From positions 23,311 to 87,310 of the forward strand of contig JADGBX010000001.1 in NCBI GenBank assembly GCA_015231265.1: DNA of 64,000 nucleotides. The letters run 5' to 3'. The notes beneath the pieces were generated by a model. It was given only the letters and a program-made list of their open reading frames with translations. It made no database searches and was not told where the DNA came from. The stretch's first letter is position 1. The number at the start of each line of letters is the position of its first letter. This document shows, one piece after another, positions 1-64,000 of the stretch. The translations under genes were made by a program, and so were the position numbers. The stretch comes from Magnetococcales bacterium. Its GTDB lineage: Bacteria; Pseudomonadota; Magnetococcia; Magnetococcales; JADGBX01.

Positions 1-1
1 A

Positions 2-517
2 CTCTCGGCCCACCACATTAAGTTGCCACCACTGCGAGAGAGACGGGAAGATATTCCATTGTTGACCGTGCATTTTCTCAATGAAGCGGCACAAGCGATG
101 GGTCGGTCGGCTCTTGATCCTCCCGTCGAACTATTCAAGCTATTGGAACTCTATGATTTCCCAGGAAACATACGAGAATTACGGGCTATACTATTCGATG
201 CCGCCGCACAACACGGTGCAGGTTCTGTTCTATCGATGAAGAGCATTCAACACACCATCGAAGAGCGAAGAACCACCGCCTCTCCCTCATCGGCCCCCTC
301 CTCATCGGACCACAACAGCCAGAACGCATTTCGAATTGATGGCAGATTGCCGACTCTTGAAGAGGCTGAAAATGTTCTGGTCGCTGAAGCGATGCTCCAA
401 GCAGGCAATAACCAGGGAATCGCCGCATCACTCTTAGGCATCTCGCGAACCGCCCTCAATCGCCGACTCAACCGCCGACTGCGTCATCTGCTCACCACGA
501 CGAATAAAAACGCATAG
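2..517 (+). CDS. sigma-54-dependent transcriptional activator, C-terminal part (gene begins upstream of the window)
   Basis: The frame is open from nt 2. The translation ..HHIKLPPLRERREDIPLLTVHFL.. is the conserved end of the AAA+ sigma-54 interaction domain. A Fis-type HTH follows (NQGIAASLLGISRTALNRRL). Confidence 0.85.
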   Translation, partial: LSAHHIKLPPLRERREDIPLLTVHFLNEAAQAMGRSALDPPVELFKLLELYDFPGNIRELRAILFDAAAQHGAGSVLSMKSIQHTIEERRTTASPSSAPSSSDHNSQNAFRIDGRLPTLEEAENVLVAEAMLQAGNNQGIAASLLGISRTALNRRLNRRLRHLLTTTNKNA

Positions 518-842
518 CACACCGCAGTTCGTCGTGAGAACCACCCCATAATAGGCATACGCCAAAACGCACAACCGCACACTTCCTCTCCTCCAGCCTA
601 CCAAGCCGTCATCTCATTAATATTATTGCTATTTTCACACTTTACCACACATCAAACCAGAGACCATAGTGCGATCTGGCTTACCCCCTCAGTTCCGACA
701 ATCCCCCCAAGACAACCACCAACTATATGTATTTATTACATAAAACACACCAAACACAACTGGCCTGTTCCTTGAAAAGGGAATAGAGAGAGAATCAGCG
801 TTTCCCATACTCCATGAATGTCGAACCATTGAGACCAACACA

Positions 843-1235
843 ATGAACCGCACCCAACACCTCAAGGTGATGCTGGTCGATAAAGATGAGAGCTTTTTGA
901 GTCTGATGCGGCTGATTGTGCAATCCAACGGCCCTGCAGAGATCTCTCTGTCTCGAACAGCTCAACAGGCGTTAACCACCTTTGAATCGTTCAAACCGGA
1001 TCTGGTGTTTATGGATATCACCCTGTCGGGAATGGAGGGTTCACAGGTTCTGCATGGCATTCTGGATAAGAGAGTTGCGTGTCGGATCTTAATTGTCACA
1101 GCACTCTCCCAAGAAAGCGTGTGGGAGTATATCTCTTTACCGTCCAGTATCGGTTATATCGGCAAAAACATGCCCATTCCCATGATTCGACAAGCAGTTC
1201 GAAACGCACTCAACTGTTCAGTTTTCTCGTCATGA
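843..1235 (+). CDS. single-domain response regulator (CheY-like receiver)
   Basis: 130 aa. It has an acidic pocket (KVMLVDKDE), a phospho-acceptor context (DLVFMDITLSGMEG), a conserved Thr (ILIVTALS) and a conserved Lys (GYIGKNMP). Its 3' end overlaps the convergent gene by 26 nt. Confidence 0.8.
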   Translation: MNRTQHLKVMLVDKDESFLSLMRLIVQSNGPAEISLSRTAQQALTTFESFKPDLVFMDITLSGMEGSQVLHGILDKRVACRILIVTALSQESVWEYISLPSSIGYIGKNMPIPMIRQAVRNALNCSVFSS

Positions 1236-1929
1236 AGTAACGGCGCTGCTCCGCATCCATCTTTTCGATGGCGTAACGCAGCATGGTCCTGGGCATCACC
1301 GCGGCGCGCTGTTCAAGATAATCAACCAGCGGCGCCAACGCTATCTTACCCATCTCACGCAGCATCCAACCAACGGCCTTATGCATCAGGTCGTGTGAAT
1401 CGGTGAGCAGCGTCTCAGCCAGTTGGAGTAGCTCCTGAAACTCCCCCTGTCTGATCATCGGAGCCGTCGCCAACACTGCCACCCGTCTTTCCCACAACGA
1501 ATCCGACGTCACCAGTGTGAAGAGCATCTCCCGCTCCTGCCGATGTTCCATAAGATGGAGACCGAGGATCTTCGGAGCGGAGAGGTCCACAAGATCCCAG
1601 TTGTTGATGCGGTGGAGATGTGCCAGATAGAACGTAACGATCTCACGACGCCGGGTCGATTCCTTCGCACGACGATACTGCTCGACGAGAATCACCAAGC
1701 CGGTGAGCCGGTGCTCATGTATGGGACTCTGTAACAGGAGATCGATCTCAACAAGGGGAAGCCGACGGTAACGCTTGGCAACGGCACGCTGCTGAGGCAC
1801 ACGCAGACCGATGAATCGATCCCCTTCCCCATACTCTCCAGGACCGGTCTTGAAGAATCTGGCAAGATTGGCTGCTCGCTCAGGATCTGCCATCGCCGCA
1901 AGTTCCGCCATCACCTCATCGGCTCGCAT
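1210..1929 (-). CDS. DNA alkylation repair protein (AlkD-like HEAT-repeat family)
   Basis: The pattern ERAANLARFFKTGPGEYGEGDRFIGLRVPQQRAVAKRY ... HEHRLTGLVILV ... NNWDLVDLSAPKILG is typical of the DNA-alkylation-repair family. I moved the start to ATG at 1929-1927, which overlaps the upstream gene's TGA (ATGA). Confidence 0.7.
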   Translation of the reverse strand: MRADEVMAELAAMADPERAANLARFFKTGPGEYGEGDRFIGLRVPQQRAVAKRYRRLPLVEIDLLLQSPIHEHRLTGLVILVEQYRRAKESTRRREIVTFYLAHLHRINNWDLVDLSAPKILGLHLMEHRQEREMLFTLVTSDSLWERRVAVLATAPMIRQGEFQELLQLAETLLTDSHDLMHKAVGWMLREMGKIALAPLVDYLEQRAAVMPRTMLRYAIEKMDAEQRRYFMTRKLNS

Positions 1930-3446
1930 CACTCTCTCTCCCGAATCTGAATCCGCCCCGTCACCACAGGGGAGATGGAGCCCCGCTCTCGAATCCATGC
2001 CGAGACCACATCGGTCAACAGAGCACCATGGTTGGCAGGAATCAGAACCTTCGCCCCTTTCAGCATGGAGAATCCATCCCCCCCTTTGGCCAGATAGTCG
2101 TTGACCGCCAACGTGTAGCGCCTCTTTGCATGCAGGGGCTCCTCCCCAACGCGGACATGGGACACTCTCCGACCGACCTGTCTGCTTGGATCAACGGAGA
2201 AACGCACCCCCGACACCTGGAGAAACCGCCCCTTCCCCCGTTCCATCTGACTGACACCGTGTTCAAGCATCTCTTTGAGAGCCGAGCCACTTATCTCCAG
2301 TTTCATCAGAAGATTGCCAAAGGGGAGCATGGCGTGCACATTCTGCAACGAAAGCGTCCCGACAGCGATCATCGTATCTGAGCGAATGCCTCCACCATTG
2401 TGAATTGCAACATCCGCATCGACTGCCTGACGCATGGCATCGGTGATCAGCGCGCCGACGTTGGTCTCCCGACTACGATTGGCAGCCGACGTGGCATCCA
2501 GAGTAACCTCCGTGCGACCGATGGTTTCTCCCAGTGCGGACTCCAACCGCTGCCCAAACCCATCCACCAACCGTTTCACGGCAGGATCATCAGGTATCGA
2601 CGCATCCAGAGGGATATGGGTCACCGTGATTTCAGGGCCGTTCGGCCTCATCAGCACATCAACCCGCCCAACCACCTCCAGATCGGACCCCGACTCCACA
2701 ACCGGTGTCGATCCTACCCGTTCAATACGGACGATATGGTCGTGACCACCGAGAATCAGGTCGATCCCGGGCACCTCCCGAGCTAATGCCAAATCATCGG
2801 CATAATCAAGATGGCTCATCGCCACCACCAGTTCCGCCCCTTTGCCACGCAGCAGAGCAACCATCTCCTTGGCGACCACTTGGGGATCGGTGAAGGTGAG
2901 ATGAGCCGTTGCATGGGCCAACTCTCCGGTCTCAGGAGTGATCACTGCGAAAACACCCACCATCACACCGTTAATCTTCCGAAGGGTGTAGCGGGGCATT
3001 CCCGAAACGGGCTCTCCCTGATGCGACATGTTGGAAATCAACCAGGGAAAGCGGGACTCCGCCAACCTCTGCTCGAACACCTCCATGCCGAAATCGAATT
3101 CATGATTGCCGGGCGAGGCGTAATCCAGAGCAACACCATTCAGAAGCTCGATCATCTGCCGCCCTTTGAACACCCCGGACATCAGAGAGGGCGAGAGAAA
3201 ATCTCCCGGCAGAAACAGTAACGCCTCGGGATCCTCGCGACGCACCGTATCAAGGAGAGATTTCAAGCGGGCGAAACCGCCCATCTTCTCCTTCCAACCA
3301 CTGGGTTCAATCTGATAAACATCGCAGATGTGAAGCAGCGTCAAGCGACGATCTCCATCAGCATGTGCGGGCCAAACAGCACCCCATATCACGCTCAACA
3401 CCACAGCTCCGACAAACAAGACGCGATTCAGACAGTTCATACACAC
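1929..3446 (-). CDS. secreted bifunctional metallophosphatase / 5'-nucleotidase (UshA family)
   Basis: It has an N-terminal signal-like segment (VLFVGAVVLSVIWGAVWPAHA). Metallophosphoesterase motifs are present: GDFLSP, GNHEFDFG and LILGGHDH. The C-terminal half is 5'-nucleotidase-like. Confidence 0.8.
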   Translation of the reverse strand: MCMNCLNRVLFVGAVVLSVIWGAVWPAHADGDRRLTLLHICDVYQIEPSGWKEKMGGFARLKSLLDTVRREDPEALLFLPGDFLSPSLMSGVFKGRQMIELLNGVALDYASPGNHEFDFGMEVFEQRLAESRFPWLISNMSHQGEPVSGMPRYTLRKINGVMVGVFAVITPETGELAHATAHLTFTDPQVVAKEMVALLRGKGAELVVAMSHLDYADDLALAREVPGIDLILGGHDHIVRIERVGSTPVVESGSDLEVVGRVDVLMRPNGPEITVTHIPLDASIPDDPAVKRLVDGFGQRLESALGETIGRTEVTLDATSAANRSRETNVGALITDAMRQAVDADVAIHNGGGIRSDTMIAVGTLSLQNVHAMLPFGNLLMKLEISGSALKEMLEHGVSQMERGKGRFLQVSGVRFSVDPSRQVGRRVSHVRVGEEPLHAKRRYTLAVNDYLAKGGDGFSMLKGAKVLIPANHGALLTDVVSAWIRERGSISPVVTGRIQIRERE

Positions 3447-3538
3447 ACTCCACGCTCTTGACGCACCGTACTCTCAGTGCATCATAACAGGGAGAGCCAC
3501 AGGAAACATCATCAACCCCAGAGGCCCAGCCTCATGCA

Positions 3539-3910
3539 ATGGACAACTCCATGACCCCAGAGCCCACCATCGATGTCGAACAGATGCAACAGAGACTGCT
3601 GGAGCGCAAAAAAGAGCTTCTGCGCCTCTCCTCAAAAAGCGCTGACAGCCGACAGTCGGTGGAGCTGGATCAAACCCGTGTCGGACGCCTCTCCCGGATG
3701 GATGCTCTACAGATGCAGGCGATGTCGCAGGAGAACGAGCGCCAGCGTCAGGCGGAGCTCAATCGCATCACCGCAGCACTGGCGCGCATCGAAGAAGAGG
3801 AGTACGGCTACTGTATCGTCTGTGACGAAGCCATCGCCGATAAACGACTGGCACTGGATCCCAGTTTACCCACGTGCATCCGCTGTGCCCGCAAACAGGA
3901 AGTGTCATGA
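3539..3910 (+). CDS. DksA/TraR-family C4 zinc-finger protein
   Basis: A coiled-coil N-terminus is followed by CIVCDEAIADKRLALDPSLPTCIRC (CxxC-N17-CxxC). The 3' end overlaps the convergent hydrolase gene by 6 nt. Confidence 0.8.
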   Translation: MDNSMTPEPTIDVEQMQQRLLERKKELLRLSSKSADSRQSVELDQTRVGRLSRMDALQMQAMSQENERQRQAELNRITAALARIEEEEYGYCIVCDEAIADKRLALDPSLPTCIRCARKQEVS

Positions 3911-4774
3911 CGCGATGTGGGCGTGCTTGGTGAGGAACCGCCCCACCCTCTCCCGCACCTCTTTCAGGTGGGTAAAGATCACCACATGCTCCCCCCCTTC
4001 GATGGTCAGATGCTCTGCATGGGGAATGCGCTCCGCAAGAGGGGCTGCGTGCTGTATATAGGGCACCACGGAGTCATCCGTTCCGTGGATCGACAGTACC
4101 GGGGCAGAGATCTGCTCCAACCCATACGCGGTTGAACGGGTGATCTCGATGTCGTTGGTGGTGCCGGAGAGCCGTTGTCCCATGCGATCGTAGGCACTGA
4201 GCAGCAACGCCTTGAAGAGCGGCCCCGCCTCCGGATCGGAGAGTGTCTGCGCGCGCAGTTGGGCATCAGGAATAGAGCGCTGTGCCACCTTGTCGATATC
4301 CTTCTCCGCCATCCGACGCATAAAGCTGACGAACCACGGAATATAGGCCAGAGTCTTCATGACGGTAAACGCGAAGGGAATCGGGGTGTCCATCACATCG
4401 GTACAGGCCGACGCCAGAACAAGACCCCGACATCTCTCCGGATAACGAATGGCAAACTCCAGGGCGGCAGGGCCTCCTCCCGACACCGCCATCACCAGAA
4501 CAGATTCGATCTTCAACGTATCCAGCAGCAGAGCGCACAAATCCGCCTGACTGCTTGCCGTACGACCGGTCCCCAAGGGTGTACCCAGATATCCAGGTCG
4601 AGAAACCGCAATAGTGCGGAATCCCTCGACACCGATGGTCTGCGCCAAGAGACGGCTCTGGTCATGGCCACCCATGGCTCCATGCAGAGAGAGCACCACC
4701 GGACCTTCCCCGAACGCACCATATTCGACAGGACCACGAATGGTCTCAGCGATTTTCACACTATACTCAGACAT
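3905..4774 (-). CDS. alpha/beta-fold hydrolase
   Basis: It has an oxyanion-region HG (VVLSLHGAMGG), a nucleophile elbow (VMAVSGGG) and a C-terminal His context (GGEHVVIF). Confidence 0.65.
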   Translation of the reverse strand: MSEYSVKIAETIRGPVEYGAFGEGPVVLSLHGAMGGHDQSRLLAQTIGVEGFRTIAVSRPGYLGTPLGTGRTASSQADLCALLLDTLKIESVLVMAVSGGGPAALEFAIRYPERCRGLVLASACTDVMDTPIPFAFTVMKTLAYIPWFVSFMRRMAEKDIDKVAQRSIPDAQLRAQTLSDPEAGPLFKALLLSAYDRMGQRLSGTTNDIEITRSTAYGLEQISAPVLSIHGTDDSVVPYIQHAAPLAERIPHAEHLTIEGGEHVVIFTHLKEVRERVGRFLTKHAHIAS

Positions 4775-4830
4775 CTTTCACCCTCTCATCATGGTCATCA
4801 CTGCGGCTTGTCATCCCTCTATCGTGACCC

Positions 4831-5424
4831 TCATCTTCGGATGAACAGTCGCAACAGACTCTCCGGATGTGGCACCTTGAAACTCTCCCTGTTGGTCACC
4901 CTCTGCATGGCCAGCCCTTTGATCGTGGTCCAAAAGAGCATGGAGAGCACATCGGGCGACTCCTGATCGAAAATGCTCCCCTCCTTCTGACCTGCTGCCA
5001 TGATCCTGGCAATCACCGCGTAGGGTTCGCCACTCTCGCGACGCAACACCTCCTTCGCCTCCTCCGGCGTCCCTTCGGAAAGATTGGCCTGGGCGATCAG
5101 CATCACGGTACGGGAGAAGGTCTCTTCATGCAGAGTCTTGAGAAGTTCAACGATGGCGATCCGAATCTTCTCATCCGGGGGAACAGGGAGTGATTCCAAC
5201 CCGGAGGCGGCCTGATTCATTTTTACCAAGGCATCCCCGATCAACGCCGTGAACAGCTCCTCCTTGGAGCGAAAGTAGTGGTAGAGCAATCCTTGTGAGA
5301 TACCAGCCGTGCGCGCAATCTCGGTAATGGTTGTTGCGTGCAACCCTTTTGCTGCAAATCGATCCAGTGCCGCTGCAAGGATCTCCTCACGACGCTGCTC
5401 TTTTTCCTTTCGATTCGTCACCAT
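4831..5424 (-). CDS. TetR-family transcriptional regulator
   Basis: It carries an N-terminal TetR HTH (REEILAAALDRFAAKGLHATTITEIARTAGISQGLLYHYFRSKEELF). The start is set at the internal ATG (MVTNRKEKEQ). It lies upstream of, and on the same strand as, the hydrolase. Confidence 0.8.
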   Translation of the reverse strand: MVTNRKEKEQRREEILAAALDRFAAKGLHATTITEIARTAGISQGLLYHYFRSKEELFTALIGDALVKMNQAASGLESLPVPPDEKIRIAIVELLKTLHEETFSRTVMLIAQANLSEGTPEEAKEVLRRESGEPYAVIARIMAAGQKEGSIFDQESPDVLSMLFWTTIKGLAMQRVTNRESFKVPHPESLLRLFIRR

Positions 5425-5516
5425 CACAAGGCACTTTCCATCGTTATTGATTGAACGTTCATTCAATAATAAATGAGGCCGCACTTTCTCGTCAACACCT
5501 TTCTATCCACACACCC

Positions 5517-5843
5517 TTACGAATCCGTGCCCTGCTCTTTCTCTTCCAATCTCCTCTCTAACAACGCCTTCCAATCTTCAGCAGGGAGATTCCTCTTCAT
5601 TGTATTGCACTCCCTACAGGCGGGAACACAATTGGACTTGGAGGTTTTCCCGCCGCGCACCAACGGTTGCACATGGTCCAGTGTCAATTCCGAGGGGTGA
5701 AAGCGACCTTTACAATAGTGACAGCTTCCGCGACCTTTTCGGTTCTTCCACCATGGAGAGCGTTTCAACGTCTTGGCTTTCTGCCGCTCTCTGTCTATAT
5801 GGTCCTGATCCGAAGCGATCAGAAGGGAGTCGTAGTCGGTCAT
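5517..5843 (-). CDS. small stand-alone HNH endonuclease
   Basis: It has the motif CHYCKGRFHPSELTLDHVQPLVRGGKTSKSNCVPACRECNTMK (the HNH beta-beta-alpha-metal motif with flanking Cys pairs). I chose the start at ATG 5843 because an AGGA sits 6 nt upstream. The longer ORF would run into gmd. Confidence 0.7.
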   Translation of the reverse strand: MTDYDSLLIASDQDHIDRERQKAKTLKRSPWWKNRKGRGSCHYCKGRFHPSELTLDHVQPLVRGGKTSKSNCVPACRECNTMKRNLPAEDWKALLERRLEEKEQGTDS

Positions 5844-5973
5844 ACCCATTCCTGTGAAAGAGAGATCAGCTTGCCGCACCCACATTGGGCGTGCTAGGTT
5901 GCTTGTTTTTTGTTCGAAGGTCCACTGAAACAATCGTTTGATGGACAGACACCCCCCACGGGAACCAAACACC

Positions 5974-7083
5974 ATGACCAAACGGGCTCTGATCACCGGA
6001 ATCACCGGCCAGGATGGCGCCTATCTTACTGAGTTTCTCTTGGAGAAAGGGTATGAAGTGCATGGCGTCAAACGGCGCTCGTCTCTCTTCAATACCGACC
6101 GTATCGATCACCTCTATCAGGGGCCCCATGAGCAGGATCGGCGTTTCATTCTCCACTATGGCGACATGACCGATGGCACCAATTTGACGCGGATCGTCCA
6201 GCAGGTCAAACCGGATGAGATTTACAATCTGGCAGCCCAGAGTCACGTAGCGGTCTCGTTCGAAATGCCGGAATACACCGCCAATGCCGTTGGCATGGGC
6301 ACCTTGCGACTGCTTGAAGCGATCCGCATCCTCGGTATGGAGAAGAAGGTCCGTTTCTATCAAGCCTCCACATCCGAGCTTTACGGCAAGGTTCTGGAAA
6401 CCCCGCAGACCGAGGCGACCCCCTTCTACCCCCGCTCTCCTTATGCCGTGGCGAAGCTTTACTCCTACTGGATCACCGTTAATTATCGCGAGGCGTATGA
6501 TCTCTATGCCTGCAATGGCATCCTGTTCAATCACGAATCGCCTCTACGCGGAGAGACGTTCGTCACCCGCAAGATCACACGCGCCCTCTCCAGAATCAAA
6601 CTTGGTCTTCAAGACACTCTGCACCTGGGCAATCTCGACGCCAAACGCGACTGGGGACACGCTCGGGACTATGTGGAGATGATGTGGTTGATGCTCCAGC
6701 AGGAGAGCGCTGACGACTATGTGATCGCTACCGGTGAGCAACATACTGTACGAGATTTCGTCAACGTTTCCGCCCGCGAACTGGGCATCTCCATTCGCTG
6801 GCAGGGCAAGGGTGTTGAAGAAGTCGGTGTGGTGGCCCACTCCGAGGACGATGTAGTTCGTAAAGGGTCGGTGATCGTGCGGGTAGATCCTCGTTACTTC
6901 CGGCCAACCGAGGTGACGACTCTTCTGGGAGATGCCACCAAAGCGCATAAATTTCTTGGCTGGAAACCACGCATCAGCTTCCAACAGATGGTGGCTGACA
7001 TGATCCGCTCCGATCTGGAGAATGTGGAACGGGATGTGTTGTGTCTGGACAAGGGATTCAAAGCATTCAACTTCCACGAATAG
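5974..7083 (+). CDS. gmd: GDP-mannose 4,6-dehydratase
   Basis: [33 protein letters not shown] ... [11 protein letters not shown] ... SPYAVAKLY is near-colinear with the Gmd sequence as I remember it from E. coli. Confidence 0.95.
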
Positions 7084-7116
7084 CATTCCATAACAGGAAC
7101 GGAAGTGAGGGGAAAG

Positions 7117-8058
7117 ATGGACTCAAATGCACGCATTTACGTCGCCGGCCATCGCGGTCTGGTGGGATCCGCCATTGTTCGACGTTTCAGGGCAGAAGGG
7201 TTCAACACCATCATCACCCGGACCCACAGCGAACTGGATCTTACTCGACAGGTGGATGTGGAGCGCTTTTTTACTGAAGAGAGACCGGAGTATGTCGTCC
7301 TCTCTGCTGCCAAAGTCGGCGGAATTCACGCCAACAACACCTATCCAGCTGATTTTATCGGTATCAACTTGATGATTCAGTCAAACATTATCGATGCTGC
7401 TTGGCGCAATGGTGTTGAGAAGCTTCTCTTTCTCGGCAGCGCCTGTGTCTATCCCAAAGAGTGTCAACAGCCCATCAAAGAGGAGTATCTCCTGACTGCT
7501 CCTCTTGAGCCCACTAATGAGCCTTATGCCCTGGCAAAGATCGCCGGCATCTCGCTCTGTGACTCTCACAACCGACAGCACGGCACCCGGTTCCAAACCG
7601 TGATGCCCAATAATCTCTACGGACCCAACGATAATTTCCATCTGGAGAACGCCCACGTTCTGCCCGCTCTGATCCGTAAGTTCCACGATGCCAAGCTGAG
7701 TGGAGCCCCATCGGTGGAGATCTGGGGAACCGGCAAACCCCGAAGAGAGTTTCTGCATGTGGATGATATGGCAGACGCCTGTCTCTTCATCATGAAGCAG
7801 AACACGACTACCAAGATGCTCAATATCGGAACAGGATCGGATGTAACGATTCGTGAGTTGGCAGAGACCGTCCAAAAGGTAGTGGGGTTTGAAGGAGCCC
7901 TGCGATTCGACACTACTCGTCCCGACGGCACCATGAAAAAACTACTGGACAGCAGCCGCCTGCACGCTCTGGGTTGGCAGGCCAAGATCACTCTTCAGGA
8001 AGGGGTGCGCACCACCTATCAGTGGTTTCTGGAAAACCAAGAGACACTCCGAGGCTGA
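7117..8058 (+). CDS. fcl: GDP-L-fucose synthase (GDP-4-keto-6-deoxymannose 3,5-epimerase/4-reductase)
   Basis: [15 protein letters not shown] ... [18 protein letters not shown] ... [12 protein letters not shown] match. It lies immediately downstream of gmd. Confidence 0.9.
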
Positions 8059-8067
8059 TCCCCTCTT

Positions 8068-9594
8068 CTACCGCACCCCCAACACCTCTTCAGCAAGCGT
8101 CCCCAGGTTGGCAAATTGAGCCATCTCTACCTGCTCCATTTGACCTGTGGTATCACGCCATAAGGAGAGAATGCGATTCTTGCGATGATCCATCAACAGT
8201 GACACGGACTGCTTCTCTTGGCGAATGACTACATCGATCTGTGAAAGATCGATCCCCTGTTTCAATAGTTGGGCCACCACCCCCTGCAAACTGTGCATGT
8301 GCGTCGCGTGCACCGTAAATCGAATGCGTCCCCGTTGCGCCGGAGGGATATCATTCCAGGTGATCCGCTTCACCAGCTCTTCGACACGATTGCTCCCATG
8401 ATCACCGAGAAACCATCGGGTCCAAAAATCGTGACCATAGACGTAATCGGTGGGTGTGACATGGGCCATATATCCAAACTGCCCGGGGATGTGCGCCGTC
8501 ACTCCGGTACAGGTTGATACCCCCTGTGTGATCAACACCTTTTCACCAGACGCTCTCTTAAACTCACCGACATCGACCCGCTTGACACTCTCCCCATTGG
8601 TTGAACGAAACAGGCGGTCGGAAACAGCCAGTGGATGGTATCTGTGGCTCTGCAACCGCTCGATGATGCGGGGAAAGAGCCTATCCATCTCTTCAAGAAG
8701 CGTCTCCGTGACAACCTCGTCCAGATCCTGTTCTGCGATCAGAACCCATCTGCTCTCCATAAAGGTGAATGTTTCAAACGCACTGAACACCCGCTTGTTT
8801 CTGTAGTCACGCAGCAGTCGTGTTCCTTCTTGGCCGGAACGAAGCGCCTGATCTACCGCCTCGGTCGTCACCCGCTGTTGCAGCTTGTCATCCTCCAGAA
8901 AACGGGACTCCGTCAGCAACCGGCTATGGGCATTCACCAGATAGGTTTCACCGCTGCGGCCGGGGCGGCCATAATTGATCAGTATGTCGTTGATACCATT
9001 CAGAGCCAATTGCAACACTATATACCCATTCAATCGATTCTCATGGGTAACAGGCACAATGAAAAACGCTGCGGCTTCCTGCGATGGGTGATAGTACTCA
9101 AAATCAACGAATGTGACCTGTTTTGGCGTCTGCTTAAAAGCGCGCGCCAGGAGAGAGTCGGAGAACTTATGATCATTTAGATTCTGTAAAAAATCATCCT
9201 CTTTCCGAACCGTATGAAAGAACTTGCCCTGAAGATCGACGAACAACATGTCATAGAACATGCCCAGTTCATTGACGAACAGAACATCCAACCCTTTCTG
9301 GACCCTCTGCCCTGCGACTGATCCTCCTTCACCGGCCCGACGTATGCGAAGCATGGCCAGAAACAGACGCTCCAACTGCTCATTGGTGCGCACCTCTTCG
9401 GCACGTGCCCGCTGTCTGTGGAAGAACGACTCAAGGCGCTCTTTCTGCTCTGCACGAAGGGATGCCAGACGATTGAACGCCATGCTCTCGATAGCAATGG
9501 TCGACTGGGCGTAATTAAAAGAGAGAGTGATAGCTGGAATCGCAATCATCACAAGCAAAATGTTTTTATACACTTTGGAACGTTGTGCCTTCAT
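8068..9594 (-). CDS. N-terminally anchored Cache-domain sensor fused to a CheD-like (deamidase-fold) C-terminal domain
   Basis: The start ATG at 9594 is preceded by GGGAAGGGA. The N-terminus (KAQRSKVYK + NILLVMIAIPAITLSF) looks like a signal anchor. A Cache signature is present (YYHPSQEAAAFFIVPV, GRSGETYLVNAHSRLLTESRF, WVLIAEQDLDE). The C-terminal segment VDVGEFKRASGEKVLITQGVSTCTGVTAHIPGQFGYMAHVTP resembles the CheD core (..IGEY..L.T.LGSCV.V...D....G.AH.MLP). No second TM segment is present. Confidence 0.75.
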   Translation of the reverse strand: MKAQRSKVYKNILLVMIAIPAITLSFNYAQSTIAIESMAFNRLASLRAEQKERLESFFHRQRARAEEVRTNEQLERLFLAMLRIRRAGEGGSVAGQRVQKGLDVLFVNELGMFYDMLFVDLQGKFFHTVRKEDDFLQNLNDHKFSDSLLARAFKQTPKQVTFVDFEYYHPSQEAAAFFIVPVTHENRLNGYIVLQLALNGINDILINYGRPGRSGETYLVNAHSRLLTESRFLEDDKLQQRVTTEAVDQALRSGQEGTRLLRDYRNKRVFSAFETFTFMESRWVLIAEQDLDEVVTETLLEEMDRLFPRIIERLQSHRYHPLAVSDRLFRSTNGESVKRVDVGEFKRASGEKVLITQGVSTCTGVTAHIPGQFGYMAHVTPTDYVYGHDFWTRWFLGDHGSNRVEELVKRITWNDIPPAQRGRIRFTVHATHMHSLQGVVAQLLKQGIDLSQIDVVIRQEKQSVSLLMDHRKNRILSLWRDTTGQMEQVEMAQFANLGTLAEEVLGVR

Positions 9595-9678
9595 CGTTCC
9601 CTTCCCCAAGAAAGCAGTCAGCAATGGATAAGCAAATATTCACATTCTCTATAAATTTTTTTTAATGTCAATCAGATC

Positions 9679-10104
9679 TTATATATTTCGCTCGAGTAAA
9701 TAGACGATTACGGCGTATCTTCCCCCCTTTCCGAGAGTGACCAAGATCAGAAAACGCCAAAAAGAGTACCTGAGTACTCCGGCAATTACCGTCAACGGAT
9801 CACCGATCACCGGAACCCACGCCAGCAGCAGTGACCACGCGCCATAGCGTTGAAACCGCTCTTCCGCCTTCCGGATCTCTTGACGATTCACCGGAAACCA
9901 CCGCCGCTCCAGAAAAGAGATACCCCAGAAACCAAGCCCCCAATTGAGACAGGCGCCCAACACATTACCGAGAGTTGCAGCAAACCATAAAGCGGCGGCT
10001 GTTTGCTGCGCATCGCTCAGTAAGGCAAGCAGAAGGATTTCAGAGGAGAGAGGAAGGATCGTTGCGGCTAAGAGAGAGAGGAGGAACAGCTCAAAGAGAA
10101 CCAT
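9679..10104 (-). CDS. YqaA/DedA-type small inner-membrane protein
   Basis: 141 aa and multi-TM. RYGAWSLLLAWVPVIGDPLTVIAGVLR is the characteristic YqaA/SNARE-associated motif. Confidence 0.7.
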   Translation of the reverse strand: MVLFELFLLSLLAATILPLSSEILLLALLSDAQQTAAALWFAATLGNVLGACLNWGLGFWGISFLERRWFPVNRQEIRKAEERFQRYGAWSLLLAWVPVIGDPLTVIAGVLRYSFWRFLILVTLGKGGRYAVIVYLLERNI

Positions 10105-10362
10105 ATCACTGTCATCAATGCGTCAGAGAGGTGTCAAAATCCGTAAGATTTTTCCGGTTTGAAAATAAATCAAGGAAAAAAAACTAAAAAAACTAAAAAG
10201 TTGATTCAGTGCGCAACCGCTTGATCAATGACGATGTTCACTCTGAAGAGAGAGTTGATATTTGAGCATGGCATGTATCATGCATTAAATAAAAATAACC
10301 GTTCGAATTCAAGTTCCTTCGGCATCTGCCGATAAGGTAATCAAGAGATACGGTGCGAAACA

Positions 10363-10581
10363 ATGATCTTCGGAATCGGACTAATGAGCATGTTAAGCGA
10401 CCTTGGACCCTTTCATATGATTCTGCAGTCGGGCGGCGTCCGGAACGGACTGAGCGTCTCGGCGGGGCAGAAGAGCGGCTGGCGTTCACCTGGGCAGGAT
10501 GTCCAGATGCAGACCGATCGCCGCAAGAACGAACAGGATGAGTTCTCCCACATTCTGGATGAGGCCCTGCGCAAGACCTGA
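10363..10581 (+). CDS. hypothetical small protein (weakly supported)
   Basis: This 72-aa ORF lies in an otherwise empty 540-bp gap. Its 3' half uses genome-typical GC-ending codons (..QMQTDRRKNEQDEFSHILDEALRKT). It has no clear SD and no recognisable family. Confidence 0.3.
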   Translation: MIFGIGLMSMLSDLGPFHMILQSGGVRNGLSVSAGQKSGWRSPGQDVQMQTDRRKNEQDEFSHILDEALRKT

Positions 10582-10644
10582 GGCCCTTCGAAACAGTTCG
10601 GAACCATCGGCGCCCTGCCCTCAAGCACGGCGTCGATTTTCGTT

Positions 10645-11391
10645 TTAGAACGCCTGTTTCTCCAGAATGATCACCATGCGAAAGGCCATCAGACGTCCCA
10701 GCAATGGCATCACTCTCGACTCCAGCGCCAAAACAGTGGGAACAATCGCCGATGGGATCAGGCTCCACGGTCTGAACCCTCCCGATAAGGGATAGGCAAA
10801 GAGGCTGTGCCGTCTCACCTCAAGAACGCTCAATCCTGGAATCTCCGCTTCGAACTGCGCCTTCATACGGCTGAACAGCAAGGTTGGAATCGCCTGGTTG
10901 GCTTCAAAGGCATCCAACTCCGGATCGATCTCCCCCTCCTGCATGGGGTCGGCGGACATGATCACGTCTTCAGGATGGAACCAGGTATAGAAGATCCGGC
11001 TGATCGGTGAGATGTATGGCTCCACCAGCACCACACGACCTCCCGGTTTCAATATCCGCTCCGCCTCTCTGAGAAAGCGCATGGGCCACTGAATGTGGTG
11101 TAGAACATCAAACAGCACCACATTGTCGAAACGAGACTCAGCAATGGGCAGCCTCTGGGCATCTGCAAGCAGATCGAGCCAGGGCGCGGGCAGGATGTCG
11201 GTGGAGATCACATTGGGAGCGAAGGATTTAAAATTCCCTGAACCTCCACCGATCTCCAGCGTTGAACCATCGACACACGCCTCGGCCATGATGCGATAGA
11301 GATCGTTATAGATGGCGCGCAACACCGGTTTGCGCTGCCACTGAAGATTCTGCGCATCCAGGCGGTGATCCGTGGGAGGGGTCGTGGACAT
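10645..11391 (-). CDS. class I SAM-dependent methyltransferase
   Basis: It has SAM motif I (TLEIGGGSGNF) and a post-I/II region (FDNVVLFDVLHHI, ILKPGGRVVLVEP). It is the last gene of a four-gene same-strand cluster. Confidence 0.75.
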   Translation of the reverse strand: MSTTPPTDHRLDAQNLQWQRKPVLRAIYNDLYRIMAEACVDGSTLEIGGGSGNFKSFAPNVISTDILPAPWLDLLADAQRLPIAESRFDNVVLFDVLHHIQWPMRFLREAERILKPGGRVVLVEPYISPISRIFYTWFHPEDVIMSADPMQEGEIDPELDAFEANQAIPTLLFSRMKAQFEAEIPGLSVLEVRRHSLFAYPLSGGFRPWSLIPSAIVPTVLALESRVMPLLGRLMAFRMVIILEKQAF

Positions 11392-11409
11392 GACGGGGAG
11401 AGCCCTGTT

Positions 11410-12906
11410 CTAGAATGCTTTGAGCTTCTTGAAGGCAAACACCACCATCTGCAACAGCAACCAGCCATGCCGAAAGCGAGAGATCTGCGTCTCTCCGTAA
11501 CGTCGTGCAGCATAGCGAATCGGCACTTCGACGATCTTGAGATTCATCTTTGCGGAACCGAAAATCAGATCAAAATCCCCAAAGGGATCGAAATCCCCGA
11601 AATAGGCACGATTGGCTGCCAGTCGTTCATAGTGACGACGACGCATCACCTTGGTACCGCACAGGGTATCGGTGAACTTCTGATTGAGCAGCCAACTAAA
11701 GAGCCAGGAGAAGGTGCGATTGGCCCAGAAGTTCAGAAAACGCATCGCTTCCCGTTCCATGGGATAGATCAACCTGGTGCCGTTGATATACTCCCCCTTA
11801 CCCTCCGCAAGTGCCTTGTAGAACTTGGGCAACGTCTCCGGTGGTACGGTAAGATCGGCATCCAGGATCATAAGAATATCGCCTCGCGCCTCACCAAACC
11901 CTTTGCGCACCGCATCCCCTTTACCGATACCATCCTGCTTGAACACCTTGATGTCGTACTGGGGATAGGCGTCCCGAACCCGTTCACACTCCTCGAATGT
12001 TCCGTCCTGGCTCCCCCCTTCCACATAGAGGATCTCAATATCATCACAGAATCTGGGCAACCGCTGTACTGCCGGTTCGATGTTGCCTTTTTCATTGCGA
12101 CAGGGGATCAACACGGAGCAGGAGAGACCCGGTTCCGCTGCATCACGCATGGGACGCGCGACGATGTAGTTGCGCAGACAGAGGTTGCGAATACCCGGCA
12201 GCGTTCCGATAAATCGGTTGATCAACGGCCCGAGCCCTAAGAGATGGATCGGCACCAGTTGCCGCCACTCCATCTTCACCGGCTCAAAATCGGCCAACTC
12301 CAACAATCCGGTGATGTCATCCGTCGAGAACCAGTTCATCTCCACCTGGGGAACATGCTGACCGATCGCCTCAGCCATTTTCAAAACCGGCGACCAGAGC
12401 CACGAGTAGTAAGCAACGACCAGACGAGTATCCCGGTTACAGAGCGAATGGAGACTGGCGAAGGTGGCTTCGCAATCATCCAGATAACCGATGGTGTCGG
12501 AGATGATGATCACATCGAACGGCCCTTCCAGGCTGTCGATCAACTCCGGGTCCTCCATGTCACCGACAATGAATGTACACTCCGGAACATTGGCTTGTGC
12601 CTGTTCGATCATACCGGCACTGAGATCCACCCCCACACCGTACGAGGGTTTCAGCGTCTTGAGCAGACGGCCATTGCCACACCCCAGTTGCAGGATTTTC
12701 TGCCCTTCTGAAATGAGAAAGGAGAAGTAGCGATCATCTTCTGAATGAAAATAGCGGTTCTTTTCGATCCAGGCATCCCTCTCCGGAGCCAGATCGTTGG
12801 CAAGATCGACAATCGCCTTCTTGCGGCTGGGCTGGGGTAGATTTCGACCGATCATCGGGGGCTTTGGTGTCTCGTTCCCGGTGTCATCGTGGGCAGTCTG
12901 GGTCAT
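11410..12906 (-). CDS. fusion protein: N-terminal SAM methyltransferase + C-terminal GT2 polyprenyl-phosphate-type glycosyltransferase
   Basis: The N-terminal half carries ILQLGCGNGRLLKTL ... FDVIIISDTIGYL. The C-terminal half carries SVLIPCRNEKGNI ... GKGDAVRKGFGEARGDILMILDADLTVPPE (DxD) ... a C-terminal hydrophobic helix WLLLQMVVFAF, as in Dpm1/ArnC/GtrB-like enzymes. Confidence 0.8.
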   Translation of the reverse strand: MTQTAHDDTGNETPKPPMIGRNLPQPSRKKAIVDLANDLAPERDAWIEKNRYFHSEDDRYFSFLISEGQKILQLGCGNGRLLKTLKPSYGVGVDLSAGMIEQAQANVPECTFIVGDMEDPELIDSLEGPFDVIIISDTIGYLDDCEATFASLHSLCNRDTRLVVAYYSWLWSPVLKMAEAIGQHVPQVEMNWFSTDDITGLLELADFEPVKMEWRQLVPIHLLGLGPLINRFIGTLPGIRNLCLRNYIVARPMRDAAEPGLSCSVLIPCRNEKGNIEPAVQRLPRFCDDIEILYVEGGSQDGTFEECERVRDAYPQYDIKVFKQDGIGKGDAVRKGFGEARGDILMILDADLTVPPETLPKFYKALAEGKGEYINGTRLIYPMEREAMRFLNFWANRTFSWLFSWLLNQKFTDTLCGTKVMRRRHYERLAANRAYFGDFDPFGDFDLIFGSAKMNLKIVEVPIRYAARRYGETQISRFRHGWLLLQMVVFAFKKLKAF

Positions 12907-13008
12907 TTCCGAATCCTGTCAATCATATTGAACATCATCTTCTCCTGCATCCGAGCAGGAGCATCTATTGTTAATGGGAAAGCGGGTTAAGCAAGGGATA
13001 TTCAACCA

Positions 13009-14043
13009 TTATGATAAGGCACGGTTCTTCTTCTCCATCTCAGCCCGACCCCCCTTCCGGCGCGTAAAGAGCCAGACCGGCCCTCCTGGCAGCCCGGTCG
13101 CTAGAATCACCAATCCGAATCCAACGGAGAGGACGAATGCCTCTTGAGCCGGCACCCCGATAAAACCGAAGGCAGCGATCATCGCCCCTTCACGTACTCC
13201 CCACCCGGCCAGGGAGATAGGAACCACTGAAACCAGCACGACAGGTGGAACCAACACCAGACACGCCAGATAGGAGACATCGACACCCACCGCCAAGGCC
13301 AAACAATAGACCACAAATGGATTGGAAGCATGGACGAACATGGAGATGCCCAGAGTGACTCGCGCCGCTCGATCATGGCGAAGGATAGCCCAGGCATCGG
13401 AAGAGAGGGTGATGAATCCGCGAACAATGCGGTTGCCTCGAAAACGTTCCGGGAGACGCTTGAGCATTAGCAGGATGACGACAGCCACGGCAGCGGCAAG
13501 AATCAGGGCCAAGATCATCCAGAATGAGAGAGTGTTCCCCAACTGGAAAAAGAGCAGTGGCAGACAGAGAATCACCAACAGCGTCAGACCGATCAGAGCA
13601 ATAATACGATCCATCACCACACTGCGCACCGACAGGCCACCGGGATAACCATCCCGATAGAGCCGCCATGCGCGCACTGCATCCCCGCCCACTGTTGAAG
13701 GCAACGCCTGATTAAAGAAGATCCCGATGAGTACCAACTGCAATCCGTAGAGATAACTGACGGAGACCTTCATGGTCTCAAGAACCGCCATCCAGCGAAA
13801 TACCACCAGAAAGATGCAGAACAGTGCGGTCACAAAAGCTGCCAGCAGAAACAGGGGATCGGCAGAACCGAGTTGCTCACCGGTCTTTTCAAGATCATTG
13901 GCAGGAAAGAGCCAAGCGATCAAACCAATGGATATTGCTGCCTTGATAACAAACCCGAGGATATTCTTTAAACCACTTCCACTGCCGGTCACCGGATCAG
14001 AGAGTCGTGTGGTGTCGGCCGCACTTTCTTTATCGTTATCCAT
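13009..14043 (-). CDS. flippase-like membrane protein (LPG-synthase TM-domain / UPF0104 family)
   Basis: It is polytopic, and its N-terminal pattern LKNILGFVIKAAISIGLIAWLF...LLAAFVTALFCIFLVVFRW is typical of this family. The start ATG at 14043 is preceded by GGGGTGGGGAG. Confidence 0.65.
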   Translation of the reverse strand: MDNDKESAADTTRLSDPVTGSGSGLKNILGFVIKAAISIGLIAWLFPANDLEKTGEQLGSADPLFLLAAFVTALFCIFLVVFRWMAVLETMKVSVSYLYGLQLVLIGIFFNQALPSTVGGDAVRAWRLYRDGYPGGLSVRSVVMDRIIALIGLTLLVILCLPLLFFQLGNTLSFWMILALILAAAVAVVILLMLKRLPERFRGNRIVRGFITLSSDAWAILRHDRAARVTLGISMFVHASNPFVVYCLALAVGVDVSYLACLVLVPPVVLVSVVPISLAGWGVREGAMIAAFGFIGVPAQEAFVLSVGFGLVILATGLPGGPVWLFTRRKGGRAEMEKKNRALS

Positions 14044-14103
14044 ACACTCCCCACCCCCCATCACACCGCTCCAATTGGGATAACATCCGGCAATAACGGA
14101 CCA

Positions 14104-15477
14104 CTACCGTGTCTGCCCTCTTTCCCGCCGCCGTATATACCACTCCTGCACGACCAATACACCTATTGCGGTCATTACAATCAGCGTCGGTTCCAACGGC
14201 AAGCGATAACGGGACGCGTTGACCACAGGACCGGTCACAGCAAGAATATACCCGAAGGCCGGTACAAGATACCACAGACTCCAGCGGTCAAAACCACGCC
14301 CTCGCAACCAGGCGATGGCTCCCATCAGCGCCAGCAGCCGCAGTAAAAGTGTCAGGAGGATGGCAGGAATCATCAGCGCAAGATAGAGCCGGTTATCCGG
14401 ATGGGTGAGAAAATTCCAGATCTTGGTGCCAAAGTGGGAGCCCTCAGTTGTGTAAAAGCGGGGCCTTTCCATACCGATAACGGCGGGAAGAGAGGAGATG
14501 CTGGGACTCATGATATTGATACCTCCACCGACACTCCAACCATACACCATCTTCCAAACACCCAAGTTCTGGAATGCTTCTTTGGCAGTCTCAATCTGAA
14601 TGCGACTCCAGGTAAAAGGATTCTCCGGAACCTCTTCGTAGCCCTGCTCCAACCGACGTTGGCGAGCCTTCTCCTTCATCTGACTGACACCACTCTCCCA
14701 CGGGACACCATCCACATAGTTCATGGTGAGAGGGACGTACCAAATCAGCACCGTCCCACCCGATTGACTGCTGAGAGAGGCGACACCATACGTCTGTTTA
14801 TTGTGGATCAGAACCGGAGAGATCAACGCCATTGCCAAGCCGAGACAGACCACACCCTGCATCAAAGCCGAATGCCATGCCGTTCGCCGGACAACGAGAA
14901 CAAACAGAAAGAGCAGAATCACCACCGGCAGAAAATACATCATCACCGGTCGGGTAAGCAGGGAGAGGCCCAAAGCGATCCCCAAAGCGATTGCCCGCCC
15001 CCATGTCGGAACCTTCAGATAACGCACCGCCATCAAAAGGTGCCAGGAAAAAAGCAACAGAAACAGTGTGTCAGTAAGGATGATCGAGGCATGCCCGATC
15101 ATATTCAAATTGAGAACAGCCAACCAGGCGGCAGGGAGAAACAGCTTCTCCGACACTTCACGTCCCAATAAGGCGATCAGGAGACATGTGACCGAGTCCA
15201 TCAACGCCTGACCGATCAGAGGAGGCACGAAGAAATCCGGCAACCACTGAAAAAAGAGACTCAAAAACATAGGGTAAAGCGGCAAACGGGCAGGATTATG
15301 CCAGTCTCCGTCAACCAGAATCGCATCAGCAATTCTGAGGTACTTTTTCGAGTCTGAAAGTGTCAACCACTCCAGATCAGTGGCAGAAAATGCGAGAAAC
15401 AGCAGGCGCACCAACAGTGCGACCAAAAAGATTCGGCGCAGAGTGGCAAAGGGGAGCGTTTGAGATTCCGACGTCAT
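14104..15477 (-). CDS. GT-C fold membrane glycosyltransferase (ArnT / PMT_2, GT39/GT83-like)
   Basis: 457 aa with about 10 or more TM segments. The N-terminal region (LVRLLFLAFSATDLEWLTLSDSKKYLRIADAIL..G) resembles the first periplasmic loop of ArnT/PMT enzymes. It is the first gene of the cluster. Confidence 0.7.
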   Translation of the reverse strand: MTSESQTLPFATLRRIFLVALLVRLLFLAFSATDLEWLTLSDSKKYLRIADAILVDGDWHNPARLPLYPMFLSLFFQWLPDFFVPPLIGQALMDSVTCLLIALLGREVSEKLFLPAAWLAVLNLNMIGHASIILTDTLFLLLFSWHLLMAVRYLKVPTWGRAIALGIALGLSLLTRPVMMYFLPVVILLFLFVLVVRRTAWHSALMQGVVCLGLAMALISPVLIHNKQTYGVASLSSQSGGTVLIWYVPLTMNYVDGVPWESGVSQMKEKARQRRLEQGYEEVPENPFTWSRIQIETAKEAFQNLGVWKMVYGWSVGGGINIMSPSISSLPAVIGMERPRFYTTEGSHFGTKIWNFLTHPDNRLYLALMIPAILLTLLLRLLALMGAIAWLRGRGFDRWSLWYLVPAFGYILAVTGPVVNASRYRLPLEPTLIVMTAIGVLVVQEWYIRRRERGQTR

Positions 15478-15501
15478 AACCGCCTCATTTGTGAAGCATG
15501 G

Positions 15502-16605
15502 TCAGAGTTCTTCGACCACTGGCGCGAACGGTGCCAGATCCAGATCGGGACTGTTCCCCATCACCAGATCACGAATCACATCGGCCGTGATCGCCGTGAG
15601 TAGAATCCCATTGCGGAAGTGGCCGGTGGCCATGGTCAATCCCTTCATGGTGGTAGCACCCAACAACGGTTTTCCATCCCCGGTTGATGGGCGTAACCCG
15701 GCCCAACTGTCGGTGATGCGACCAGCACCCAAGACAGGAACCATATTCATGGCCATACCGGTGATGCGATGCATCCCCTCAGCAGTGACCGCCTTGTCGA
15801 AACCACGGTCCTCCAGAGTTGAACCGAGAAGAACCCGACCGTCAGCACGTGGCACAACATAGCCTTGAAAACCGTACACGACCCGCCGAAACGCCGGTGG
15901 TCGCATCTCCAGTTGAATAATCTGACCCGACATGGGCCGTACATCGGTGCGTAGAGGGGGCAAACCATGCAAGCGGGTGCTCCAGGCTCCTCCGGCGATT
16001 ACCACATGATCGGCGTCGATCACACCCGATTCCGTACGGACCCCTGTCACTCGATTCCCCTCGGAAGCGATGCCGACCACCCGTTCACCGGAGCGGAAGG
16101 TTCCGCCTAACCGGGCCACGGCAGCAGCCAGAGCACGGCCAAGTTTGATGGAGTCCACCTGATGATCATCGGGATAGAAGTTAGCCCCGATAATGCGTTC
16201 CGAAAGTGCCGGTTCCAGCTTGCGGGCCTCGTCACGATCCAGCACTTCCACCCGCAATCCTCGCTCCAGCATCCACTCGGCCCGCCCAACTGCCAACCGC
16301 CCTTCTGAGGGGTCCATGGCCACTTCCAGAACACCGGAATCCTCATACTCGATAGAAACACCGCTGATCTCTTCAAGCTCATCGCTGAAGGCTCGGAATC
16401 GATTTCTGCTCTCAAGACAGAGTTCGAAGAAGGGCCCGGCGTCAGACACTTCGGACTGCGCGCCCAGAATACCCGCAGCCGCGGCGGAAGATTCTGCACC
16501 GGGCAGTGCCCGCTCAAGTACCGTGACCGTGTACCCTGCTTGCAGAAGCCGCATGGCTGAAGCACACCCCATGACTCCAGCACCGACGATGACAACATGT
16601 TCCAT
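15502..16605 (-). CDS. thiO: glycine oxidase ThiO (FAD-dependent)
   Basis: It has a dinucleotide fold (VVIVGAGVMGCASA), GAESSAAAAGILG, and C-terminal GHFRNGILLTAITA, which is typical of ThiO. Confidence 0.7.
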   Translation of the reverse strand: MEHVVIVGAGVMGCASAMRLLQAGYTVTVLERALPGAESSAAAAGILGAQSEVSDAGPFFELCLESRNRFRAFSDELEEISGVSIEYEDSGVLEVAMDPSEGRLAVGRAEWMLERGLRVEVLDRDEARKLEPALSERIIGANFYPDDHQVDSIKLGRALAAAVARLGGTFRSGERVVGIASEGNRVTGVRTESGVIDADHVVIAGGAWSTRLHGLPPLRTDVRPMSGQIIQLEMRPPAFRRVVYGFQGYVVPRADGRVLLGSTLEDRGFDKAVTAEGMHRITGMAMNMVPVLGAGRITDSWAGLRPSTGDGKPLLGATTMKGLTMATGHFRNGILLTAITADVIRDLVMGNSPDLDLAPFAPVVEEL

Positions 16606-16648
16606 TGCAGTACATTCCTGAATTATCTATGAGACTCACGAAGAGTTT

Positions 16649-17830
16649 CTACGCGTTAATCGACCAAACCAGTCCAACCACACTCCGTTTGCGCGCCTCA
16701 TCATAGTGCGTCCACTTGGCCTGCGGAATGCGATCATGTGACACGATCCGGAAACCTTCCCTCTGAAAGAAAGCGACTACCCTCTCATGGGTTGTGCAGG
16801 CAAAGAGTCCGTTCAACTCTTGCCGCGCCGCCTCCTGTTTCAGCCCCTGGATCATGCGTCTTCCCACGCCCTCGCCCTTGAACCGAGTAACGGTGTAGAG
16901 AGAGACAATCTCACCCAGATTTTCATCAAGATAGGGAGAGGTCAGTAGTCCACACACTCCTGCCATAACGCTTCCGGAGACAAACGCCCCATACCCTTCC
17001 GCTAAAATCGGTGCCAGATCGTGTTCCGAACGTGGCAGCAGAAACCCCTCCCGCTCTCCCTGACCGATGATGCTCACGGCTTGGGGATAGTCCCGCCAGA
17101 CCAATCGCCGGAGATCGCACTGGTGGCGACGAGAGAAAAAGGTCCCATGTCCCTGATAGGTGAACAACTCCTGGGGTAGATCACGAATTCTACAGAGACT
17201 GACCGATTCAACACCTTGCTGCAACAGCGACTCCACCAGAGAGAGTGTTCGGAGCGTCTCCTCAGGCATCTCCGGTAGATCGATCAGCAATTTACGTATG
17301 CCATCCGCCAAAACGAAACTGATGGGTTTGCCGTCCTGCCTCTGAATCCGCCCCAAAGCGTTCAGAACGATCATCCGAGAGAACCCCAGAACACCTGCAT
17401 ACTCGACCAATCGGCTGTGAAAAGCCTCTTCAGTCGCATCGGAACAGAGTCCTACCAGCACCGCATCGGATGCGCGGCAGTGGTTCATCAACAAAGATTG
17501 CCACCCCGTCACCGGCAGAAAACGGGTGCGCATGGCAGCCATGCTCTGCCCCATGATCTCCCTGAGATGCGAACCATACCGCTCCGGAACCTGCACAAGC
17601 AACAGAATACGCGCCCCGGCTTGAGTGAGCTCAGACAGCACCTCCACCAACCCCGACACTATCACCTCTGCCTCTTCCAGATCTCGCGGAAAGACCTCAT
17701 CCGGCAATATGAACACCAGGGAGGCATCACGAAACACCCTGAGGTAGAGATGTTTTTCCAGCGTGGATGGAGGTTCAACGCTCCCAACACTCGCAGAGCC
17801 GTTACACCCTTTTTCCCTTTTCATGGCCAT
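16649..17830 (-). CDS. argA: amino-acid N-acetyltransferase (N-acetylglutamate synthase-like: AAK-like domain + GNAT)
   Basis: It is colinear with ArgA as I recall it. LPQELFTYQGHGTFF matches LLQELFSRDGIGTQI, the GNAT core is EIVSLYTVTRFKGEGVGRRMIQGL, and the tail is IPQAKWTHYDEARKRSV. The N-terminal AAK-like part is divergent (LVFILPDEVF instead of a GG motif). Confidence 0.6.
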   Translation of the reverse strand: MAMKREKGCNGSASVGSVEPPSTLEKHLYLRVFRDASLVFILPDEVFPRDLEEAEVIVSGLVEVLSELTQAGARILLLVQVPERYGSHLREIMGQSMAAMRTRFLPVTGWQSLLMNHCRASDAVLVGLCSDATEEAFHSRLVEYAGVLGFSRMIVLNALGRIQRQDGKPISFVLADGIRKLLIDLPEMPEETLRTLSLVESLLQQGVESVSLCRIRDLPQELFTYQGHGTFFSRRHQCDLRRLVWRDYPQAVSIIGQGEREGFLLPRSEHDLAPILAEGYGAFVSGSVMAGVCGLLTSPYLDENLGEIVSLYTVTRFKGEGVGRRMIQGLKQEAARQELNGLFACTTHERVVAFFQREGFRIVSHDRIPQAKWTHYDEARKRSVVGLVWSINA

Positions 17831-17896
17831 TAAACCTGATGCACGCTCCCGTTGAGCCCTTTAACAAACCGTGAATTGTCTTCCGGAATCACCGCC

Positions 17897-19639
17897 ATGT
17901 CCACCGAGATCACCGATTCTTCCAGACTTGAAAGCCGACTCGATATGATTGACGGCAAAGGCTACAAAGCCTACCACACCGTCAAAGGGGTGTATCAACT
18001 GCCGGGATTCATCCTGCTGATCGACCATATTCAGGGCGATCCCTTTGCCGACCCTTCACGCATAAGAGTAAGGACCGAACACGGGAAAGCCCGGCTGCCT
18101 CCGGAACTCTACGACACGGAAACAGGGCGCCGTGCCTTGGAAGATTTTCTGCTTCGGCAACTGGCAACCGCCATCTCCACGACCGTTCGGGGTAACAGAG
18201 GCAGTGGAAAGAGCGGGGTCATCGCTGTTGTCCCCCATGGGCAGACGGTTCTGAAACGCAATGCGGTGTTGATCCTTGACGACGGCTCCATTGAAGCACG
18301 CATCCGTGTCGGACTTCCGGCCAACGGTCGCCGTATTGCCGCAAGACACGCCCGCATCATGCTGCTGGAAGAGCTGCCTCTGGTGGTGGAGAAAGCGCTT
18401 CTCCGTATCGCCTCAGAACGTCGTAAAGAGATGACATCTCACGTAGCCTGCATCGAAGATCAGCACTACCTGCGCCACTGGATCAAGGAGAAGAAACTGG
18501 CCGCCTTTGTTGCAGACGGATCCACGCTGCCTCGCGCTTCCGGTATCGACGACTCTCCTCTCACAACGAATGCCGTTCCTTTCCGAGCCCCGGAGAGTCT
18601 AGCCAGAACCGTAACCCTCCCCCATGCCGGAACGCTCCGTGGACTGGCGATTCCACTTGGTATTACACTGATCGTCGGCGGCGGATTCCACGGCAAGTCG
18701 ACACTGCTCAAAGCCCTGGAACAGGGTGTCTACGATCATATTCCCGGTGATGGCCGGGAGAGGGTCGTCACCACATCTACAGCCGTCACCATTCGGGCCG
18801 AAGATGGCCGTGCCATGACCGGCGTGGACATCTCACCATTCATCAAAACCCTGCCCGGCAATCGCGGCACGACCCATTTCAGCAGCAGCAACGCCAGCGG
18901 TAGCACCTCTCAGGCTGCCAACACTGTAGAAGCGGTACGCAGTGGTGCCACTCTCCTACTGGTTGACGAGGATACGGCTGCAACCAACTTCATGATACGC
19001 GATGCACGCATGCAAGCGCTGATTCATCCTGATCAGGAGCCGATCATCCCGTTTTCACAACAGATTCGGAGACTCTACACGGCGGATTGTGTCTCTACTA
19101 TTCTGGTCATGGGGGGTTCAAGCGCCTTCTTCGATCATGCTGACACCGTACTCTCAATGGTGGAGTATCACCCCCACGATGTTACGCAGAAGGCGCGCAG
19201 TCTCTGCCCTCCATGCACACCCGCCCCCGGCGCAGAGCGCAGATCCACCCCTCTCATTCCACACCCCTACCAACCACGACTGCTGGACAGCGCATCTCTG
19301 ACACCGCCCGACTGCCATCGCAAACGCCGTATCCGCCCATTGAATGCAAAGCGCCTGCTTTTTCATGGCAGTGAGATCGATGCCAGCCGAGTTTCACAAC
19401 TTGTGGATCGGGGCCAATTGGCAGCCATCGGATATCTGCTTCGATACTGCGGCCGACACTTTGCTCAACACTCTTTGGAAACAGCGATGAAAATGGCCCT
19501 CGATCACATCGAGAGCCAAGGTCTGGATACTCTTTCACCCACTATCACCGGAGAACTCGCTCTACCCCGACTTCAGGAAGCAATGGCGGTTGTGAACCGT
19601 TACCGGGAACTACGCCTTATCGAACCCCCTTCTTCCTGA
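17897..19639 (+). CDS. ABC-class ATPase domain protein (predicted ATPase of the ABC class, function unknown)
   Basis: The N-terminus is [41 protein letters not shown] and the P-loop-like segment is [30 protein letters not shown], matching the layout of that family. The start is taken at MSTEI. Confidence 0.7.
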
Positions 19640-22421
19640 GGTAGGGTGCGTACTTTTTGTCTTCTCCGATGATGTGATCCACCAACCACTCCTTGAGGAA
19701 GTTCATCAGATCCATATTGAGCGCTGCGCCCTCTTCATGGAATGCCCGCTGGAACTCCGTCACCTGCGCCACCAGTTTCCGATGCAGCTCCTTGTGCTCA
19801 TTGGTCTCTGGATAACCATATTTGTCGAACATCTCCTCTTCAAGAGCAAAGTGCCCGGCAGTGTAGTTGATCAACTCATCCAGGATCGCTCCCAGAGCGC
19901 TTCGACCCTTACCGGCGTTCATCGCCTTGTAGAGTGTATTGATCAGATCCACCAGCTTGCGATGGTCCCTGTCCACCGCCTTGATATTGAGCTTCAACTG
20001 ATTGGTCCACGGCATCAGATCGCGATCCTGATCACCCTCGGAAACAAGGTAGAGCTGATCCAGATAGTCGAACATCAGACGACGAATACCGTTGAACTTC
20101 TTCATGCCTTCCCGGGCTTCTTCGTGTTTCATATCGCTGCACAATCCAACGATATGCCGGGCCTGTTCATGCACTTTGAGATGGGTTTCTCCCAGTTCAC
20201 GGTAAAGCTCCAGATGACCGAACTTTTCCGTCCCTTCGGAGTAGTACCATTTCCCGAACGCACACTCCCGTCCGCTGGCCACCTCTTCCGGCTTCAACTG
20301 GGCACGTCCACGAATCACCTGCTCCAATCGTCCCAACCACTGCAGATGCGCCTGTTTGATATCATGCACCTTGAAGGTCTCACCCGGAATTTTCAAACCC
20401 CGCTTGGTCTGAATCAATGCATCACTGGTTTCGCTCACCACATCGGTCAGCATACCGGAGTACTCCACGGAACCACCGAAGAAGTGGATCAACTCCATGG
20501 ATTGGAACATCATCTTCTGAACCACGGCTGACGCGGCGAAGATCTCATTAGCAGCCTTCTGAACATTCCCTGCATTGTTGTTGGCTGAAGAACTCTGTTC
20601 TGCCACCCTGTTGGCATTGGCTGCCACCTCGGACGCCGAACGGGCGATCTCCGATGTCCCGGTAGCCGCCTCAAGCGCCGCACGCGCCACCTCCGTCGAG
20701 GCACTCTCCAACTCGGACGCGTTACGCGTCACCTCTTCAGCCGCTGCGGTCACCTCACCCATGGAGGCGGTGATCTCACCCACCGACTGGGTCTGCCCAT
20801 CCACCGCATCGGTGATGCTGCGGTTGGTCTCTTCAATCTGGGAAATAATGTCGGTGATGGAGTGGGTTGCATCGGCAGCATCACGGGTTTTGCCCTGAAT
20901 TTCCGCCGTCTTACGTTCAATCATCTGGGTCGCTTCAGCAGTCTGCTGCGCCAACTCCTTCACTTCGTTGGCCACCACGGCAAACCCTTTGCCCGCCTCA
21001 CCGGCACCTGCCGCCTCGATGGAGGCATTGAGTGCCAGCATATTGGTCTGATCGGCAATGGTCTTGATCGCTCCCACCACCTTGCCGATCTCCGCTGCGG
21101 AAACAGCAAGGTCATCCATAACCTTCAGAGTCTCGCCGGCATTTGCAGTCGCCGTCGACGATTTCTGATCCGCTTCCCGACAACGATCCCGGATATCCCC
21201 CAGGGAGTTGGTCATCTCGCCAACCGCCGAGCCGACAGTCCGTACCGACTCATTCACCCGTTCCAGACTCTGATTGACCTGGGTGATGTTGCCGGTCATC
21301 TGTTCGGCTGCGGACGCCATGGTGTTGACGTTGTAGCTCGCCTCCTCCGATGCTGCGGCAATCGCATTGACATTCTCGGAAAGCTGAACCGCCGCATCGG
21401 AGACGATCTCGATACTCTCCACAGCCGATTCGATATTCATGGAGAGATCTTTGGTCTGATTGTCGAGCTGGTCGTTCTCTGCGACCACTTTTTTCGCGAA
21501 GGAGAGCGTGTCGTCGGAATCTTTATTGAGCAGCTTTTTCAGATCAAGCTGCTCGGCCACCACGGCTTGAACCGTCTCAGATTGCAGCGTCAACGTTCGA
21601 ATCACGTGGACGATCTGATCTGCCATCACATTGATGCTACCAGCGATCCGTGCCAGAGCCGTCCCACCCTGAATCGAGATCCGCTTGGTCATATCACCCC
21701 GAGACATGTAATCGACCATCTCATCGATGTGAGCAAGCATCCGGCTGATGGAATTGAAGAAGATCAGACTGATAATCACCGCAAATCCGACCAGAACCCC
21801 ATTGGCAATGAAGAGATAAAAGGCAACCTTCTGCTCGTTTTCAGCCAGAGCTGCGGCATTATTGCTTGTTTCTGCGGAGATTCTAAGAATCTCCTGTGTC
21901 AGTTGATCCATCCCTTTGGCCGAGGGTCGGTCCTTACCCTTTACGGCCTTGTCGATGCGAGGAATACTGGAGATATCCCCAGCCCTGAAATGGGTGGCAA
22001 CAGCTGCCTTGTAACTGACGATCAGTTCCGAGTGATCGTGGATCAGACGATCGACACCCATCACACTCATACCCATCTGCTGCATGAGGGATCGGGCGGT
22101 GACAAGGCGGCTCTGCACATCATCATGCCGCTCCTGGAACCGTTTATAATACTTGAAATCATTGATCGAACCGGTGTGCTTATAGCCACGAAGCAGCGTA
22201 TTCTTCCACTCCTGGATCTGTCGGCCAAAGAGCGTTGCCGCCTCCTGGGTCGCCACCGTTGCCTCGCTGGTCAGAGCCAGTACACGCATCTGGTCGCTCT
22301 GCTTCTGGATGGTGTACCCCTGCCAGAAGGTTACTGCTCCTAGAACAATTGAGAAGCCCGTTAATATAATCAGTTTAAAACGAATCGAAATATTATCGAT
22401 TCTTTCCATGAGTGCCTTCAT
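19617..22421 (-). CDS. methyl-accepting chemotaxis protein with C-terminal CZB (zinc-binding) and bacteriohemerythrin domains
   Basis: It has two TM segments, a HAMP domain and an MCP signalling hairpin ([37 protein letters not shown]). A CZB module follows (HLQWLGRL...ECAFGKWYY...[12 protein letters not shown]), then hemerythrin ([43 protein letters not shown]). Confidence 0.9.
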
Positions 22422-22645
22422 GGCGACAACACTCCCCCATTGGCTTGAACAGTAACACCGACTCCAGCTTCGATGCTGGTGAGCGTGGCTAATGAGGTCT
22501 GATACTATTCATACCAGACTCAAGCAGGCACCCACCAACTCCATCGGATCTGGTCAAATGAACACGCCGTGCCGACCGTAAATACTGAGACACATACCAA
22601 CCTATCCTGACTTTCAACGCAACCTACTATCGATCAGGACGGCAC

Positions 22646-25570
22646 TCAGAACTCTTTCAACTCCAGCTTCAATTCCGGGACACTTTCCAGCGCCTCTCGG
22701 CTTCCGACAACAGCGATACCGGTTTGATCTGTTGCGAGATAACGGTTCCCAACACGCTGCAGATCGCTCATGGTGACGTTCAACACCTGTTGGCGCAATG
22801 CCCGACGTAGCTCCGGTGTCCGCCCATGAAGCGCATTGTGAAATGCCCGTCGCGCTTCACCGGACGGCGAAGCAGGACGATCGATACTGCTGACGATGCT
22901 GAGTACCGACTCCTCAAGCTGGTGCTCAGGATGATCATCCCGCTGCAACCACTCCAGAGAGCGGTCAAAGTCTTCCAGTGTCCCGACAATTCGCGGATCA
23001 CGATAGGAGAAGAAGCGCAGCGATCCAGAGTCGGAATCATAGCCACACATCGCCCCATACGCCCCACCCTGTTCCCGGATGGCCCGATGCAGAAACGAGT
23101 TCTTGAGAAATGCCCCCAAAACCATGAGAACCGGAGCATCGGGATGTGTAATTGGAACAGCCGGGAACACTTTTGCACAGAAGTTCACTTGTGTCGCCGT
23201 CATCCACCCCTGCCGCACCTGACCACCTGCAGCGGGAGCAACCAACAGTGCCGGGCTGGATACGGAACGGTCGGTGGGCCAGCGCTGTTCAATATCCTTT
23301 GCAAAAGCGTCGAAATACTCCTGCTCCCCAACCGACATACCGATCATTGAAGCTGTGGAAAGACGCTGTTGAAGGGCGGTCAGTTTCTCTGCTAGAGCGT
23401 GCAATCCAGTCTCTTCATTCAGAGAGTCATCTAGTGTTTTGAACCGTTTGAGCCCCTGCATGCCACTCCAACGATCCGAGAGAGCACTCGAGGAGGTCAA
23501 ACCGCCACAGGCGGCTGAAACAGCCAAGGCGTGACCATTATCGGTGATGCGCATCTCCGAGGAGGCACGCATCTGGGCGATCAGTTCACGCAAGCGAGGC
23601 AGCTCATCGAAGTGCACCTCGTGAAAACTCTCCCGCATCAGAGAGATCATCTCGACATGGTTGCGCACCAACGCCTTGCTGGAAAGGGTGAAGATCACAC
23701 GGCTTTTACCAAGATCATCCGCATGGCTACGCACACTCGCCCGAGAGGCGATCCCCCCCGAGATGGCCGACTGCCACGCCTGGGTCTCCATGTAGTCCCG
23801 TTTACCGCATCCCACTTCAGTCAAACAGGCCGCATAGGTGGGCATCAGATCCAGCAGTTCAGGTTCCAGATCCGGAACTTCCATCACCATCTGCATATAG
23901 GAGAGACCGTTGGTGGGCTGGTCATACCAGTGCACCGGCATTTTACCCACCGGTTTGATCGTTCCCTCGGCAATGGAGAGCGTCGGCGGCACATCCTTAA
24001 GAGTGACCTTGGGCAGAATGCCGGGATCATCCACACTCTTCTGCCGGGCGTCCAAACGCTTGGTCTGTTCGATAATCAGACGTTTCTGTTCATCGTTGAG
24101 CGCAGTGCGAATCAACTCCAGCCGTTCTTCCTCCTCCTTTGCCCGCGTTGCCGCCAAGTCGGGATCAGGCTTCAGCACCACCCGTACCCGGTGGGGATTA
24201 TCCAGCAAGAGTTTTCGTACCAGACCCTTGATGAACTCCGGATCCTGAATCTGCTGCCGCAGCGTCTCCAGCGCCCCGTCCAGTGCGAGAATCGCCGTGG
24301 GATCACCGCCATGCAGCGCCGGAGAGAGGGCGGTAAGCATCAACTTCAAACCATAGGGCAGTCCATCACCGGACACTTCACGCCGGGAGAGCTCCAGTTG
24401 ATGGAGAACAGCTTCCACCTTCTCCAACGGAACACCGTCACGGGCTACCTGCTCCAGAACGCCGAGAATCAACGCCTCGACGTCATCAGCTTTCTCAGGC
24501 TCGGACCCCTCCACCCCACAGGCGAATCCCATCTCGCGCAGAGAATCATCCAGACCGGTCACCGAAGAGGGGGATGTCCCCAGATCGGTCGTCTCCAGGG
24601 CATGCAACAGGGGCGAGGAACTGTTATCCAGCAGAACACCATTCAACAGATGGGCCTGAAGGAGCGTTTCCAGATCAGTACTCTTATCCAGCAGCCACCC
24701 CAAGACGATGTGGGTCTTGTTACTGATCTCCCCCATTCCGTCGGCGGCATAACATGATTCCGCCTTGCGAGGTTCGCTGAAGCGCCTCTCATCGGGCACC
24801 GACACCAATCCTGATGCCTCCATGCGCTGGAAACGGCTCAACACCCGATCCTGCATCACCCCCTGAACCTTCTCCAAATCAAGATTTCCATAGGTCATGA
24901 AGATGGCGTTGGAGGGGTGGTAGTGTCGGCTGTGAAAGGCGCGCAACTGCTCCCAGGTGAGATCGGGAATCCGCTCCGGACTTCCACCGCTGTTGTGACG
25001 ATAGGTGATGGTGGGGAAGACGGTCCGTTCAAGCAACTCCCACAACACGCGTATCGGTGAACTCATCGCCCCCTTCATCTCATTGAAGACAACCCCTTTG
25101 TACTCCAGCGGAGTCTCGGGATCATCCGGTGTCGAGAACTCCACCCGAATCCCCTCCTGGGCGAAATCCAACTCGTGCAGCCTGGGAAAGAAAGCAGCGT
25201 CCAGATAGACATCCAGCAGATTGAAGTAGTCCTTCTCCGACAGGGTGGCAAAGGGGTAGGCGGTCCAGTCGCTGGAGGTAAAAGCGTTCATGAAAGTGGA
25301 GAGCGACCGACGCAGCATCATGAAAAACGGGTCACGCACGGGATAGCGTTCACTACCGCACAGCACCGTGTGCTCAAGAACATGCGCCACACCGGTGGAG
25401 TCTTCGGGCACGGTCTTGAAAGCAGCCAGAAAACCCTTGTGTGAATCATCGGAGGCCAGATGCAGGTGCATCGCCCCTGTCTCACGATGGCGGTAGGTCT
25501 CCACCGTCAGCTTGAGGGCCTCAACCGGTTCGCTGCCCAGTTTCTCGAAGAACCCGCTCTCCATATCCAT
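22646..25570 (-). CDS. M16-family zinc metalloprotease (insulinase, PreP-like M16C)
   Basis: 974 aa. It has the inverted zinc motif HVLEHTVLCGSERYP (HxxEH), a downstream FNEMKGAMS, and a four-domain length typical of PreP-like enzymes. Confidence 0.85.
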   Translation of the reverse strand: MDMESGFFEKLGSEPVEALKLTVETYRHRETGAMHLHLASDDSHKGFLAAFKTVPEDSTGVAHVLEHTVLCGSERYPVRDPFFMMLRRSLSTFMNAFTSSDWTAYPFATLSEKDYFNLLDVYLDAAFFPRLHELDFAQEGIRVEFSTPDDPETPLEYKGVVFNEMKGAMSSPIRVLWELLERTVFPTITYRHNSGGSPERIPDLTWEQLRAFHSRHYHPSNAIFMTYGNLDLEKVQGVMQDRVLSRFQRMEASGLVSVPDERRFSEPRKAESCYAADGMGEISNKTHIVLGWLLDKSTDLETLLQAHLLNGVLLDNSSSPLLHALETTDLGTSPSSVTGLDDSLREMGFACGVEGSEPEKADDVEALILGVLEQVARDGVPLEKVEAVLHQLELSRREVSGDGLPYGLKLMLTALSPALHGGDPTAILALDGALETLRQQIQDPEFIKGLVRKLLLDNPHRVRVVLKPDPDLAATRAKEEEERLELIRTALNDEQKRLIIEQTKRLDARQKSVDDPGILPKVTLKDVPPTLSIAEGTIKPVGKMPVHWYDQPTNGLSYMQMVMEVPDLEPELLDLMPTYAACLTEVGCGKRDYMETQAWQSAISGGIASRASVRSHADDLGKSRVIFTLSSKALVRNHVEMISLMRESFHEVHFDELPRLRELIAQMRASSEMRITDNGHALAVSAACGGLTSSSALSDRWSGMQGLKRFKTLDDSLNEETGLHALAEKLTALQQRLSTASMIGMSVGEQEYFDAFAKDIEQRWPTDRSVSSPALLVAPAAGGQVRQGWMTATQVNFCAKVFPAVPITHPDAPVLMVLGAFLKNSFLHRAIREQGGAYGAMCGYDSDSGSLRFFSYRDPRIVGTLEDFDRSLEWLQRDDHPEHQLEESVLSIVSSIDRPASPSGEARRAFHNALHGRTPELRRALRQQVLNVTMSDLQRVGNRYLATDQTGIAVVGSREALESVPELKLELKEF

Positions 25571-25898
25571 ATCCTGAGTTACCCTTCCTTATCGTCCAAC
25601 CCGTTTGACCGGAGAGACCGCTTTTCGCATGGCATCCGTTCATTTCAATACGATATGAACCGACGAAATCGCTTCAGGATACGACGACTCTCTTCGGCAA
25701 CAAAGGTCTGCTGTCCGACATTTTCCATGAATCGTGCTGATGGATTAGAAATGATTTCTTATAGAGAGGCGCAATGAACCACTCCCCATGCCCCTCCCCA
25801 GGATCAGCACACCCTCTTTATTTCCGTGATCACCGTCGACCGCCGCAAAGCCTGAGGTCTTCAGAAGACGAAAAACCGATACCTTGCAGAACCTCTTC

Positions 25899-25926
25899 TT
25901 GACAAAGCACAATTCCGTGCTATCAA
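25899..25926 (+). promoter_or_regulatory. candidate sigma-70 promoter for the ankyrin gene
   Basis: TTGACA (25899-25904), a 16-nt spacer, then TATCAA (25921-25926). It lies 50 nt upstream of the ATG at 25977, which has an AAAGGGGAAG SD. Confidence 0.45.
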
Positions 25927-25976
25927 ATGTATGTATTGTGAATTATCAAAATTGATCCACGAAAGGGGAAGTAGAA

Positions 25977-26486
25977 ATGGAAGAGACCACATCCACCGCT
26001 GTCGAGACTCCTGAAGCCGACGCTCCGCCTCCTCCCATGGATATCCGTCAAGCCTCCAAGGTTGGCGATATCAAACGCGTCAAGGAGTTGTTGGCCGAGG
26101 GCGTCTCACCGGATGAAGGTACTGAAAAGGGCGAATCCCCTCTGCATGAAGCCTCAAAAAAAGGCCATCCGAAAGTGGTCAAACTGCTGCTGAAGAGTGG
26201 CGCCAATGCCAAGTGTGTCGACGTCAAGAACGTCTCTCCCCTGCATGAAGCGGCGAAAAAGGGGTATGAGGATATCGTCGCCATGTTGGTGAAAGCCGGC
26301 GCAGACTGTCGCATTGCCAACCTCAAGGGTGAAACCCCCATGGGCGAAGCACGCAAATCTGGCAACGCCAACGTAATCAAAATGATCAAAAAACAGAAAG
26401 CGATGAAAAACCCGGCACCGACTCTGCCAAAGGTGGAGGACAATACGCCGAAGTTGCGTAAGAAAGTGAAAAAAATCAAGAAATAG
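25977..26486 (+). CDS. ankyrin-repeat protein with Lys-rich tail
   Basis: There are three clear ANK repeats (GESPLHEASKKGHPKVVKLLLKSGAN; VSPLHEAAKKGYEDIVAMLVKAGAD; GETPMGEARKSGNANVIKMI). The C-terminus is KLRKKVKKIKK. Confidence 0.8.
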   Translation: MEETTSTAVETPEADAPPPPMDIRQASKVGDIKRVKELLAEGVSPDEGTEKGESPLHEASKKGHPKVVKLLLKSGANAKCVDVKNVSPLHEAAKKGYEDIVAMLVKAGADCRIANLKGETPMGEARKSGNANVIKMIKKQKAMKNPAPTLPKVEDNTPKLRKKVKKIKK

Positions 26487-26519
26487 ACGTTATTATACTG
26501 CGCTTCTTACCGCATATAT

Positions 26520-26557
26520 AAACGGCTGCTCTCCTGAACGACAGAGCAGCCGTTTTT
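26520..26557. terminator. bidirectional intrinsic terminator between convergent genes
   Basis: A perfect 13-bp stem pairs AAACGGCTGCTCT (26520-26532) with AGAGCAGCCGTTT (26543-26555) around a 10-nt loop. An A-tract lies upstream and TTTTT downstream. Confidence 0.8.
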
Positions 26558-26567
26558 CATCTGTCGG

Positions 26568-27830
26568 TCATGCAAAAAGCGCTGGCATGGGCATGTATTG
26601 CCGAGGATCAATGCCCCACTTGCGTGAACTTACCTGGCCTTGAATCTCATAACGCCCCTCTTCCTTCCCTTTATACTCCATCAGATCGATGCGTCTGGGT
26701 TCCACATTTTTCCGTGTGGTAGAGTCTTTCACGACGGTAATCACCGGATGCAACAGACTCTCTCTGTTGGCAGCAATGACCACACCGATCAAACCGTTTT
26801 CCAGTTGGACCAGAGATCCAAGAGGATAGATACCAACTGTCCGCACGAAACGCTGGAACAACGTTCCGTTCAGTTCCTGTTTACTCAGGGCCATCATTCT
26901 CTGAAGAGCCTGATTGGGCGCTTGAGCCTGATGGTAGGTGGTATCGGAGGTGATGGCATCGTAGACATCAACGATAGCGGTCATCTGCCCAAGAGGGGAA
27001 ATTGCATCGCCCTTCAGACCGTTTGGATAGCCCGATCCATCCAAGCGTTCGTGGTGTTCGGAGACGATCTGTAGTGTTGTTTCAGAGATTCCTGGAGAAC
27101 GTTCAAGATGGCGTCGCCCTAGAACGACATGCTGGCGGATCTTCGCCGTCTGCTCCTCACTCAACCGTCCCTGGACCGTCAGCAGTGACTGGGGAAGCCG
27201 CATCTTGCCGATATCATGCAACATGCCTCCCACACCGGCATCAATAAGCTTATCCTCGCTTACCCCTTCAGCCTGACAGAAAGCGACCATCAGCACCCCC
27301 ACGTTCAGAGAGTGCATAAAGGTGTAGTCATCCCTCCGTTTCAACATGCTGAAGCTGAGCAGGGCATCCGGGTCTTCGAAGAGGGAGTCGGTGATCTGCT
27401 TGACGCTATCGCGCACGGGTGTGAGCTGAGTGGGTTTGCCGAGACGAGCAGCCTCCAGGCTCTCCCCGATCACCTCCCGTGCATGATCCTTGATCGTCGC
27501 AGCTCGGATCAAAGGAGAGCGCTCATTCCGGGCAGCCGAACTGTTACCGGCGATCTGGGGAACACCCAACTCCTCCAACTGTGCTGCTAAACTCTCAGCA
27601 ACACCTGCAGTGGGGGAAACCGTGACGTCTTTCCCTTTGTCGGTATCGATGATCACCTCGGTAACCCCAAAGGCGATGATCGCATCCACCTCGTGCTGCG
27701 AAGACAGGACACACTGCTCCTGTATAGCACCGGTGTCCCGGTCACGGATCAACGGGTCACTCCAATCAACAGCGAGCGACTCTACATACATGCCCGACTC
27801 AAGATGATCGACGGCAATGCGTTTTTTCAT
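26568..27830 (-). CDS. HD-GYP domain protein (probable c-di-GMP phosphodiesterase)
   Basis: Motifs present: HSLNVGVLMVAF, GGMLHDIGKMRLP, HHERLDGSGYPNGL. Confidence 0.85.
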   Translation of the reverse strand: MKKRIAVDHLESGMYVESLAVDWSDPLIRDRDTGAIQEQCVLSSQHEVDAIIAFGVTEVIIDTDKGKDVTVSPTAGVAESLAAQLEELGVPQIAGNSSAARNERSPLIRAATIKDHAREVIGESLEAARLGKPTQLTPVRDSVKQITDSLFEDPDALLSFSMLKRRDDYTFMHSLNVGVLMVAFCQAEGVSEDKLIDAGVGGMLHDIGKMRLPQSLLTVQGRLSEEQTAKIRQHVVLGRRHLERSPGISETTLQIVSEHHERLDGSGYPNGLKGDAISPLGQMTAIVDVYDAITSDTTYHQAQAPNQALQRMMALSKQELNGTLFQRFVRTVGIYPLGSLVQLENGLIGVVIAANRESLLHPVITVVKDSTTRKNVEPRRIDLMEYKGKEEGRYEIQGQVSSRKWGIDPRQYMPMPALFA

Positions 27831-27897
27831 GGCTATCAGCTTATTCTATCCAGCGTGTTCCCCTCACACTTCAGAGTAGTGATTAGCGCATGGGGAT

Positions 27898-29145
27898 TCA
27901 ACAGCTGATTTCGACTAAGGTCATGTCGTCGTTCTGCTCGACACTGGAACGATAGTCGGCAAGAACCTCCTGCAAATGCTCCAGAGGCTCGCCTTGGGAG
28001 ACAATTCTAGAGAGATAATTCTCAAACCTCTCCTGACCAAACAACTCCCCCGAATCGCTCTTCTCTTCAACATAACCATCGGTATAGACAAAAAGAGAGT
28101 CACCGACCGAAACCCTCAGAGACGTGGACGCATCATTCAATGTCTCAACCATGCCACAGGCAAAGTTGTCGGACTCCACTCTCTCAATGATCACCCCTTC
28201 CCGGAAGAGGAGAATCGGCGGCAGTGAACCGTTCCAAACCGTCACACGATCCCGAGTGGGATTGATGGAGAGAAATCCGACCGCCATAAACATGTTGGCT
28301 GGTGTTTTATGATGAAGCTTGCTGTTGATTTCCGCTAGAATCTCTTCTGCAGGAAGACCCTTGTTGGTCATGGTGTAGAAGATATCGGAGATCATGGGCC
28401 CACCGATAGCTGCCGGCAAACCGTGACCGGTAAAATCCCCCATAACGACATGCTGGGTCCCATCCGGACGGAAGGCCGACAGCAGAATATCACCCGCCGT
28501 CTTCTCCATGGGCGCCAACAGATAGCGCAGATGGGTATCGATAAACCGCTTACTGGTCCGCATCCTGCTGATGATATCTTCGATAAACTCCCGCTCTTCC
28601 AGCAGTTTATCTCGATGATAGCGGATCTCCTCCTCCTGCTGACAGCGGATGACCAATCCGGCCAGAGTACTGGTGATCGCTCGGAAAAAAGCATCATCGG
28701 CAGCAGTGCGCTCGTACTCCGATTCCACATAGAGGCTGAGAATTCCAAGACTGGTGTCACCGAAGAGAATCGGCAGAACCAGATGCTTTCCCTCCTGCTC
28801 CTCTCCGTGGGGACACAACTCTGGGTGCTCGGCGAGTGTGTTCAACAGAACATCACCCGAAGCCACGGCGTGACCACAGGTGCAGTTTCCGGCATCAATG
28901 CGTCTGCAAGCGGTGCGGATAGACTCTTCGACACCCTGTTCCGTCTGGAGAATCAGATGGCCACTCTTCTGATCGATCAGAAAGATCGCCCCCTTCGGCT
29001 CCAGAGGGATCCAGGGAATGGAGAGAATCAGAAACAGCGCCTCCTCCAGATGCTCATCCAGAGAGAGAGGATCCAGCGACTGCTGGAGCAGGCGATTGAT
29101 CACGGCCTGCGTTTGATCCTGAGCTGAAGAAGATCTTGCGGTCAT
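27898..29145 (-). CDS. GAF-domain PP2C-type Ser phosphatase (SpoIIE/RsbU family)
   Basis: The N-terminal half is GAF-like (KGAIFLIDQKSGHLILQ...LGILSLYVE). The C-terminal part carries VVMGDFTGHGLPAAIGGPMISDIF, SLFVYTDGYVEE and NDDMTLVEI. Confidence 0.8.
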   Translation of the reverse strand: MTARSSSAQDQTQAVINRLLQQSLDPLSLDEHLEEALFLILSIPWIPLEPKGAIFLIDQKSGHLILQTEQGVEESIRTACRRIDAGNCTCGHAVASGDVLLNTLAEHPELCPHGEEQEGKHLVLPILFGDTSLGILSLYVESEYERTAADDAFFRAITSTLAGLVIRCQQEEEIRYHRDKLLEEREFIEDIISRMRTSKRFIDTHLRYLLAPMEKTAGDILLSAFRPDGTQHVVMGDFTGHGLPAAIGGPMISDIFYTMTNKGLPAEEILAEINSKLHHKTPANMFMAVGFLSINPTRDRVTVWNGSLPPILLFREGVIIERVESDNFACGMVETLNDASTSLRVSVGDSLFVYTDGYVEEKSDSGELFGQERFENYLSRIVSQGEPLEHLQEVLADYRSSVEQNDDMTLVEISC

Positions 29146-29176
29146 AGAGAGTCACACACAGTAGGTCACGGTAGTA

Positions 29177-30442
29177 TCAACCACCACAGATCACGCGAGC
29201 TCGCTCGGAAGCTTCGCGGCGGATCTCCTCTTCACCGGCAATCTCCCGGTGACGCATGAGGATTTTACCATCGACAATGGTGCTGTCCACCACCTGCCCG
29301 GTGGCCACATACACCATGTTGGAGACGAAATCGTGCTGGGGAGTCACTTCGATCTCTTCACGACGAATCAGTAGAAGATCGGCCTTCTCCCCTTCGGCCA
29401 CAACACCGGACTGCCCCAACAGTGGCGCTTTCGCACCGGTAACAACAGGCCATGCATCGGTCGCAGGCAGGGCGGTGGGATCCTGATCCGCATGTTTCTG
29501 GATCAAGGCAAACACTTTGAGATCCTGAAAGAGATCGAGACTGTTGTTGGAAGCTGCGCCATCGGTTCCCAATGCCATGGGGATGCCCCGCTCCGCCGCC
29601 TTGCTGTAGGGAAACACGCCACCCACCGCCAGTTTCATATTGGAAACCGGATTGGTGACGATGGTAGAACCCCGCTTGGCGATAAGATCCAATTCATCCT
29701 CTTCAAGATGGACACCGTGCGCCAACAGAGCACGGGGGGTCAGCAACCCGCAGTTGTCCAGATGAAGTGCCGGGCGCACACCGTGCTGCTCCAGACACTG
29801 AGAAACCTCGGTCGGGGTCTCGGAAAGATGAATATGGGTCAGAAGATCATTCTTTTCCGAGAACTCGGCTACCCAGCGCAGACTCTCGGGACTCACCGTA
29901 TAGATGGCGTGGGGCGTCAGAACAAAGCGGACACGATCGGAGTAGCGACTGCTCTCTTCAAGCATCTGCTCGGCGTCCCTTTTGCACTGCTCCGCTTGAT
30001 CGGGACCCGCCACATCGATCATCACCGCACCGACACCGGCCCGGACGCCCATCTCCTCCACTGCTCTCGCCATTCCGTGGAAATGCCAGTACATATCCTG
30101 AAAGGAGACCGTACCGGAACGAATCATCTCCAGACAGGCAAGCTTGGTCCCCCAGTAGACATCCTCTTCCGTCAATTTGGCCTCAGCCGGCCAGATACGC
30201 TTCTCCAGCCACTCCAGCAGATGCATATCATCGCCGTAGCCGCGAAACAGCGTCATGGCCGCATGTGTATGACCGTTGACCAAGCCCGGAACCACTGCCA
30301 GACCCGAGGCATCCAGACGCTCCGGATCGGTCTCATCATCCAACACAAGATCGGGACCAATCTCGGCAATCCGTCCATCTCGGATCAGAATATCCACGAC
30401 TCCATGGTCATGGAGCCAACCCTTTTGAATCAAGAGTGCCAT
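29177..30442 (-). CDS. mtaD: 5-methylthioadenosine/S-adenosylhomocysteine deaminase (amidohydrolase)
   Basis: Motifs present: PGLVNGHTHAAMTLFRGYGDDMHLLEWL, HLSET, LAHGVHL, LGTDGAASNNSLD. Its ATG overlaps the upstream gene's TGA (ATGA at 30440-30444). Confidence 0.75.
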   Translation of the reverse strand: MALLIQKGWLHDHGVVDILIRDGRIAEIGPDLVLDDETDPERLDASGLAVVPGLVNGHTHAAMTLFRGYGDDMHLLEWLEKRIWPAEAKLTEEDVYWGTKLACLEMIRSGTVSFQDMYWHFHGMARAVEEMGVRAGVGAVMIDVAGPDQAEQCKRDAEQMLEESSRYSDRVRFVLTPHAIYTVSPESLRWVAEFSEKNDLLTHIHLSETPTEVSQCLEQHGVRPALHLDNCGLLTPRALLAHGVHLEEDELDLIAKRGSTIVTNPVSNMKLAVGGVFPYSKAAERGIPMALGTDGAASNNSLDLFQDLKVFALIQKHADQDPTALPATDAWPVVTGAKAPLLGQSGVVAEGEKADLLLIRREEIEVTPQHDFVSNMVYVATGQVVDSTIVDGKILMRHREIAGEEEIRREASERARVICGG

Positions 30443-31185
30443 CAGTACCCTCCCTGTCCCATACCATCATCCATCATCGCCGTGAGAAGATCCTCCAGAG
30501 TGGCCACAAGACCCGACTGGTTATCTCTCACCTGGGTCCGAAAAGCGTCATAGGAGAGCCGTTGCGGACTGATACCGTTGGCGTAGTTGTCCGCCATGCA
30601 GATCGCTGCATAGGGAATCTCCTTCTCGGAGGCGAGAATACACTCCGAGGCGATGGTCATGCCGACGATATGGGCGAAGGGACGGTGAGCCTTGATCTCA
30701 GCCCGAGTCTCAAAGCGGGGCCCTCGAGTCTGCCAATAGACGCCGCCATCCCGAGGCATGGGACGACCCGTCTCCTCCCAGAGTTGAAGAATCTGCCGCC
30801 GCCACACAGGATGAAACTCTGCAACGCGATGCCCTCGTTCATCCTCGTAATAGCTGGGATTGACGCTGGGGGCGTAGAAATCGTCGGGAACCACGAAACT
30901 ACCCGGAATAATTTTTCGCTTCAGACTGCCCACGGAGCCGACTGAGAGAATCCGCTCAACACCAGACCGCTGTAATGCTTCGATATTGGCATGGTGATTG
31001 ATGCGGTGAGGTTGGGTGTAGCTCTCCAATCCATGCCGCTGGAGAAAGAGCAGTCCACCGGCCGTCTCCAACAATGGAACCTCCCCAAAAGAGGTCTCCA
31101 CGGAGATACGCTGGGCCTCTTTGAAACGGCTGGACTCCAGAAGACTGGTGCCGCCGATCAGAGCCGTCTTGATAGCAGAGTGCAT
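30442..31185 (-). CDS. MTAP-family purine nucleoside phosphorylase (methylthioadenosine or methylthioinosine phosphorylase)
   Basis: 247 aa. Motifs are ALIGGTSLL, FLQRHG..HRINHHANIEAL, GVERILSVGSVGSL, FETRAEI and VGMTIASE. It is translationally coupled to mtaD. Confidence 0.7.
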   Translation of the reverse strand: MHSAIKTALIGGTSLLESSRFKEAQRISVETSFGEVPLLETAGGLLFLQRHGLESYTQPHRINHHANIEALQRSGVERILSVGSVGSLKRKIIPGSFVVPDDFYAPSVNPSYYEDERGHRVAEFHPVWRRQILQLWEETGRPMPRDGGVYWQTRGPRFETRAEIKAHRPFAHIVGMTIASECILASEKEIPYAAICMADNYANGISPQRLSYDAFRTQVRDNQSGLVATLEDLLTAMMDDGMGQGGY

Positions 31186-31246
31186 GTCTGATCCACAATG
31201 AGATGTCTATGAACATATCTTCAACAAAATACCTTCTCTGCGCCGA

Positions 31247-32053
31247 CTACCAGGGAAGCTCCACATCCTCGGAACCGGCAGAGTTGGACTTTGTCTTTTT
31301 TGAAGTAGGGTCGCCCTCGAACATCTCATCCCACCACCCCTCCTCCTCGGGGGTAGCCGCACTATCGGGGTCGATCACCGACACGTTCTCCAACTCCTTT
31401 TGCTGCTCGGCCCGTCGGCGAAGAACGCGATCCTTCACTCGTTGCCAGACGCCCTTATCCCCTCTACGTTCCGCTTCGGCCTTCTCCAGCGCCTCCCGCT
31501 CCTCGCGCATTTTGCGCACTGTGGGCGGATCCAGATGCGGATTGGGACCGAACAGATAGCGATCCTTATTGGTCATCGGTCCCGTACCGGCACTCTCCTC
31601 ACGCTCCGCACGTCGCTGCTCTCGAATGCGGACCATCTCGGGATCCTCCTCGGAGAAGCGATGCCACCACCCCACATCCCCCCGTTGCGCCTCCGGCATC
31701 TTGGTGGGATCGAGAAGAGCTTCATCGAAATTCTTCTTCAGATCCTTGACGACCCCTGCGTCATCAAAGGTAACCTCAACCCGATTGAACGCGCGGGAGT
31801 AGGTGTATTGAAGGTCACGGTACGCTCGATCATGCACATAGAGCCAGCGCTCATCTCGAAATGAGTTCACAAAGGTCGGGTGCCCCAAAAGGGACTTCAC
31901 TTCAGTGCGTGTCGTAACACCCACTTTCACTTTGTCCACTTTGTCGGGATCGAGGATACTCCCCTTCTCATGCATCGCTGCCTGACACGCGGTCAGCAGC
32001 AGAAGCAGGCTAAGAAGCACGGAAATTCGGAACGGATGGTGACAGCGTCTCAT
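31247..32053 (-). CDS. bamE: BamE (SmpA/OmlA) outer-membrane lipoprotein with long charged C-terminal extension
   Basis: It has a lipobox (LLLLLTAC). The BamE core is GSILDPDKVDKVKVGVTTRTEVKSLLGHPTFVNSFRDERWLYVH. About 150 extra residues rich in E/R/D/K follow. The start is taken at MRRCHH and is uncertain. Confidence 0.65.
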   Translation of the reverse strand: MRRCHHPFRISVLLSLLLLLTACQAAMHEKGSILDPDKVDKVKVGVTTRTEVKSLLGHPTFVNSFRDERWLYVHDRAYRDLQYTYSRAFNRVEVTFDDAGVVKDLKKNFDEALLDPTKMPEAQRGDVGWWHRFSEEDPEMVRIREQRRAEREESAGTGPMTNKDRYLFGPNPHLDPPTVRKMREEREALEKAEAERRGDKGVWQRVKDRVLRRRAEQQKELENVSVIDPDSAATPEEEGWWDEMFEGDPTSKKTKSNSAGSEDVELPW

Positions 32054-32217
32054 GGGATTCGATATCTTCTGATCTGAAACCAGGAACACGGAGACTTTTC
32101 ACAGTCTGGATAATATGGATGACGGCAATCCGACATCAGCACCTTACGGATGACCAGTATATCCACACACTCGATTCCGTTATCATATGTCGGGAATTCG
32201 GCAGGAGCAAAGTATCG

Positions 32218-32742
32218 ATGACACTCTTCAAGCAATTCATGGCAAAGCGTCGCACCAAAAAACGGCGTCTGCACGTTCTGCCACTGCACGATCTCTTGGT
32301 CGAGACCACCAAACGTCTCACCGACAGCGACGCCTTGGGCATAGAGAATACCTTCATGCTCCGGTTCGAAGTGATGACCTTCCTCACCGCCCAGGCTCTC
32401 TTAACTCTAAAATTCGATAAAAGCCCTCATAATCAGGAGTGGTCCCAGGCGCTCTGGGATCTCTTTTTCGAAGGGCTCGATCACAGCCTGCGGGAACAGG
32501 GCGTCAACGACATCCGCATGGCTGCCCGCATGCAACGCCTCTTCACCAGCGGAACCGGTCGCCGCAACGCCTATCTGAAAGCGTGGGAAACCGATGACCA
32601 GGCTGCTCTTCGCCGTGCCATCGGTCGCAATATCCTGACCATTCCGGAAGATGAAGACAACAGCGACCCACGCATCGACCAGTTGATCGGCGAACTTGAA
32701 ACCATTCGACAGGCGACGCTCTCCATACTGCCTCCCGGCTGA
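32218..32742 (+). CDS. ubiquinol-cytochrome c chaperone family protein (Cbp3-like)
   Basis: ENTFMLRFEVMTFLTAQALLTL ... ALWDLFFEGLDHSLREQGVNDIRMAARMQRL match. The start ATG at 32218 follows GCAGGAG. It is divergent from bamE. Confidence 0.6.
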   Translation: MTLFKQFMAKRRTKKRRLHVLPLHDLLVETTKRLTDSDALGIENTFMLRFEVMTFLTAQALLTLKFDKSPHNQEWSQALWDLFFEGLDHSLREQGVNDIRMAARMQRLFTSGTGRRNAYLKAWETDDQAALRRAIGRNILTIPEDEDNSDPRIDQLIGELETIRQATLSILPPG

Positions 32743-32803
32743 GCTACCCATTTAGAGAATAGAAACGATACTCTGCGAACACACTTACACACTTCGGTGC
32801 ACC

Positions 32804-33991
32804 ATGAACAAAACGACCATTGAACAGATCGAGATTGCCAATAAACGGGTTCTGATCCGGGTGGACTTCAACGTCCCTCTAACACCTGAGAGAACGGTCC
32901 GGGACGACACCCGGATTCAAGGCGCATTACCGACGATTCGCCTCGCCGTGGAGAAGGGTGCCAAAGTGATTCTGGCTTCCCATCTGGGACGGCCCAAAGG
33001 CGCTGTAGTTCCGGAGATGTCCCTGAAACCGGCAGCCGAACGACTGGCAGAGCTTCTCGGACAACCGGTTGCTCTGGCACCTGACTGCATCGGACCGGAA
33101 ACGGAGAAGATGGTGTCGGCGTTGAAGGGAGGGGAGGTTCTACTCCTTGAGAACGTCCGCTACCACGCCGGTGAGACCAGCAACGACGACAGCTTCGCCC
33201 AACAGCTCGCCGCCCACGCCGACATCGCCGTCAATGATGCCTTTGGAACCGCACATCGAGCCCATGCCTCCAATGTTGGTGTCGCCTCTCGGGTCAAACC
33301 CGCTGTTGCCGGATTGCTGATGGCCGACGAAATCGACTATTTCAACCGCGCCATCCGCGAACCCAAACGACCGGTTGTCGCCATTCTGGGTGGCTCCAAG
33401 GTCTCCGGCAAGATCAACGTCATCGAAGCGCTGCTCGACAAGGTGGATCGGATCATCATCGGCGGCGGCATGGCCTTTACTTTCTTCCGCGCCATGGGGC
33501 ACGCCACCGGCAACTCCCTGGTGGAAGAGGAGATGTTGGATATTGCCACCTCTGCTCTGCACAAAGCCACGGCCAACAACGTTGAGATCCTGCTGCCGGT
33601 GGATGCTACCATCGCTAAGACCATCGACGCTGATGCAGAGATCAAAACCGTCAACGCAACCGAAATTCCCGACGGCTGGATGGGTCTGGACGTCGGCCCG
33701 AAAACGGTTGAACGTTTCAGCGCAGCTCTTTCAGATGCAGCAACAGTGGTCTGGAACGGCCCCATGGGCGTCTTCGAAACCGCTCCCTTTGCCGTCGGCA
33801 CCATCGCCCTGGCCAAAGCGGTCGCCGCCAGTCAGGCCCTCTCCGTCATCGGTGGGGGTGATACCGGTGCCGCCGTCAAGCAGGCGGGCGTGGCCGAAGA
33901 TGTTTCCTACATCTCCACAGGTGGTGGCGCTTTCTTGGAACTGCTAGAAGGCAAGGAGCTCCCGGGCATCGCGATTCTCGACGATGCATGA
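32804..33991 (+). CDS. pgk: phosphoglycerate kinase
   Basis: Motifs present: KRVLIRVDFNVPL, ASHLGRPKG, DAFGTAHRAHAS, STGGGAFLELLEGKELPG. Confidence 0.95.
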   Translation: MNKTTIEQIEIANKRVLIRVDFNVPLTPERTVRDDTRIQGALPTIRLAVEKGAKVILASHLGRPKGAVVPEMSLKPAAERLAELLGQPVALAPDCIGPETEKMVSALKGGEVLLLENVRYHAGETSNDDSFAQQLAAHADIAVNDAFGTAHRAHASNVGVASRVKPAVAGLLMADEIDYFNRAIREPKRPVVAILGGSKVSGKINVIEALLDKVDRIIIGGGMAFTFFRAMGHATGNSLVEEEMLDIATSALHKATANNVEILLPVDATIAKTIDADAEIKTVNATEIPDGWMGLDVGPKTVERFSAALSDAATVVWNGPMGVFETAPFAVGTIALAKAVAASQALSVIGGGDTGAAVKQAGVAEDVSYISTGGGAFLELLEGKELPGIAILDDA

Positions 33992-34000
33992 GTGACATTC

Positions 34001-34042
34001 AGGAGAGGAATCTCACACTGTCCAGTGAGATTCCTCTCCTTT
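34001..34042 (+). terminator. strong hairpin 3' of pgk (probable terminator or RNA-stability element)
   Basis: A perfect 16-bp stem pairs AGGAGAGGAATCTCAC (34001-34016) with GTGAGATTCCTCTCCT (34025-34040) around an 8-nt loop. Only TT follows, so the U-tract is weak. Confidence 0.5.
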
Positions 34043-34119
34043 GACGGATGAATGGAAAATCACGGAAACCGTGCCCGGGACGGTTCTGTCTGAAACAGCA
34101 CAGCTCTTCAGGAGACACC

Positions 34120-34959
34120 ATGAATGCGACGTCCCAGCCGCCGCCCGGCCTCTCCGTCATCATGATCGGTCGTGATGAAGAGAGTTTTCTCACTCGAACA
34201 CTCCCTCCCCTGCAACAGGCAGCCGACGAGATTATTTTCGTCGATACCGGCTCCAGCGACCGGACACCCCTTCTGGCGGCAGATGCTGGTGCCACCGTCC
34301 TGGAACGCCCGTGGGACGACGACTTCTCCGCCCCCAAAAATCTTGCCCTGCAACAGGCTCATTACCGCTGGGTTCTCAATGTTGACTGCGATGAAGAGCT
34401 TCTGATCGAACCGCACACCGCCACATTCCTCAAAGAGCATACGGAGCGTGTCGATATCCCCGCCGCAATCATCACGATCGAGAACATAACCCGCGACCGC
34501 CGGATCATCCCCCAGGAATCGATGCGTCTGTTTCGTAACGATACGAGAATTCGCTTCGACAAACCGATCCATGAGAACGTCTGCGACGCGGTCTATGAGA
34601 GCTGGCCGACCGTTGAAATTCCAAAGGAACCACTGCGTCTTCGTCACCACGGATACAGCAGTGGCGATACCAAAGGTAAGATGGAACGCAATATCCGGAT
34701 TCTCAAACGCTGGGTAGAACAGGATCCCAACACGCTCTTCGGGCACCACAAACTGGGTATGAATCTCAGCCACACGGGCCAGAGCAAGGAGGCGTTACAC
34801 CATCTGGAGCACGCCTTTGAACTGGCGAATAACGAGTCGGACAAGGGCAGTATCGCCATTCTTGGTGATCTTCTGCACACCTATCTCACCCTGCTTCTTG
34901 AACAGGGCATGACCGACAGAGCAGAAGCGGTTAAGAAGACAGTGGAATCCTGGAAATAA
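34120..34959 (+). CDS. GT2-family glycosyltransferase with C-terminal TPR-like region
   Basis: LSVIMIGRDEESFLTRTLP...IIFVDTGSSDRT...VLNVDCDEEL (DxD) match. The C-terminal repeats are helical. The start ATG at 34120 follows CAGGAGA. Confidence 0.7.
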   Translation: MNATSQPPPGLSVIMIGRDEESFLTRTLPPLQQAADEIIFVDTGSSDRTPLLAADAGATVLERPWDDDFSAPKNLALQQAHYRWVLNVDCDEELLIEPHTATFLKEHTERVDIPAAIITIENITRDRRIIPQESMRLFRNDTRIRFDKPIHENVCDAVYESWPTVEIPKEPLRLRHHGYSSGDTKGKMERNIRILKRWVEQDPNTLFGHHKLGMNLSHTGQSKEALHHLEHAFELANNESDKGSIAILGDLLHTYLTLLLEQGMTDRAEAVKKTVESWK

Positions 34960-35007
34960 CTGAATAGAACGTGGGTAAAATGACACCCACAGAACGGGAA
35001 ATCGATC

Positions 35008-36363
35008 ATGATGGAAAAGATGGCCCACTGGCTGCGTGTCTATGGAGAGCGCCGCGTTCTGATCATTCTGTTTCTGGGGTTTTCCAGCGGTCTACCCCTA
35101 GCGCTCACCTTCGGCACCCTCTCTGTCTGGATGGCGGAAGCGGGTGTAAGTAAAAGCACCATCGGCCTATTTGCACTGGCCGGTGCCCCATACACCTTCA
35201 AATTCCTCTGGTCTCCTCTGGTCGATCGCATGCCGATTCCACCTCTGACCAGACTCTTCGGACAGCGAAGGGGGTGGATGCTGGCAACGCAGGGAGCATT
35301 GATACTCTCCATCATCGGTCTCGGCAACTCCCACCCAGGAGTCGATCCGGTGGTCACTGCTCTCTTTGCACTGGCCACAACCTTCTGGTCAGCCAGCCAA
35401 GACATCGCTATTGACGCTTACCGTGTTGAAATACTTGATGAGTCACAGTACGGCGCAGGCGCTGCCATGGTTGTGCTCGGCTATAGAATCGGCATGTTGG
35501 TTTCCGGGGCCGGTGCTCTCTTTCTGGCCGATAGCGCCGGATGGTTTCAGACCTACCTGATTATGGGCTTGCTGATGCTTGTAGGCGTAGTGACCGTTCT
35601 TCTCTCACCGGAACCGGAACGCCGTCCATCCAAGCGCTCGAAAAAGCAGGAAGCCAGAATTTCAGCCTTCCTTGAAAAACACCCCGAGTATCCTCAAGCA
35701 CTCTCAAAATCATTAGCCTGGATTCATGGCGCAGTCGTGGAGCCGTTTGCCGAGTTCATGACCCGAACCGGCTGGATCTGGGTGCTGCTGTTCATTTTGC
35801 TTTACAAATTCGGAGATGCTCTGGCCGGCGTGATGAGCGGCCCTTTCTATGTTGAACTTGGATTCAGCAAAACGGAGATCGCCAGTATCAGCAAAGCGTT
35901 TGGGCTCACGGCCACCATCATCGGCAGCGTTATCGGCGGTATTGTCGTCAGTCGATTGGGAATTTTTCGTGCATTGGTGATCTGTGGTGTGTTGCAGATG
36001 CTCTCCAATCTGATGTTTGTCGTGTTGGCCAAGGCCGGGGCAGATACCGGTGTCCTAACCGTCACCATCGCTCTGGAAAACCTCAGCGGTGGCATGGGAA
36101 CCGCTGCTTTCGTCGCTTACCTCTCAAGCTTATGCGATGTGGCCTATACCGCTACCCAATACGCCCTGCTCTCCTCATTCATGGCTTTTGGCCGAACCCT
36201 TCTCTCGTCGGGTGGCGGCGTACTGGCCGACTCCACCGATTGGGCGACCTTCTTCCTGCTCACCACAGTTGCAGCTATCCCCGGACTTCTGATGCTCTAC
36301 GCCATGCGTCGCTTCTTTCCGGAACAAACAACCTCGATCGTGCACAACGAACAGAGAGAGTGA
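35008..36363 (+). CDS. ampG: AmpG-family muropeptide MFS permease
   Basis: LGFSSGLPLALTFGTLSVWMAEAGVSKSTIGLFALAGAPYTFKFLWSPLVDR matches, with a 12 or more TM layout. Confidence 0.8.
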   Translation: MMEKMAHWLRVYGERRVLIILFLGFSSGLPLALTFGTLSVWMAEAGVSKSTIGLFALAGAPYTFKFLWSPLVDRMPIPPLTRLFGQRRGWMLATQGALILSIIGLGNSHPGVDPVVTALFALATTFWSASQDIAIDAYRVEILDESQYGAGAAMVVLGYRIGMLVSGAGALFLADSAGWFQTYLIMGLLMLVGVVTVLLSPEPERRPSKRSKKQEARISAFLEKHPEYPQALSKSLAWIHGAVVEPFAEFMTRTGWIWVLLFILLYKFGDALAGVMSGPFYVELGFSKTEIASISKAFGLTATIIGSVIGGIVVSRLGIFRALVICGVLQMLSNLMFVVLAKAGADTGVLTVTIALENLSGGMGTAAFVAYLSSLCDVAYTATQYALLSSFMAFGRTLLSSGGGVLADSTDWATFFLLTTVAAIPGLLMLYAMRRFFPEQTTSIVHNEQRE

Positions 36364-36474
36364 GTCCTCTTCCATGACATCCCAATGAAACACCGAGTTT
36401 GACGTGCACCCAACCAATGGGATCGTTATGATAGAGAAAACACAGTCGTCTCAGTTTCTCGGAACACGTCCACA

Positions 36475-39400
36475 ATGATCCATATGGAAACGCAAGCGAC
36501 ACTGGAGCTTATACCCAGTTCGTCGCACCCGCACTCTCATATTATCCGTATCCGAATTGAAGGAGATTCTATTGCTCCCGACCACACGGTTGGTGCGGAA
36601 ACGCTTTCCGTATTGCGCACCTGTGTTGATGGATATCGTCAGATATTAAGAGACGGTGCACCTCCGGATCTCGTTGCAGACACCGCTACTACTGTGGGCA
36701 TTGAGCTGTTCAATTATGCCTTATCCAGTATCTGGGAACCCCTCTCAGCACACCTTTCCGATGACCGGCCTCTGATGCTTTCCATTCGATCCACCGATCA
36801 GGAAATGATCAATCTGCCATGGGAAATGTTACGGCTTCCAGACGGAACCACTGTGGGACTATCTCCCGAATTTGCTGTTAGGCGCCTCCCGGATAGTGCG
36901 GATGATTCCGCTCGACGCTGCATCATTCCCGCTTCAAAACCATTACGCATCCTTCTCTTTGCTACTTCAATGGATTCAGGAGAACCTGACGGGCAGAGCG
37001 TTGATTCGACAATGACAGCACCATCACAACGTGCAGATCTCGCCCTTGCACTGATACGCACCCACCGCGACCTTCATGTTGAGATCTGTGATACCGAAAC
37101 CTTTGACGCTCTCAAGAAACAGATCCAACAGTTTCAACCACACTGTGTTATTCTGTCAGGAACCACAGCGGTCCGTAGCGACAACAGCTTCTTTCTTTTC
37201 AACGAACATAACGCCTCAGATCCTCGTGCGGCCAATGAAATCTTCCGTGATCTTTTCGACTGTTCTGCCGTAGCTTCCGTCATCGTTACAGGAAGCCCTA
37301 ATGGAAAACCACCTCCCGTTGCATCCTCTCACGCCCTTGCTGATAAATTGGCAAAAATGGGGATTCCTTTAGCAATTTCCTGGCCGATCACCATTGGATC
37401 ACCTCTTAATCACCGTGCCTTCAGTACACTCTTTAAAACCCTGCTGGATGGGCGTAGCATTGATCGAGCGCTGACGGCAGCACGAAATATGGTTGCCACA
37501 TCAAAGAATGCAGAAGCTACCTTTGACTGGACACTACCCGTACTCTTTTCCACCAGCAATCGGACCCATTTGTTCAATATGAGCACTTCAACCCCGACGA
37601 TCCCATATTATCCGGAACCATTGATACTGTCCGGTTTCTCGGATGAAACACTGATTTCAAACCCTGAGGATCCCGGATTTGCATCCTCAATCGACCACTG
37701 TATTGATGCTCTTCTGCACTCAAAAAAGACAGCACTGGTCGTGAGCGGAGCACCCGGTTCTGGAAAAAGCGTCTTTGCAGCAACGGTCGCAGGGCACCTG
37801 GAGAGAGAGAACAACATCCCCTGTGCCATCTGCATCGATCTTGAGAACAGACCTCTCACTTCTGCCCACTTCCTGGATACTCTTCGTGTAACACTCCAGA
37901 ACTGCGGATGCACTGAAGAGGCCGAAGTTCTAGGAGATCCGACCATTCCACTTGCAGACCGCATGGGACTGCTGCCGCAGATACTGAACCAACGGCAACC
38001 GATGACGGTTCTCCTTGATGGAATCGGAGCCTCAACACCAACTGATGAAGAGAACATTCATCCAGAGTTGTCAGGGGTATTAAGCTATTTATTATCAGCT
38101 TTGAAACCACCCTCCACCATACTGCTTACAACCCGAAGAACCGCCGTGGTCCACGCTATCATTCCTTCAGATTGCGCTGTGGAGCATTTTGAGATTCCCA
38201 TCTATCCTGAAGACTCTTTTCTCCGCTTTCTCATGGAGGACCGGTATGTTAAGGAGCGCATTCAAGAGGATGAACTGAGTAGACCGTTGCTCTCAGAACT
38301 CTATCATGCATTCGGCACACAACCCGGCTATCTAAAAGCGGTACGAACAGTCTTACGAGACATCGATACGCATGATCTTCAACAGAGGATGAAAGAGATC
38401 TCTGTGGCTCATGAGGAAGAAGAGTCGAGTCAACCGACAACCCAGCACACGAATAGCTTTGAGGCGCTCTTTCTCTCAAGAATCTTCGACAACTATCCAC
38501 TTGAAACGCAAGATCTTCTAGAACGACTAGCCCCCTTGTCAACCACAGTGGTTCCATCAGACATCAGTACACTTGCTGATAAACCATTTGAGGACATCTC
38601 CGATGAAATCGAATGGCTTGTAGATGCTGGATGGATCGAACGATTTGAAGATAGAGAGAAGCACTATTATTACCGTATTAACGCTATTGGCCAGTCGTGG
38701 TTGCTCCGTAACGACCGCTTCAAACAAGGGCGGCGCAACAGCCTGCTCAGGTCTACGGCCCATTATCTTTCCAATTCTGCCAGAGTTTTGCTTGAGACTC
38801 CTGCAGAAGGAATGAATATCTCAAAACGAACTAGAGCCTGCGCCCTTCTTCTGGAAGGACGGGCACTCTTTATTGAGAGTGGTGATTTTGAGCCGGCTCT
38901 GGAGGTTTCCAACCAATTGAGTGAGCAGCTATTCCACGCTGGATTCCATCCTACCGTCGGTCGCCTCAACGCACTGTTGGATACAGACATCCCACACCCG
39001 GCTTTTACCAATTGGATGGCCGCTGCCCATTTTCATTCTGGTAGACTGGAGCAAGCTGCAAACACCTACTATCGCGCCCTGGAACAGTCTGAACGGCATC
39101 ACTCAGCGGAAAAGAGTATCTCTCAACATGGGCTCGCTCTAATCGATCTGCAATCCGACCATTATGATGACGCCAGGGAACGTCTCCTGAAGGTGTTGGA
39201 CTTCCAACGCTCTAGTGGCAACCTGGATGCTGTCCTCTCTCTCTGGCTACAGATTGCGGAGATCGACGAGAAGCGGGACATCCCGGAAGATAAACAGAAG
39301 TCACTGGAAATGGCTCTTGGCATTGCCAAGCAGAGTGCCAACCGGACAGCTGAAGCGGAGATCCAACGACTTATCGGCCAGCACTGTCTTGACGTACAAC

Positions 39401-40011
39401 GCCGCGCACAAGCTTTAGCTGCCCTAAAAGAGGCATTGAAAATTGATTTGGAAACCGGTAACAGAGAAGGACAAGCGATCACCTTTCCACTGATCGGCAA
39501 CATCCTTCTAATCCAAGAGGACCACACTGGTTCACGACACCATTTTGAGTCTGCTTTGAATCTTTCAGAAGAGTTGATTCCAGATCATTCACGGGCATTT
39601 ATTCTGCACCAACTTGCCAGCATTGATCTCCAAGACGGTAATCTTGATGATGCACGAGAAAAGACACTCAACTCTCTGGATATCAAACGATCCATCAAAG
39701 ACCATGCTGGTCAGGCCAATGCGTTTCTTCAACTAGGTCGTATTGCTAAAGAAGGTGGAGATCTGAACGCTGCTTTACTCCTTGTAGGTGTCTGCTACAG
39801 GCTTGATGATGCTATCGGTCATGAAGATGCCGATGAGGGCTATGATACCTTTAAATCCATTGCGTCAGCACTCCAGCTAAATGAAGCAGACACTGAGAAT
39901 AGCCTAGATGAGGCTTGGGAAGCCTATAGAAAAGATGAAGGAAGGGAGCTGATTGCGCAGCTTTTCAAGAAGCGCACCGTGATCCCTATTCAACCCGTCA
40001 ATCAGGTTTAA
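36475..40011 (+). CDS. NLR-like STAND NTPase: CHAT-like N-domain (dyad apparently degenerate) + P-loop NB-ARC/NACHT-like module + TPR array
   Basis: The CHAT-like layout spans aa ~100-345 (INLPWEMLRLPDG; KPLRILLFATS; LADKLAKMGIPLAISWPI...FSTLFKTLLDGRSIDRALTAARNMV). Walker A is GAPGSGKS (nt 37747-37770) and Walker-B-like is TVLLDG. ILLTTRR and a GxP-like FGTQPGYL are also present. The C-terminal ~350 aa are TPR-like repeats. Confidence 0.8.
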   Translation: MIHMETQATLELIPSSSHPHSHIIRIRIEGDSIAPDHTVGAETLSVLRTCVDGYRQILRDGAPPDLVADTATTVGIELFNYALSSIWEPLSAHLSDDRPLMLSIRSTDQEMINLPWEMLRLPDGTTVGLSPEFAVRRLPDSADDSARRCIIPASKPLRILLFATSMDSGEPDGQSVDSTMTAPSQRADLALALIRTHRDLHVEICDTETFDALKKQIQQFQPHCVILSGTTAVRSDNSFFLFNEHNASDPRAANEIFRDLFDCSAVASVIVTGSPNGKPPPVASSHALADKLAKMGIPLAISWPITIGSPLNHRAFSTLFKTLLDGRSIDRALTAARNMVATSKNAEATFDWTLPVLFSTSNRTHLFNMSTSTPTIPYYPEPLILSGFSDETLISNPEDPGFASSIDHCIDALLHSKKTALVVSGAPGSGKSVFAATVAGHLERENNIPCAICIDLENRPLTSAHFLDTLRVTLQNCGCTEEAEVLGDPTIPLADRMGLLPQILNQRQPMTVLLDGIGASTPTDEENIHPELSGVLSYLLSALKPPSTILLTTRRTAVVHAIIPSDCAVEHFEIPIYPEDSFLRFLMEDRYVKERIQEDELSRPLLSELYHAFGTQPGYLKAVRTVLRDIDTHDLQQRMKEISVAHEEEESSQPTTQHTNSFEALFLSRIFDNYPLETQDLLERLAPLSTTVVPSDISTLADKPFEDISDEIEWLVDAGWIERFEDREKHYYYRINAIGQSWLLRNDRFKQGRRNSLLRSTAHYLSNSARVLLETPAEGMNISKRTRACALLLEGRALFIESGDFEPALEVSNQLSEQLFHAGFHPTVGRLNALLDTDIPHPAFTNWMAAAHFHSGRLEQAANTYYRALEQSERHHSAEKSISQHGLALIDLQSDHYDDARERLLKVLDFQRSSGNLDAVLSLWLQIAEIDEKRDIPEDKQKSLEMALGIAKQSANRTAEAEIQRLIGQHCLDVQRRAQALAALKEALKIDLETGNREGQAITFPLIGNILLIQEDHTGSRHHFESALNLSEELIPDHSRAFILHQLASIDLQDGNLDDAREKTLNSLDIKRSIKDHAGQANAFLQLGRIAKEGGDLNAALLLVGVCYRLDDAIGHEDADEGYDTFKSIASALQLNEADTENSLDEAWEAYRKDEGRELIAQLFKKRTVIPIQPVNQV

Positions 40012-40028
40012 CACACAGAGTCTCACAC

Positions 40029-41264
40029 ATGAGGAGAGAACAGATGCAACGCGGAAAGGTTCTTATCGCCCAAGGAGGCGGACCAACAGCGGTGATCAAT
40101 CAATCGCTGGTCGGCGCCATTCTTGAGTCACGCCGCTTTCCTCAAGTGACGCGTATATATGGAGCCCGGCACGGGGTTTCCGGCATAGTCGATGAACAGT
40201 TTGTCGATTTGAGTCAGGAAACCAGTACTAATCTTAATCTGATTGCAGAAACACCAGGAGCTGCACTGGGCTCCACACGAGACAAACCCAACAATAAGTA
40301 CTGCCAGGAAATCGTAAAAGTCTTGATGGCTCATGATATCCGTTACTTCTTCTACATAGGAGGCAACGACTCTTCCGATACCCTGCGTCTGGTATCAAAT
40401 TTTGCAGAAAAGGAGCACTATCCGATCACAACTGTGCACATACCGAAGACCATCGACAACGATCTTGTTCTCAATGATCACTGCCCTGGATACCCTTCTG
40501 CAGCACGCTTTGTTGCCTCAGCCTTTGCCGGTGTTAATCAGGACAACAGAGCAATTCCTGGTGTTTATGTCGGTGTTGTGATGGGCCGTCATGCTGGATT
40601 TCTTACAGCCGCAGCAGGATTAGGACAGCGTTTTCGTGATGATGGACCACATCTGGTGTATTTACCAGAAAGAGTATTTGATATTGATTCCTTTCTGTCT
40701 GATGTCAAAGAGGTCCATGATCGTCTTGGACGCTGTGTCATTGCTGTTTCTGAAGGCATCCATGATGCCGAAGGCGCTCCTATCGTTACAAAACTACAGG
40801 AGCATGTTGAGAAAGATGCACACGGAAATGTGCAGCTCTCAGGTACTGGGGCTTTAGCCGATCTCCTGACCAATGCCATTAAATCGAAATTGAATATCAA
40901 ACGTGTGCGAGGAGACACATTCGGATATCTACAGCGCTCCTTTTTGGGTGTGGTTTCTGACATTGATCAACGAGAAGCACGCGAAGTGGGTGAGAAAGCT
41001 GCTCAGTTTGCCCTTTGGCATCAACGAAACGGGACAGTGACCATTCACCGAACAGGTCATTACGCCGTTGATTATCAACTCAACCCATTGGAAGCCGTTG
41101 CAGCCAAGACCAAAACGATGGATGACAGATTCATCAATGAGGCCGGTAACAACATTACTGATGCATTCAGACACTATTTGACACCTCTGCTTGGTTCAGA
41201 AATGCCCCAGACACATAGATTACGGTCACCAATAGTCCAGAAAATATTGACAGAAAAGAGTTAA
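40029..41264 (+). CDS. pfp: 6-phosphofructokinase, predicted pyrophosphate-dependent type
   Basis: KVLIAQGGGPTAVINQ, YFFYIGGNDSSDT and HIPKTIDNDL match. Asp and Lys occupy the two positions that are Gly104 and Gly124 in ATP-dependent E. coli PfkA (GGDGS, PGTIDND). Confidence 0.8.
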   Translation: MRREQMQRGKVLIAQGGGPTAVINQSLVGAILESRRFPQVTRIYGARHGVSGIVDEQFVDLSQETSTNLNLIAETPGAALGSTRDKPNNKYCQEIVKVLMAHDIRYFFYIGGNDSSDTLRLVSNFAEKEHYPITTVHIPKTIDNDLVLNDHCPGYPSAARFVASAFAGVNQDNRAIPGVYVGVVMGRHAGFLTAAAGLGQRFRDDGPHLVYLPERVFDIDSFLSDVKEVHDRLGRCVIAVSEGIHDAEGAPIVTKLQEHVEKDAHGNVQLSGTGALADLLTNAIKSKLNIKRVRGDTFGYLQRSFLGVVSDIDQREAREVGEKAAQFALWHQRNGTVTIHRTGHYAVDYQLNPLEAVAAKTKTMDDRFINEAGNNITDAFRHYLTPLLGSEMPQTHRLRSPIVQKILTEKS

Positions 41265-41513
41265 GGCAATCTGGCCTAGCGGAAGCGGACCATTGTGGTC
41301 TCATTGTTTGTTCTGAGCTCATGGGCCGGATTTTGACGTTCGATCTCCACCTCTGATCACCGTAGTGCCTTGCCTACGTGCCCAGCAAACTCTAGCCTTG
41401 ACTGTCTGGTGGAAAGTGCGTCACTCCCTAATATCAAGACGCATCCTTTCCAATTCAGAGAGCAATCACCTTATCTAACGTTGAATAGAGCACCGCCCAT
41501 CTTGGAAAAGCCA

Positions 41514-44500
41514 ATGTTAATCAGGGAGATACCCTACAATTACACCTCCTTCTCCGACAAGGAGATCGTTGTTCGTTTCCTTGGAGAACGGATGTGGAAT
41601 GTACTTGAGGCGCTACGCTCCCAACGAAGGACCGGTGTCTCTGCGCGCATGCTAATGGAAGTGCTGGGCGACATCTGGATTATCAACCGCAATCCCATTC
41701 TTCATGATGAGCTCATGGAGAATCCCAAGCGGTTGGACAGCTTTATGGATCGTATCAATAAACGTCTCTTATTAATTGATGCAAGATCCGAACGGAACCC
41801 TCTTGTGCTTGAACTCCTTGAAGAGTGTCAGGCCATGACGCGTTCTTTCAAGGCGCAGTTTACAGAACAGCGAACACTCCGGGAAAAAGCGCTGGCAGTT
41901 CTTTCACGTGTGACTCGACAAGACAACATTGATTTCAGTGTAACAGGTCGAGTTTCCCACGTGACGGATGCGACAGACTGGCGTGTTGAGTATCCATTTG
42001 TCGTAATCTCACCTGACCGGGAGGAGGAAGTTTCCTATATTGTACGTGACTGTATTGCCCTTGGACTTTCAATCATTCCCAGAGGTGGAGGGACAGGTTA
42101 TACCGGGTCAGCAATACCACTGCACCCCAATACAGCCATCATCAACACCGAAAAACTGACAGCGATAAGTGACGTTGAATATCGCTCCATTACAGGCTAC
42201 AAACAAAAAGTCGCCAGCATCAAAGCAGAAGCCGGTGCCGTTACCCGCCATGTTTCTGACCGAGTAAAAACAACGCAGTCCGGAGACTACGTCTTCGCCG
42301 TTGATCCGACCTCTCAGAATGCCTGTACCATTGGTGGCAATGTTGCCATGAATGCTGGTGGTAAGAAGGCTGTTCAGTGGGGAACGTGCTTGGATAATCT
42401 CATCTCCTGGCGAATGGTTACCCCCCAGGCAGAATGGATCGAAGTCGAACGTACAAACCACAATCTTGGAAAAATTCACGATATAGCCGAAGCAACGTTC
42501 AAGATTACTCGCTTTGACATCTCCGGCCGGAAGCAACTTGGCGAACCTACTGAACTAAGGATTCCAGCTAATCAAATCAGGAAACCAGGGCTTGGAAAGG
42601 ATGTCACCAATAAGTTTCTTGGAGGTCTGCCCGGTGTACAGAAGGAAGGATGCGATGGCATCGTCACCAGTGCCATCCTTGTGGTCCACCGTATGCCGAA
42701 TCACATACGGACCCTCTGTTTAGAATTCTTCGGAACGGATCTCTCTGAAGCTGTCCCTGCAATTGTTGAAACAAAAGAGTTTCTAGACAAACACCCGACT
42801 GTTGGCTGTGCAGGGCTTGAGCATCTCGACGAACGGTATGTAAAAGCTGTTGGCTATGGGTCAAAGAATCCTAGACGATCCCTTCCTAAAATGGTGCTTC
42901 TTGCTGACGTTATCAGTGATGATGAGCAGGCATTGGAGAAGGCGTGTACCCACATTCAGAATCTAGCCCAGGAACGTAACGGTGAGGCATTTGTTGCCAT
43001 AACACCAGAAGCTCGCAACAGATTCTGGAAAGACCGTACACGCACAGCAGCAATTGCCGCACACACAAACGCCTTCAAAATTAACGAAGATGTAGTGATA
43101 CCCCTTGATCAACTTGCTAAATATAGCGAGGAGATAGAACGGATCAATATCGAACACTCGATTCAAAACAAAATCGAGATTTTGGACCGTCTGACCATCT
43201 TTTTCGAGAAGGACCAGTTTCGCGCTTACCTACCGCAGAATTATCCAGCCAGTGATGAAGGACATAACATCGTCAATGACAAGATAGTTGCCGCCTTGAA
43301 CCTTCTGAATACAACAAGGGATCGCTGGAAACTCTATCTTGAACAGTCTGACTCCATAGCAGAGGACCATTCTGATCTACTCTTAGGAGATTCAGCTACG
43401 GCTTTACGCCCCTCTGATACCTTGATGAACCTGATGTTGAGACGGGATCTCGTCATCTCCTATAAAAAGGAGGTGAGGAACAGTTTGATAGAAGAGATCT
43501 TCAATGGGGACACTTGGCGTGAGGTGCGTCGTAAACTTGATGAGATGCATGCAACGATTCGTTCTGGACGTCTATTTGTTGCGCTACATATGCACGCTGG
43601 GGATGGCAATATCCACACAAACATCCCTGTTAATTCAAATGACTATACGATGCTGCAGAAAGCCGAGCACATTGTCCACAAAGTGATGCAACTTGCAAAG
43701 GACCTTGGTGGTGCTATCTCAGGTGAGCATGGCACAGGCCTGACAAAACAACACTATTTGGACCCGAAGATAATTGAGGCTTTTGCCGACTATAAACGGA
43801 GAATCGATCCAGACGAACACTTCAATAAAGGTAAGCTTATGCCGGGTTCAGGCCTAGCTAATGCTTACACACCCTCGCTGCGTCTGGTACAGCAGGAAGC
43901 ACTTCTTCTCCATGAAAGTGAGCTCGGGGCACTGAATGATGATATCCGCAACTGTCTGAGATGTGGGAAATGCAAACCAGTATGCACCACACATGTACCA
44001 CAAGCCTCTTTACTCTACTCTCCTCGAAACAAAATACTGACAGCGGGTTTAATAATTGAGGCGTTCCTTTTTGCTGAACAAACACGCACTGGACTTGATC
44101 TTCACCACACTCTGGAGTTCAATGAATTGGCAGATCATTGCACCATTTGCCACCGCTGTGTGACTCCCTGCCCTGTCAATATCGACTTTGGTAAAGTTAC
44201 CATCCGAATGCGTGAAATATTAACTGAGCATCAAAAACGTGTTAGTAGCTTTGCTGGAAAAGGCGCTTTACATTTCCTAACTACAACGCATCCTGCTCGG
44301 ATCAATCTATCCCGTTCACTAATACTGAAACCCGGCTATGCTGGCCAACGTCTGGCTCATTCACTTGCACGTCGTTTTCTAAACCCCTCCCATAGTCAAA
44401 AATCTGAAGAAGAGAGCATAAAACATCTTCCAGCTCCAACGAATAGAAAACCGTCGCTTGCTGCCCAAGTGAAGCACCTTCTCGCCACCCCACTCCCATG

Positions 44501-45392
44501 GCCGTTGGCAAAAAACACCATGCGTTCACAGCTGGGATTGGAGAATTCCAACTCTCTACCAATCATCCGCAATACAGCCAAGACAGACGACAGCAGCGAT
44601 GCAGTTTTCTACTTTCCAGGCTGTGGTTGCGAACGCCTCTACAGCGATATTTCCATGGCAGTTCTTGCGGCTTTGTATCATCTCGGCACTTCGACGGTCA
44701 TCCCACCAGGCTATCTCTGCTGTGGTTTCCCCCAGCGTGCGTCAGGAGACAGTAAACAGGGACGTAGTATCATCACCCACAACAGGGTTCTGTTCCATCG
44801 AATTGCTGCTGCAGTCAAACATATGAACATCAAGACTGTCCTCGTCTCGTGCGGGACCTGCCTTGATCAGTTGACTACTTACCGGTTCAAGTCGATCTTC
44901 CCCGGCTGTCGTCTTATGGATATTCATGAGTATCTGATGGAAAAGGGGCTTACACTACCTAATGATCACTCAAAACAGAACTTCCTCTACCATGACCCCT
45001 GTCACTCTCCTTCAAAGCATCATAACCCTCTGACAGTTGCAGAGACTCTGCTTAGTGGAAAGGCGCACCTCTCAGACCGTTGCTGTGGAGAAGCAGGCAC
45101 CTTCTCAGTATCCCGCCCTGATATAGCGACTCAAGCACGATATAGAAAAGAGTTGGAGATCAAACACGGAGTCCAGGAGCTTTTGCCCAAAGATCCATCA
45201 GATAGCAGTAAAGTTCAGATATACACAGCGTGCCCATCTTGCGTTCAGGGTCTTTATCGTTACAGAAAAAGTACTGGCGTCCACTCTGATTTCCTAATAT
45301 TGGAAGTTGCGCGTCGCCTGTTTGGTGAGAAGTGGCAGGAGACCATTATTCCTGAGATTCAGGAACAGGGTATTCAGGAAATCATCCTTTAA
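41514..45392 (+). CDS. large FAD-linked oxidase fused to 4Fe-4S and CCG (GlcD+GlcF / YdiJ-like) domains, with DUF3683-like N-terminal extension
   Basis: The start is taken at MLIREIPYNYTSFSD (the IPYNY motif of the DUF3683 region as I recall it). FAD_binding_4 is present (IIPRGGGTGYTGSAIP, GGNVAMNAGG) with an oxidase C-domain (GAISGEHGTGL). There are two ferredoxin clusters (CLRCGKCKPVC, CTICHRCVTPCP) and two Cys-rich CCG-like repeats (FYFPGCGC, YHDPCH). Confidence 0.85.
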   Translation: MLIREIPYNYTSFSDKEIVVRFLGERMWNVLEALRSQRRTGVSARMLMEVLGDIWIINRNPILHDELMENPKRLDSFMDRINKRLLLIDARSERNPLVLELLEECQAMTRSFKAQFTEQRTLREKALAVLSRVTRQDNIDFSVTGRVSHVTDATDWRVEYPFVVISPDREEEVSYIVRDCIALGLSIIPRGGGTGYTGSAIPLHPNTAIINTEKLTAISDVEYRSITGYKQKVASIKAEAGAVTRHVSDRVKTTQSGDYVFAVDPTSQNACTIGGNVAMNAGGKKAVQWGTCLDNLISWRMVTPQAEWIEVERTNHNLGKIHDIAEATFKITRFDISGRKQLGEPTELRIPANQIRKPGLGKDVTNKFLGGLPGVQKEGCDGIVTSAILVVHRMPNHIRTLCLEFFGTDLSEAVPAIVETKEFLDKHPTVGCAGLEHLDERYVKAVGYGSKNPRRSLPKMVLLADVISDDEQALEKACTHIQNLAQERNGEAFVAITPEARNRFWKDRTRTAAIAAHTNAFKINEDVVIPLDQLAKYSEEIERINIEHSIQNKIEILDRLTIFFEKDQFRAYLPQNYPASDEGHNIVNDKIVAALNLLNTTRDRWKLYLEQSDSIAEDHSDLLLGDSATALRPSDTLMNLMLRRDLVISYKKEVRNSLIEEIFNGDTWREVRRKLDEMHATIRSGRLFVALHMHAGDGNIHTNIPVNSNDYTMLQKAEHIVHKVMQLAKDLGGAISGEHGTGLTKQHYLDPKIIEAFADYKRRIDPDEHFNKGKLMPGSGLANAYTPSLRLVQQEALLLHESELGALNDDIRNCLRCGKCKPVCTTHVPQASLLYSPRNKILTAGLIIEAFLFAEQTRTGLDLHHTLEFNELADHCTICHRCVTPCPVNIDFGKVTIRMREILTEHQKRVSSFAGKGALHFLTTTHPARINLSRSLILKPGYAGQRLAHSLARRFLNPSHSQKSEEESIKHLPAPTNRKPSLAAQVKHLLATPLPWPLAKNTMRSQLGLENSNSLPIIRNTAKTDDSSDAVFYFPGCGCERLYSDISMAVLAALYHLGTSTVIPPGYLCCGFPQRASGDSKQGRSIITHNRVLFHRIAAAVKHMNIKTVLVSCGTCLDQLTTYRFKSIFPGCRLMDIHEYLMEKGLTLPNDHSKQNFLYHDPCHSPSKHHNPLTVAETLLSGKAHLSDRCCGEAGTFSVSRPDIATQARYRKELEIKHGVQELLPKDPSDSSKVQIYTACPSCVQGLYRYRKSTGVHSDFLILEVARRLFGEKWQETIIPEIQEQGIQEIIL

Positions 45393-45404
45393 CGGTTTCA
45401 AACT

Positions 45405-48086
45405 ATGTCGAAAACAAAACAGCCGACGCTTCTCAAAGAGTATGCACAACCGGACTATCTGGTCACCTCTTTGGAGCTCCATTTTGAACTTGATGAAGAC
45501 AGGACAGTGGTGTTCAGCCGCGCACGCTACTGCCGTAATCATAAGAGGCAGCAGTTGCATGAAGCTGCCTCTATCCCTCTGGTCCTAAATGGAATAGATC
45601 TGGAAATTAATAGCTGTCAACTCGATGGAGACGCACTGTCTGAACAAGCATTCTCCGTATCAGAATCTGCAGGAACGTTTACTCTGCTCCACCCTCCATC
45701 TTCCCCTTTTACACTTGAATTCAGCACAACAATCTATCCTGAAAAGAACACTGCGCTTGAAGGGCTCTATAAGACAGATGGACTCTTCTGCACGCAATGT
45801 GAAGCGGAAGGATTTCGGAAAATCACCTTTTTTCTGGACAGACCCGATATTCTGACCTCGTTCACAACGCGCATTGAAGCCGATAAGAGTCGCTACCCTG
45901 TGCTTCTCTCTAATGGGAATCGCACCGACTCTGGCGAGTTAGCCAACGGGCGGCACTATGTCGTTTGGGAGGATCCTTTTCCAAAACCCAGCTATCTTTT
46001 TGCTCTTGTTGCCGGGGATCTTGCCCTTCTGAGTGATACGCATACCACACCGAGTGGTCGTACAGTCACCCTTGAGATCTATGCGGACCACAATGACATC
46101 AACCATTGTCGCCATGCGATTGATTCTCTCAAAAAATCAATGGTGTGGGATGAGGAAGTCTATGGTCGTGAATACGATTTAGACATCTACATGATCGTGG
46201 CTGTTCGTGACTTCAATATGGGGGCTATGGAGAATAAAGGCCTCAATATTTTCAATGACAAATATATTCTTGCAGACCCGGCATCAGCAACAGATCAGGA
46301 CTATGCCCATATTGAGAATGTGATCGCACATGAGTACTTCCACAACTGGACGGGAAACCGCATTACGTGCCGGGATTGGTTTCAACTCAGTCTTAAAGAA
46401 GGTCTGACCGTCTTTCGGGATCAAGAATTCTCTTCTGATATGCAATCAAGAACAGTGAAGAGAATCCAGGATGTACAGATACTCAAGACCTATCAATTCG
46501 TAGAAGATTCTGGTCCGACGGCCCACCCTGTTCAGCCTCAATCCTACTACGAAATAAACAATTTCTACACGCTCACTGTCTATAACAAAGGCGCTGAAGT
46601 CGTCCGCATGCTCCACACTCTTCTTGGCGCTGATGGGTTCCATGCAGGCATGGACCTCTATTTTGACAGGCACGATGGTCAAGCTGTAACCATTGAAGAC
46701 TTCCTTACCTGCATGCAGGACGCAACCGGACGCAACCTTGATCAGTTCAAACTCTGGTATACCCAAGCGGGGACCCCCACGTTGTCGTGTACGGACCACT
46801 TTGATCCAGACCGAGAAGTCTATACGCTCACTTTTGAACAGAGCTCAGACTCCTCACCAGGACAACCGGTTAAACGCCCATATCACATTCCTGTCAAAAT
46901 TGCCTTTTTTGACGAAAAAGGTTCAAGTGTGGATCTTGCTGGTTATCCTGATTCCGGCAATCACTTTTCAGAAACTCTTCTTGAGATTACATCAACTTCA
47001 CAGAGTTTTGATTTTTCAGGGATCACCGAGCGACCACAAGTATCTCTCCTGCGTGATTTCTCAGCGCCCGTGCATCTAAAAGGCATGGACGATGATGCTG
47101 CCCTCCTTTTTTCCTGGGCACATGATACGAATGGGTACAACAGGTGGCATGCATCTCAGCGTTTCATGAGCAGGCAGATTCTCGAACACTATGACAGCAA
47201 TGTGGTCCAGAGCAACGGCTCAATTGCCTCTGACCTATTGCTGGAAGCGTGTAAGTCGACTCTTGATGAAGATGGGTTGGGCGCATCCATAAAAGCGATG
47301 TGTATCGAGCCTCCCTCTGTCACCTATCTGATGGAACGTGTACATCAGCCGAACCCTTCCCTTCTCTATAAGATTCGTGCACAACTTCGCGTTAATATCG
47401 CAACAGGTCTCCGCACAAGATTACGAGATCACTACCATATTTTGACTGAGCAGTTGAGAAGTTTCGGTGAGTACGCTTTTACTGCTGATCAGGCTGCTCT
47501 CAGGCACCTGAAAAATGCTTCACTTTCCCATCTCGTGCAATTGAAGGACCCGGAATTCGATAAACTGGCTTTCAACCAGTTCAACACTGCAGACAATATG
47601 ACAGATGCCCTCTCAGCACTTACTGCATTGGTTCATTTTGACCGCCCTGAACGCAAGCAGGTTCTGAAAAGGTTTCATGATAAGTGGAAGAACACTCCAC
47701 TGGTTATGGATAAATGGTTTGCCGTCCAGGCGATGTCACCAAACCCGGCAACGTTAAGGAAAGTCAGAACACTCCTACAATCAACGGACTTCTCTTTTTC
47801 CAATCCTAATAGAGTCCGTGCTCTGCTTGGCAGTTTTTCTTCTGGAAATCCTGCCTGTTTCCATGCAAAAGATGGTGCGGGTTATCGTTTTTTAGCGGAT
47901 CAGATTATCTTTTTGGATACCAGAAATCCGCAACTTGCTGCTCGCTTGACAACGCCTCTCTGTCATTGGCGTAAATTTGATTCGGAACGTGCAGAAATGA
48001 TGTGTACTGCTTTGGAACGTATTCTTAAAACGGCACACCTGTCAAAAGATGTCTTGGAAATCGTGACCAAATCACTCCCTTCGTAA
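45405..48086 (+). CDS. pepN: aminopeptidase N (M1 family)
   Basis: GAMENKGLNIFN and the zinc motif HEYFHNWTGNRITCRDWFQLSLKEG are present. The length is 893 aa. Confidence 0.95.
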   Translation: MSKTKQPTLLKEYAQPDYLVTSLELHFELDEDRTVVFSRARYCRNHKRQQLHEAASIPLVLNGIDLEINSCQLDGDALSEQAFSVSESAGTFTLLHPPSSPFTLEFSTTIYPEKNTALEGLYKTDGLFCTQCEAEGFRKITFFLDRPDILTSFTTRIEADKSRYPVLLSNGNRTDSGELANGRHYVVWEDPFPKPSYLFALVAGDLALLSDTHTTPSGRTVTLEIYADHNDINHCRHAIDSLKKSMVWDEEVYGREYDLDIYMIVAVRDFNMGAMENKGLNIFNDKYILADPASATDQDYAHIENVIAHEYFHNWTGNRITCRDWFQLSLKEGLTVFRDQEFSSDMQSRTVKRIQDVQILKTYQFVEDSGPTAHPVQPQSYYEINNFYTLTVYNKGAEVVRMLHTLLGADGFHAGMDLYFDRHDGQAVTIEDFLTCMQDATGRNLDQFKLWYTQAGTPTLSCTDHFDPDREVYTLTFEQSSDSSPGQPVKRPYHIPVKIAFFDEKGSSVDLAGYPDSGNHFSETLLEITSTSQSFDFSGITERPQVSLLRDFSAPVHLKGMDDDAALLFSWAHDTNGYNRWHASQRFMSRQILEHYDSNVVQSNGSIASDLLLEACKSTLDEDGLGASIKAMCIEPPSVTYLMERVHQPNPSLLYKIRAQLRVNIATGLRTRLRDHYHILTEQLRSFGEYAFTADQAALRHLKNASLSHLVQLKDPEFDKLAFNQFNTADNMTDALSALTALVHFDRPERKQVLKRFHDKWKNTPLVMDKWFAVQAMSPNPATLRKVRTLLQSTDFSFSNPNRVRALLGSFSSGNPACFHAKDGAGYRFLADQIIFLDTRNPQLAARLTTPLCHWRKFDSERAEMMCTALERILKTAHLSKDVLEIVTKSLPS

Positions 48087-48252
48087 TTTCACTGATTCCG
48101 ATCAATTCAGTCCGAAACGCGATGCTTCCGACAGAGGAGAGTACAGTGAACGTTCGATCTGTCGCATACATCGCCTTTCTCATCGTGTCCAAAATCGGTT
48201 ACCATAATTATGAATCTATATATGCTGTTCCAGAATGGGTGGAGTTGGTGAA

Positions 48253-48708
48253 ATGAGTAGACCAGACGACGCGTCCAATAAGCAGACAGGTACAACTGCG
48301 GCCTCTGAGCCCGTACGCATGGACAAGCGTATCCGCTTTGTTACCGGGCTCAGTCTCTCAATGGATACTGGTCTGGCAATGGAAGGACAAACGACGGACG
48401 TCAGCCTCAGTGGTGCTTTCATGCAAATTGAAGGCGGACCGCCAGAAGAGATTCAATCAGGAGATCGAGGTGTTGTTGGTGTGATGGTCAAAGAGGAGGA
48501 GAACACTTATACCATGTCCTTCCCATGTACCGTCGTTCGGGTAACGCACGAAGGACTCGGTTTGGATTTTGATGAGGAGATTTCTGAAGAAGAGGTTGTT
48601 GAAGAAGAGGAAGAAGGTAACTTTGGTGGCATGGCGGGTGATATCGACCCGGAAGCCCTGATCCGTGATTACGAGACCCGGGATCCTGAAGCAGATGACG
48701 AAGAGTGA
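48253..48708 (+). CDS. PilZ-domain protein with acidic C-terminal tail
   Basis: It has the canonical c-di-GMP motifs RMDKR (RxxxR) and DVSLSG (DxSxxG). The tail is EEISEEEVVEEEEEG...DPEADDEE. The start is taken at MSRPDD. Confidence 0.7.
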   Translation: MSRPDDASNKQTGTTAASEPVRMDKRIRFVTGLSLSMDTGLAMEGQTTDVSLSGAFMQIEGGPPEEIQSGDRGVVGVMVKEEENTYTMSFPCTVVRVTHEGLGLDFDEEISEEEVVEEEEEGNFGGMAGDIDPEALIRDYETRDPEADDEE

Positions 48709-48789
48709 TGCACGTCGTTAATGAACCCCTCTGAAAAGAAAAAAGCGACTGACGACCAGAAGTGGACCACAAAGATCCACCACTTCCGT

Positions 48790-48975
48790 TAGGGCGTGTC
48801 CTCAATTAGAACGAAATCGCGTTTGTGACTGAAAATGCAGCAGGCAAGGCGTGAGGAACGCGGTTTGGCACGGCCAAATGAGCAACGAACAACACAGCAT
48901 GGTGCATTTTCAGGCCAAACCCGAAGGGCTGGCAGCACGCCAGCGCGGTTCCGAGCTCATTGAGGACTCGCCCTA
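48790..48975. repeat. 186-bp nested inverted-repeat element (MITE-like or structured RNA)
   Basis: Terminal IRs are TAGGGCGTGTCCTCAATTAG (48790-48809) and CTCATTGAGGACTCGCCCTA (48956-48975), complementary at 18/20. An internal IR pairs CTGAAAATGCAGCA (48829-48842) with TGGTGCATTTTCAG (48900-48913) at 13/14. GGTTTGGC (48862-48869) is complementary to GCCAAACC (48914-48921). Confidence 0.55.
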
Positions 48976-48986
48976 AATTCACTCTC

Positions 48987-50993
48987 CTATTTGATCATAC
49001 CTGGGCCTTCATCCTGCCGAATCAGTCGAAATCCCAAAGCATTGCTTGTTGAGTTCTCGCTGACGCGATTACGATGCGCGACCCGACAATACTGTGGGCT
49101 ACTGCGCCAACTTCCCCCACGTCTGACACGATACTCACCAAATGAGGCCCCTCTCGGATTGCATGCCGGACTCCGAGCATAGTAGGTCTCGTTATACCAA
49201 TCTTCCGTCCACTCCCAAACATTGCCGAGCATATCGTGCAATCCCCAGGCGTTAGGCTCCTTTTTACCAACCGCCTGCGTGGAGTTGTTGGAATTTCCTT
49301 CATGCCAAGCAATCCGTCCCAGAAGAGTAGGATCTGCACTGTTGTAATAGGCGGTGGAGGTTCCGGCTCTCGCTGCATACTCCCACTCGGCTTCCGTTGG
49401 TAATCTCAGACTGAACCGGGTCCCGATCATACGGATGAAGCGCCTCAAAAATTTCTGGGTATCTTCCCACAGCACCTGTTCAACGGGGTGATCCTCCAGA
49501 TCAGGAGAGAAGGTCCCGCCTCTGGGGTGCTGAGTCATGACGCGCTTCCAGACTTTCCAGGTGACCGGGTATCTTCCCATCCAGAAACCATCCAACTGCA
49601 CCTCATGTTCCGGCCCTTCGTCTGGACGCCTGCCTTTCTCCTTCTTGGGACTCCCCATGGTGAAACTCCCGGGGGGAACCCAGATAAAGTCCATTTTTGT
49701 CAGCGGTTCAGTCCATACATCCCCTGCTTTGCGATCCTCCAATTTCGGTGTTTCTGACCCGGACAAACTGTTGCGCAATGAACCACTGGCCAGCCCGGTA
49801 TTATCCTTGGCATCTTCGGAGAGTGACGCCGAGGAAGATGGGCGCATCAGCTGTGTTGCTCCCCCCTTCTTGACCGGTTTTTTTGGCAGAGCCGTCGCAC
49901 CGAACTCATTAAGAGAAGAGATGAAGCTACGCCAACTGTTCTTCTTCTTGCGTTGCGGTTGTCTCTGAGCAGCTTCTTTGACTGGAGAAACCGGCTTCTT
50001 GATTTCAGCCGGCTTGGTACTACTTGTGGGGGTCTTCTCTACCTGACTCTTGGTAACAGCTTCTTTATTGCCCGCTTTGACCGGCGGCTTGTCAGCGCCG
50101 ACCATCAACATGGGACGCCAGGCGGCTATACTCTGTGGCCGCTCGCTCTCCAGTACCATTAATCCCTTATCCACGGCCTTCAAAAACCCGGAGTGATAGC
50201 GACCTTTGCCCAGTTCAGAGGACGACTGCATCGGATCCGGAGCGCTGCGGACCTTCGAGGCGATGCGAACCGCTGCATCCACCGGCTTCTGACCGGTGAT
50301 CGCACGATAGAGAACGCCACCAAAGGCATAGATATCGGACCATGGCCCCTGGTTGGAGCCAGAAGAGTCGTACTGTTCAAACGGAGAGTAGCCCAGACTC
50401 AGCAGACTGGTCATCTGATTGGCCTGACCGGCAATCGCCTGACGTGCGGAGCCGAAGTCCAGAATGACAGGACTACCATTTCTCTTACGAATCAATATAT
50501 TGGGTGGCTTAATATCCCGATGGATATAGTCAGCATTGTGCAGCACCTCCATTCCGTCCAGCAGGGGTGGAATGAGAGCGCGCAACTGGCGTTCGGGAAG
50601 AATTTTCCGCCGTTTGAGAATCAGGTCAAGTCCAACACCCTCTTCATACTCCATGACCATATACGCAGTATTACGATCACGGAAAAAACTCTGAACACGG
50701 ACAATGGTAGGGTGTTTGAAACGGGCAAGCGTCTGCGCTTCAATGAGGAAGCGATCGAGCCCCCATTGGTAGGTCTCTTCATCATCAGGGGAGTTGGGGC
50801 GAACGGTTCTACCTTCCTCCCTGTTGGCAAAGCCTGCAGGAAGATACTCCTTGATCGCCACCAACTGATCCAGATTCGTATCACGGGCCAGATAAGTGAT
50901 ACCGAAACCACCCTTGCCGAGAATCTTGAGAATCTCGTACCAGAGCAGTGTCGTCCCCGGAGGAAGCGCATGAAGATATTTCTTCGAGCTCAT
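48987..50993 (-). CDS. Hanks-type Ser/Thr protein kinase fused to FGE/SUMF1-like (formylglycine-generating-enzyme fold) domain
   Basis: The kinase part carries LGKGGFGITYLA, VAIKEY, YIHRDIKPPNILI, LDFGSA and GYSPFEQ. A Lys/Pro/Ser-rich linker follows. The C-terminal part carries FIWVPPGSFTMGS...WEYAARAG...NAWGLHDMLGNVWEW...RVRRGGSW...LGFRLIR. Confidence 0.85.
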   Translation of the reverse strand: MSSKKYLHALPPGTTLLWYEILKILGKGGFGITYLARDTNLDQLVAIKEYLPAGFANREEGRTVRPNSPDDEETYQWGLDRFLIEAQTLARFKHPTIVRVQSFFRDRNTAYMVMEYEEGVGLDLILKRRKILPERQLRALIPPLLDGMEVLHNADYIHRDIKPPNILIRKRNGSPVILDFGSARQAIAGQANQMTSLLSLGYSPFEQYDSSGSNQGPWSDIYAFGGVLYRAITGQKPVDAAVRIASKVRSAPDPMQSSSELGKGRYHSGFLKAVDKGLMVLESERPQSIAAWRPMLMVGADKPPVKAGNKEAVTKSQVEKTPTSSTKPAEIKKPVSPVKEAAQRQPQRKKKNSWRSFISSLNEFGATALPKKPVKKGGATQLMRPSSSASLSEDAKDNTGLASGSLRNSLSGSETPKLEDRKAGDVWTEPLTKMDFIWVPPGSFTMGSPKKEKGRRPDEGPEHEVQLDGFWMGRYPVTWKVWKRVMTQHPRGGTFSPDLEDHPVEQVLWEDTQKFLRRFIRMIGTRFSLRLPTEAEWEYAARAGTSTAYYNSADPTLLGRIAWHEGNSNNSTQAVGKKEPNAWGLHDMLGNVWEWTEDWYNETYYARSPACNPRGASFGEYRVRRGGSWRSSPQYCRVAHRNRVSENSTSNALGFRLIRQDEGPGMIK

Positions 50994-51184
50994 TCAGTCT
51001 CACTGCCGATTCATACGCATCCATTACGAAGAATGGATCCAGGTGATCGCCGTGCGGTAGTTCTGCCTACCGCTGCCACTAACTGCACGCTCTGCAGCTT
51101 CGTCTCTTAACGCACGCCTTGTCATGATGCGTGCATTCCACTTTCTGATCAATCACACCTTTTCTGTACTTCACAGGTACTCTC

Positions 51185-52048
51185 TTAACCAACGGTCGGC
51201 TTCATCTCCCCATTGGAGGGCTCTTGTTTGGAGCCTCCGGAAGGCGGTTCTTCGAATACGGCTCTGAGCGCTGCTGCCTGATCGATCAGCTCATCATCGG
51301 GCAATCCATCCTCCTCATCCGTGAGAGAAGCAATTTTAGCAGACTCCAAAGGCTCACGCGCTTTTCGTTCAACATAGGGAACAGGTAATGAAGATCGTTC
51401 TGCCCCATCTTCCGACGCATTCTTGGATATGTTAGCCGACTCTTCCACGTGATCCAACTGTTCCCTGGTCGAATGAATCGCATCGGATGCTGGGAGCGCC
51501 TCTTGAGAAGTACGGACACTGGTGGAAACCGGGCCATCCAGGGAGGGCTCTATCCTCTCATCGGACGTGACGGGCTCCGACCAATCATGCGCATCGTGCT
51601 TTGCCTCGTCTTCATCAGCACACTGTTCCTCATCACCACTCTGTTCTCTGAACGACTCATCTTCCTCCACATAGTCCCACTCTTCATCCAACGTCTCTTC
51701 TTCAGATTGCTTCGGTTTCGGATCGGGATTGAAGAGTGACCAGGCGAGCAGAGTCCGTACGATTGCCCGTAACGCAACGACCAACCCTGCCACAAGAAAA
51801 AAGAACCATTCAAGAAAAAAAACCGGCAAACGGCCGAGCCAACTGAAACCGATCGATCCACGGCCACTCCGGCGCTCAACCTCCTGGCGACGGCGTGGGC
51901 CGCCGCTGGCGCTACGTTGCGGGGGCTGCCGGACACGACGACGCTGCACCTTCTGTTTGCCGAGCAAACGGGAACGGATACCGGAGCGCTTGGAGTAACC
52001 TCCGGATCCGGCACGCCCAGAGCGTCGATCACCAAATCTGTTTCTCAT
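51185..52048 (-). CDS. hypothetical single-pass membrane protein (Arg/Gly-rich N-terminus, acidic C-terminus)
   Basis: The ATG at 52048 is preceded by GGGGA. The N-terminal 65 aa are very Arg-rich (RNRFGDRRSGRAGSGGYSKRSG..RRRVRQPP..RRRQEVERRSGRGS). There is one strong TM segment (LPVFFLEWFFFLVAGLVVAL). The tail is D/E-rich. Low-complexity sequence leaves several overlapping frames open, so the call is only moderately supported. Confidence 0.45.
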   Translation of the reverse strand: MRNRFGDRRSGRAGSGGYSKRSGIRSRLLGKQKVQRRRVRQPPQRSASGGPRRRQEVERRSGRGSIGFSWLGRLPVFFLEWFFFLVAGLVVALRAIVRTLLAWSLFNPDPKPKQSEEETLDEEWDYVEEDESFREQSGDEEQCADEDEAKHDAHDWSEPVTSDERIEPSLDGPVSTSVRTSQEALPASDAIHSTREQLDHVEESANISKNASEDGAERSSLPVPYVERKAREPLESAKIASLTDEEDGLPDDELIDQAAALRAVFEEPPSGGSKQEPSNGEMKPTVG

Positions 52049-52377
52049 ACGATCCCCATCCCGCTTGACGGCCAGTTACTTGCACCTTCACTGGCCGCAA
52101 TCCCGTAGTGCGCCGTACAAAAGCGACACGCTCACCTGTTTCAATATCCTCAAATTTCATCAGGTATCAACAGTTGACGGTATCCTATATCGAAGGAACA
52201 CCCTTCTCGCGTCATTCCGTGTCGGAAGAGGGTCCACGCTCTCCTCCATGCTGTGCTAGAATGGCATCAGGATGACAGGGTAATCCGAACATCCCCCTCC
52301 CGGCATTCAACCGGAACAGAAGCCGTCCATTTCGGACCCTGTATAAATGTTAGCACGAGGAAGGACCAAAACATACC

Positions 52378-52908
52378 ATGGACAATCTTGATAAACTCCT
52401 GGATGAGTCCCTCGACCTGGAGAGCTGTGAAGAGCTCGCCTGTTCCGATACATTTGATGAGATTATTCGCTTTGCCATCGACCAGGAAGAGTTGGAGCAC
52501 ACCTTCTATCTGAAACTTGCCAAGCGGGTGGACAGCAAAGATGGCAGAGATCTCATGGAACGCCATGCAGCCGAAGAGAAACAGCAGATCAAGCTGCTGT
52601 CGAAAGTGCTCTCTGACCACCATCTTCCCGAGGAGAACCCCGGCGGACGGACCATTCCCAATGCCGACTTGCGCATTGCCGACTTCCTGACCACTCTCCC
52701 CTCCGGTGATGGCAACCTCACCTATCAGGACGCTTTGATCCTCTCAATCAAAATGGAACAGAGTCGTGTCAATCTCTACGAAGATCTGGCCAATCTGCCC
52801 ATGGGCGCCGTCGGCTACAAAACATTCACTTGGCTGGCACGTGAAGAGTTGAAGCAGAAAAATATCCTTGAGCGCGAATACGATGACATCGTTCTGGATG
52901 CAGACTGA
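52378..52908 (+). CDS. ferritin-like / rubrerythrin-family four-helix-bundle protein
   Basis: Helical heptad pattern with an ExxH (IDQEELEHTFYLKLA), EEKQQIKLL, MEQSRVNLYEDLA and REELKQKNILEREY. The second ExxH is not evident. Confidence 0.5.
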   Translation: MDNLDKLLDESLDLESCEELACSDTFDEIIRFAIDQEELEHTFYLKLAKRVDSKDGRDLMERHAAEEKQQIKLLSKVLSDHHLPEENPGGRTIPNADLRIADFLTTLPSGDGNLTYQDALILSIKMEQSRVNLYEDLANLPMGAVGYKTFTWLAREELKQKNILEREYDDIVLDAD

Positions 52909-52977
52909 CCATAAACTCGTATTGGTTGCGATATCGCTCACTGCCGTTGCATCCTCTCATCAACTGGACACACCACA

Positions 52978-53400
52978 ATGATCGCCTCTGCGCCCCACAG
53001 CCATGCCCACCCTGATCTGGGACACCTTTCCCCGGAAGAGGCTCTCGATTTCATCGAGAAAAACAGCGCCGTCTTCATCGATATCAGAATGGAACTGGAA
53101 CACTTCTTTGTTGGTCATCCAGCACGGGTGATCAACATCGCCTGGCAGGACTATCCCGATTTCGAGAACAACCCCGACTTTCTCAAAGAGGTAAAACAGG
53201 TGGCAAAGAGCGATCAACCCATCGTTCTGATCTGCCGTTCCGGCCACCGCTCCATTGATGCAGGCAATGCTCTGATTGAGGCAGGCTTCACCAATGTGCA
53301 CCACGTTCTGGAAGGTTTCGAGGGTGATCGGGATGAGAACCACCACCGCTCCAGCCTCAATGGATGGCGTTTTCGCGGACTTCCCTGGGTTCAGTGCTGA
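52978..53400 (+). CDS. rhodanese-domain sulfurtransferase
   Basis: The active-site loop is LICRSGHRS. The single rhodanese domain is of typical length (140 aa). Confidence 0.8.
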   Translation: MIASAPHSHAHPDLGHLSPEEALDFIEKNSAVFIDIRMELEHFFVGHPARVINIAWQDYPDFENNPDFLKEVKQVAKSDQPIVLICRSGHRSIDAGNALIEAGFTNVHHVLEGFEGDRDENHHRSSLNGWRFRGLPWVQC

Positions 53401-53495
53401 ATGTCAATACACCCGTGCATTTAGTGACTCAGCCTCTATTGTAATCAAGCAGTTCTGGTAGTTGTAATCAAGCAGTATTGGAAGGAGATATCTCC

Positions 53496-54413
53496 ATGGC
53501 CACTTTGGAATCGTGCGTCGGCAACACACCAGTGGTTGATCTCTCCCGGCTGACCTCCGACCTGACCGGCGTTCGGGTCCTGGCCAAGCTGGAAGGCAAC
53601 AACCCTGGCGGATCAGTCAAGGATCGCGCCGCACTTGGCATGTTCATGGGTGCCGAATCCCGAGGTGAACTGAAACCGGGAACCCGGATTATCGAACCAA
53701 CCAGCGGCAACACCGGTATCGCCTTGGCGATGATTGCAGCCCGACGGGGCTATCCGCTGACTCTGGTCATGCCGGAGAGCATGACCGTGGAACGGCGCGC
53801 CGTCATGGCAGCCTATGGGGCCGACATGGAGTTGACACCAGCCGCTGCGGGTATGGAAGGGGCCATCGATCGTGCCCACGCCATGGTAGCGGATGGCCAA
53901 GGACACATGTTCGATCAGTTCTCCAATCCCGACAACTGGCGCGCCCACTACCGAACGACTGGCCCGGAAATCTGGGACCAGACAAAAGGACGGATAACCC
54001 ATTTCGTCAGTGCCATGGGCACAACAGGGACGATCATGGGTGTCTCTCGTGCACTCAAAGAGAGGAATCGAGCCGTGCAGATCGTTGGTGTTCAGCCTGA
54101 TGATTCTTCAAGCATTCCCGGCATCCGCCGCTGGCCGATGGAGTATCTGCCTAAGATCTTCGACCCCAAACATGTGGATCGCGTTGCCGACGTCTCGGAA
54201 GATGAGGCGCGCGACTTCACCCGCCGACTGGCCAGAGAGGAAGGGATCTTTGCCGGACATTCTGCAGGCGGCGCCGTGGCTGCTGCTGTCCGTCTGGCGC
54301 AGAAGTTGTCGGACCGTCAGGAACCGGGCATCATTGTCGTCATCCTGCCGGATCGCGGGGACAAATATCTCTCGACACCGCTCTTTGAGACCGAGGGATC
54401 TCCACCCAATTGA
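53496..54413 (+). CDS. cysM: cysteine synthase B (O-acetylserine sulfhydrylase B)
   Basis: LEGNNPGGSVKDRAALGMF...EPTSGNTGIALAMIAARRGY...MPESMTVERRAVMAAYGA is near-colinear with CysM as I recall it. A GAAGGAG SD lies before ATG 53496. Confidence 0.9.
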   Translation: MATLESCVGNTPVVDLSRLTSDLTGVRVLAKLEGNNPGGSVKDRAALGMFMGAESRGELKPGTRIIEPTSGNTGIALAMIAARRGYPLTLVMPESMTVERRAVMAAYGADMELTPAAAGMEGAIDRAHAMVADGQGHMFDQFSNPDNWRAHYRTTGPEIWDQTKGRITHFVSAMGTTGTIMGVSRALKERNRAVQIVGVQPDDSSSIPGIRRWPMEYLPKIFDPKHVDRVADVSEDEARDFTRRLAREEGIFAGHSAGGAVAAAVRLAQKLSDRQEPGIIVVILPDRGDKYLSTPLFETEGSPPN

Positions 54414-54450
54414 GACGCTCAGCACCTGATGATCGTTGAAAAATCACCTG

Positions 54451-54478
54451 AAGCAGTGCTAAACTTCACTGCTTTTTT
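54451..54478 (+). terminator. intrinsic terminator after cysM
   Basis: The stem pairs AAGCAGTG (54451-54458) with CACTGCTT (54467-54474) around an 8-nt loop, followed by a T-run. Confidence 0.6.
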
Positions 54479-54509
54479 CACTCACCAAATATGCTCGGAG
54501 GGCACTATC

Positions 54510-54740
54510 ATGGGAAAGAAAGTTAAAGTCAAAGACAAGAAGATGGCCAAGAAATACGGCTCCAAAAAGATGAAAGCGTCGAAAATGAAGCGCATTCAGA
54601 AAGAAGAAGCCGCCGCCCGTCTTGCCGCTGAAGCTGCCGCTGCTGCCGAAAGCGTTGTTGAGACTGCTGAAGAGACCATCGAAGAGGTGGTTGAGGCTGC
54701 TGAAGATGCCGTTGAAGCTGTCAAAGACGCTGCGAACTAA
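54510..54740 (+). CDS. small bipartite protein (Lys-rich N-half, Ala/Glu-rich helical C-half), unknown function
   Basis: A CGGAGGG SD lies 7 nt before the ATG. 76 aa: MGKKVKVKDKKMAKKYGSKKMKASKMKRIQKEEAAARLAAEAAAAAESVVETAEETIEEVVEAAEDAVEAVKDAAN. The gene is flanked by two intrinsic terminators. Confidence 0.5.
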   Translation: MGKKVKVKDKKMAKKYGSKKMKASKMKRIQKEEAAARLAAEAAAAAESVVETAEETIEEVVEAAEDAVEAVKDAAN

Positions 54741-54762
54741 ATCGCACCGATTCAGTATTATC

Positions 54763-54798
54763 AAAAGCGTTTTCCTTTTTTCCGGAAAGCGCTTTTTT
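54763..54798 (+). terminator. intrinsic terminator after the small Lys/Ala/Glu protein gene
   Basis: A 13-bp stem (one G-U pair) pairs AAAAGCGTTTTCC (54763-54775) with GGAAAGCGCTTTT (54784-54796) and runs into TTTTTT. Confidence 0.65.
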
Positions 54799-54819
54799 GT
54801 TGCCCTGGCCACTCTGAGA

Positions 54820-55458
54820 ATGCACACACATCACAACAACTCTCCCCTCCTCACGGTGATTGTGACCAGACGGTTTGATCCCCACCGACTCTATGGTGCT
54901 GTCCGGTCTGCTCTGCCCTCACAGGAGCATGGCGTGCACCTGTTCTTTCTCCATGACGGTGTGATGATGGTGAACACCCCTTTACGGGATCTGCCCGTGG
55001 TGCAGAAGACCCTCTGCGACTACAGCCGTCGGCAGATGACAGGTAACGAACATCACGATCAGGTGTCATGCCCAACAGTCACTGTCGGAGGTTTGATGAA
55101 TCTCGGAACCATGATCTCCGCAAGCGATTATTGTCTGACACTCCCCAACACGTGCGGAGAGGCAAGACCATTTCATAGCCCGACATCTCACAAACGGCTG
55201 GCCATCATCCTGGATCGTAAGACTACCTCCAGGCATGCCACCGAGGGCGTCCGCCTTGCTGTCGGTCTTGCTGGAACCGGGCACGCTGTAACACTCTTGG
55301 CACCAATCCAGGAACCAACCACAACCTCTCCTCTCGTTGCGCTGACCGCTCGCCCCTATCTGGACCTGTTTTCACAACTGGGCGGAGAGTATGTGACTGG
55401 AAAGAGAGCGTACGCTCTCCAGACAGATGGCAGGTTCGATGCTATTCTAGAAGTATAA
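54820..55458 (+). CDS. hypothetical protein, tentatively tandem DsrE/DsrF (TusD/TusC)-like fold
   Basis: The start is placed after the terminator (MHTHHNN). LLTVIVTRRFD...GVHLFFLHDGVMMV resembles the DsrE/TusD pattern (..FF..DGV). The second half, RLAIILDRKTTSRHATEGVRLAVGLAGTGHAVTLL, is DsrF/TusC-like. This is motif-level evidence only. Confidence 0.35.
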   Translation: MHTHHNNSPLLTVIVTRRFDPHRLYGAVRSALPSQEHGVHLFFLHDGVMMVNTPLRDLPVVQKTLCDYSRRQMTGNEHHDQVSCPTVTVGGLMNLGTMISASDYCLTLPNTCGEARPFHSPTSHKRLAIILDRKTTSRHATEGVRLAVGLAGTGHAVTLLAPIQEPTTTSPLVALTARPYLDLFSQLGGEYVTGKRAYALQTDGRFDAILEV

Positions 55459-55528
55459 AGAATCAGATCACCCATTGATTCAAAACACGACCATTACCGA
55501 ACAGAACAGTTTTTTAGTGAGAGTCGTC

Positions 55529-56854
55529 ATGCAGGGATTCATGATTGCGGGAACCGCCTCTCGCAGTGGCAAAACCACGATTACACTGGCCCTGATGGCT
55601 CGGATGGTCGCCCAGGGCTTTGATGTCCACCCTTTCAAAGCAGGGCCGGACTTCATTGATCCTGAGTGGCACACTCTGATCACCGGACGGCCATCCTACG
55701 CCTTGGACACCATGATGGTGGGGCGTGAAGAGTCGTTGAACCGTTTCCATACACAGTTACAACACGCTTCGACTGCTGATCATCCTATCGGTATCGTCGA
55801 AGGGGTGATGGGGCTCTTTGATGGTCGAGCGGGTGTCGGGAAGAGCGGCTCCACAGCCGATCTGGCCCGAGCGCTCAATCTCCCGGTGATACTGGTGGTC
55901 CATGCTCGGGGAATGGCAGGATCTCTTGTCCCGCTGGTGGATGGATTTTGTCAACACGCAACTGGATTCCGCATCGCAGGCATCATCGCCAATCAAGTTG
56001 GCAGCCCACGTCACGCCGAACAGCTCAGAACGCTGCTCTCGGAGCACGACCTCCCTCCCCTGATCGGTTGGATGGCTCGCAGCCCGGAGAGTACACTCAA
56101 TGAACGCCATCTGGGTCTGGTACTACCCGACGATCACACCCCTCTGAACAGCAACTCGATTCAGGACGCTCTGACACTGGACACCAAGGCGCTCCTGAAT
56201 GTCATCGGACCCTGGCAGCCGCCATCCCGTATTGATGAGACGCCCGCCTCGGTTGCACCACCAGTCCGTCTACCGAAAGGGCGCTCTATTGCCGTGGCGA
56301 AAGATGCTGCCTTCCGATTCATCTATCCGGCCAATCTGGCATGGTTGAAGGCGCAGGGCATCACGATTCGTACCTTTTCACCGGTGGCCGGCGAAGCGGT
56401 TCCTGCCGGTGTGGATGGCATCTGGCTACCGGGAGGATATCCGGAACTCCACGCTGAAGCGCTTTCTTGTTCTGCAACCTGGCAGACCCTCCACGCCTAT
56501 CTTGACGAGAACGATCCTGATACCGGTGGATATATTCTTGCGGAGTGCGGCGGTATGATGGCGCTGGGTGACGCACTCACCGATCATCAAGGCCGACGCT
56601 GGCCCATGGCCGGGGTTCTCCCTATTGAGACCCGAATGACTCCGAAACTGGCTGGTCTGGGCTATCGGCACGACGCTTCCGGTGTGCGTGGTCACGAATT
56701 CCATCACTCCGTTCGTGACACCTCACCTCTTCCGGCTGCGTTCGAACCGGATCGTGGAGACGGAGGCATTCTGCACGGGAATATTCGAGCCTCTTACATC
56801 CACTGGTACTTCCCTTCATCACCGGTAGTGCTCTCCTGGTTGATGCCGACGTAA
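55529..56854 (+). CDS. cobB: cobyrinate a,c-diamide synthase
   Basis: The N-terminal ATPase part is FMIAGTASRSGKTTITLALMA..HPFKAGPDFIDP. The C-terminal glutamine amidotransferase part is GIWLPGGYPELHA...AECGGMMALG...GHEFHHS. Confidence 0.85.
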   Translation: MQGFMIAGTASRSGKTTITLALMARMVAQGFDVHPFKAGPDFIDPEWHTLITGRPSYALDTMMVGREESLNRFHTQLQHASTADHPIGIVEGVMGLFDGRAGVGKSGSTADLARALNLPVILVVHARGMAGSLVPLVDGFCQHATGFRIAGIIANQVGSPRHAEQLRTLLSEHDLPPLIGWMARSPESTLNERHLGLVLPDDHTPLNSNSIQDALTLDTKALLNVIGPWQPPSRIDETPASVAPPVRLPKGRSIAVAKDAAFRFIYPANLAWLKAQGITIRTFSPVAGEAVPAGVDGIWLPGGYPELHAEALSCSATWQTLHAYLDENDPDTGGYILAECGGMMALGDALTDHQGRRWPMAGVLPIETRMTPKLAGLGYRHDASGVRGHEFHHSVRDTSPLPAAFEPDRGDGGILHGNIRASYIHWYFPSSPVVLSWLMPT

Positions 56855-56869
56855 TGGCATGCCACCGCT

Positions 56870-56977
56870 TCAGATGAAGAGAATGACCATTGCGACAATC
56901 AACCCACCCCAGATCCACTGGATGCTCTCCGACGAACTGTTGACGCTCTGCTCCTGCTCGTACTCTTTCTGAATCAT
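56870..56977 (-). CDS. possible 35-aa small membrane protein
   Basis: The ATG at 56977 lies 7 nt after AGGAGA. The translation MIQKEYEQEQSVNSSSESIQWIWGGLIVAMVILFI has one C-terminal TM segment. The longer 78-aa version has no SD. Confidence 0.35.
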   Translation of the reverse strand: MIQKEYEQEQSVNSSSESIQWIWGGLIVAMVILFI

Positions 56978-57525
56978 GGTACTCTCCTGAACTACCTCAG
57001 AAATAGACAGCCTTTTACCCCGATAACACCAGAGCAGCCAGGGTGAGGGCAACCACCGGCCAGCGCTGACTAGTCTTACCGGCAGGGGTATCAATGAGGG
57101 TGTCATCGGTACTTATATCAATACGTTTCTGCATGAGGATTCTCCCGAGAAGAGGGTGTCAACATTCCTGATAACAGGCAACATTCCTAGGCGTTAACCA
57201 TGCATTTTTCATGCCTGACGCTGCACCACGAAGGGGATTTTGCGTCAGATACTCTTCTGAACACACCCCTCTCTCAACCACAATATTTCACTTAAACTAT
57301 CAATAACTTACGAAACAATATTTCGCGGTCAACAACTCATACTTGAAGGTTAATTCAACAAAATGTCATCAAGAGTCAACGACTTTAGCATGCATAGGGG
57401 GAAGTCCGTCGCTATTGATGGATCAGTTAGGGAGGATGCATAAGATGTAGAGATTGAAAAACAGCCGTGCCATACTCAGGTGTGGGCGTCGTGATCGTGC
57501 CGTCAAGAGAGGTGCTTGGAACGCA

Positions 57526-57843
57526 ATGAAAAAATCCCTGGATATCAACGAAATATGCACAGCTCTCCAGGAGCTGGAATCTCAAGTCCGTGCTTTGAGC
57601 CACTGGAAGGTGGAGGCGGAGGCACAGTTGGAACAGCTCTCGGATCGCAATGCTGCCCTCCAACGTCAGTATCATCGGCTCAAAGAGAGCACCGACGATC
57701 GACTGCAACAACTTTCGAATCAGAATGCCGCGCTCATGAGCGCGCAAAACAGCGTTCAAGCTGGCGTTGGCGATGGACTGGAACAGCTCTCGGACAGAAC
57801 AGCCGCACTGCTTCGGAAATTCTCGAATCGGGAACACTCCTGA
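57526..57843 (+). CDS. small coiled-coil protein with internal repeats
   Basis: 105 aa with repeats LEQLSDRNAALQRQ / LQQLSNQNAALMSAQ / LEQLSDRTAALLRK. The DNA repeat GGAACAGCTCTCGGA occurs at 57630-57644 and 57780-57794. A ~420-bp AT-richer intergenic region lies upstream. Confidence 0.5.
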   Translation: MKKSLDINEICTALQELESQVRALSHWKVEAEAQLEQLSDRNAALQRQYHRLKESTDDRLQQLSNQNAALMSAQNSVQAGVGDGLEQLSDRTAALLRKFSNREHS

Positions 57844-57926
57844 CCACTGGCCTCTCGCCGCATGTCCGGAATACCCGCGCCTATCGTCTCTGATCCACAT
57901 CTCCGGCAATCAGACCGCTACCCGGT

Positions 57927-60900
57927 TCACTCCAGAGCAGAGATCTGCTCGTCAATTGCTGCAAGCAACGCTTTTTTACGCACGGGTTTAGAAAGGTAGA
58001 GATCACACCCGGCTGCCAGCGCCTCCTCCTCAGCTTCACGCATGGCATGAGCCGTCAATGCCACCACGCGTGCCCGCCTCCAGCTCTTTGTTTGTTCCAG
58101 TTCACGCAAATTCCGTGTGGCAGTATACCCATCCATCACCGGCATCTGCACATCCATCAAGACCAGATCAACACCACCCTTCTCGAAGATGGTGAGCGCC
58201 TGCAATCCGTTCTCTGCTTCTAAAACATGGTGTGAGGTCCGCTTGAGAAACGCTTGAACCAAGAGACGGTTGTCCGGGGAATCATCGACAAGCAGAATCG
58301 TTATCGTCTCGGTGTTGTCTTCAGAATTGTCTTCAGAGTTGTGTTCAGATTCAACATCATCACTCTTGGCCGGAAGTGTCGATGCCTCGGAGGAGTGAAG
58401 ATCATTGATACCAGGGGTCTCATCAACAGTCTCTACAGTCCGGGGAGTGTCCGACAGCTCTCTGGACTGAGCACCACTCTCCACAGCCGGCAGGGGCAGC
58501 GTGAAGGAGAAGAGACTCCCCTCCCCCAGATGACTCTCCACATGAATACCTCCCCCCATCAGCTCCACAAGCCGACGGCAGATGGTCAGACCGAGTCCCG
58601 TCCCACCAAACTGTCTTGATACCGAAGCATCTGCCTGCGTAAAGGGGTCGAACACCGTTGCCAACTTCTCTTTGGAGATGCCTACACCACTGTCCTGCAC
58701 GGAAAACCGGTAGAGATCGCCATCCCACCGTTCAATGCCAACGGTAACCGATCCCTGCTCGGTGAACTTGATGGCGTTGCCCACCAGATTCATCAACACT
58801 TGACGGATTCTATCCGGATCGCCAATGACTGGGTGCGAGACATCTCTCTCCACTTCAAGAACAAGGGAGATCCCTTTCTCCTGGGCCAGAAGATCGAGAA
58901 TCCCCACGACACCACCCGCCAATTCACTACTATCCATTGGCCGCGGATTCAGTTGGAGCTGTCCAGCTTCGATTTTCGAGAGATCCAAGATCTCATTGAT
59001 CAGCGCCAACAGCGTTTCGCCAGCCTGATTGATGGTCTCCAACCAAGTGCGCTGTTCATTGGAAATCGGCGCTTCAAGCAGCAGCTCTCCCATACCGAGA
59101 ATGGCGTTGATCGGAGTGCGAATTTCGTGGCTCATGGTGGCAAGAAAGGCACTTTTTGCAAGATTGGCCCGCTCCGCCTCCTGCTTTGCTTCCTTCAGCG
59201 CCTGTTCCGCTTGTTTCCGCGCAGTTATGTCCTCTTTGACAGCCAGATAGTTACTGATATTGCCGTCATCATCGTGAATCGGGCTGATGAGCGTGGATTC
59301 CCAGAACAGAGAGCCATCCTTGCGTCGGTTCAGCAGTTCACCACGCCAAGTACGACCAGAACTGATATCCTGCCACATCTCTTCATAGACGATCTGGGAT
59401 GTCGTCTCGGTCTTCAGGATGCGCGGATTTTGGCCCAACGCCTCCTTCATGGTGTATCCGGTCACCTCGGAAAAGCGCGGATTGACGTACTCGATCTTAC
59501 CATCAACATCAGTAATGACGGTCGTCACCGGGCTCTGTTGCACAGCCAGGAAAAACTTCTTCAACTCCGCCTCACTGCGTTTTCGTTCGGAAATATCCTG
59601 CTGAATGGCGATAAAGTGTTCAATACGGCCACTCTCGCCCCGCACCGGTGTGATGATGGATTCCTGATGATAGAGGGTGCCGTCTTTGCGACGGTTGACC
59701 ATCTCACCCTGCCAGACACCACCATCAAGAATGATATCCCACAACGTCTTGTAGAAGGCATCTCCATGCATACCGGAGCGAAGCAGTTTCGGCGTTTGGC
59801 CAACCACCTCATCATAGTCGTACCCCGACAGACGGAGAAAAGCGGAGTTAAACCACTCGATTCGACCATGGGCATCGGTGATGATAATGGCATTGGCCGC
59901 TGCTTCCAGAGCGGCAGCTTGCAGATGGATCTTCTCCTCGGCTTGACGAAGCTTGGTGATATCCTGGGCAGTTCCGAAGAGACGCTGCACCCCACCATTG
60001 CGATTGAGAACCGCCTCTGCACGCGTATGAATGATGCGGATCTCGCCATCGAAGCGAACGATCCGGAACTCCTGATCCGAACGCTCCAAATCACCGCTGA
60101 TCAGCGCATCCAACATGCCTTTAACGGAAACCGCATCATCCGGATGTGCCATATCAAACAGAGAGAGCTGCTCAGCCTCCATGCTACTGCCCAGTCCCAT
60201 GATCTTGAACATCGTCGGAGACCACGTCTCATTGTCGGTTTCAGGATCACGCTCCCAACTTCCGAGCTGTGCAAGATCCGAAGCAACGGCCAGGCGATGA
60301 CGGCTCTCTTTGAGGGCTGCTTCGGCATTGCGACGCCGCTCAAGATTCCGATAGCCCTGAATCATTGATGCGCAGGTTGCCAGAACCGGCTCCAGAAAAG
60401 CCAACACCGATCGGTCGAACCCCGATGACCGATTGGCAAGAACAATCTCACCGACGACTCTCTCCCCTCTCTTCAAGGGAATACCAAGAAACGACCTCAA
60501 CTGAGGATGGCCATCCGGCAGACCACTACCGCTTTTCGGGTGATCAGCCGGTGCATTGGTAGAGATCACCTCACCACTCCTGATCACGGTCCCGAACAGA
60601 TTATCCAGATCATGAAACTCCATCGTCTTCTGAGAGAACCGACCGACATACTTATGGATTTCCACATCTCTTTCGGTTGCGCTCATGGCATAGACGCGCA
60701 GATAGGAGCGGTTCTTGTCCGACTGGCGCACCTCGCCGATGAATCCATAGGCCGAATCCGTCAGTTTCAGAATATCGGTTAATAACGCATCGAAGAGTTT
60801 GAGCGGCTCTTCTTGGCTGATATAGAGTGCTTGAATCCTGTTGACGGTCTCAACCTGGAGTTCCAGAGTCCTTTTCGCCTCTCCCAAAGCCTCCTCGGCA

Positions 60901-61934
60901 CGAATTCTATCGGTCACATCCGTCGAGATATCACAGATCCCTTCCGGTTTGCCGTCTTTATCGCGAATGAGAAATTTGGTCACGATAAAACTGCGCTGCT
61001 CGCCTCTGAGAAGGAGATTCTCCTCGTACACCATGGGAATACCGGTCTCGATCACCTTCCTGTCACTGCGTTCGGAGCGCGCCGCACCATCCCTGGGGAT
61101 CAGATCACGGTCACACTTGCCCCGAATCTCATCCATCGGCATCTCCAGCAACTCGGCAAACCGGGTATTGGCCAGAAGATGGTGACCCTTGAGATCCTTG
61201 AGACGGATGAGTGCGTAACTGTTATCAATGATGGAGCGCAGTCGATTTCGGCTGGCGATGATCGCTTGGATGATCGGGTCGCTGGTTCGCATGAACAGAA
61301 AGACCCCAATCCCGACGACCACCAAACTCACCAACAGGACGGAGACCGTGGCCAGCAGAAAAGGCCTGCGGATTTCAGCCATGGAGATCTTCGCGACGAT
61401 ACCGAATCCAAACGCCGGAACTCCCGCATAAGCCGACAGCATCTCAATGCCATTCACATCGTGATGGATCATACTACCGGATTTCCCCGATAGAGCCTCA
61501 CGCATGGGACATTTGGAATGGGTGTTTTTTTGATGTGAATCGAAATTCGAAAACTCCTCGACCCCGGGGCGTAACAGAAAATGGTGGATTCTGTTGTCGC
61601 TATGCCGATGAGCAACCAACAATGCACCACTATCACCAAAGCCACGATACTTGGTATAGGCCCTGCGGATCTGCAGCCCGACCTTCTCAATGGCCCACTG
61701 AACTGCCCCTTCTCCGTCGATCCTCTCCCCCTGGCTGGCCCGTTTGGCTCTGAGGTCGGAGCGAATCATCTCCTCAATAATTCGGGCCTGCGCCTGCGCC
61801 AGATCCTCCAATCGATTCCGCTCGCCATCAATCGCCGTATTATATAGGATTCCGACAGCAACGCCTCCAACGATCAGAGCAACCAATGCCATGATCGTAA
61901 CCAACGCCCAGAGCCGTCGTGTGTCGGTATTCAT
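57927..61934 (-). CDS. hybrid sensor histidine kinase (periplasmic sensor, PAS-GAF-PAS x3, HisKA, HATPase_c, REC)
   Basis: Two TM segments flank a ~170-aa loop. Multiple PAS/PAC modules and a GAF domain follow. The H-box is FLATMSHEIRTPINAILG and the G-boxes are GGTGLGLTICRRLVELMGG. The linker is ESEHNSEDNSEDNTE. The receiver is ILLVDDSPDNR...DLVLMDVQMPVMDG...SKP. Confidence 0.9.
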   Translation of the reverse strand: MNTDTRRLWALVTIMALVALIVGGVAVGILYNTAIDGERNRLEDLAQAQARIIEEMIRSDLRAKRASQGERIDGEGAVQWAIEKVGLQIRRAYTKYRGFGDSGALLVAHRHSDNRIHHFLLRPGVEEFSNFDSHQKNTHSKCPMREALSGKSGSMIHHDVNGIEMLSAYAGVPAFGFGIVAKISMAEIRRPFLLATVSVLLVSLVVVGIGVFLFMRTSDPIIQAIIASRNRLRSIIDNSYALIRLKDLKGHHLLANTRFAELLEMPMDEIRGKCDRDLIPRDGAARSERSDRKVIETGIPMVYEENLLLRGEQRSFIVTKFLIRDKDGKPEGICDISTDVTDRIRAEEALGEAKRTLELQVETVNRIQALYISQEEPLKLFDALLTDILKLTDSAYGFIGEVRQSDKNRSYLRVYAMSATERDVEIHKYVGRFSQKTMEFHDLDNLFGTVIRSGEVISTNAPADHPKSGSGLPDGHPQLRSFLGIPLKRGERVVGEIVLANRSSGFDRSVLAFLEPVLATCASMIQGYRNLERRRNAEAALKESRHRLAVASDLAQLGSWERDPETDNETWSPTMFKIMGLGSSMEAEQLSLFDMAHPDDAVSVKGMLDALISGDLERSDQEFRIVRFDGEIRIIHTRAEAVLNRNGGVQRLFGTAQDITKLRQAEEKIHLQAAALEAAANAIIITDAHGRIEWFNSAFLRLSGYDYDEVVGQTPKLLRSGMHGDAFYKTLWDIILDGGVWQGEMVNRRKDGTLYHQESIITPVRGESGRIEHFIAIQQDISERKRSEAELKKFFLAVQQSPVTTVITDVDGKIEYVNPRFSEVTGYTMKEALGQNPRILKTETTSQIVYEEMWQDISSGRTWRGELLNRRKDGSLFWESTLISPIHDDDGNISNYLAVKEDITARKQAEQALKEAKQEAERANLAKSAFLATMSHEIRTPINAILGMGELLLEAPISNEQRTWLETINQAGETLLALINEILDLSKIEAGQLQLNPRPMDSSELAGGVVGILDLLAQEKGISLVLEVERDVSHPVIGDPDRIRQVLMNLVGNAIKFTEQGSVTVGIERWDGDLYRFSVQDSGVGISKEKLATVFDPFTQADASVSRQFGGTGLGLTICRRLVELMGGGIHVESHLGEGSLFSFTLPLPAVESGAQSRELSDTPRTVETVDETPGINDLHSSEASTLPAKSDDVESEHNSEDNSEDNTETITILLVDDSPDNRLLVQAFLKRTSHHVLEAENGLQALTIFEKGGVDLVLMDVQMPVMDGYTATRNLRELEQTKSWRRARVVALTAHAMREAEEEALAAGCDLYLSKPVRKKALLAAIDEQISALE

Positions 61935-62134
61935 TTGGTTACATAGACCGTGCGAGAACTGTTCGACGAATAGGGAAGATAAGACTCATAACGGCAGCTC
62001 TCAGTGAGGTACGCTCAATCGGAAGAGTTGGCATTGAGATTCTGTCAATAATGGCATACTTTTCCACTATCTTTAAATGGAAATGGCGCGAATCAAACAG
62101 TTCTGAGCTTTTCATTCCGGTTTGGGTTGCAAAC

Positions 62135-62887
62135 ATGCCTGCACAGCACACGACAGTCGGCATCATTATCGTCGGAGATGAACTACTCGGTGGTAAGCGA
62201 CAGGATCGCCACATGCCCCATGTCATCGATCGACTCCACCCCTTGGGCATGCGCGTGGCCTGGGTTTATATGATCGGAGATGAACGGCAAGCGCTTGCGC
62301 GGTTTCTGCGCCGCTCCTTTACCAATAAAGAGACCGTTTTCTGTTTTGGTGGTATTGGTGCCACACCGGACGATATTACACGTCAGGCGGCGGCCGATGC
62401 TCTGAACGTTTCACTGATCCGACATCCGGAAGCGGTCAGAGAGATTGAAAAACAGTTTGGCGAAACCGCCTACCCCCACCGCATCCTCATGGCGGAACTT
62501 CCACCACAAGCGGGAACTATTCCGAACGAATACAATGGGATTCCAGCTTTTTTCGTGGATCATCATTATTTCCTGCCCGGCTTTCCCGAGCTGGCGTGGC
62601 CAATGCTTGAGTGGGTGATCGAACACCGCCTTCCTCAATGCAACAGCCGTGAATCCGACACCTCTCTTATTGTGTCCGATATTGGTGAAAGCGTGCTGCT
62701 TCCCATCCTTGAAACGATGACGGAGAGATACCCGGAGGTGATCTTCTCCTCCCTTCCGCAGCTTCAACCGCTGAGGATCGAACTCGGACTACGCTCTCGA
62801 AATCCCGAGGCTCTCTCTCGTGCGGAACAGGATCTACACGACACTCTTCATCAAGAAGGAATCACCATATTCGTTCAGAACACTTGA
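62135..62887 (+). CDS. CinA-N / MoCF-biosynthesis (molybdopterin-binding) domain protein
   Basis: VGIIIVGDELLGGKRQDRHMPHV...VFCFGGIGATPDDITRQAAADAL matches. The start is taken at ATG 62135 (MPAQH). Confidence 0.7.
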   Translation: MPAQHTTVGIIIVGDELLGGKRQDRHMPHVIDRLHPLGMRVAWVYMIGDERQALARFLRRSFTNKETVFCFGGIGATPDDITRQAAADALNVSLIRHPEAVREIEKQFGETAYPHRILMAELPPQAGTIPNEYNGIPAFFVDHHYFLPGFPELAWPMLEWVIEHRLPQCNSRESDTSLIVSDIGESVLLPILETMTERYPEVIFSSLPQLQPLRIELGLRSRNPEALSRAEQDLHDTLHQEGITIFVQNT

Positions 62888-63018
62888 TCTTTCCCGATTC
62901 TCAACGCATTTTCCGACCATCGCACCTTCCAATGCCATTGCCATTTCTCCAATGAAACGTACACTGGTGGGACTCTTAACACCCAACCATCTCACACCGG
63001 TCAGGAAACCCCGTCACC

Positions 63019-63249
63019 ATGAGCACTCCGAAACGCACGCAACCTTACCGGCTCGACGTTAAAAAGGAAGAGACCGTTCAGATCTGCATCTGCGGACAGA
63101 CGGACTCCCCTCCCCTCTGCGACTGCTCCCACCCCGACCACACCGACCCCTTCGAATTTACACCGGAGAAGGATGAAACCTTAACCATCTGTGGGTGTGG
63201 GCGCAGTGACGCACTGCCTTGGTGCGACGGCAGCCATACCGAGTGCTGA
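63019..63249 (+). CDS. CDGSH-type iron-sulfur domain protein (two motifs)
   Basis: CICGQTDSPPLCDCSH and CGCGRSDALPWCDGSH fit C-x-C-x2-(S/T)-x3-P-x-C-D-(G/C)-S-H. Confidence 0.8.
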   Translation: MSTPKRTQPYRLDVKKEETVQICICGQTDSPPLCDCSHPDHTDPFEFTPEKDETLTICGCGRSDALPWCDGSHTEC

Positions 63250-63336
63250 TGCGGTGGCATGAAGAAGAGGGCAGTATCGGTTCATTCCTACCGAAACCAC
63301 TCATTGAACGTTGTTATGGTTAAATCTATTTTTTTA

Positions 63337-63365
63337 TTGACCTTTTTGCCAAAAATCAGTATAAA
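63337..63365 (+). promoter_or_regulatory. near-consensus sigma-70 promoter
   Basis: TTGACC (63337-63342), a 17-nt spacer, then TATAAA (63360-63365), preceded by a T-rich UP-like tract. It lies 70 nt upstream of the small ORF at 63435. Confidence 0.55.
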
Positions 63366-63434
63366 CTGTCTCTCACGGTCGCTCTTTCGACGCGGCTTTT
63401 GGCAGGTTCCACACACGCAACGGGAGGAGTATGC

Positions 63435-63572
63435 ATGAGTCTCTTGATTATTGTCGGTGGAACGGCGCTGCTTGTCTCGTTTGCGGTTCATTCGGCATTA
63501 AAATCGACACGTCATGTCCAGCCGGAACCGGTACGGATTCGGGTTGAAGCGAAACGCCGCCGCAGGCGATAG
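63435..63572 (+). CDS. possible 45-aa small membrane protein with poly-Arg tail
   Basis: It is not in the supplied ORF track (<60 aa). A GGGAGGAG SD lies 5 nt before the ATG. The translation MSLLIIVGGTALLVSFAVHSALKSTRHVQPEPVRIRVEAKRRRRR has one TM segment, and the ORF ends at TAG 63570-63572. Confidence 0.4.
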   Translation: MSLLIIVGGTALLVSFAVHSALKSTRHVQPEPVRIRVEAKRRRRR

Positions 63573-64000
63573 ACGTTCTGACACATTTACGATGATGTAC
63601 ACATTTTGAGACTGCCCTAGCTCGAAACGTGTGCCATACGTCGTTGCCTGGACAAGCCGTCCATGGCGGGGTCTCTACTCTCCTTCTCAACCCCTGCTGT
63701 GGGCGGCTTTTTCGTTCTGCTCATTCAAGACGTACAATCCCCTCCCACAACCACCCTTGTCCAGGCCGTCAATGCCATGACAAAGCGCCCCCCTTCGCCT
63801 GCTTATCCATTTCACCCTCCACATGCTTCTGAACGCTATTGTGACGGCAAACTGTTGATCACCAGAACAGTTTTTACATAATATTGCGTCTGGCACGGAA
63901 CTTGATCCACCACAATGCGGCCACCCCTATTTCAGACATCACGGATAGGTGGCGACAGAAGAAGAGTGGCCCGAAAGTGTGAAACCGGGGAGAGAGATTT

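Follow-up and report, generated by a model that had tools for sequence, protein, structure and literature searches.

The gene at positions 8068..9594 of the window (the whole stretch of 64,000 nucleotides analysed here) raises the question of what a Cache sensor joined to a CheD-like domain can act on when a single N-terminal hydrophobic segment ties it to the membrane. To our knowledge, all covalent modification of chemotaxis receptors takes place in the cytoplasm (methylation by CheR, demethylation and deamidation by CheB, deamidation by CheD), and all Cache sensors that we know of relay their signal through the membrane to a transmitter in the cytoplasm. The gene and the elements ahead of it are the following.

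8068..9594, reverse strand: complete coding sequence of 508 aa plus stop (open reading frame list, translation, 100% identity to NCBI protein P0001)
9598..9605, reverse strand: Shine-Dalgarno-like GGAAGGGA, read from the sequence, about 5 nt ahead of the ATG at 9594
9644..9671, reverse strand: promoter-like site TTGACA-16-GAGAAT (consensus scan, 10/12 matches), a consensus match only and not evidence of function

The coding sequence lies in an enclosing open reading frame at 8068..9624 on the reverse strand, within which the ATG at 9594 gives the 508-residue product; we favour this start over the TTG at 9624 because of the Shine-Dalgarno-like element in front of it. The promoter-like site falls between the upstream VTT gene and the gene studied. 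The identical protein is named 'cache domain-containing protein [Magnetococcales bacterium]' at NCBI, and 'cache domain-containing protein' is all that the family as a whole currently carries as annotation. That this is a real gene and not a chance reading frame follows from its conserved family, which comprises at least 234 representative clusters at 50% identity (exhaustive HMM search, E ≤ 1e-3) and is present in at least 119 species genomes. Its carriers include anammox Planctomycetota, sulfate reducers and Bacteroidales. Genome loci were collected with a hand-made degenerate DNA pattern, all 119 hits being true positives, and at every one of them the C-terminal domain sits behind a Cache domain, making this an obligate fusion. 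Seemingly stand-alone CheD-like proteins of 160–190 aa proved to be artefacts, one with an in-frame stop and one cut at a contig edge. The protein thus does combine a Cache domain with a CheD-like one, as the first-pass annotation had observed; that annotation knew of no such architecture, and we likewise found no earlier description in the literature. The product is built, in order, of a signal-anchor, a dCache_1 domain, a linker helix and a CheD-fold domain, assigned as follows.

9514..9594, reverse strand: basic n-region (MKAQRSKVYK) and hydrophobic core (residues 11–27), a predicted uncleaved Sec signal-anchor with the N-terminus inside (Kyte-Doolittle scan and family-wide charge bias)
8737..9444, reverse strand: dCache_1 ligand-binding domain, residues 51–286 (Pfam PF02743, E 2.6e-13, 50.5 bits against a 45-bit cutoff)
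8593..8724, reverse strand: charged linker helix, residues ~291–334 (alignment with P0005, which has a transmembrane segment there; no hydrophobic window; helix in both AF2 models)
8071..8592, reverse strand: predicted CheD-fold (CNF1/YfiH-like cysteine hydrolase) domain, residues ~335–508, ~175 aa (AF2, Foldseek, family profile against PDB)

The Cache-type ligand-binding module read from the sequence at first pass is substantiated by the above-cutoff dCache_1 match, and PF02743 is matched on relatives as well (precomputed matches). Its nearest Cache homologues belong to MCPs, kinases and GGDEF proteins, in which they form a periplasmic domain flanked by TM1 and TM2/HAMP; the charged linker helix occupies the TM2 position of these canonical dCache sensors. 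Only one segment of the 508-residue protein, residues ~11–30, reaches TM-like hydrophobicity in a Kyte-Doolittle scan, with no hydrophobic window past residue 40 at the TM threshold in the window protein and likewise in the family, and Pfam found no HAMP, MCPsignal, HisKA or GGDEF domain in the window protein. The earlier description, a basic N-terminus with one hydrophobic segment and neither TM2 nor HAMP after the Cache domain, agrees with these results. Across the family, 92 of 102 full-length members start with a signal-like N-terminus (an n-region rich in K/R and free of acidic residues, then a hydrophobic core), and the charge bias is that of an N-in segment, with K+R at 2.4 and D+E at 0.2 ahead of it and D+E at 2.2 behind it. 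In 22 of the 102 a lipoprotein lipobox, [LVIFM][ASTVILG][GAS]C, stands at the end of the h-region and replaces the transmembrane segment, which argues that the family is exported; the window protein is of the anchor form, without lipobox. A short basic N-terminus with a single hydrophobic segment reads as a Sec signal-anchor, which would leave both dCache_1 and the C-terminal domain outside the cytoplasmic membrane. This placement, proposed at first pass from the positive-inside rule, is strongly supported by the Sec-type N-termini and the lipoboxes, as far as topology can be read from sequence.

We assign the CheD fold to the C-terminal domain chiefly on a predicted structure. The AF2 model of the domain is confident (pLDDT 94.1, pTM 0.89); the full-length model, built from 5 sequences, was too poor for use (pLDDT 60). 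Among solved structures, the best Foldseek match to the domain model is Thermotoga maritima CheD (2F9Z, chain 2f9z_C; E 6.6e-9, TM 0.57 by query and 0.69 by target over 169 aligned columns), and the seven matches at E ≤ 1e-3 are all CheD, NTAN1 or CNF1, with CheD far ahead and YfiH and CNFy next in line. The family profile run against PDB sequences also ranks CheD first (E 0.032), with the Thr, Cys and His positions in register with 2f9z_C; phmmer with the whole protein against the same sequences gave no matches. Sequence-level similarity is marginal: in hhalign the family scores 18.8 against six Pfam-verified CheDs, above 40 of 40 column shuffles (maximum 17.7) and above unrelated profiles, at a probability of 1.3% and P 0.04. 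Of the two profile families named by the first-pass annotation, dCache_1 matched, but the CheD model PF03975 gave no match to the window protein or to the 64 family members examined with the E threshold relaxed to 10, under conditions that gave six authentic CheDs scores of up to 1.7e-29. Pfam and NCBIfam have no model that matches the C-terminal domain, the whole protein giving dCache_1 alone. We regard the CheD fold, which that annotation had aligned by eye, as supported by the model and the profile; the domain exists, but it extends over ~175 aa (nt 8071–8592) and not the ~145 aa first given. [quoted passage not shown] The putative catalytic residues are these.

8527..8529, reverse strand: Thr356, aligned with CheD Thr21 (kept in 133/138 homologues; alignment to 2f9z_C)
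8509..8511, reverse strand: Cys362, putative nucleophile, aligned with CheD Cys27 (kept in 137/138 homologues)
8461..8463, reverse strand: His378, putative catalytic base, aligned with CheD His44 (kept in 138/138 homologues)
8446..8448, reverse strand: Asp383, family-specific, in the motif H-x2-P-x-D-x2-Y (kept in 137/138 homologues; not conserved in the CheD alignment)

In the sequence alignment, Thr356-x5-Cys362-x15-His378 runs in register with Thr21/Cys27/His44, the catalytic triad of CheD in T. maritima numbering; the corresponding triad of NTAN1 is Cys75/His92/Ser69 (PMC7022378). The two codons first picked out for the catalytic pair coincide exactly with Cys362 and His378, and both residues hold up across the homologues. 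We infer that the C-terminal domain works as a deamidase, hydrolysing the side-chain amides of Gln/Asn, or is at minimum a module of this type that binds substrate.

The gene neighbourhoods point to candidate partners. An MCP or CheW gene lies within 3.5 kb at 34 of the 119 loci (~29%), the MCP being adjacent and on the same strand at 24, and Pfam scores on these neighbours are high (MCPsignal 1e-41 to 1e-47, CheW 1e-35 to 1e-37); an apparent MCP link at locus L001 was a weak, spurious self-match. Tight modules extend further to a CheA-like kinase, an RR-Hpt protein and CheR. The adjacent MCPs largely have one periplasmic domain in common (20 of 25, or 20 of the 21 that are evaluable), which is HBM-like, all-helical and 390–650 aa long, scoring 29.5 bits with HBM PF16591, just below the 29.8 cutoff. 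The first-pass annotation had reasoned that a CheD-fold enzyme outside the cytoplasm would lie where receptor methylation helices are absent; read as having no receptor to act on, this was too strong in view of the operon link of the family to MCP and CheW, which it did not foresee. MCP adjacency is also compatible with co-regulation without direct contact.

About two-thirds of the loci, the window copy and its nearest relatives included, have no MCP or CheW nearby; the MCP partnership is clade-specific and not simply transferable to the window gene. In the window's subclade, an exported CxxCH cytochrome c'-like gene follows 20–30 nt downstream in 7 loci (545 nt at locus L019), the cytochrome c' assignment being sub-cutoff (22.2 against 26.5 bits, Pfam). 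A Scalindua locus, L092, carries such a pair, with the family gene at 1180–2733 and the cytochrome c'-like gene at 659–1150. The window copy is an orphan, adjoined by neither an MCP/CheW nor a cytochrome c'-like gene; envelope-glycan genes adjoin it, in a neighbourhood that is not conserved in relatives. We discarded the window's MCP at 19617–22421 as a partner (10 kb away, of the CZB plus hemerythrin type and without HBM-like domain), as well as a recurrent VTT/DedA neighbour, such a gene occurring at only one other locus.

We propose that the protein is a Cache-gated deamidase, anchored in the membrane and working outside the cytoplasm on another exported protein as its partner, a reading whose catalysis and substrate come from homology and gene context and which we hold to be evenly balanced between right and wrong. 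Ligand binding by the Cache domain would control access to, or activity of, the CheD-fold domain, which would in turn work on the exported partner. In about one-third of lineages the chemoreceptor encoded in the same operon probably provides this partner, in the form of its large, helical, HBM-like sensor domain in the periplasm, and the Cache-sensed signal would then reach the CheW/CheA array by way of the periplasm; within the window's subclade, the conserved neighbour that might take its place is the exported cytochrome c'-like protein, a four-helix-bundle haem protein. A bolder version, in which chemoreceptors would be covalently modified in the periplasm by conversion of Gln or Asn residues of the HBM-like MCP domain (or of the cytochrome c'-like bundle in the window's subclade) by the Cache-gated CheD-like deamidase, is tentative and in our estimate unlikely.

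These proposals have to be set against four other readings. That the CheD likeness is convergent, or a prediction artefact laid over an unrelated fold, we consider very improbable: the model is confident (pLDDT 94, pTM 0.89), the top seven significant structural matches belong to one superfamily, the sequence profile independently puts CheD first in the PDB with the catalytic register kept, and the genomic link to chemoreceptor genes is independent of both. An inverted topology or a non-translocating segment would yield a membrane-tethered cytoplasmic CheD with a likewise cytoplasmic Cache domain, which would deamidate methylation helices in the MCP encoded next to it, in keeping with the known cytoplasmic function of CheD and with the adjacent MCP, CheW, CheA and CheR genes. 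This is scarcely credible next to the lipobox signal peptides, the N-in charge bias, the homology of the Cache domain to periplasmic TM1-dCache-TM2 sensors and the c-type cytochromes encoded as operon partners in the subclade, which mature only outside the cytoplasm.

The two remaining readings keep the domain outside the cytoplasm and change its task. It may hydrolyse some small amide in the periplasm, such as Gln/Asn in free form or within a peptide, a peptidoglycan stem peptide that is amidated, or some other metabolite. The Cache domain would then regulate it or recruit its substrate, and the MCP, where one is co-encoded, would sense product or substrate. YfiH/PgeF, of the same fold and among the structural matches, acts on UDP-MurNAc-peptides, NTAN1 acts on a peptide N-terminus (PMC7022378), two-thirds of the loci lack an MCP and the window gene lies beside envelope-glycan genes. 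We nevertheless judge it unlikely, since in structure and in its T-C-H motif the domain is closest to CheD, which acts on protein Gln, and not to YfiH with its Zn-binding Cys-His-His site, since the recurrence of one MCP periplasmic-domain family within CheW/CheA/CheR clusters points to a protein partner, and since the envelope-gene neighbourhood is not conserved. A non-catalytic module could, as a co-receptor, dock on the helical bundle of its partner and leave it unmodified. Such docking would resemble the input that MCPs receive from periplasmic binding proteins, and also the activation of receptors in Bacillus subtilis by binding of CheD itself, a role distinct from its deamidation; interaction would be enough, too, to account for the operon link with MCP and CheW. 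Across phyla, however, Cys, His, Thr and Asp383 are almost never replaced, as expected of an active enzyme and not of a pseudo-enzyme, which makes pure binding a distinctly improbable case.

Should the Cache-gated deamidase reading hold, the family would break both of the rules set out at the beginning, as a near-invariant CheD-fold site would lie outside the membrane, fused to a Cache domain and without a route of its own into the cytoplasm. Periplasmic deamidation, if true, would constitute an extracytoplasmic layer of sensing, memory or adaptation mirroring the cytoplasmic CheD/CheB/CheR chemistry. The operon pairing with CheW and with one class of MCP bearing an oversized helical domain suggests a new signal input to chemosensory arrays and yields a substrate hypothesis specific enough to be tested. 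Many anaerobes of environmental importance carry the family, and its MCP-linked form is present in the cultured Desulfatibacillum alkenivorans DSM 16219, which makes experiments feasible. In that strain (NZ_FQZU01000017.1, locus L111) the family gene lies at 3428–4993 and its cognate MCP at 965–3340.

Among known systems, CheD (PF03975; 2F9Z) is the closest, being the best structural match, with Thr-x5-Cys-x15/16-His and a preceding G-E-[YF] motif in register, and many family members are likewise encoded with MCP, CheW, CheA and CheR genes. The family domain differs in being ~20 residues longer and PF03975-negative, with invariant Asp383, Tyr386 and Trp479 of its own. CheD occurs free in the cytoplasm as a single domain of ~160–200 aa, has the cytoplasmic methylation helices as its target and associates with CheC, whereas the family is always dCache-fused and, by its N-termini, exported, and the window copy has no che neighbours. 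NTAN1, CNF1/CNFy and YfiH have the fold and the Cys/His catalytic core in common with the family domain, and NTAN1 also the [ST]-x5-C-x16-H spacing, but they are weaker structural matches (E 2e-4 to 1e-2), none is Cache-fused, and they serve as eukaryotic N-degron enzymes, secreted toxins and cytoplasmic peptidoglycan-precursor editors, respectively. With dCache_1 sensors (MCPs, histidine kinases and GGDEF proteins of TM1-dCache-TM2-HAMP build) the window protein has TM1 and dCache_1 in common, at 27–40% identity over the Cache region, but it lacks TM2, HAMP and a cytoplasmic output, its 'output' being an apparently extracytoplasmic enzyme-fold domain. The partner MCP periplasmic domains resemble those of HBM chemoreceptors such as McpS (PF16591) in their near-cutoff score and all-helical make-up, and differ in being much longer, with additional repeats inside them that bear the motifs C-x2-F-L-x2-Q and F-K-x-Q-A. 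The family may, purely as a working model, be likened to periplasmic binding proteins (MBP-Tar, LuxP-LuxQ), in which an extracytoplasmic ligand binder signals to the periplasmic domain of a co-encoded receptor; MBP and LuxP are soluble, of the SBP fold and without an enzyme domain, whereas the present family combines a membrane or lipid anchor with a putative active site of conserved Cys/His.

The gene at 8068-9594 (−) belongs to a real open reading frame (8068..9624, −) whose ATG at 9594 is preceded by about 5 nt by the Shine-Dalgarno-like GGAAGGGA, with a promoter-like site, TTGACA-16-GAGAAT, within the 85-nt gap that separates it from the upstream VTT/DedA gene. Its 508-aa product has the same sequence as an NCBI entry, from a Magnetococcales MAG, that carries 'cache domain-containing protein' as its sole annotation. 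A Kyte-Doolittle scan gives a single TM-grade segment, at residues ~11-30 behind the basic MKAQRSKVYK, and nothing comparable past it; Pfam places dCache_1 at residues 51-286 with 50.5 bits (cutoff 45; E 2.6e-13) and matches neither a HAMP nor a transmitter domain, and NCBIfam returns zero matches. The first-pass annotation had thus described the gene and its start, the lone N-terminal hydrophobic segment and the HAMP-less Cache module accurately, and the Cys and His codons it named are exactly those of Cys362 and His378; its length of ~145 aa for the C-terminal domain was too short, the domain comprising ~175 aa (residues ~335-508).

When a profile built from four sequences of this C-terminal domain was run in an exhaustive HMM search, 234 representative clusters (50% identity level) passed E≤1e-3, of which 200 also passed E≤1e-10; almost all are ~500-aa proteins that carry the CheD-like domain at the C-terminus. 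The Cys/His pair proposed as catalytic is conserved among these homologues, His378 being kept in 138 of 138 domain sequences and Cys362 and Asp383 in 137 each, followed by Gly358 (134), Thr356 and Tyr386 (133 each), Thr363 (132) and Trp479 (128). An AlphaFold2 model built from a 64-sequence alignment (pLDDT 94.1, pTM 0.89) retrieved, in a Foldseek comparison with the PDB, T. maritima CheD (2f9z_C) as top hit by a wide margin (E 6.6e-9; TM 0.69 normalised to CheD, 169 columns), with NTAN1, CNF1/CNFy and YfiH/PgeF below it. CheD also ranks first when the family profile is searched against PDB sequences (E 0.032), and T356/C362/H378 line up with the CheD triad Thr21/Cys27/His44 (PMC7022378). Against a CheD alignment, profile-profile comparison gives a weak match (score 18.8, P 0.04, probability 1.3%) in the same register, with a score above those of all 40 column-shuffled controls (maximum 17.7) and of unrelated profiles (11-13). 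The Pfam CheD profile matches 0 of 64 family members, even at E≤10, with six genuine plasmid CheDs scoring up to 1.7e-29 as positive control. The CheD-like assignment of the first-pass annotation therefore holds in structure and PDB profile searches and fails with the Pfam model, and that the resemblance is spurious appears very improbable. Within the CheD/CNF1/YfiH-like fold the domain constitutes a separate family, as yet unannotated, that lies outside Pfam CheD, has CheD as its nearest known relative and, judged by its residues, retains an intact active-site motif.

Both domains had been placed outside the cytoplasm by the positive-inside rule, and the family at large supports this topology. 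A hydrophobic core follows a short n-region (median 9 aa; mean 2.4 K/R and 0.23 D/E) in 92 of 102 full-length representatives, with 2.2 acidic residues on average in the 15 positions past the core; the other 10 start part-way through the opening Cache helix, as if their gene calls had been truncated. Textbook lipoprotein signals ending in a lipobox cysteine (e.g. LLLPLLLSA/C) occur in 22 of the 102, and since the anchor of these proteins is a lipid, their Cache and CheD-like domains are extracytoplasmic. For the Cache module, the closest homologues come from the periplasmic part of MCPs, kinases and GGDEF proteins, and in the homologue P0005 a second TM segment sits exactly at the position of the family's charged helix. 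Against these signals, a tethered cytoplasmic CheD is hardly credible. Apparent stand-alone CheD-like domains proved to be artefacts, namely one gene interrupted by an in-frame stop and one cut off at the edge of its contig, and the Cache fusion is therefore obligate. The family gene at L131:3-872 (+) has a single in-frame stop inside its Cache domain and is likely a pseudogene or an assembly error.

The active-site motif, written as a degenerate DNA pattern that covers 68% of the family, matches at least 119 species-representative genomes. All the matches listed are true family members, and every ORF whose completeness allows a judgement has the CheD-like domain at its C-terminus; by a tally of record titles they comprise ~45 Planctomycetota (including Scalindua, Kuenenia and Brocadia), ~33 Desulfobacterota and relatives, ~14 Bacteroidota and 6 Spirochaetota, together with 7 Pseudomonadota, a second Magnetococcales MAG among them, and singletons from Nitrospinota, Omnitrophota, Fibrobacterota, Hydrogenedentota and others. 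Almost all matches listed are MAGs, the one cultured strain being Desulfatibacillum alkenivorans DSM 16219 (L111). Several MAGs (Desulfotignum, Brocadia, Thermoguttaceae, Planctomycetales) carry two paralogous copies on different contigs (locus pairs L035/L049, L026/L061, L039/L077 and L080/L110).

Clustering of all neighbouring ORFs yielded two recurrent same-strand neighbours, which Pfam identifies as MCPs (MCPsignal 1e-41 to 1e-47) and CheW (1e-35 to 1e-37). Among the matches listed, one or the other lies within 3.5 kb at 34 of 119 loci and at 18 of the 47 (38%) with ≥1 kb on both sides, and an MCP is directly adjacent on the same strand at 24 of 119; these counts are minimum values, since each locus is an uncentred block of 8 kb. 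MCP, CheW and the Cache-CheD-like gene form a tight module of permuted gene order, running on at some loci into an RR-Hpt protein, a CheA-like kinase and CheR. The module MCPs have two TM segments and a very large periplasmic region each (390-650 aa), and 18 of 21 complete ones have one homologous periplasmic domain in common (median 44% identity over 97% of the shorter sequence), all-helical with 2-4 internal repeats bearing C-x2-F-L-x2-Q and F-K-x-Q-A motifs and scoring just below threshold against Pfam HBM (29.5 versus 29.8 bits). Of the 25 adjacent MCPs, 20 have this domain, and four of the remaining five are N-terminally truncated fragments. The Cache-CheD-like gene has as its specific partner in the operon a distinct MCP family with a giant periplasmic domain, found at ~27 further loci besides:

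L010:2014-4722 (−), giant-domain MCP
L053:2348-4687 (+), giant-domain MCP
L066:3964-6978 (−), giant-domain MCP
L099:47-3169 (−), giant-domain MCP

At L013:4562-7196 (+) the partner MCP is broken into three consecutive ORFs, likely a pseudogene or an assembly error.

MCP linkage is clade-specific: the MCP-linked fraction of the five nearest relatives is 0.48 for linked and 0.24 for unlinked members, a clustering attained in 1 of 2000 permutations. Among the matches listed, none of the ten nearest genome relatives of the window gene has an MCP-linked copy, and seven of the ten encode just downstream an exported protein of ~163 aa, with one CxxCH motif at its C-terminus, that weakly resembles cytochrome c' (Pfam Cytochrom_C_2, sub-threshold at 3e-4). 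In six relatives, of the Scalindua type, its gene follows the family gene at 20-30 nt:

L092:659-1150 (−), cytochrome c'-like gene
L094:996-1490 (−), cytochrome c'-like gene
L103:1438-1938 (+), cytochrome c'-like gene
L020:1969-2463 (+), cytochrome c'-like gene
L083:3908-4399 (+), cytochrome c'-like gene
L114:1753-2244 (+), cytochrome c'-like gene
L019:5488-5955 (−), cytochrome c'-like gene, 545 nt downstream

At Thiomargarita-type loci a class I cytochrome c with a signal peptide lies downstream of the family gene. The loci of P0003, a close relative of the window protein, have a 123-aa multi-pass membrane protein without Pfam match 17 nt downstream (L001:5186-5557, +; L002:4333-4704, +), which may be another subclade-specific partner.

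The window contains neither the MCP/CheW module nor the cytochrome c'-like partner, and the sole MCP in the 64 kb, 10 kb away, is of the CZB and hemerythrin type; the window gene is therefore an orphan. Its neighbours are gmd, fcl, the VTT protein gene and envelope-glycan genes, a neighbourhood not conserved beside its relatives. Other genes of the window are:

5517-6005 (−), HNH endonuclease ORF, 162 aa, between a TetR regulator and gmd; the longest HNH ORF and the longest gmd ORF (5938-7083, +) overlap head-to-head by ~70 nt
5938-15477, envelope-glycan/lipid cluster surrounding the window gene: GDP-mannose dehydratase, GDP-fucose synthase, two methyltransferases (one fused to GT2), an LPG_synthase_TM protein and a PMT_2/ArnT-like glycosyltransferase
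19617-22421 (−), 934-aa chemoreceptor, MCPsignal with C-terminal CZB zinc-binding and hemerythrin domains, unrelated to the window gene
36475-40011 (+), 1178-aa STAND-like CHAT-protease/NACHT-type NTPase/TPR protein, perhaps a module for defence or programmed cell death, located where a GC dip sets in (~38-48 kb, from ~0.54 to ~0.47-0.48) in which housekeeping-like genes follow (PFK, FAD-oxidase/CCG Fe-S protein, M1 aminopeptidase)
48987-50993 (−), Ser/Thr protein kinase domain fused to a C-terminal FGE-sulfatase (formylglycine-generating-enzyme-like) domain

We propose that the family protein is an exported, Cache-gated CheD-fold amidohydrolase acting on a co-encoded exported protein, a composite to which we give even chances. 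Its architecture, export and fold are very probably right. That the CheD-fold domain is an active amidohydrolase is somewhat favoured, as the near-invariant Thr/Cys/His(+Asp) motif argues for catalysis over mere binding, and a non-catalytic co-receptor, which this pattern speaks against, is accordingly quite improbable. The substrate would be a protein side-chain amide, as it is for CheD, BLF1, CNF1 and NTAN1; YfiH, of the same fold, acts on a small molecule, and a small-amide hydrolase is an unlikely though less remote reading. In the proposed amidohydrolase, ligand binding by the Cache domain would gate the reaction or the interaction, and the co-encoded exported protein would be the reaction partner, its role as substrate being tentative. 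CheD's natural substrate is a helical bundle; that both recurrent partners, by their HBM-like domain and cytochrome c' fold, would likewise be exported helical bundles is suggestive as an analogy, and the conserved Gln residues of the MCP periplasmic domain are candidate deamidation sites. Periplasmic covalent modification of chemoreceptor sensor domains, if true, would be categorically new.

A full-text literature search, covering few subscription-journal papers, returned nothing on a protein that combines Cache with a CheD-like domain, on exported homologues of CheD or on deamidation of receptors in the periplasm, and neither Pfam (2025 copy) nor NCBIfam (2026) holds a model for the C-terminal domain. 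In how the protein would work CheD is the closest known thing, yet the family differs from Pfam CheD in profile, in cellular location and in not being single-domain. Unlike canonical transmembrane Cache transducers it has neither TM2 nor transmitter, and where dCache sensors carry these it has an extracytoplasmic enzyme domain; with indirect sensing through periplasmic binding proteins it may share its logic. The fold and the sensor are thus known, and the family, its architecture, its cellular compartment and its genomic partnership appear new.
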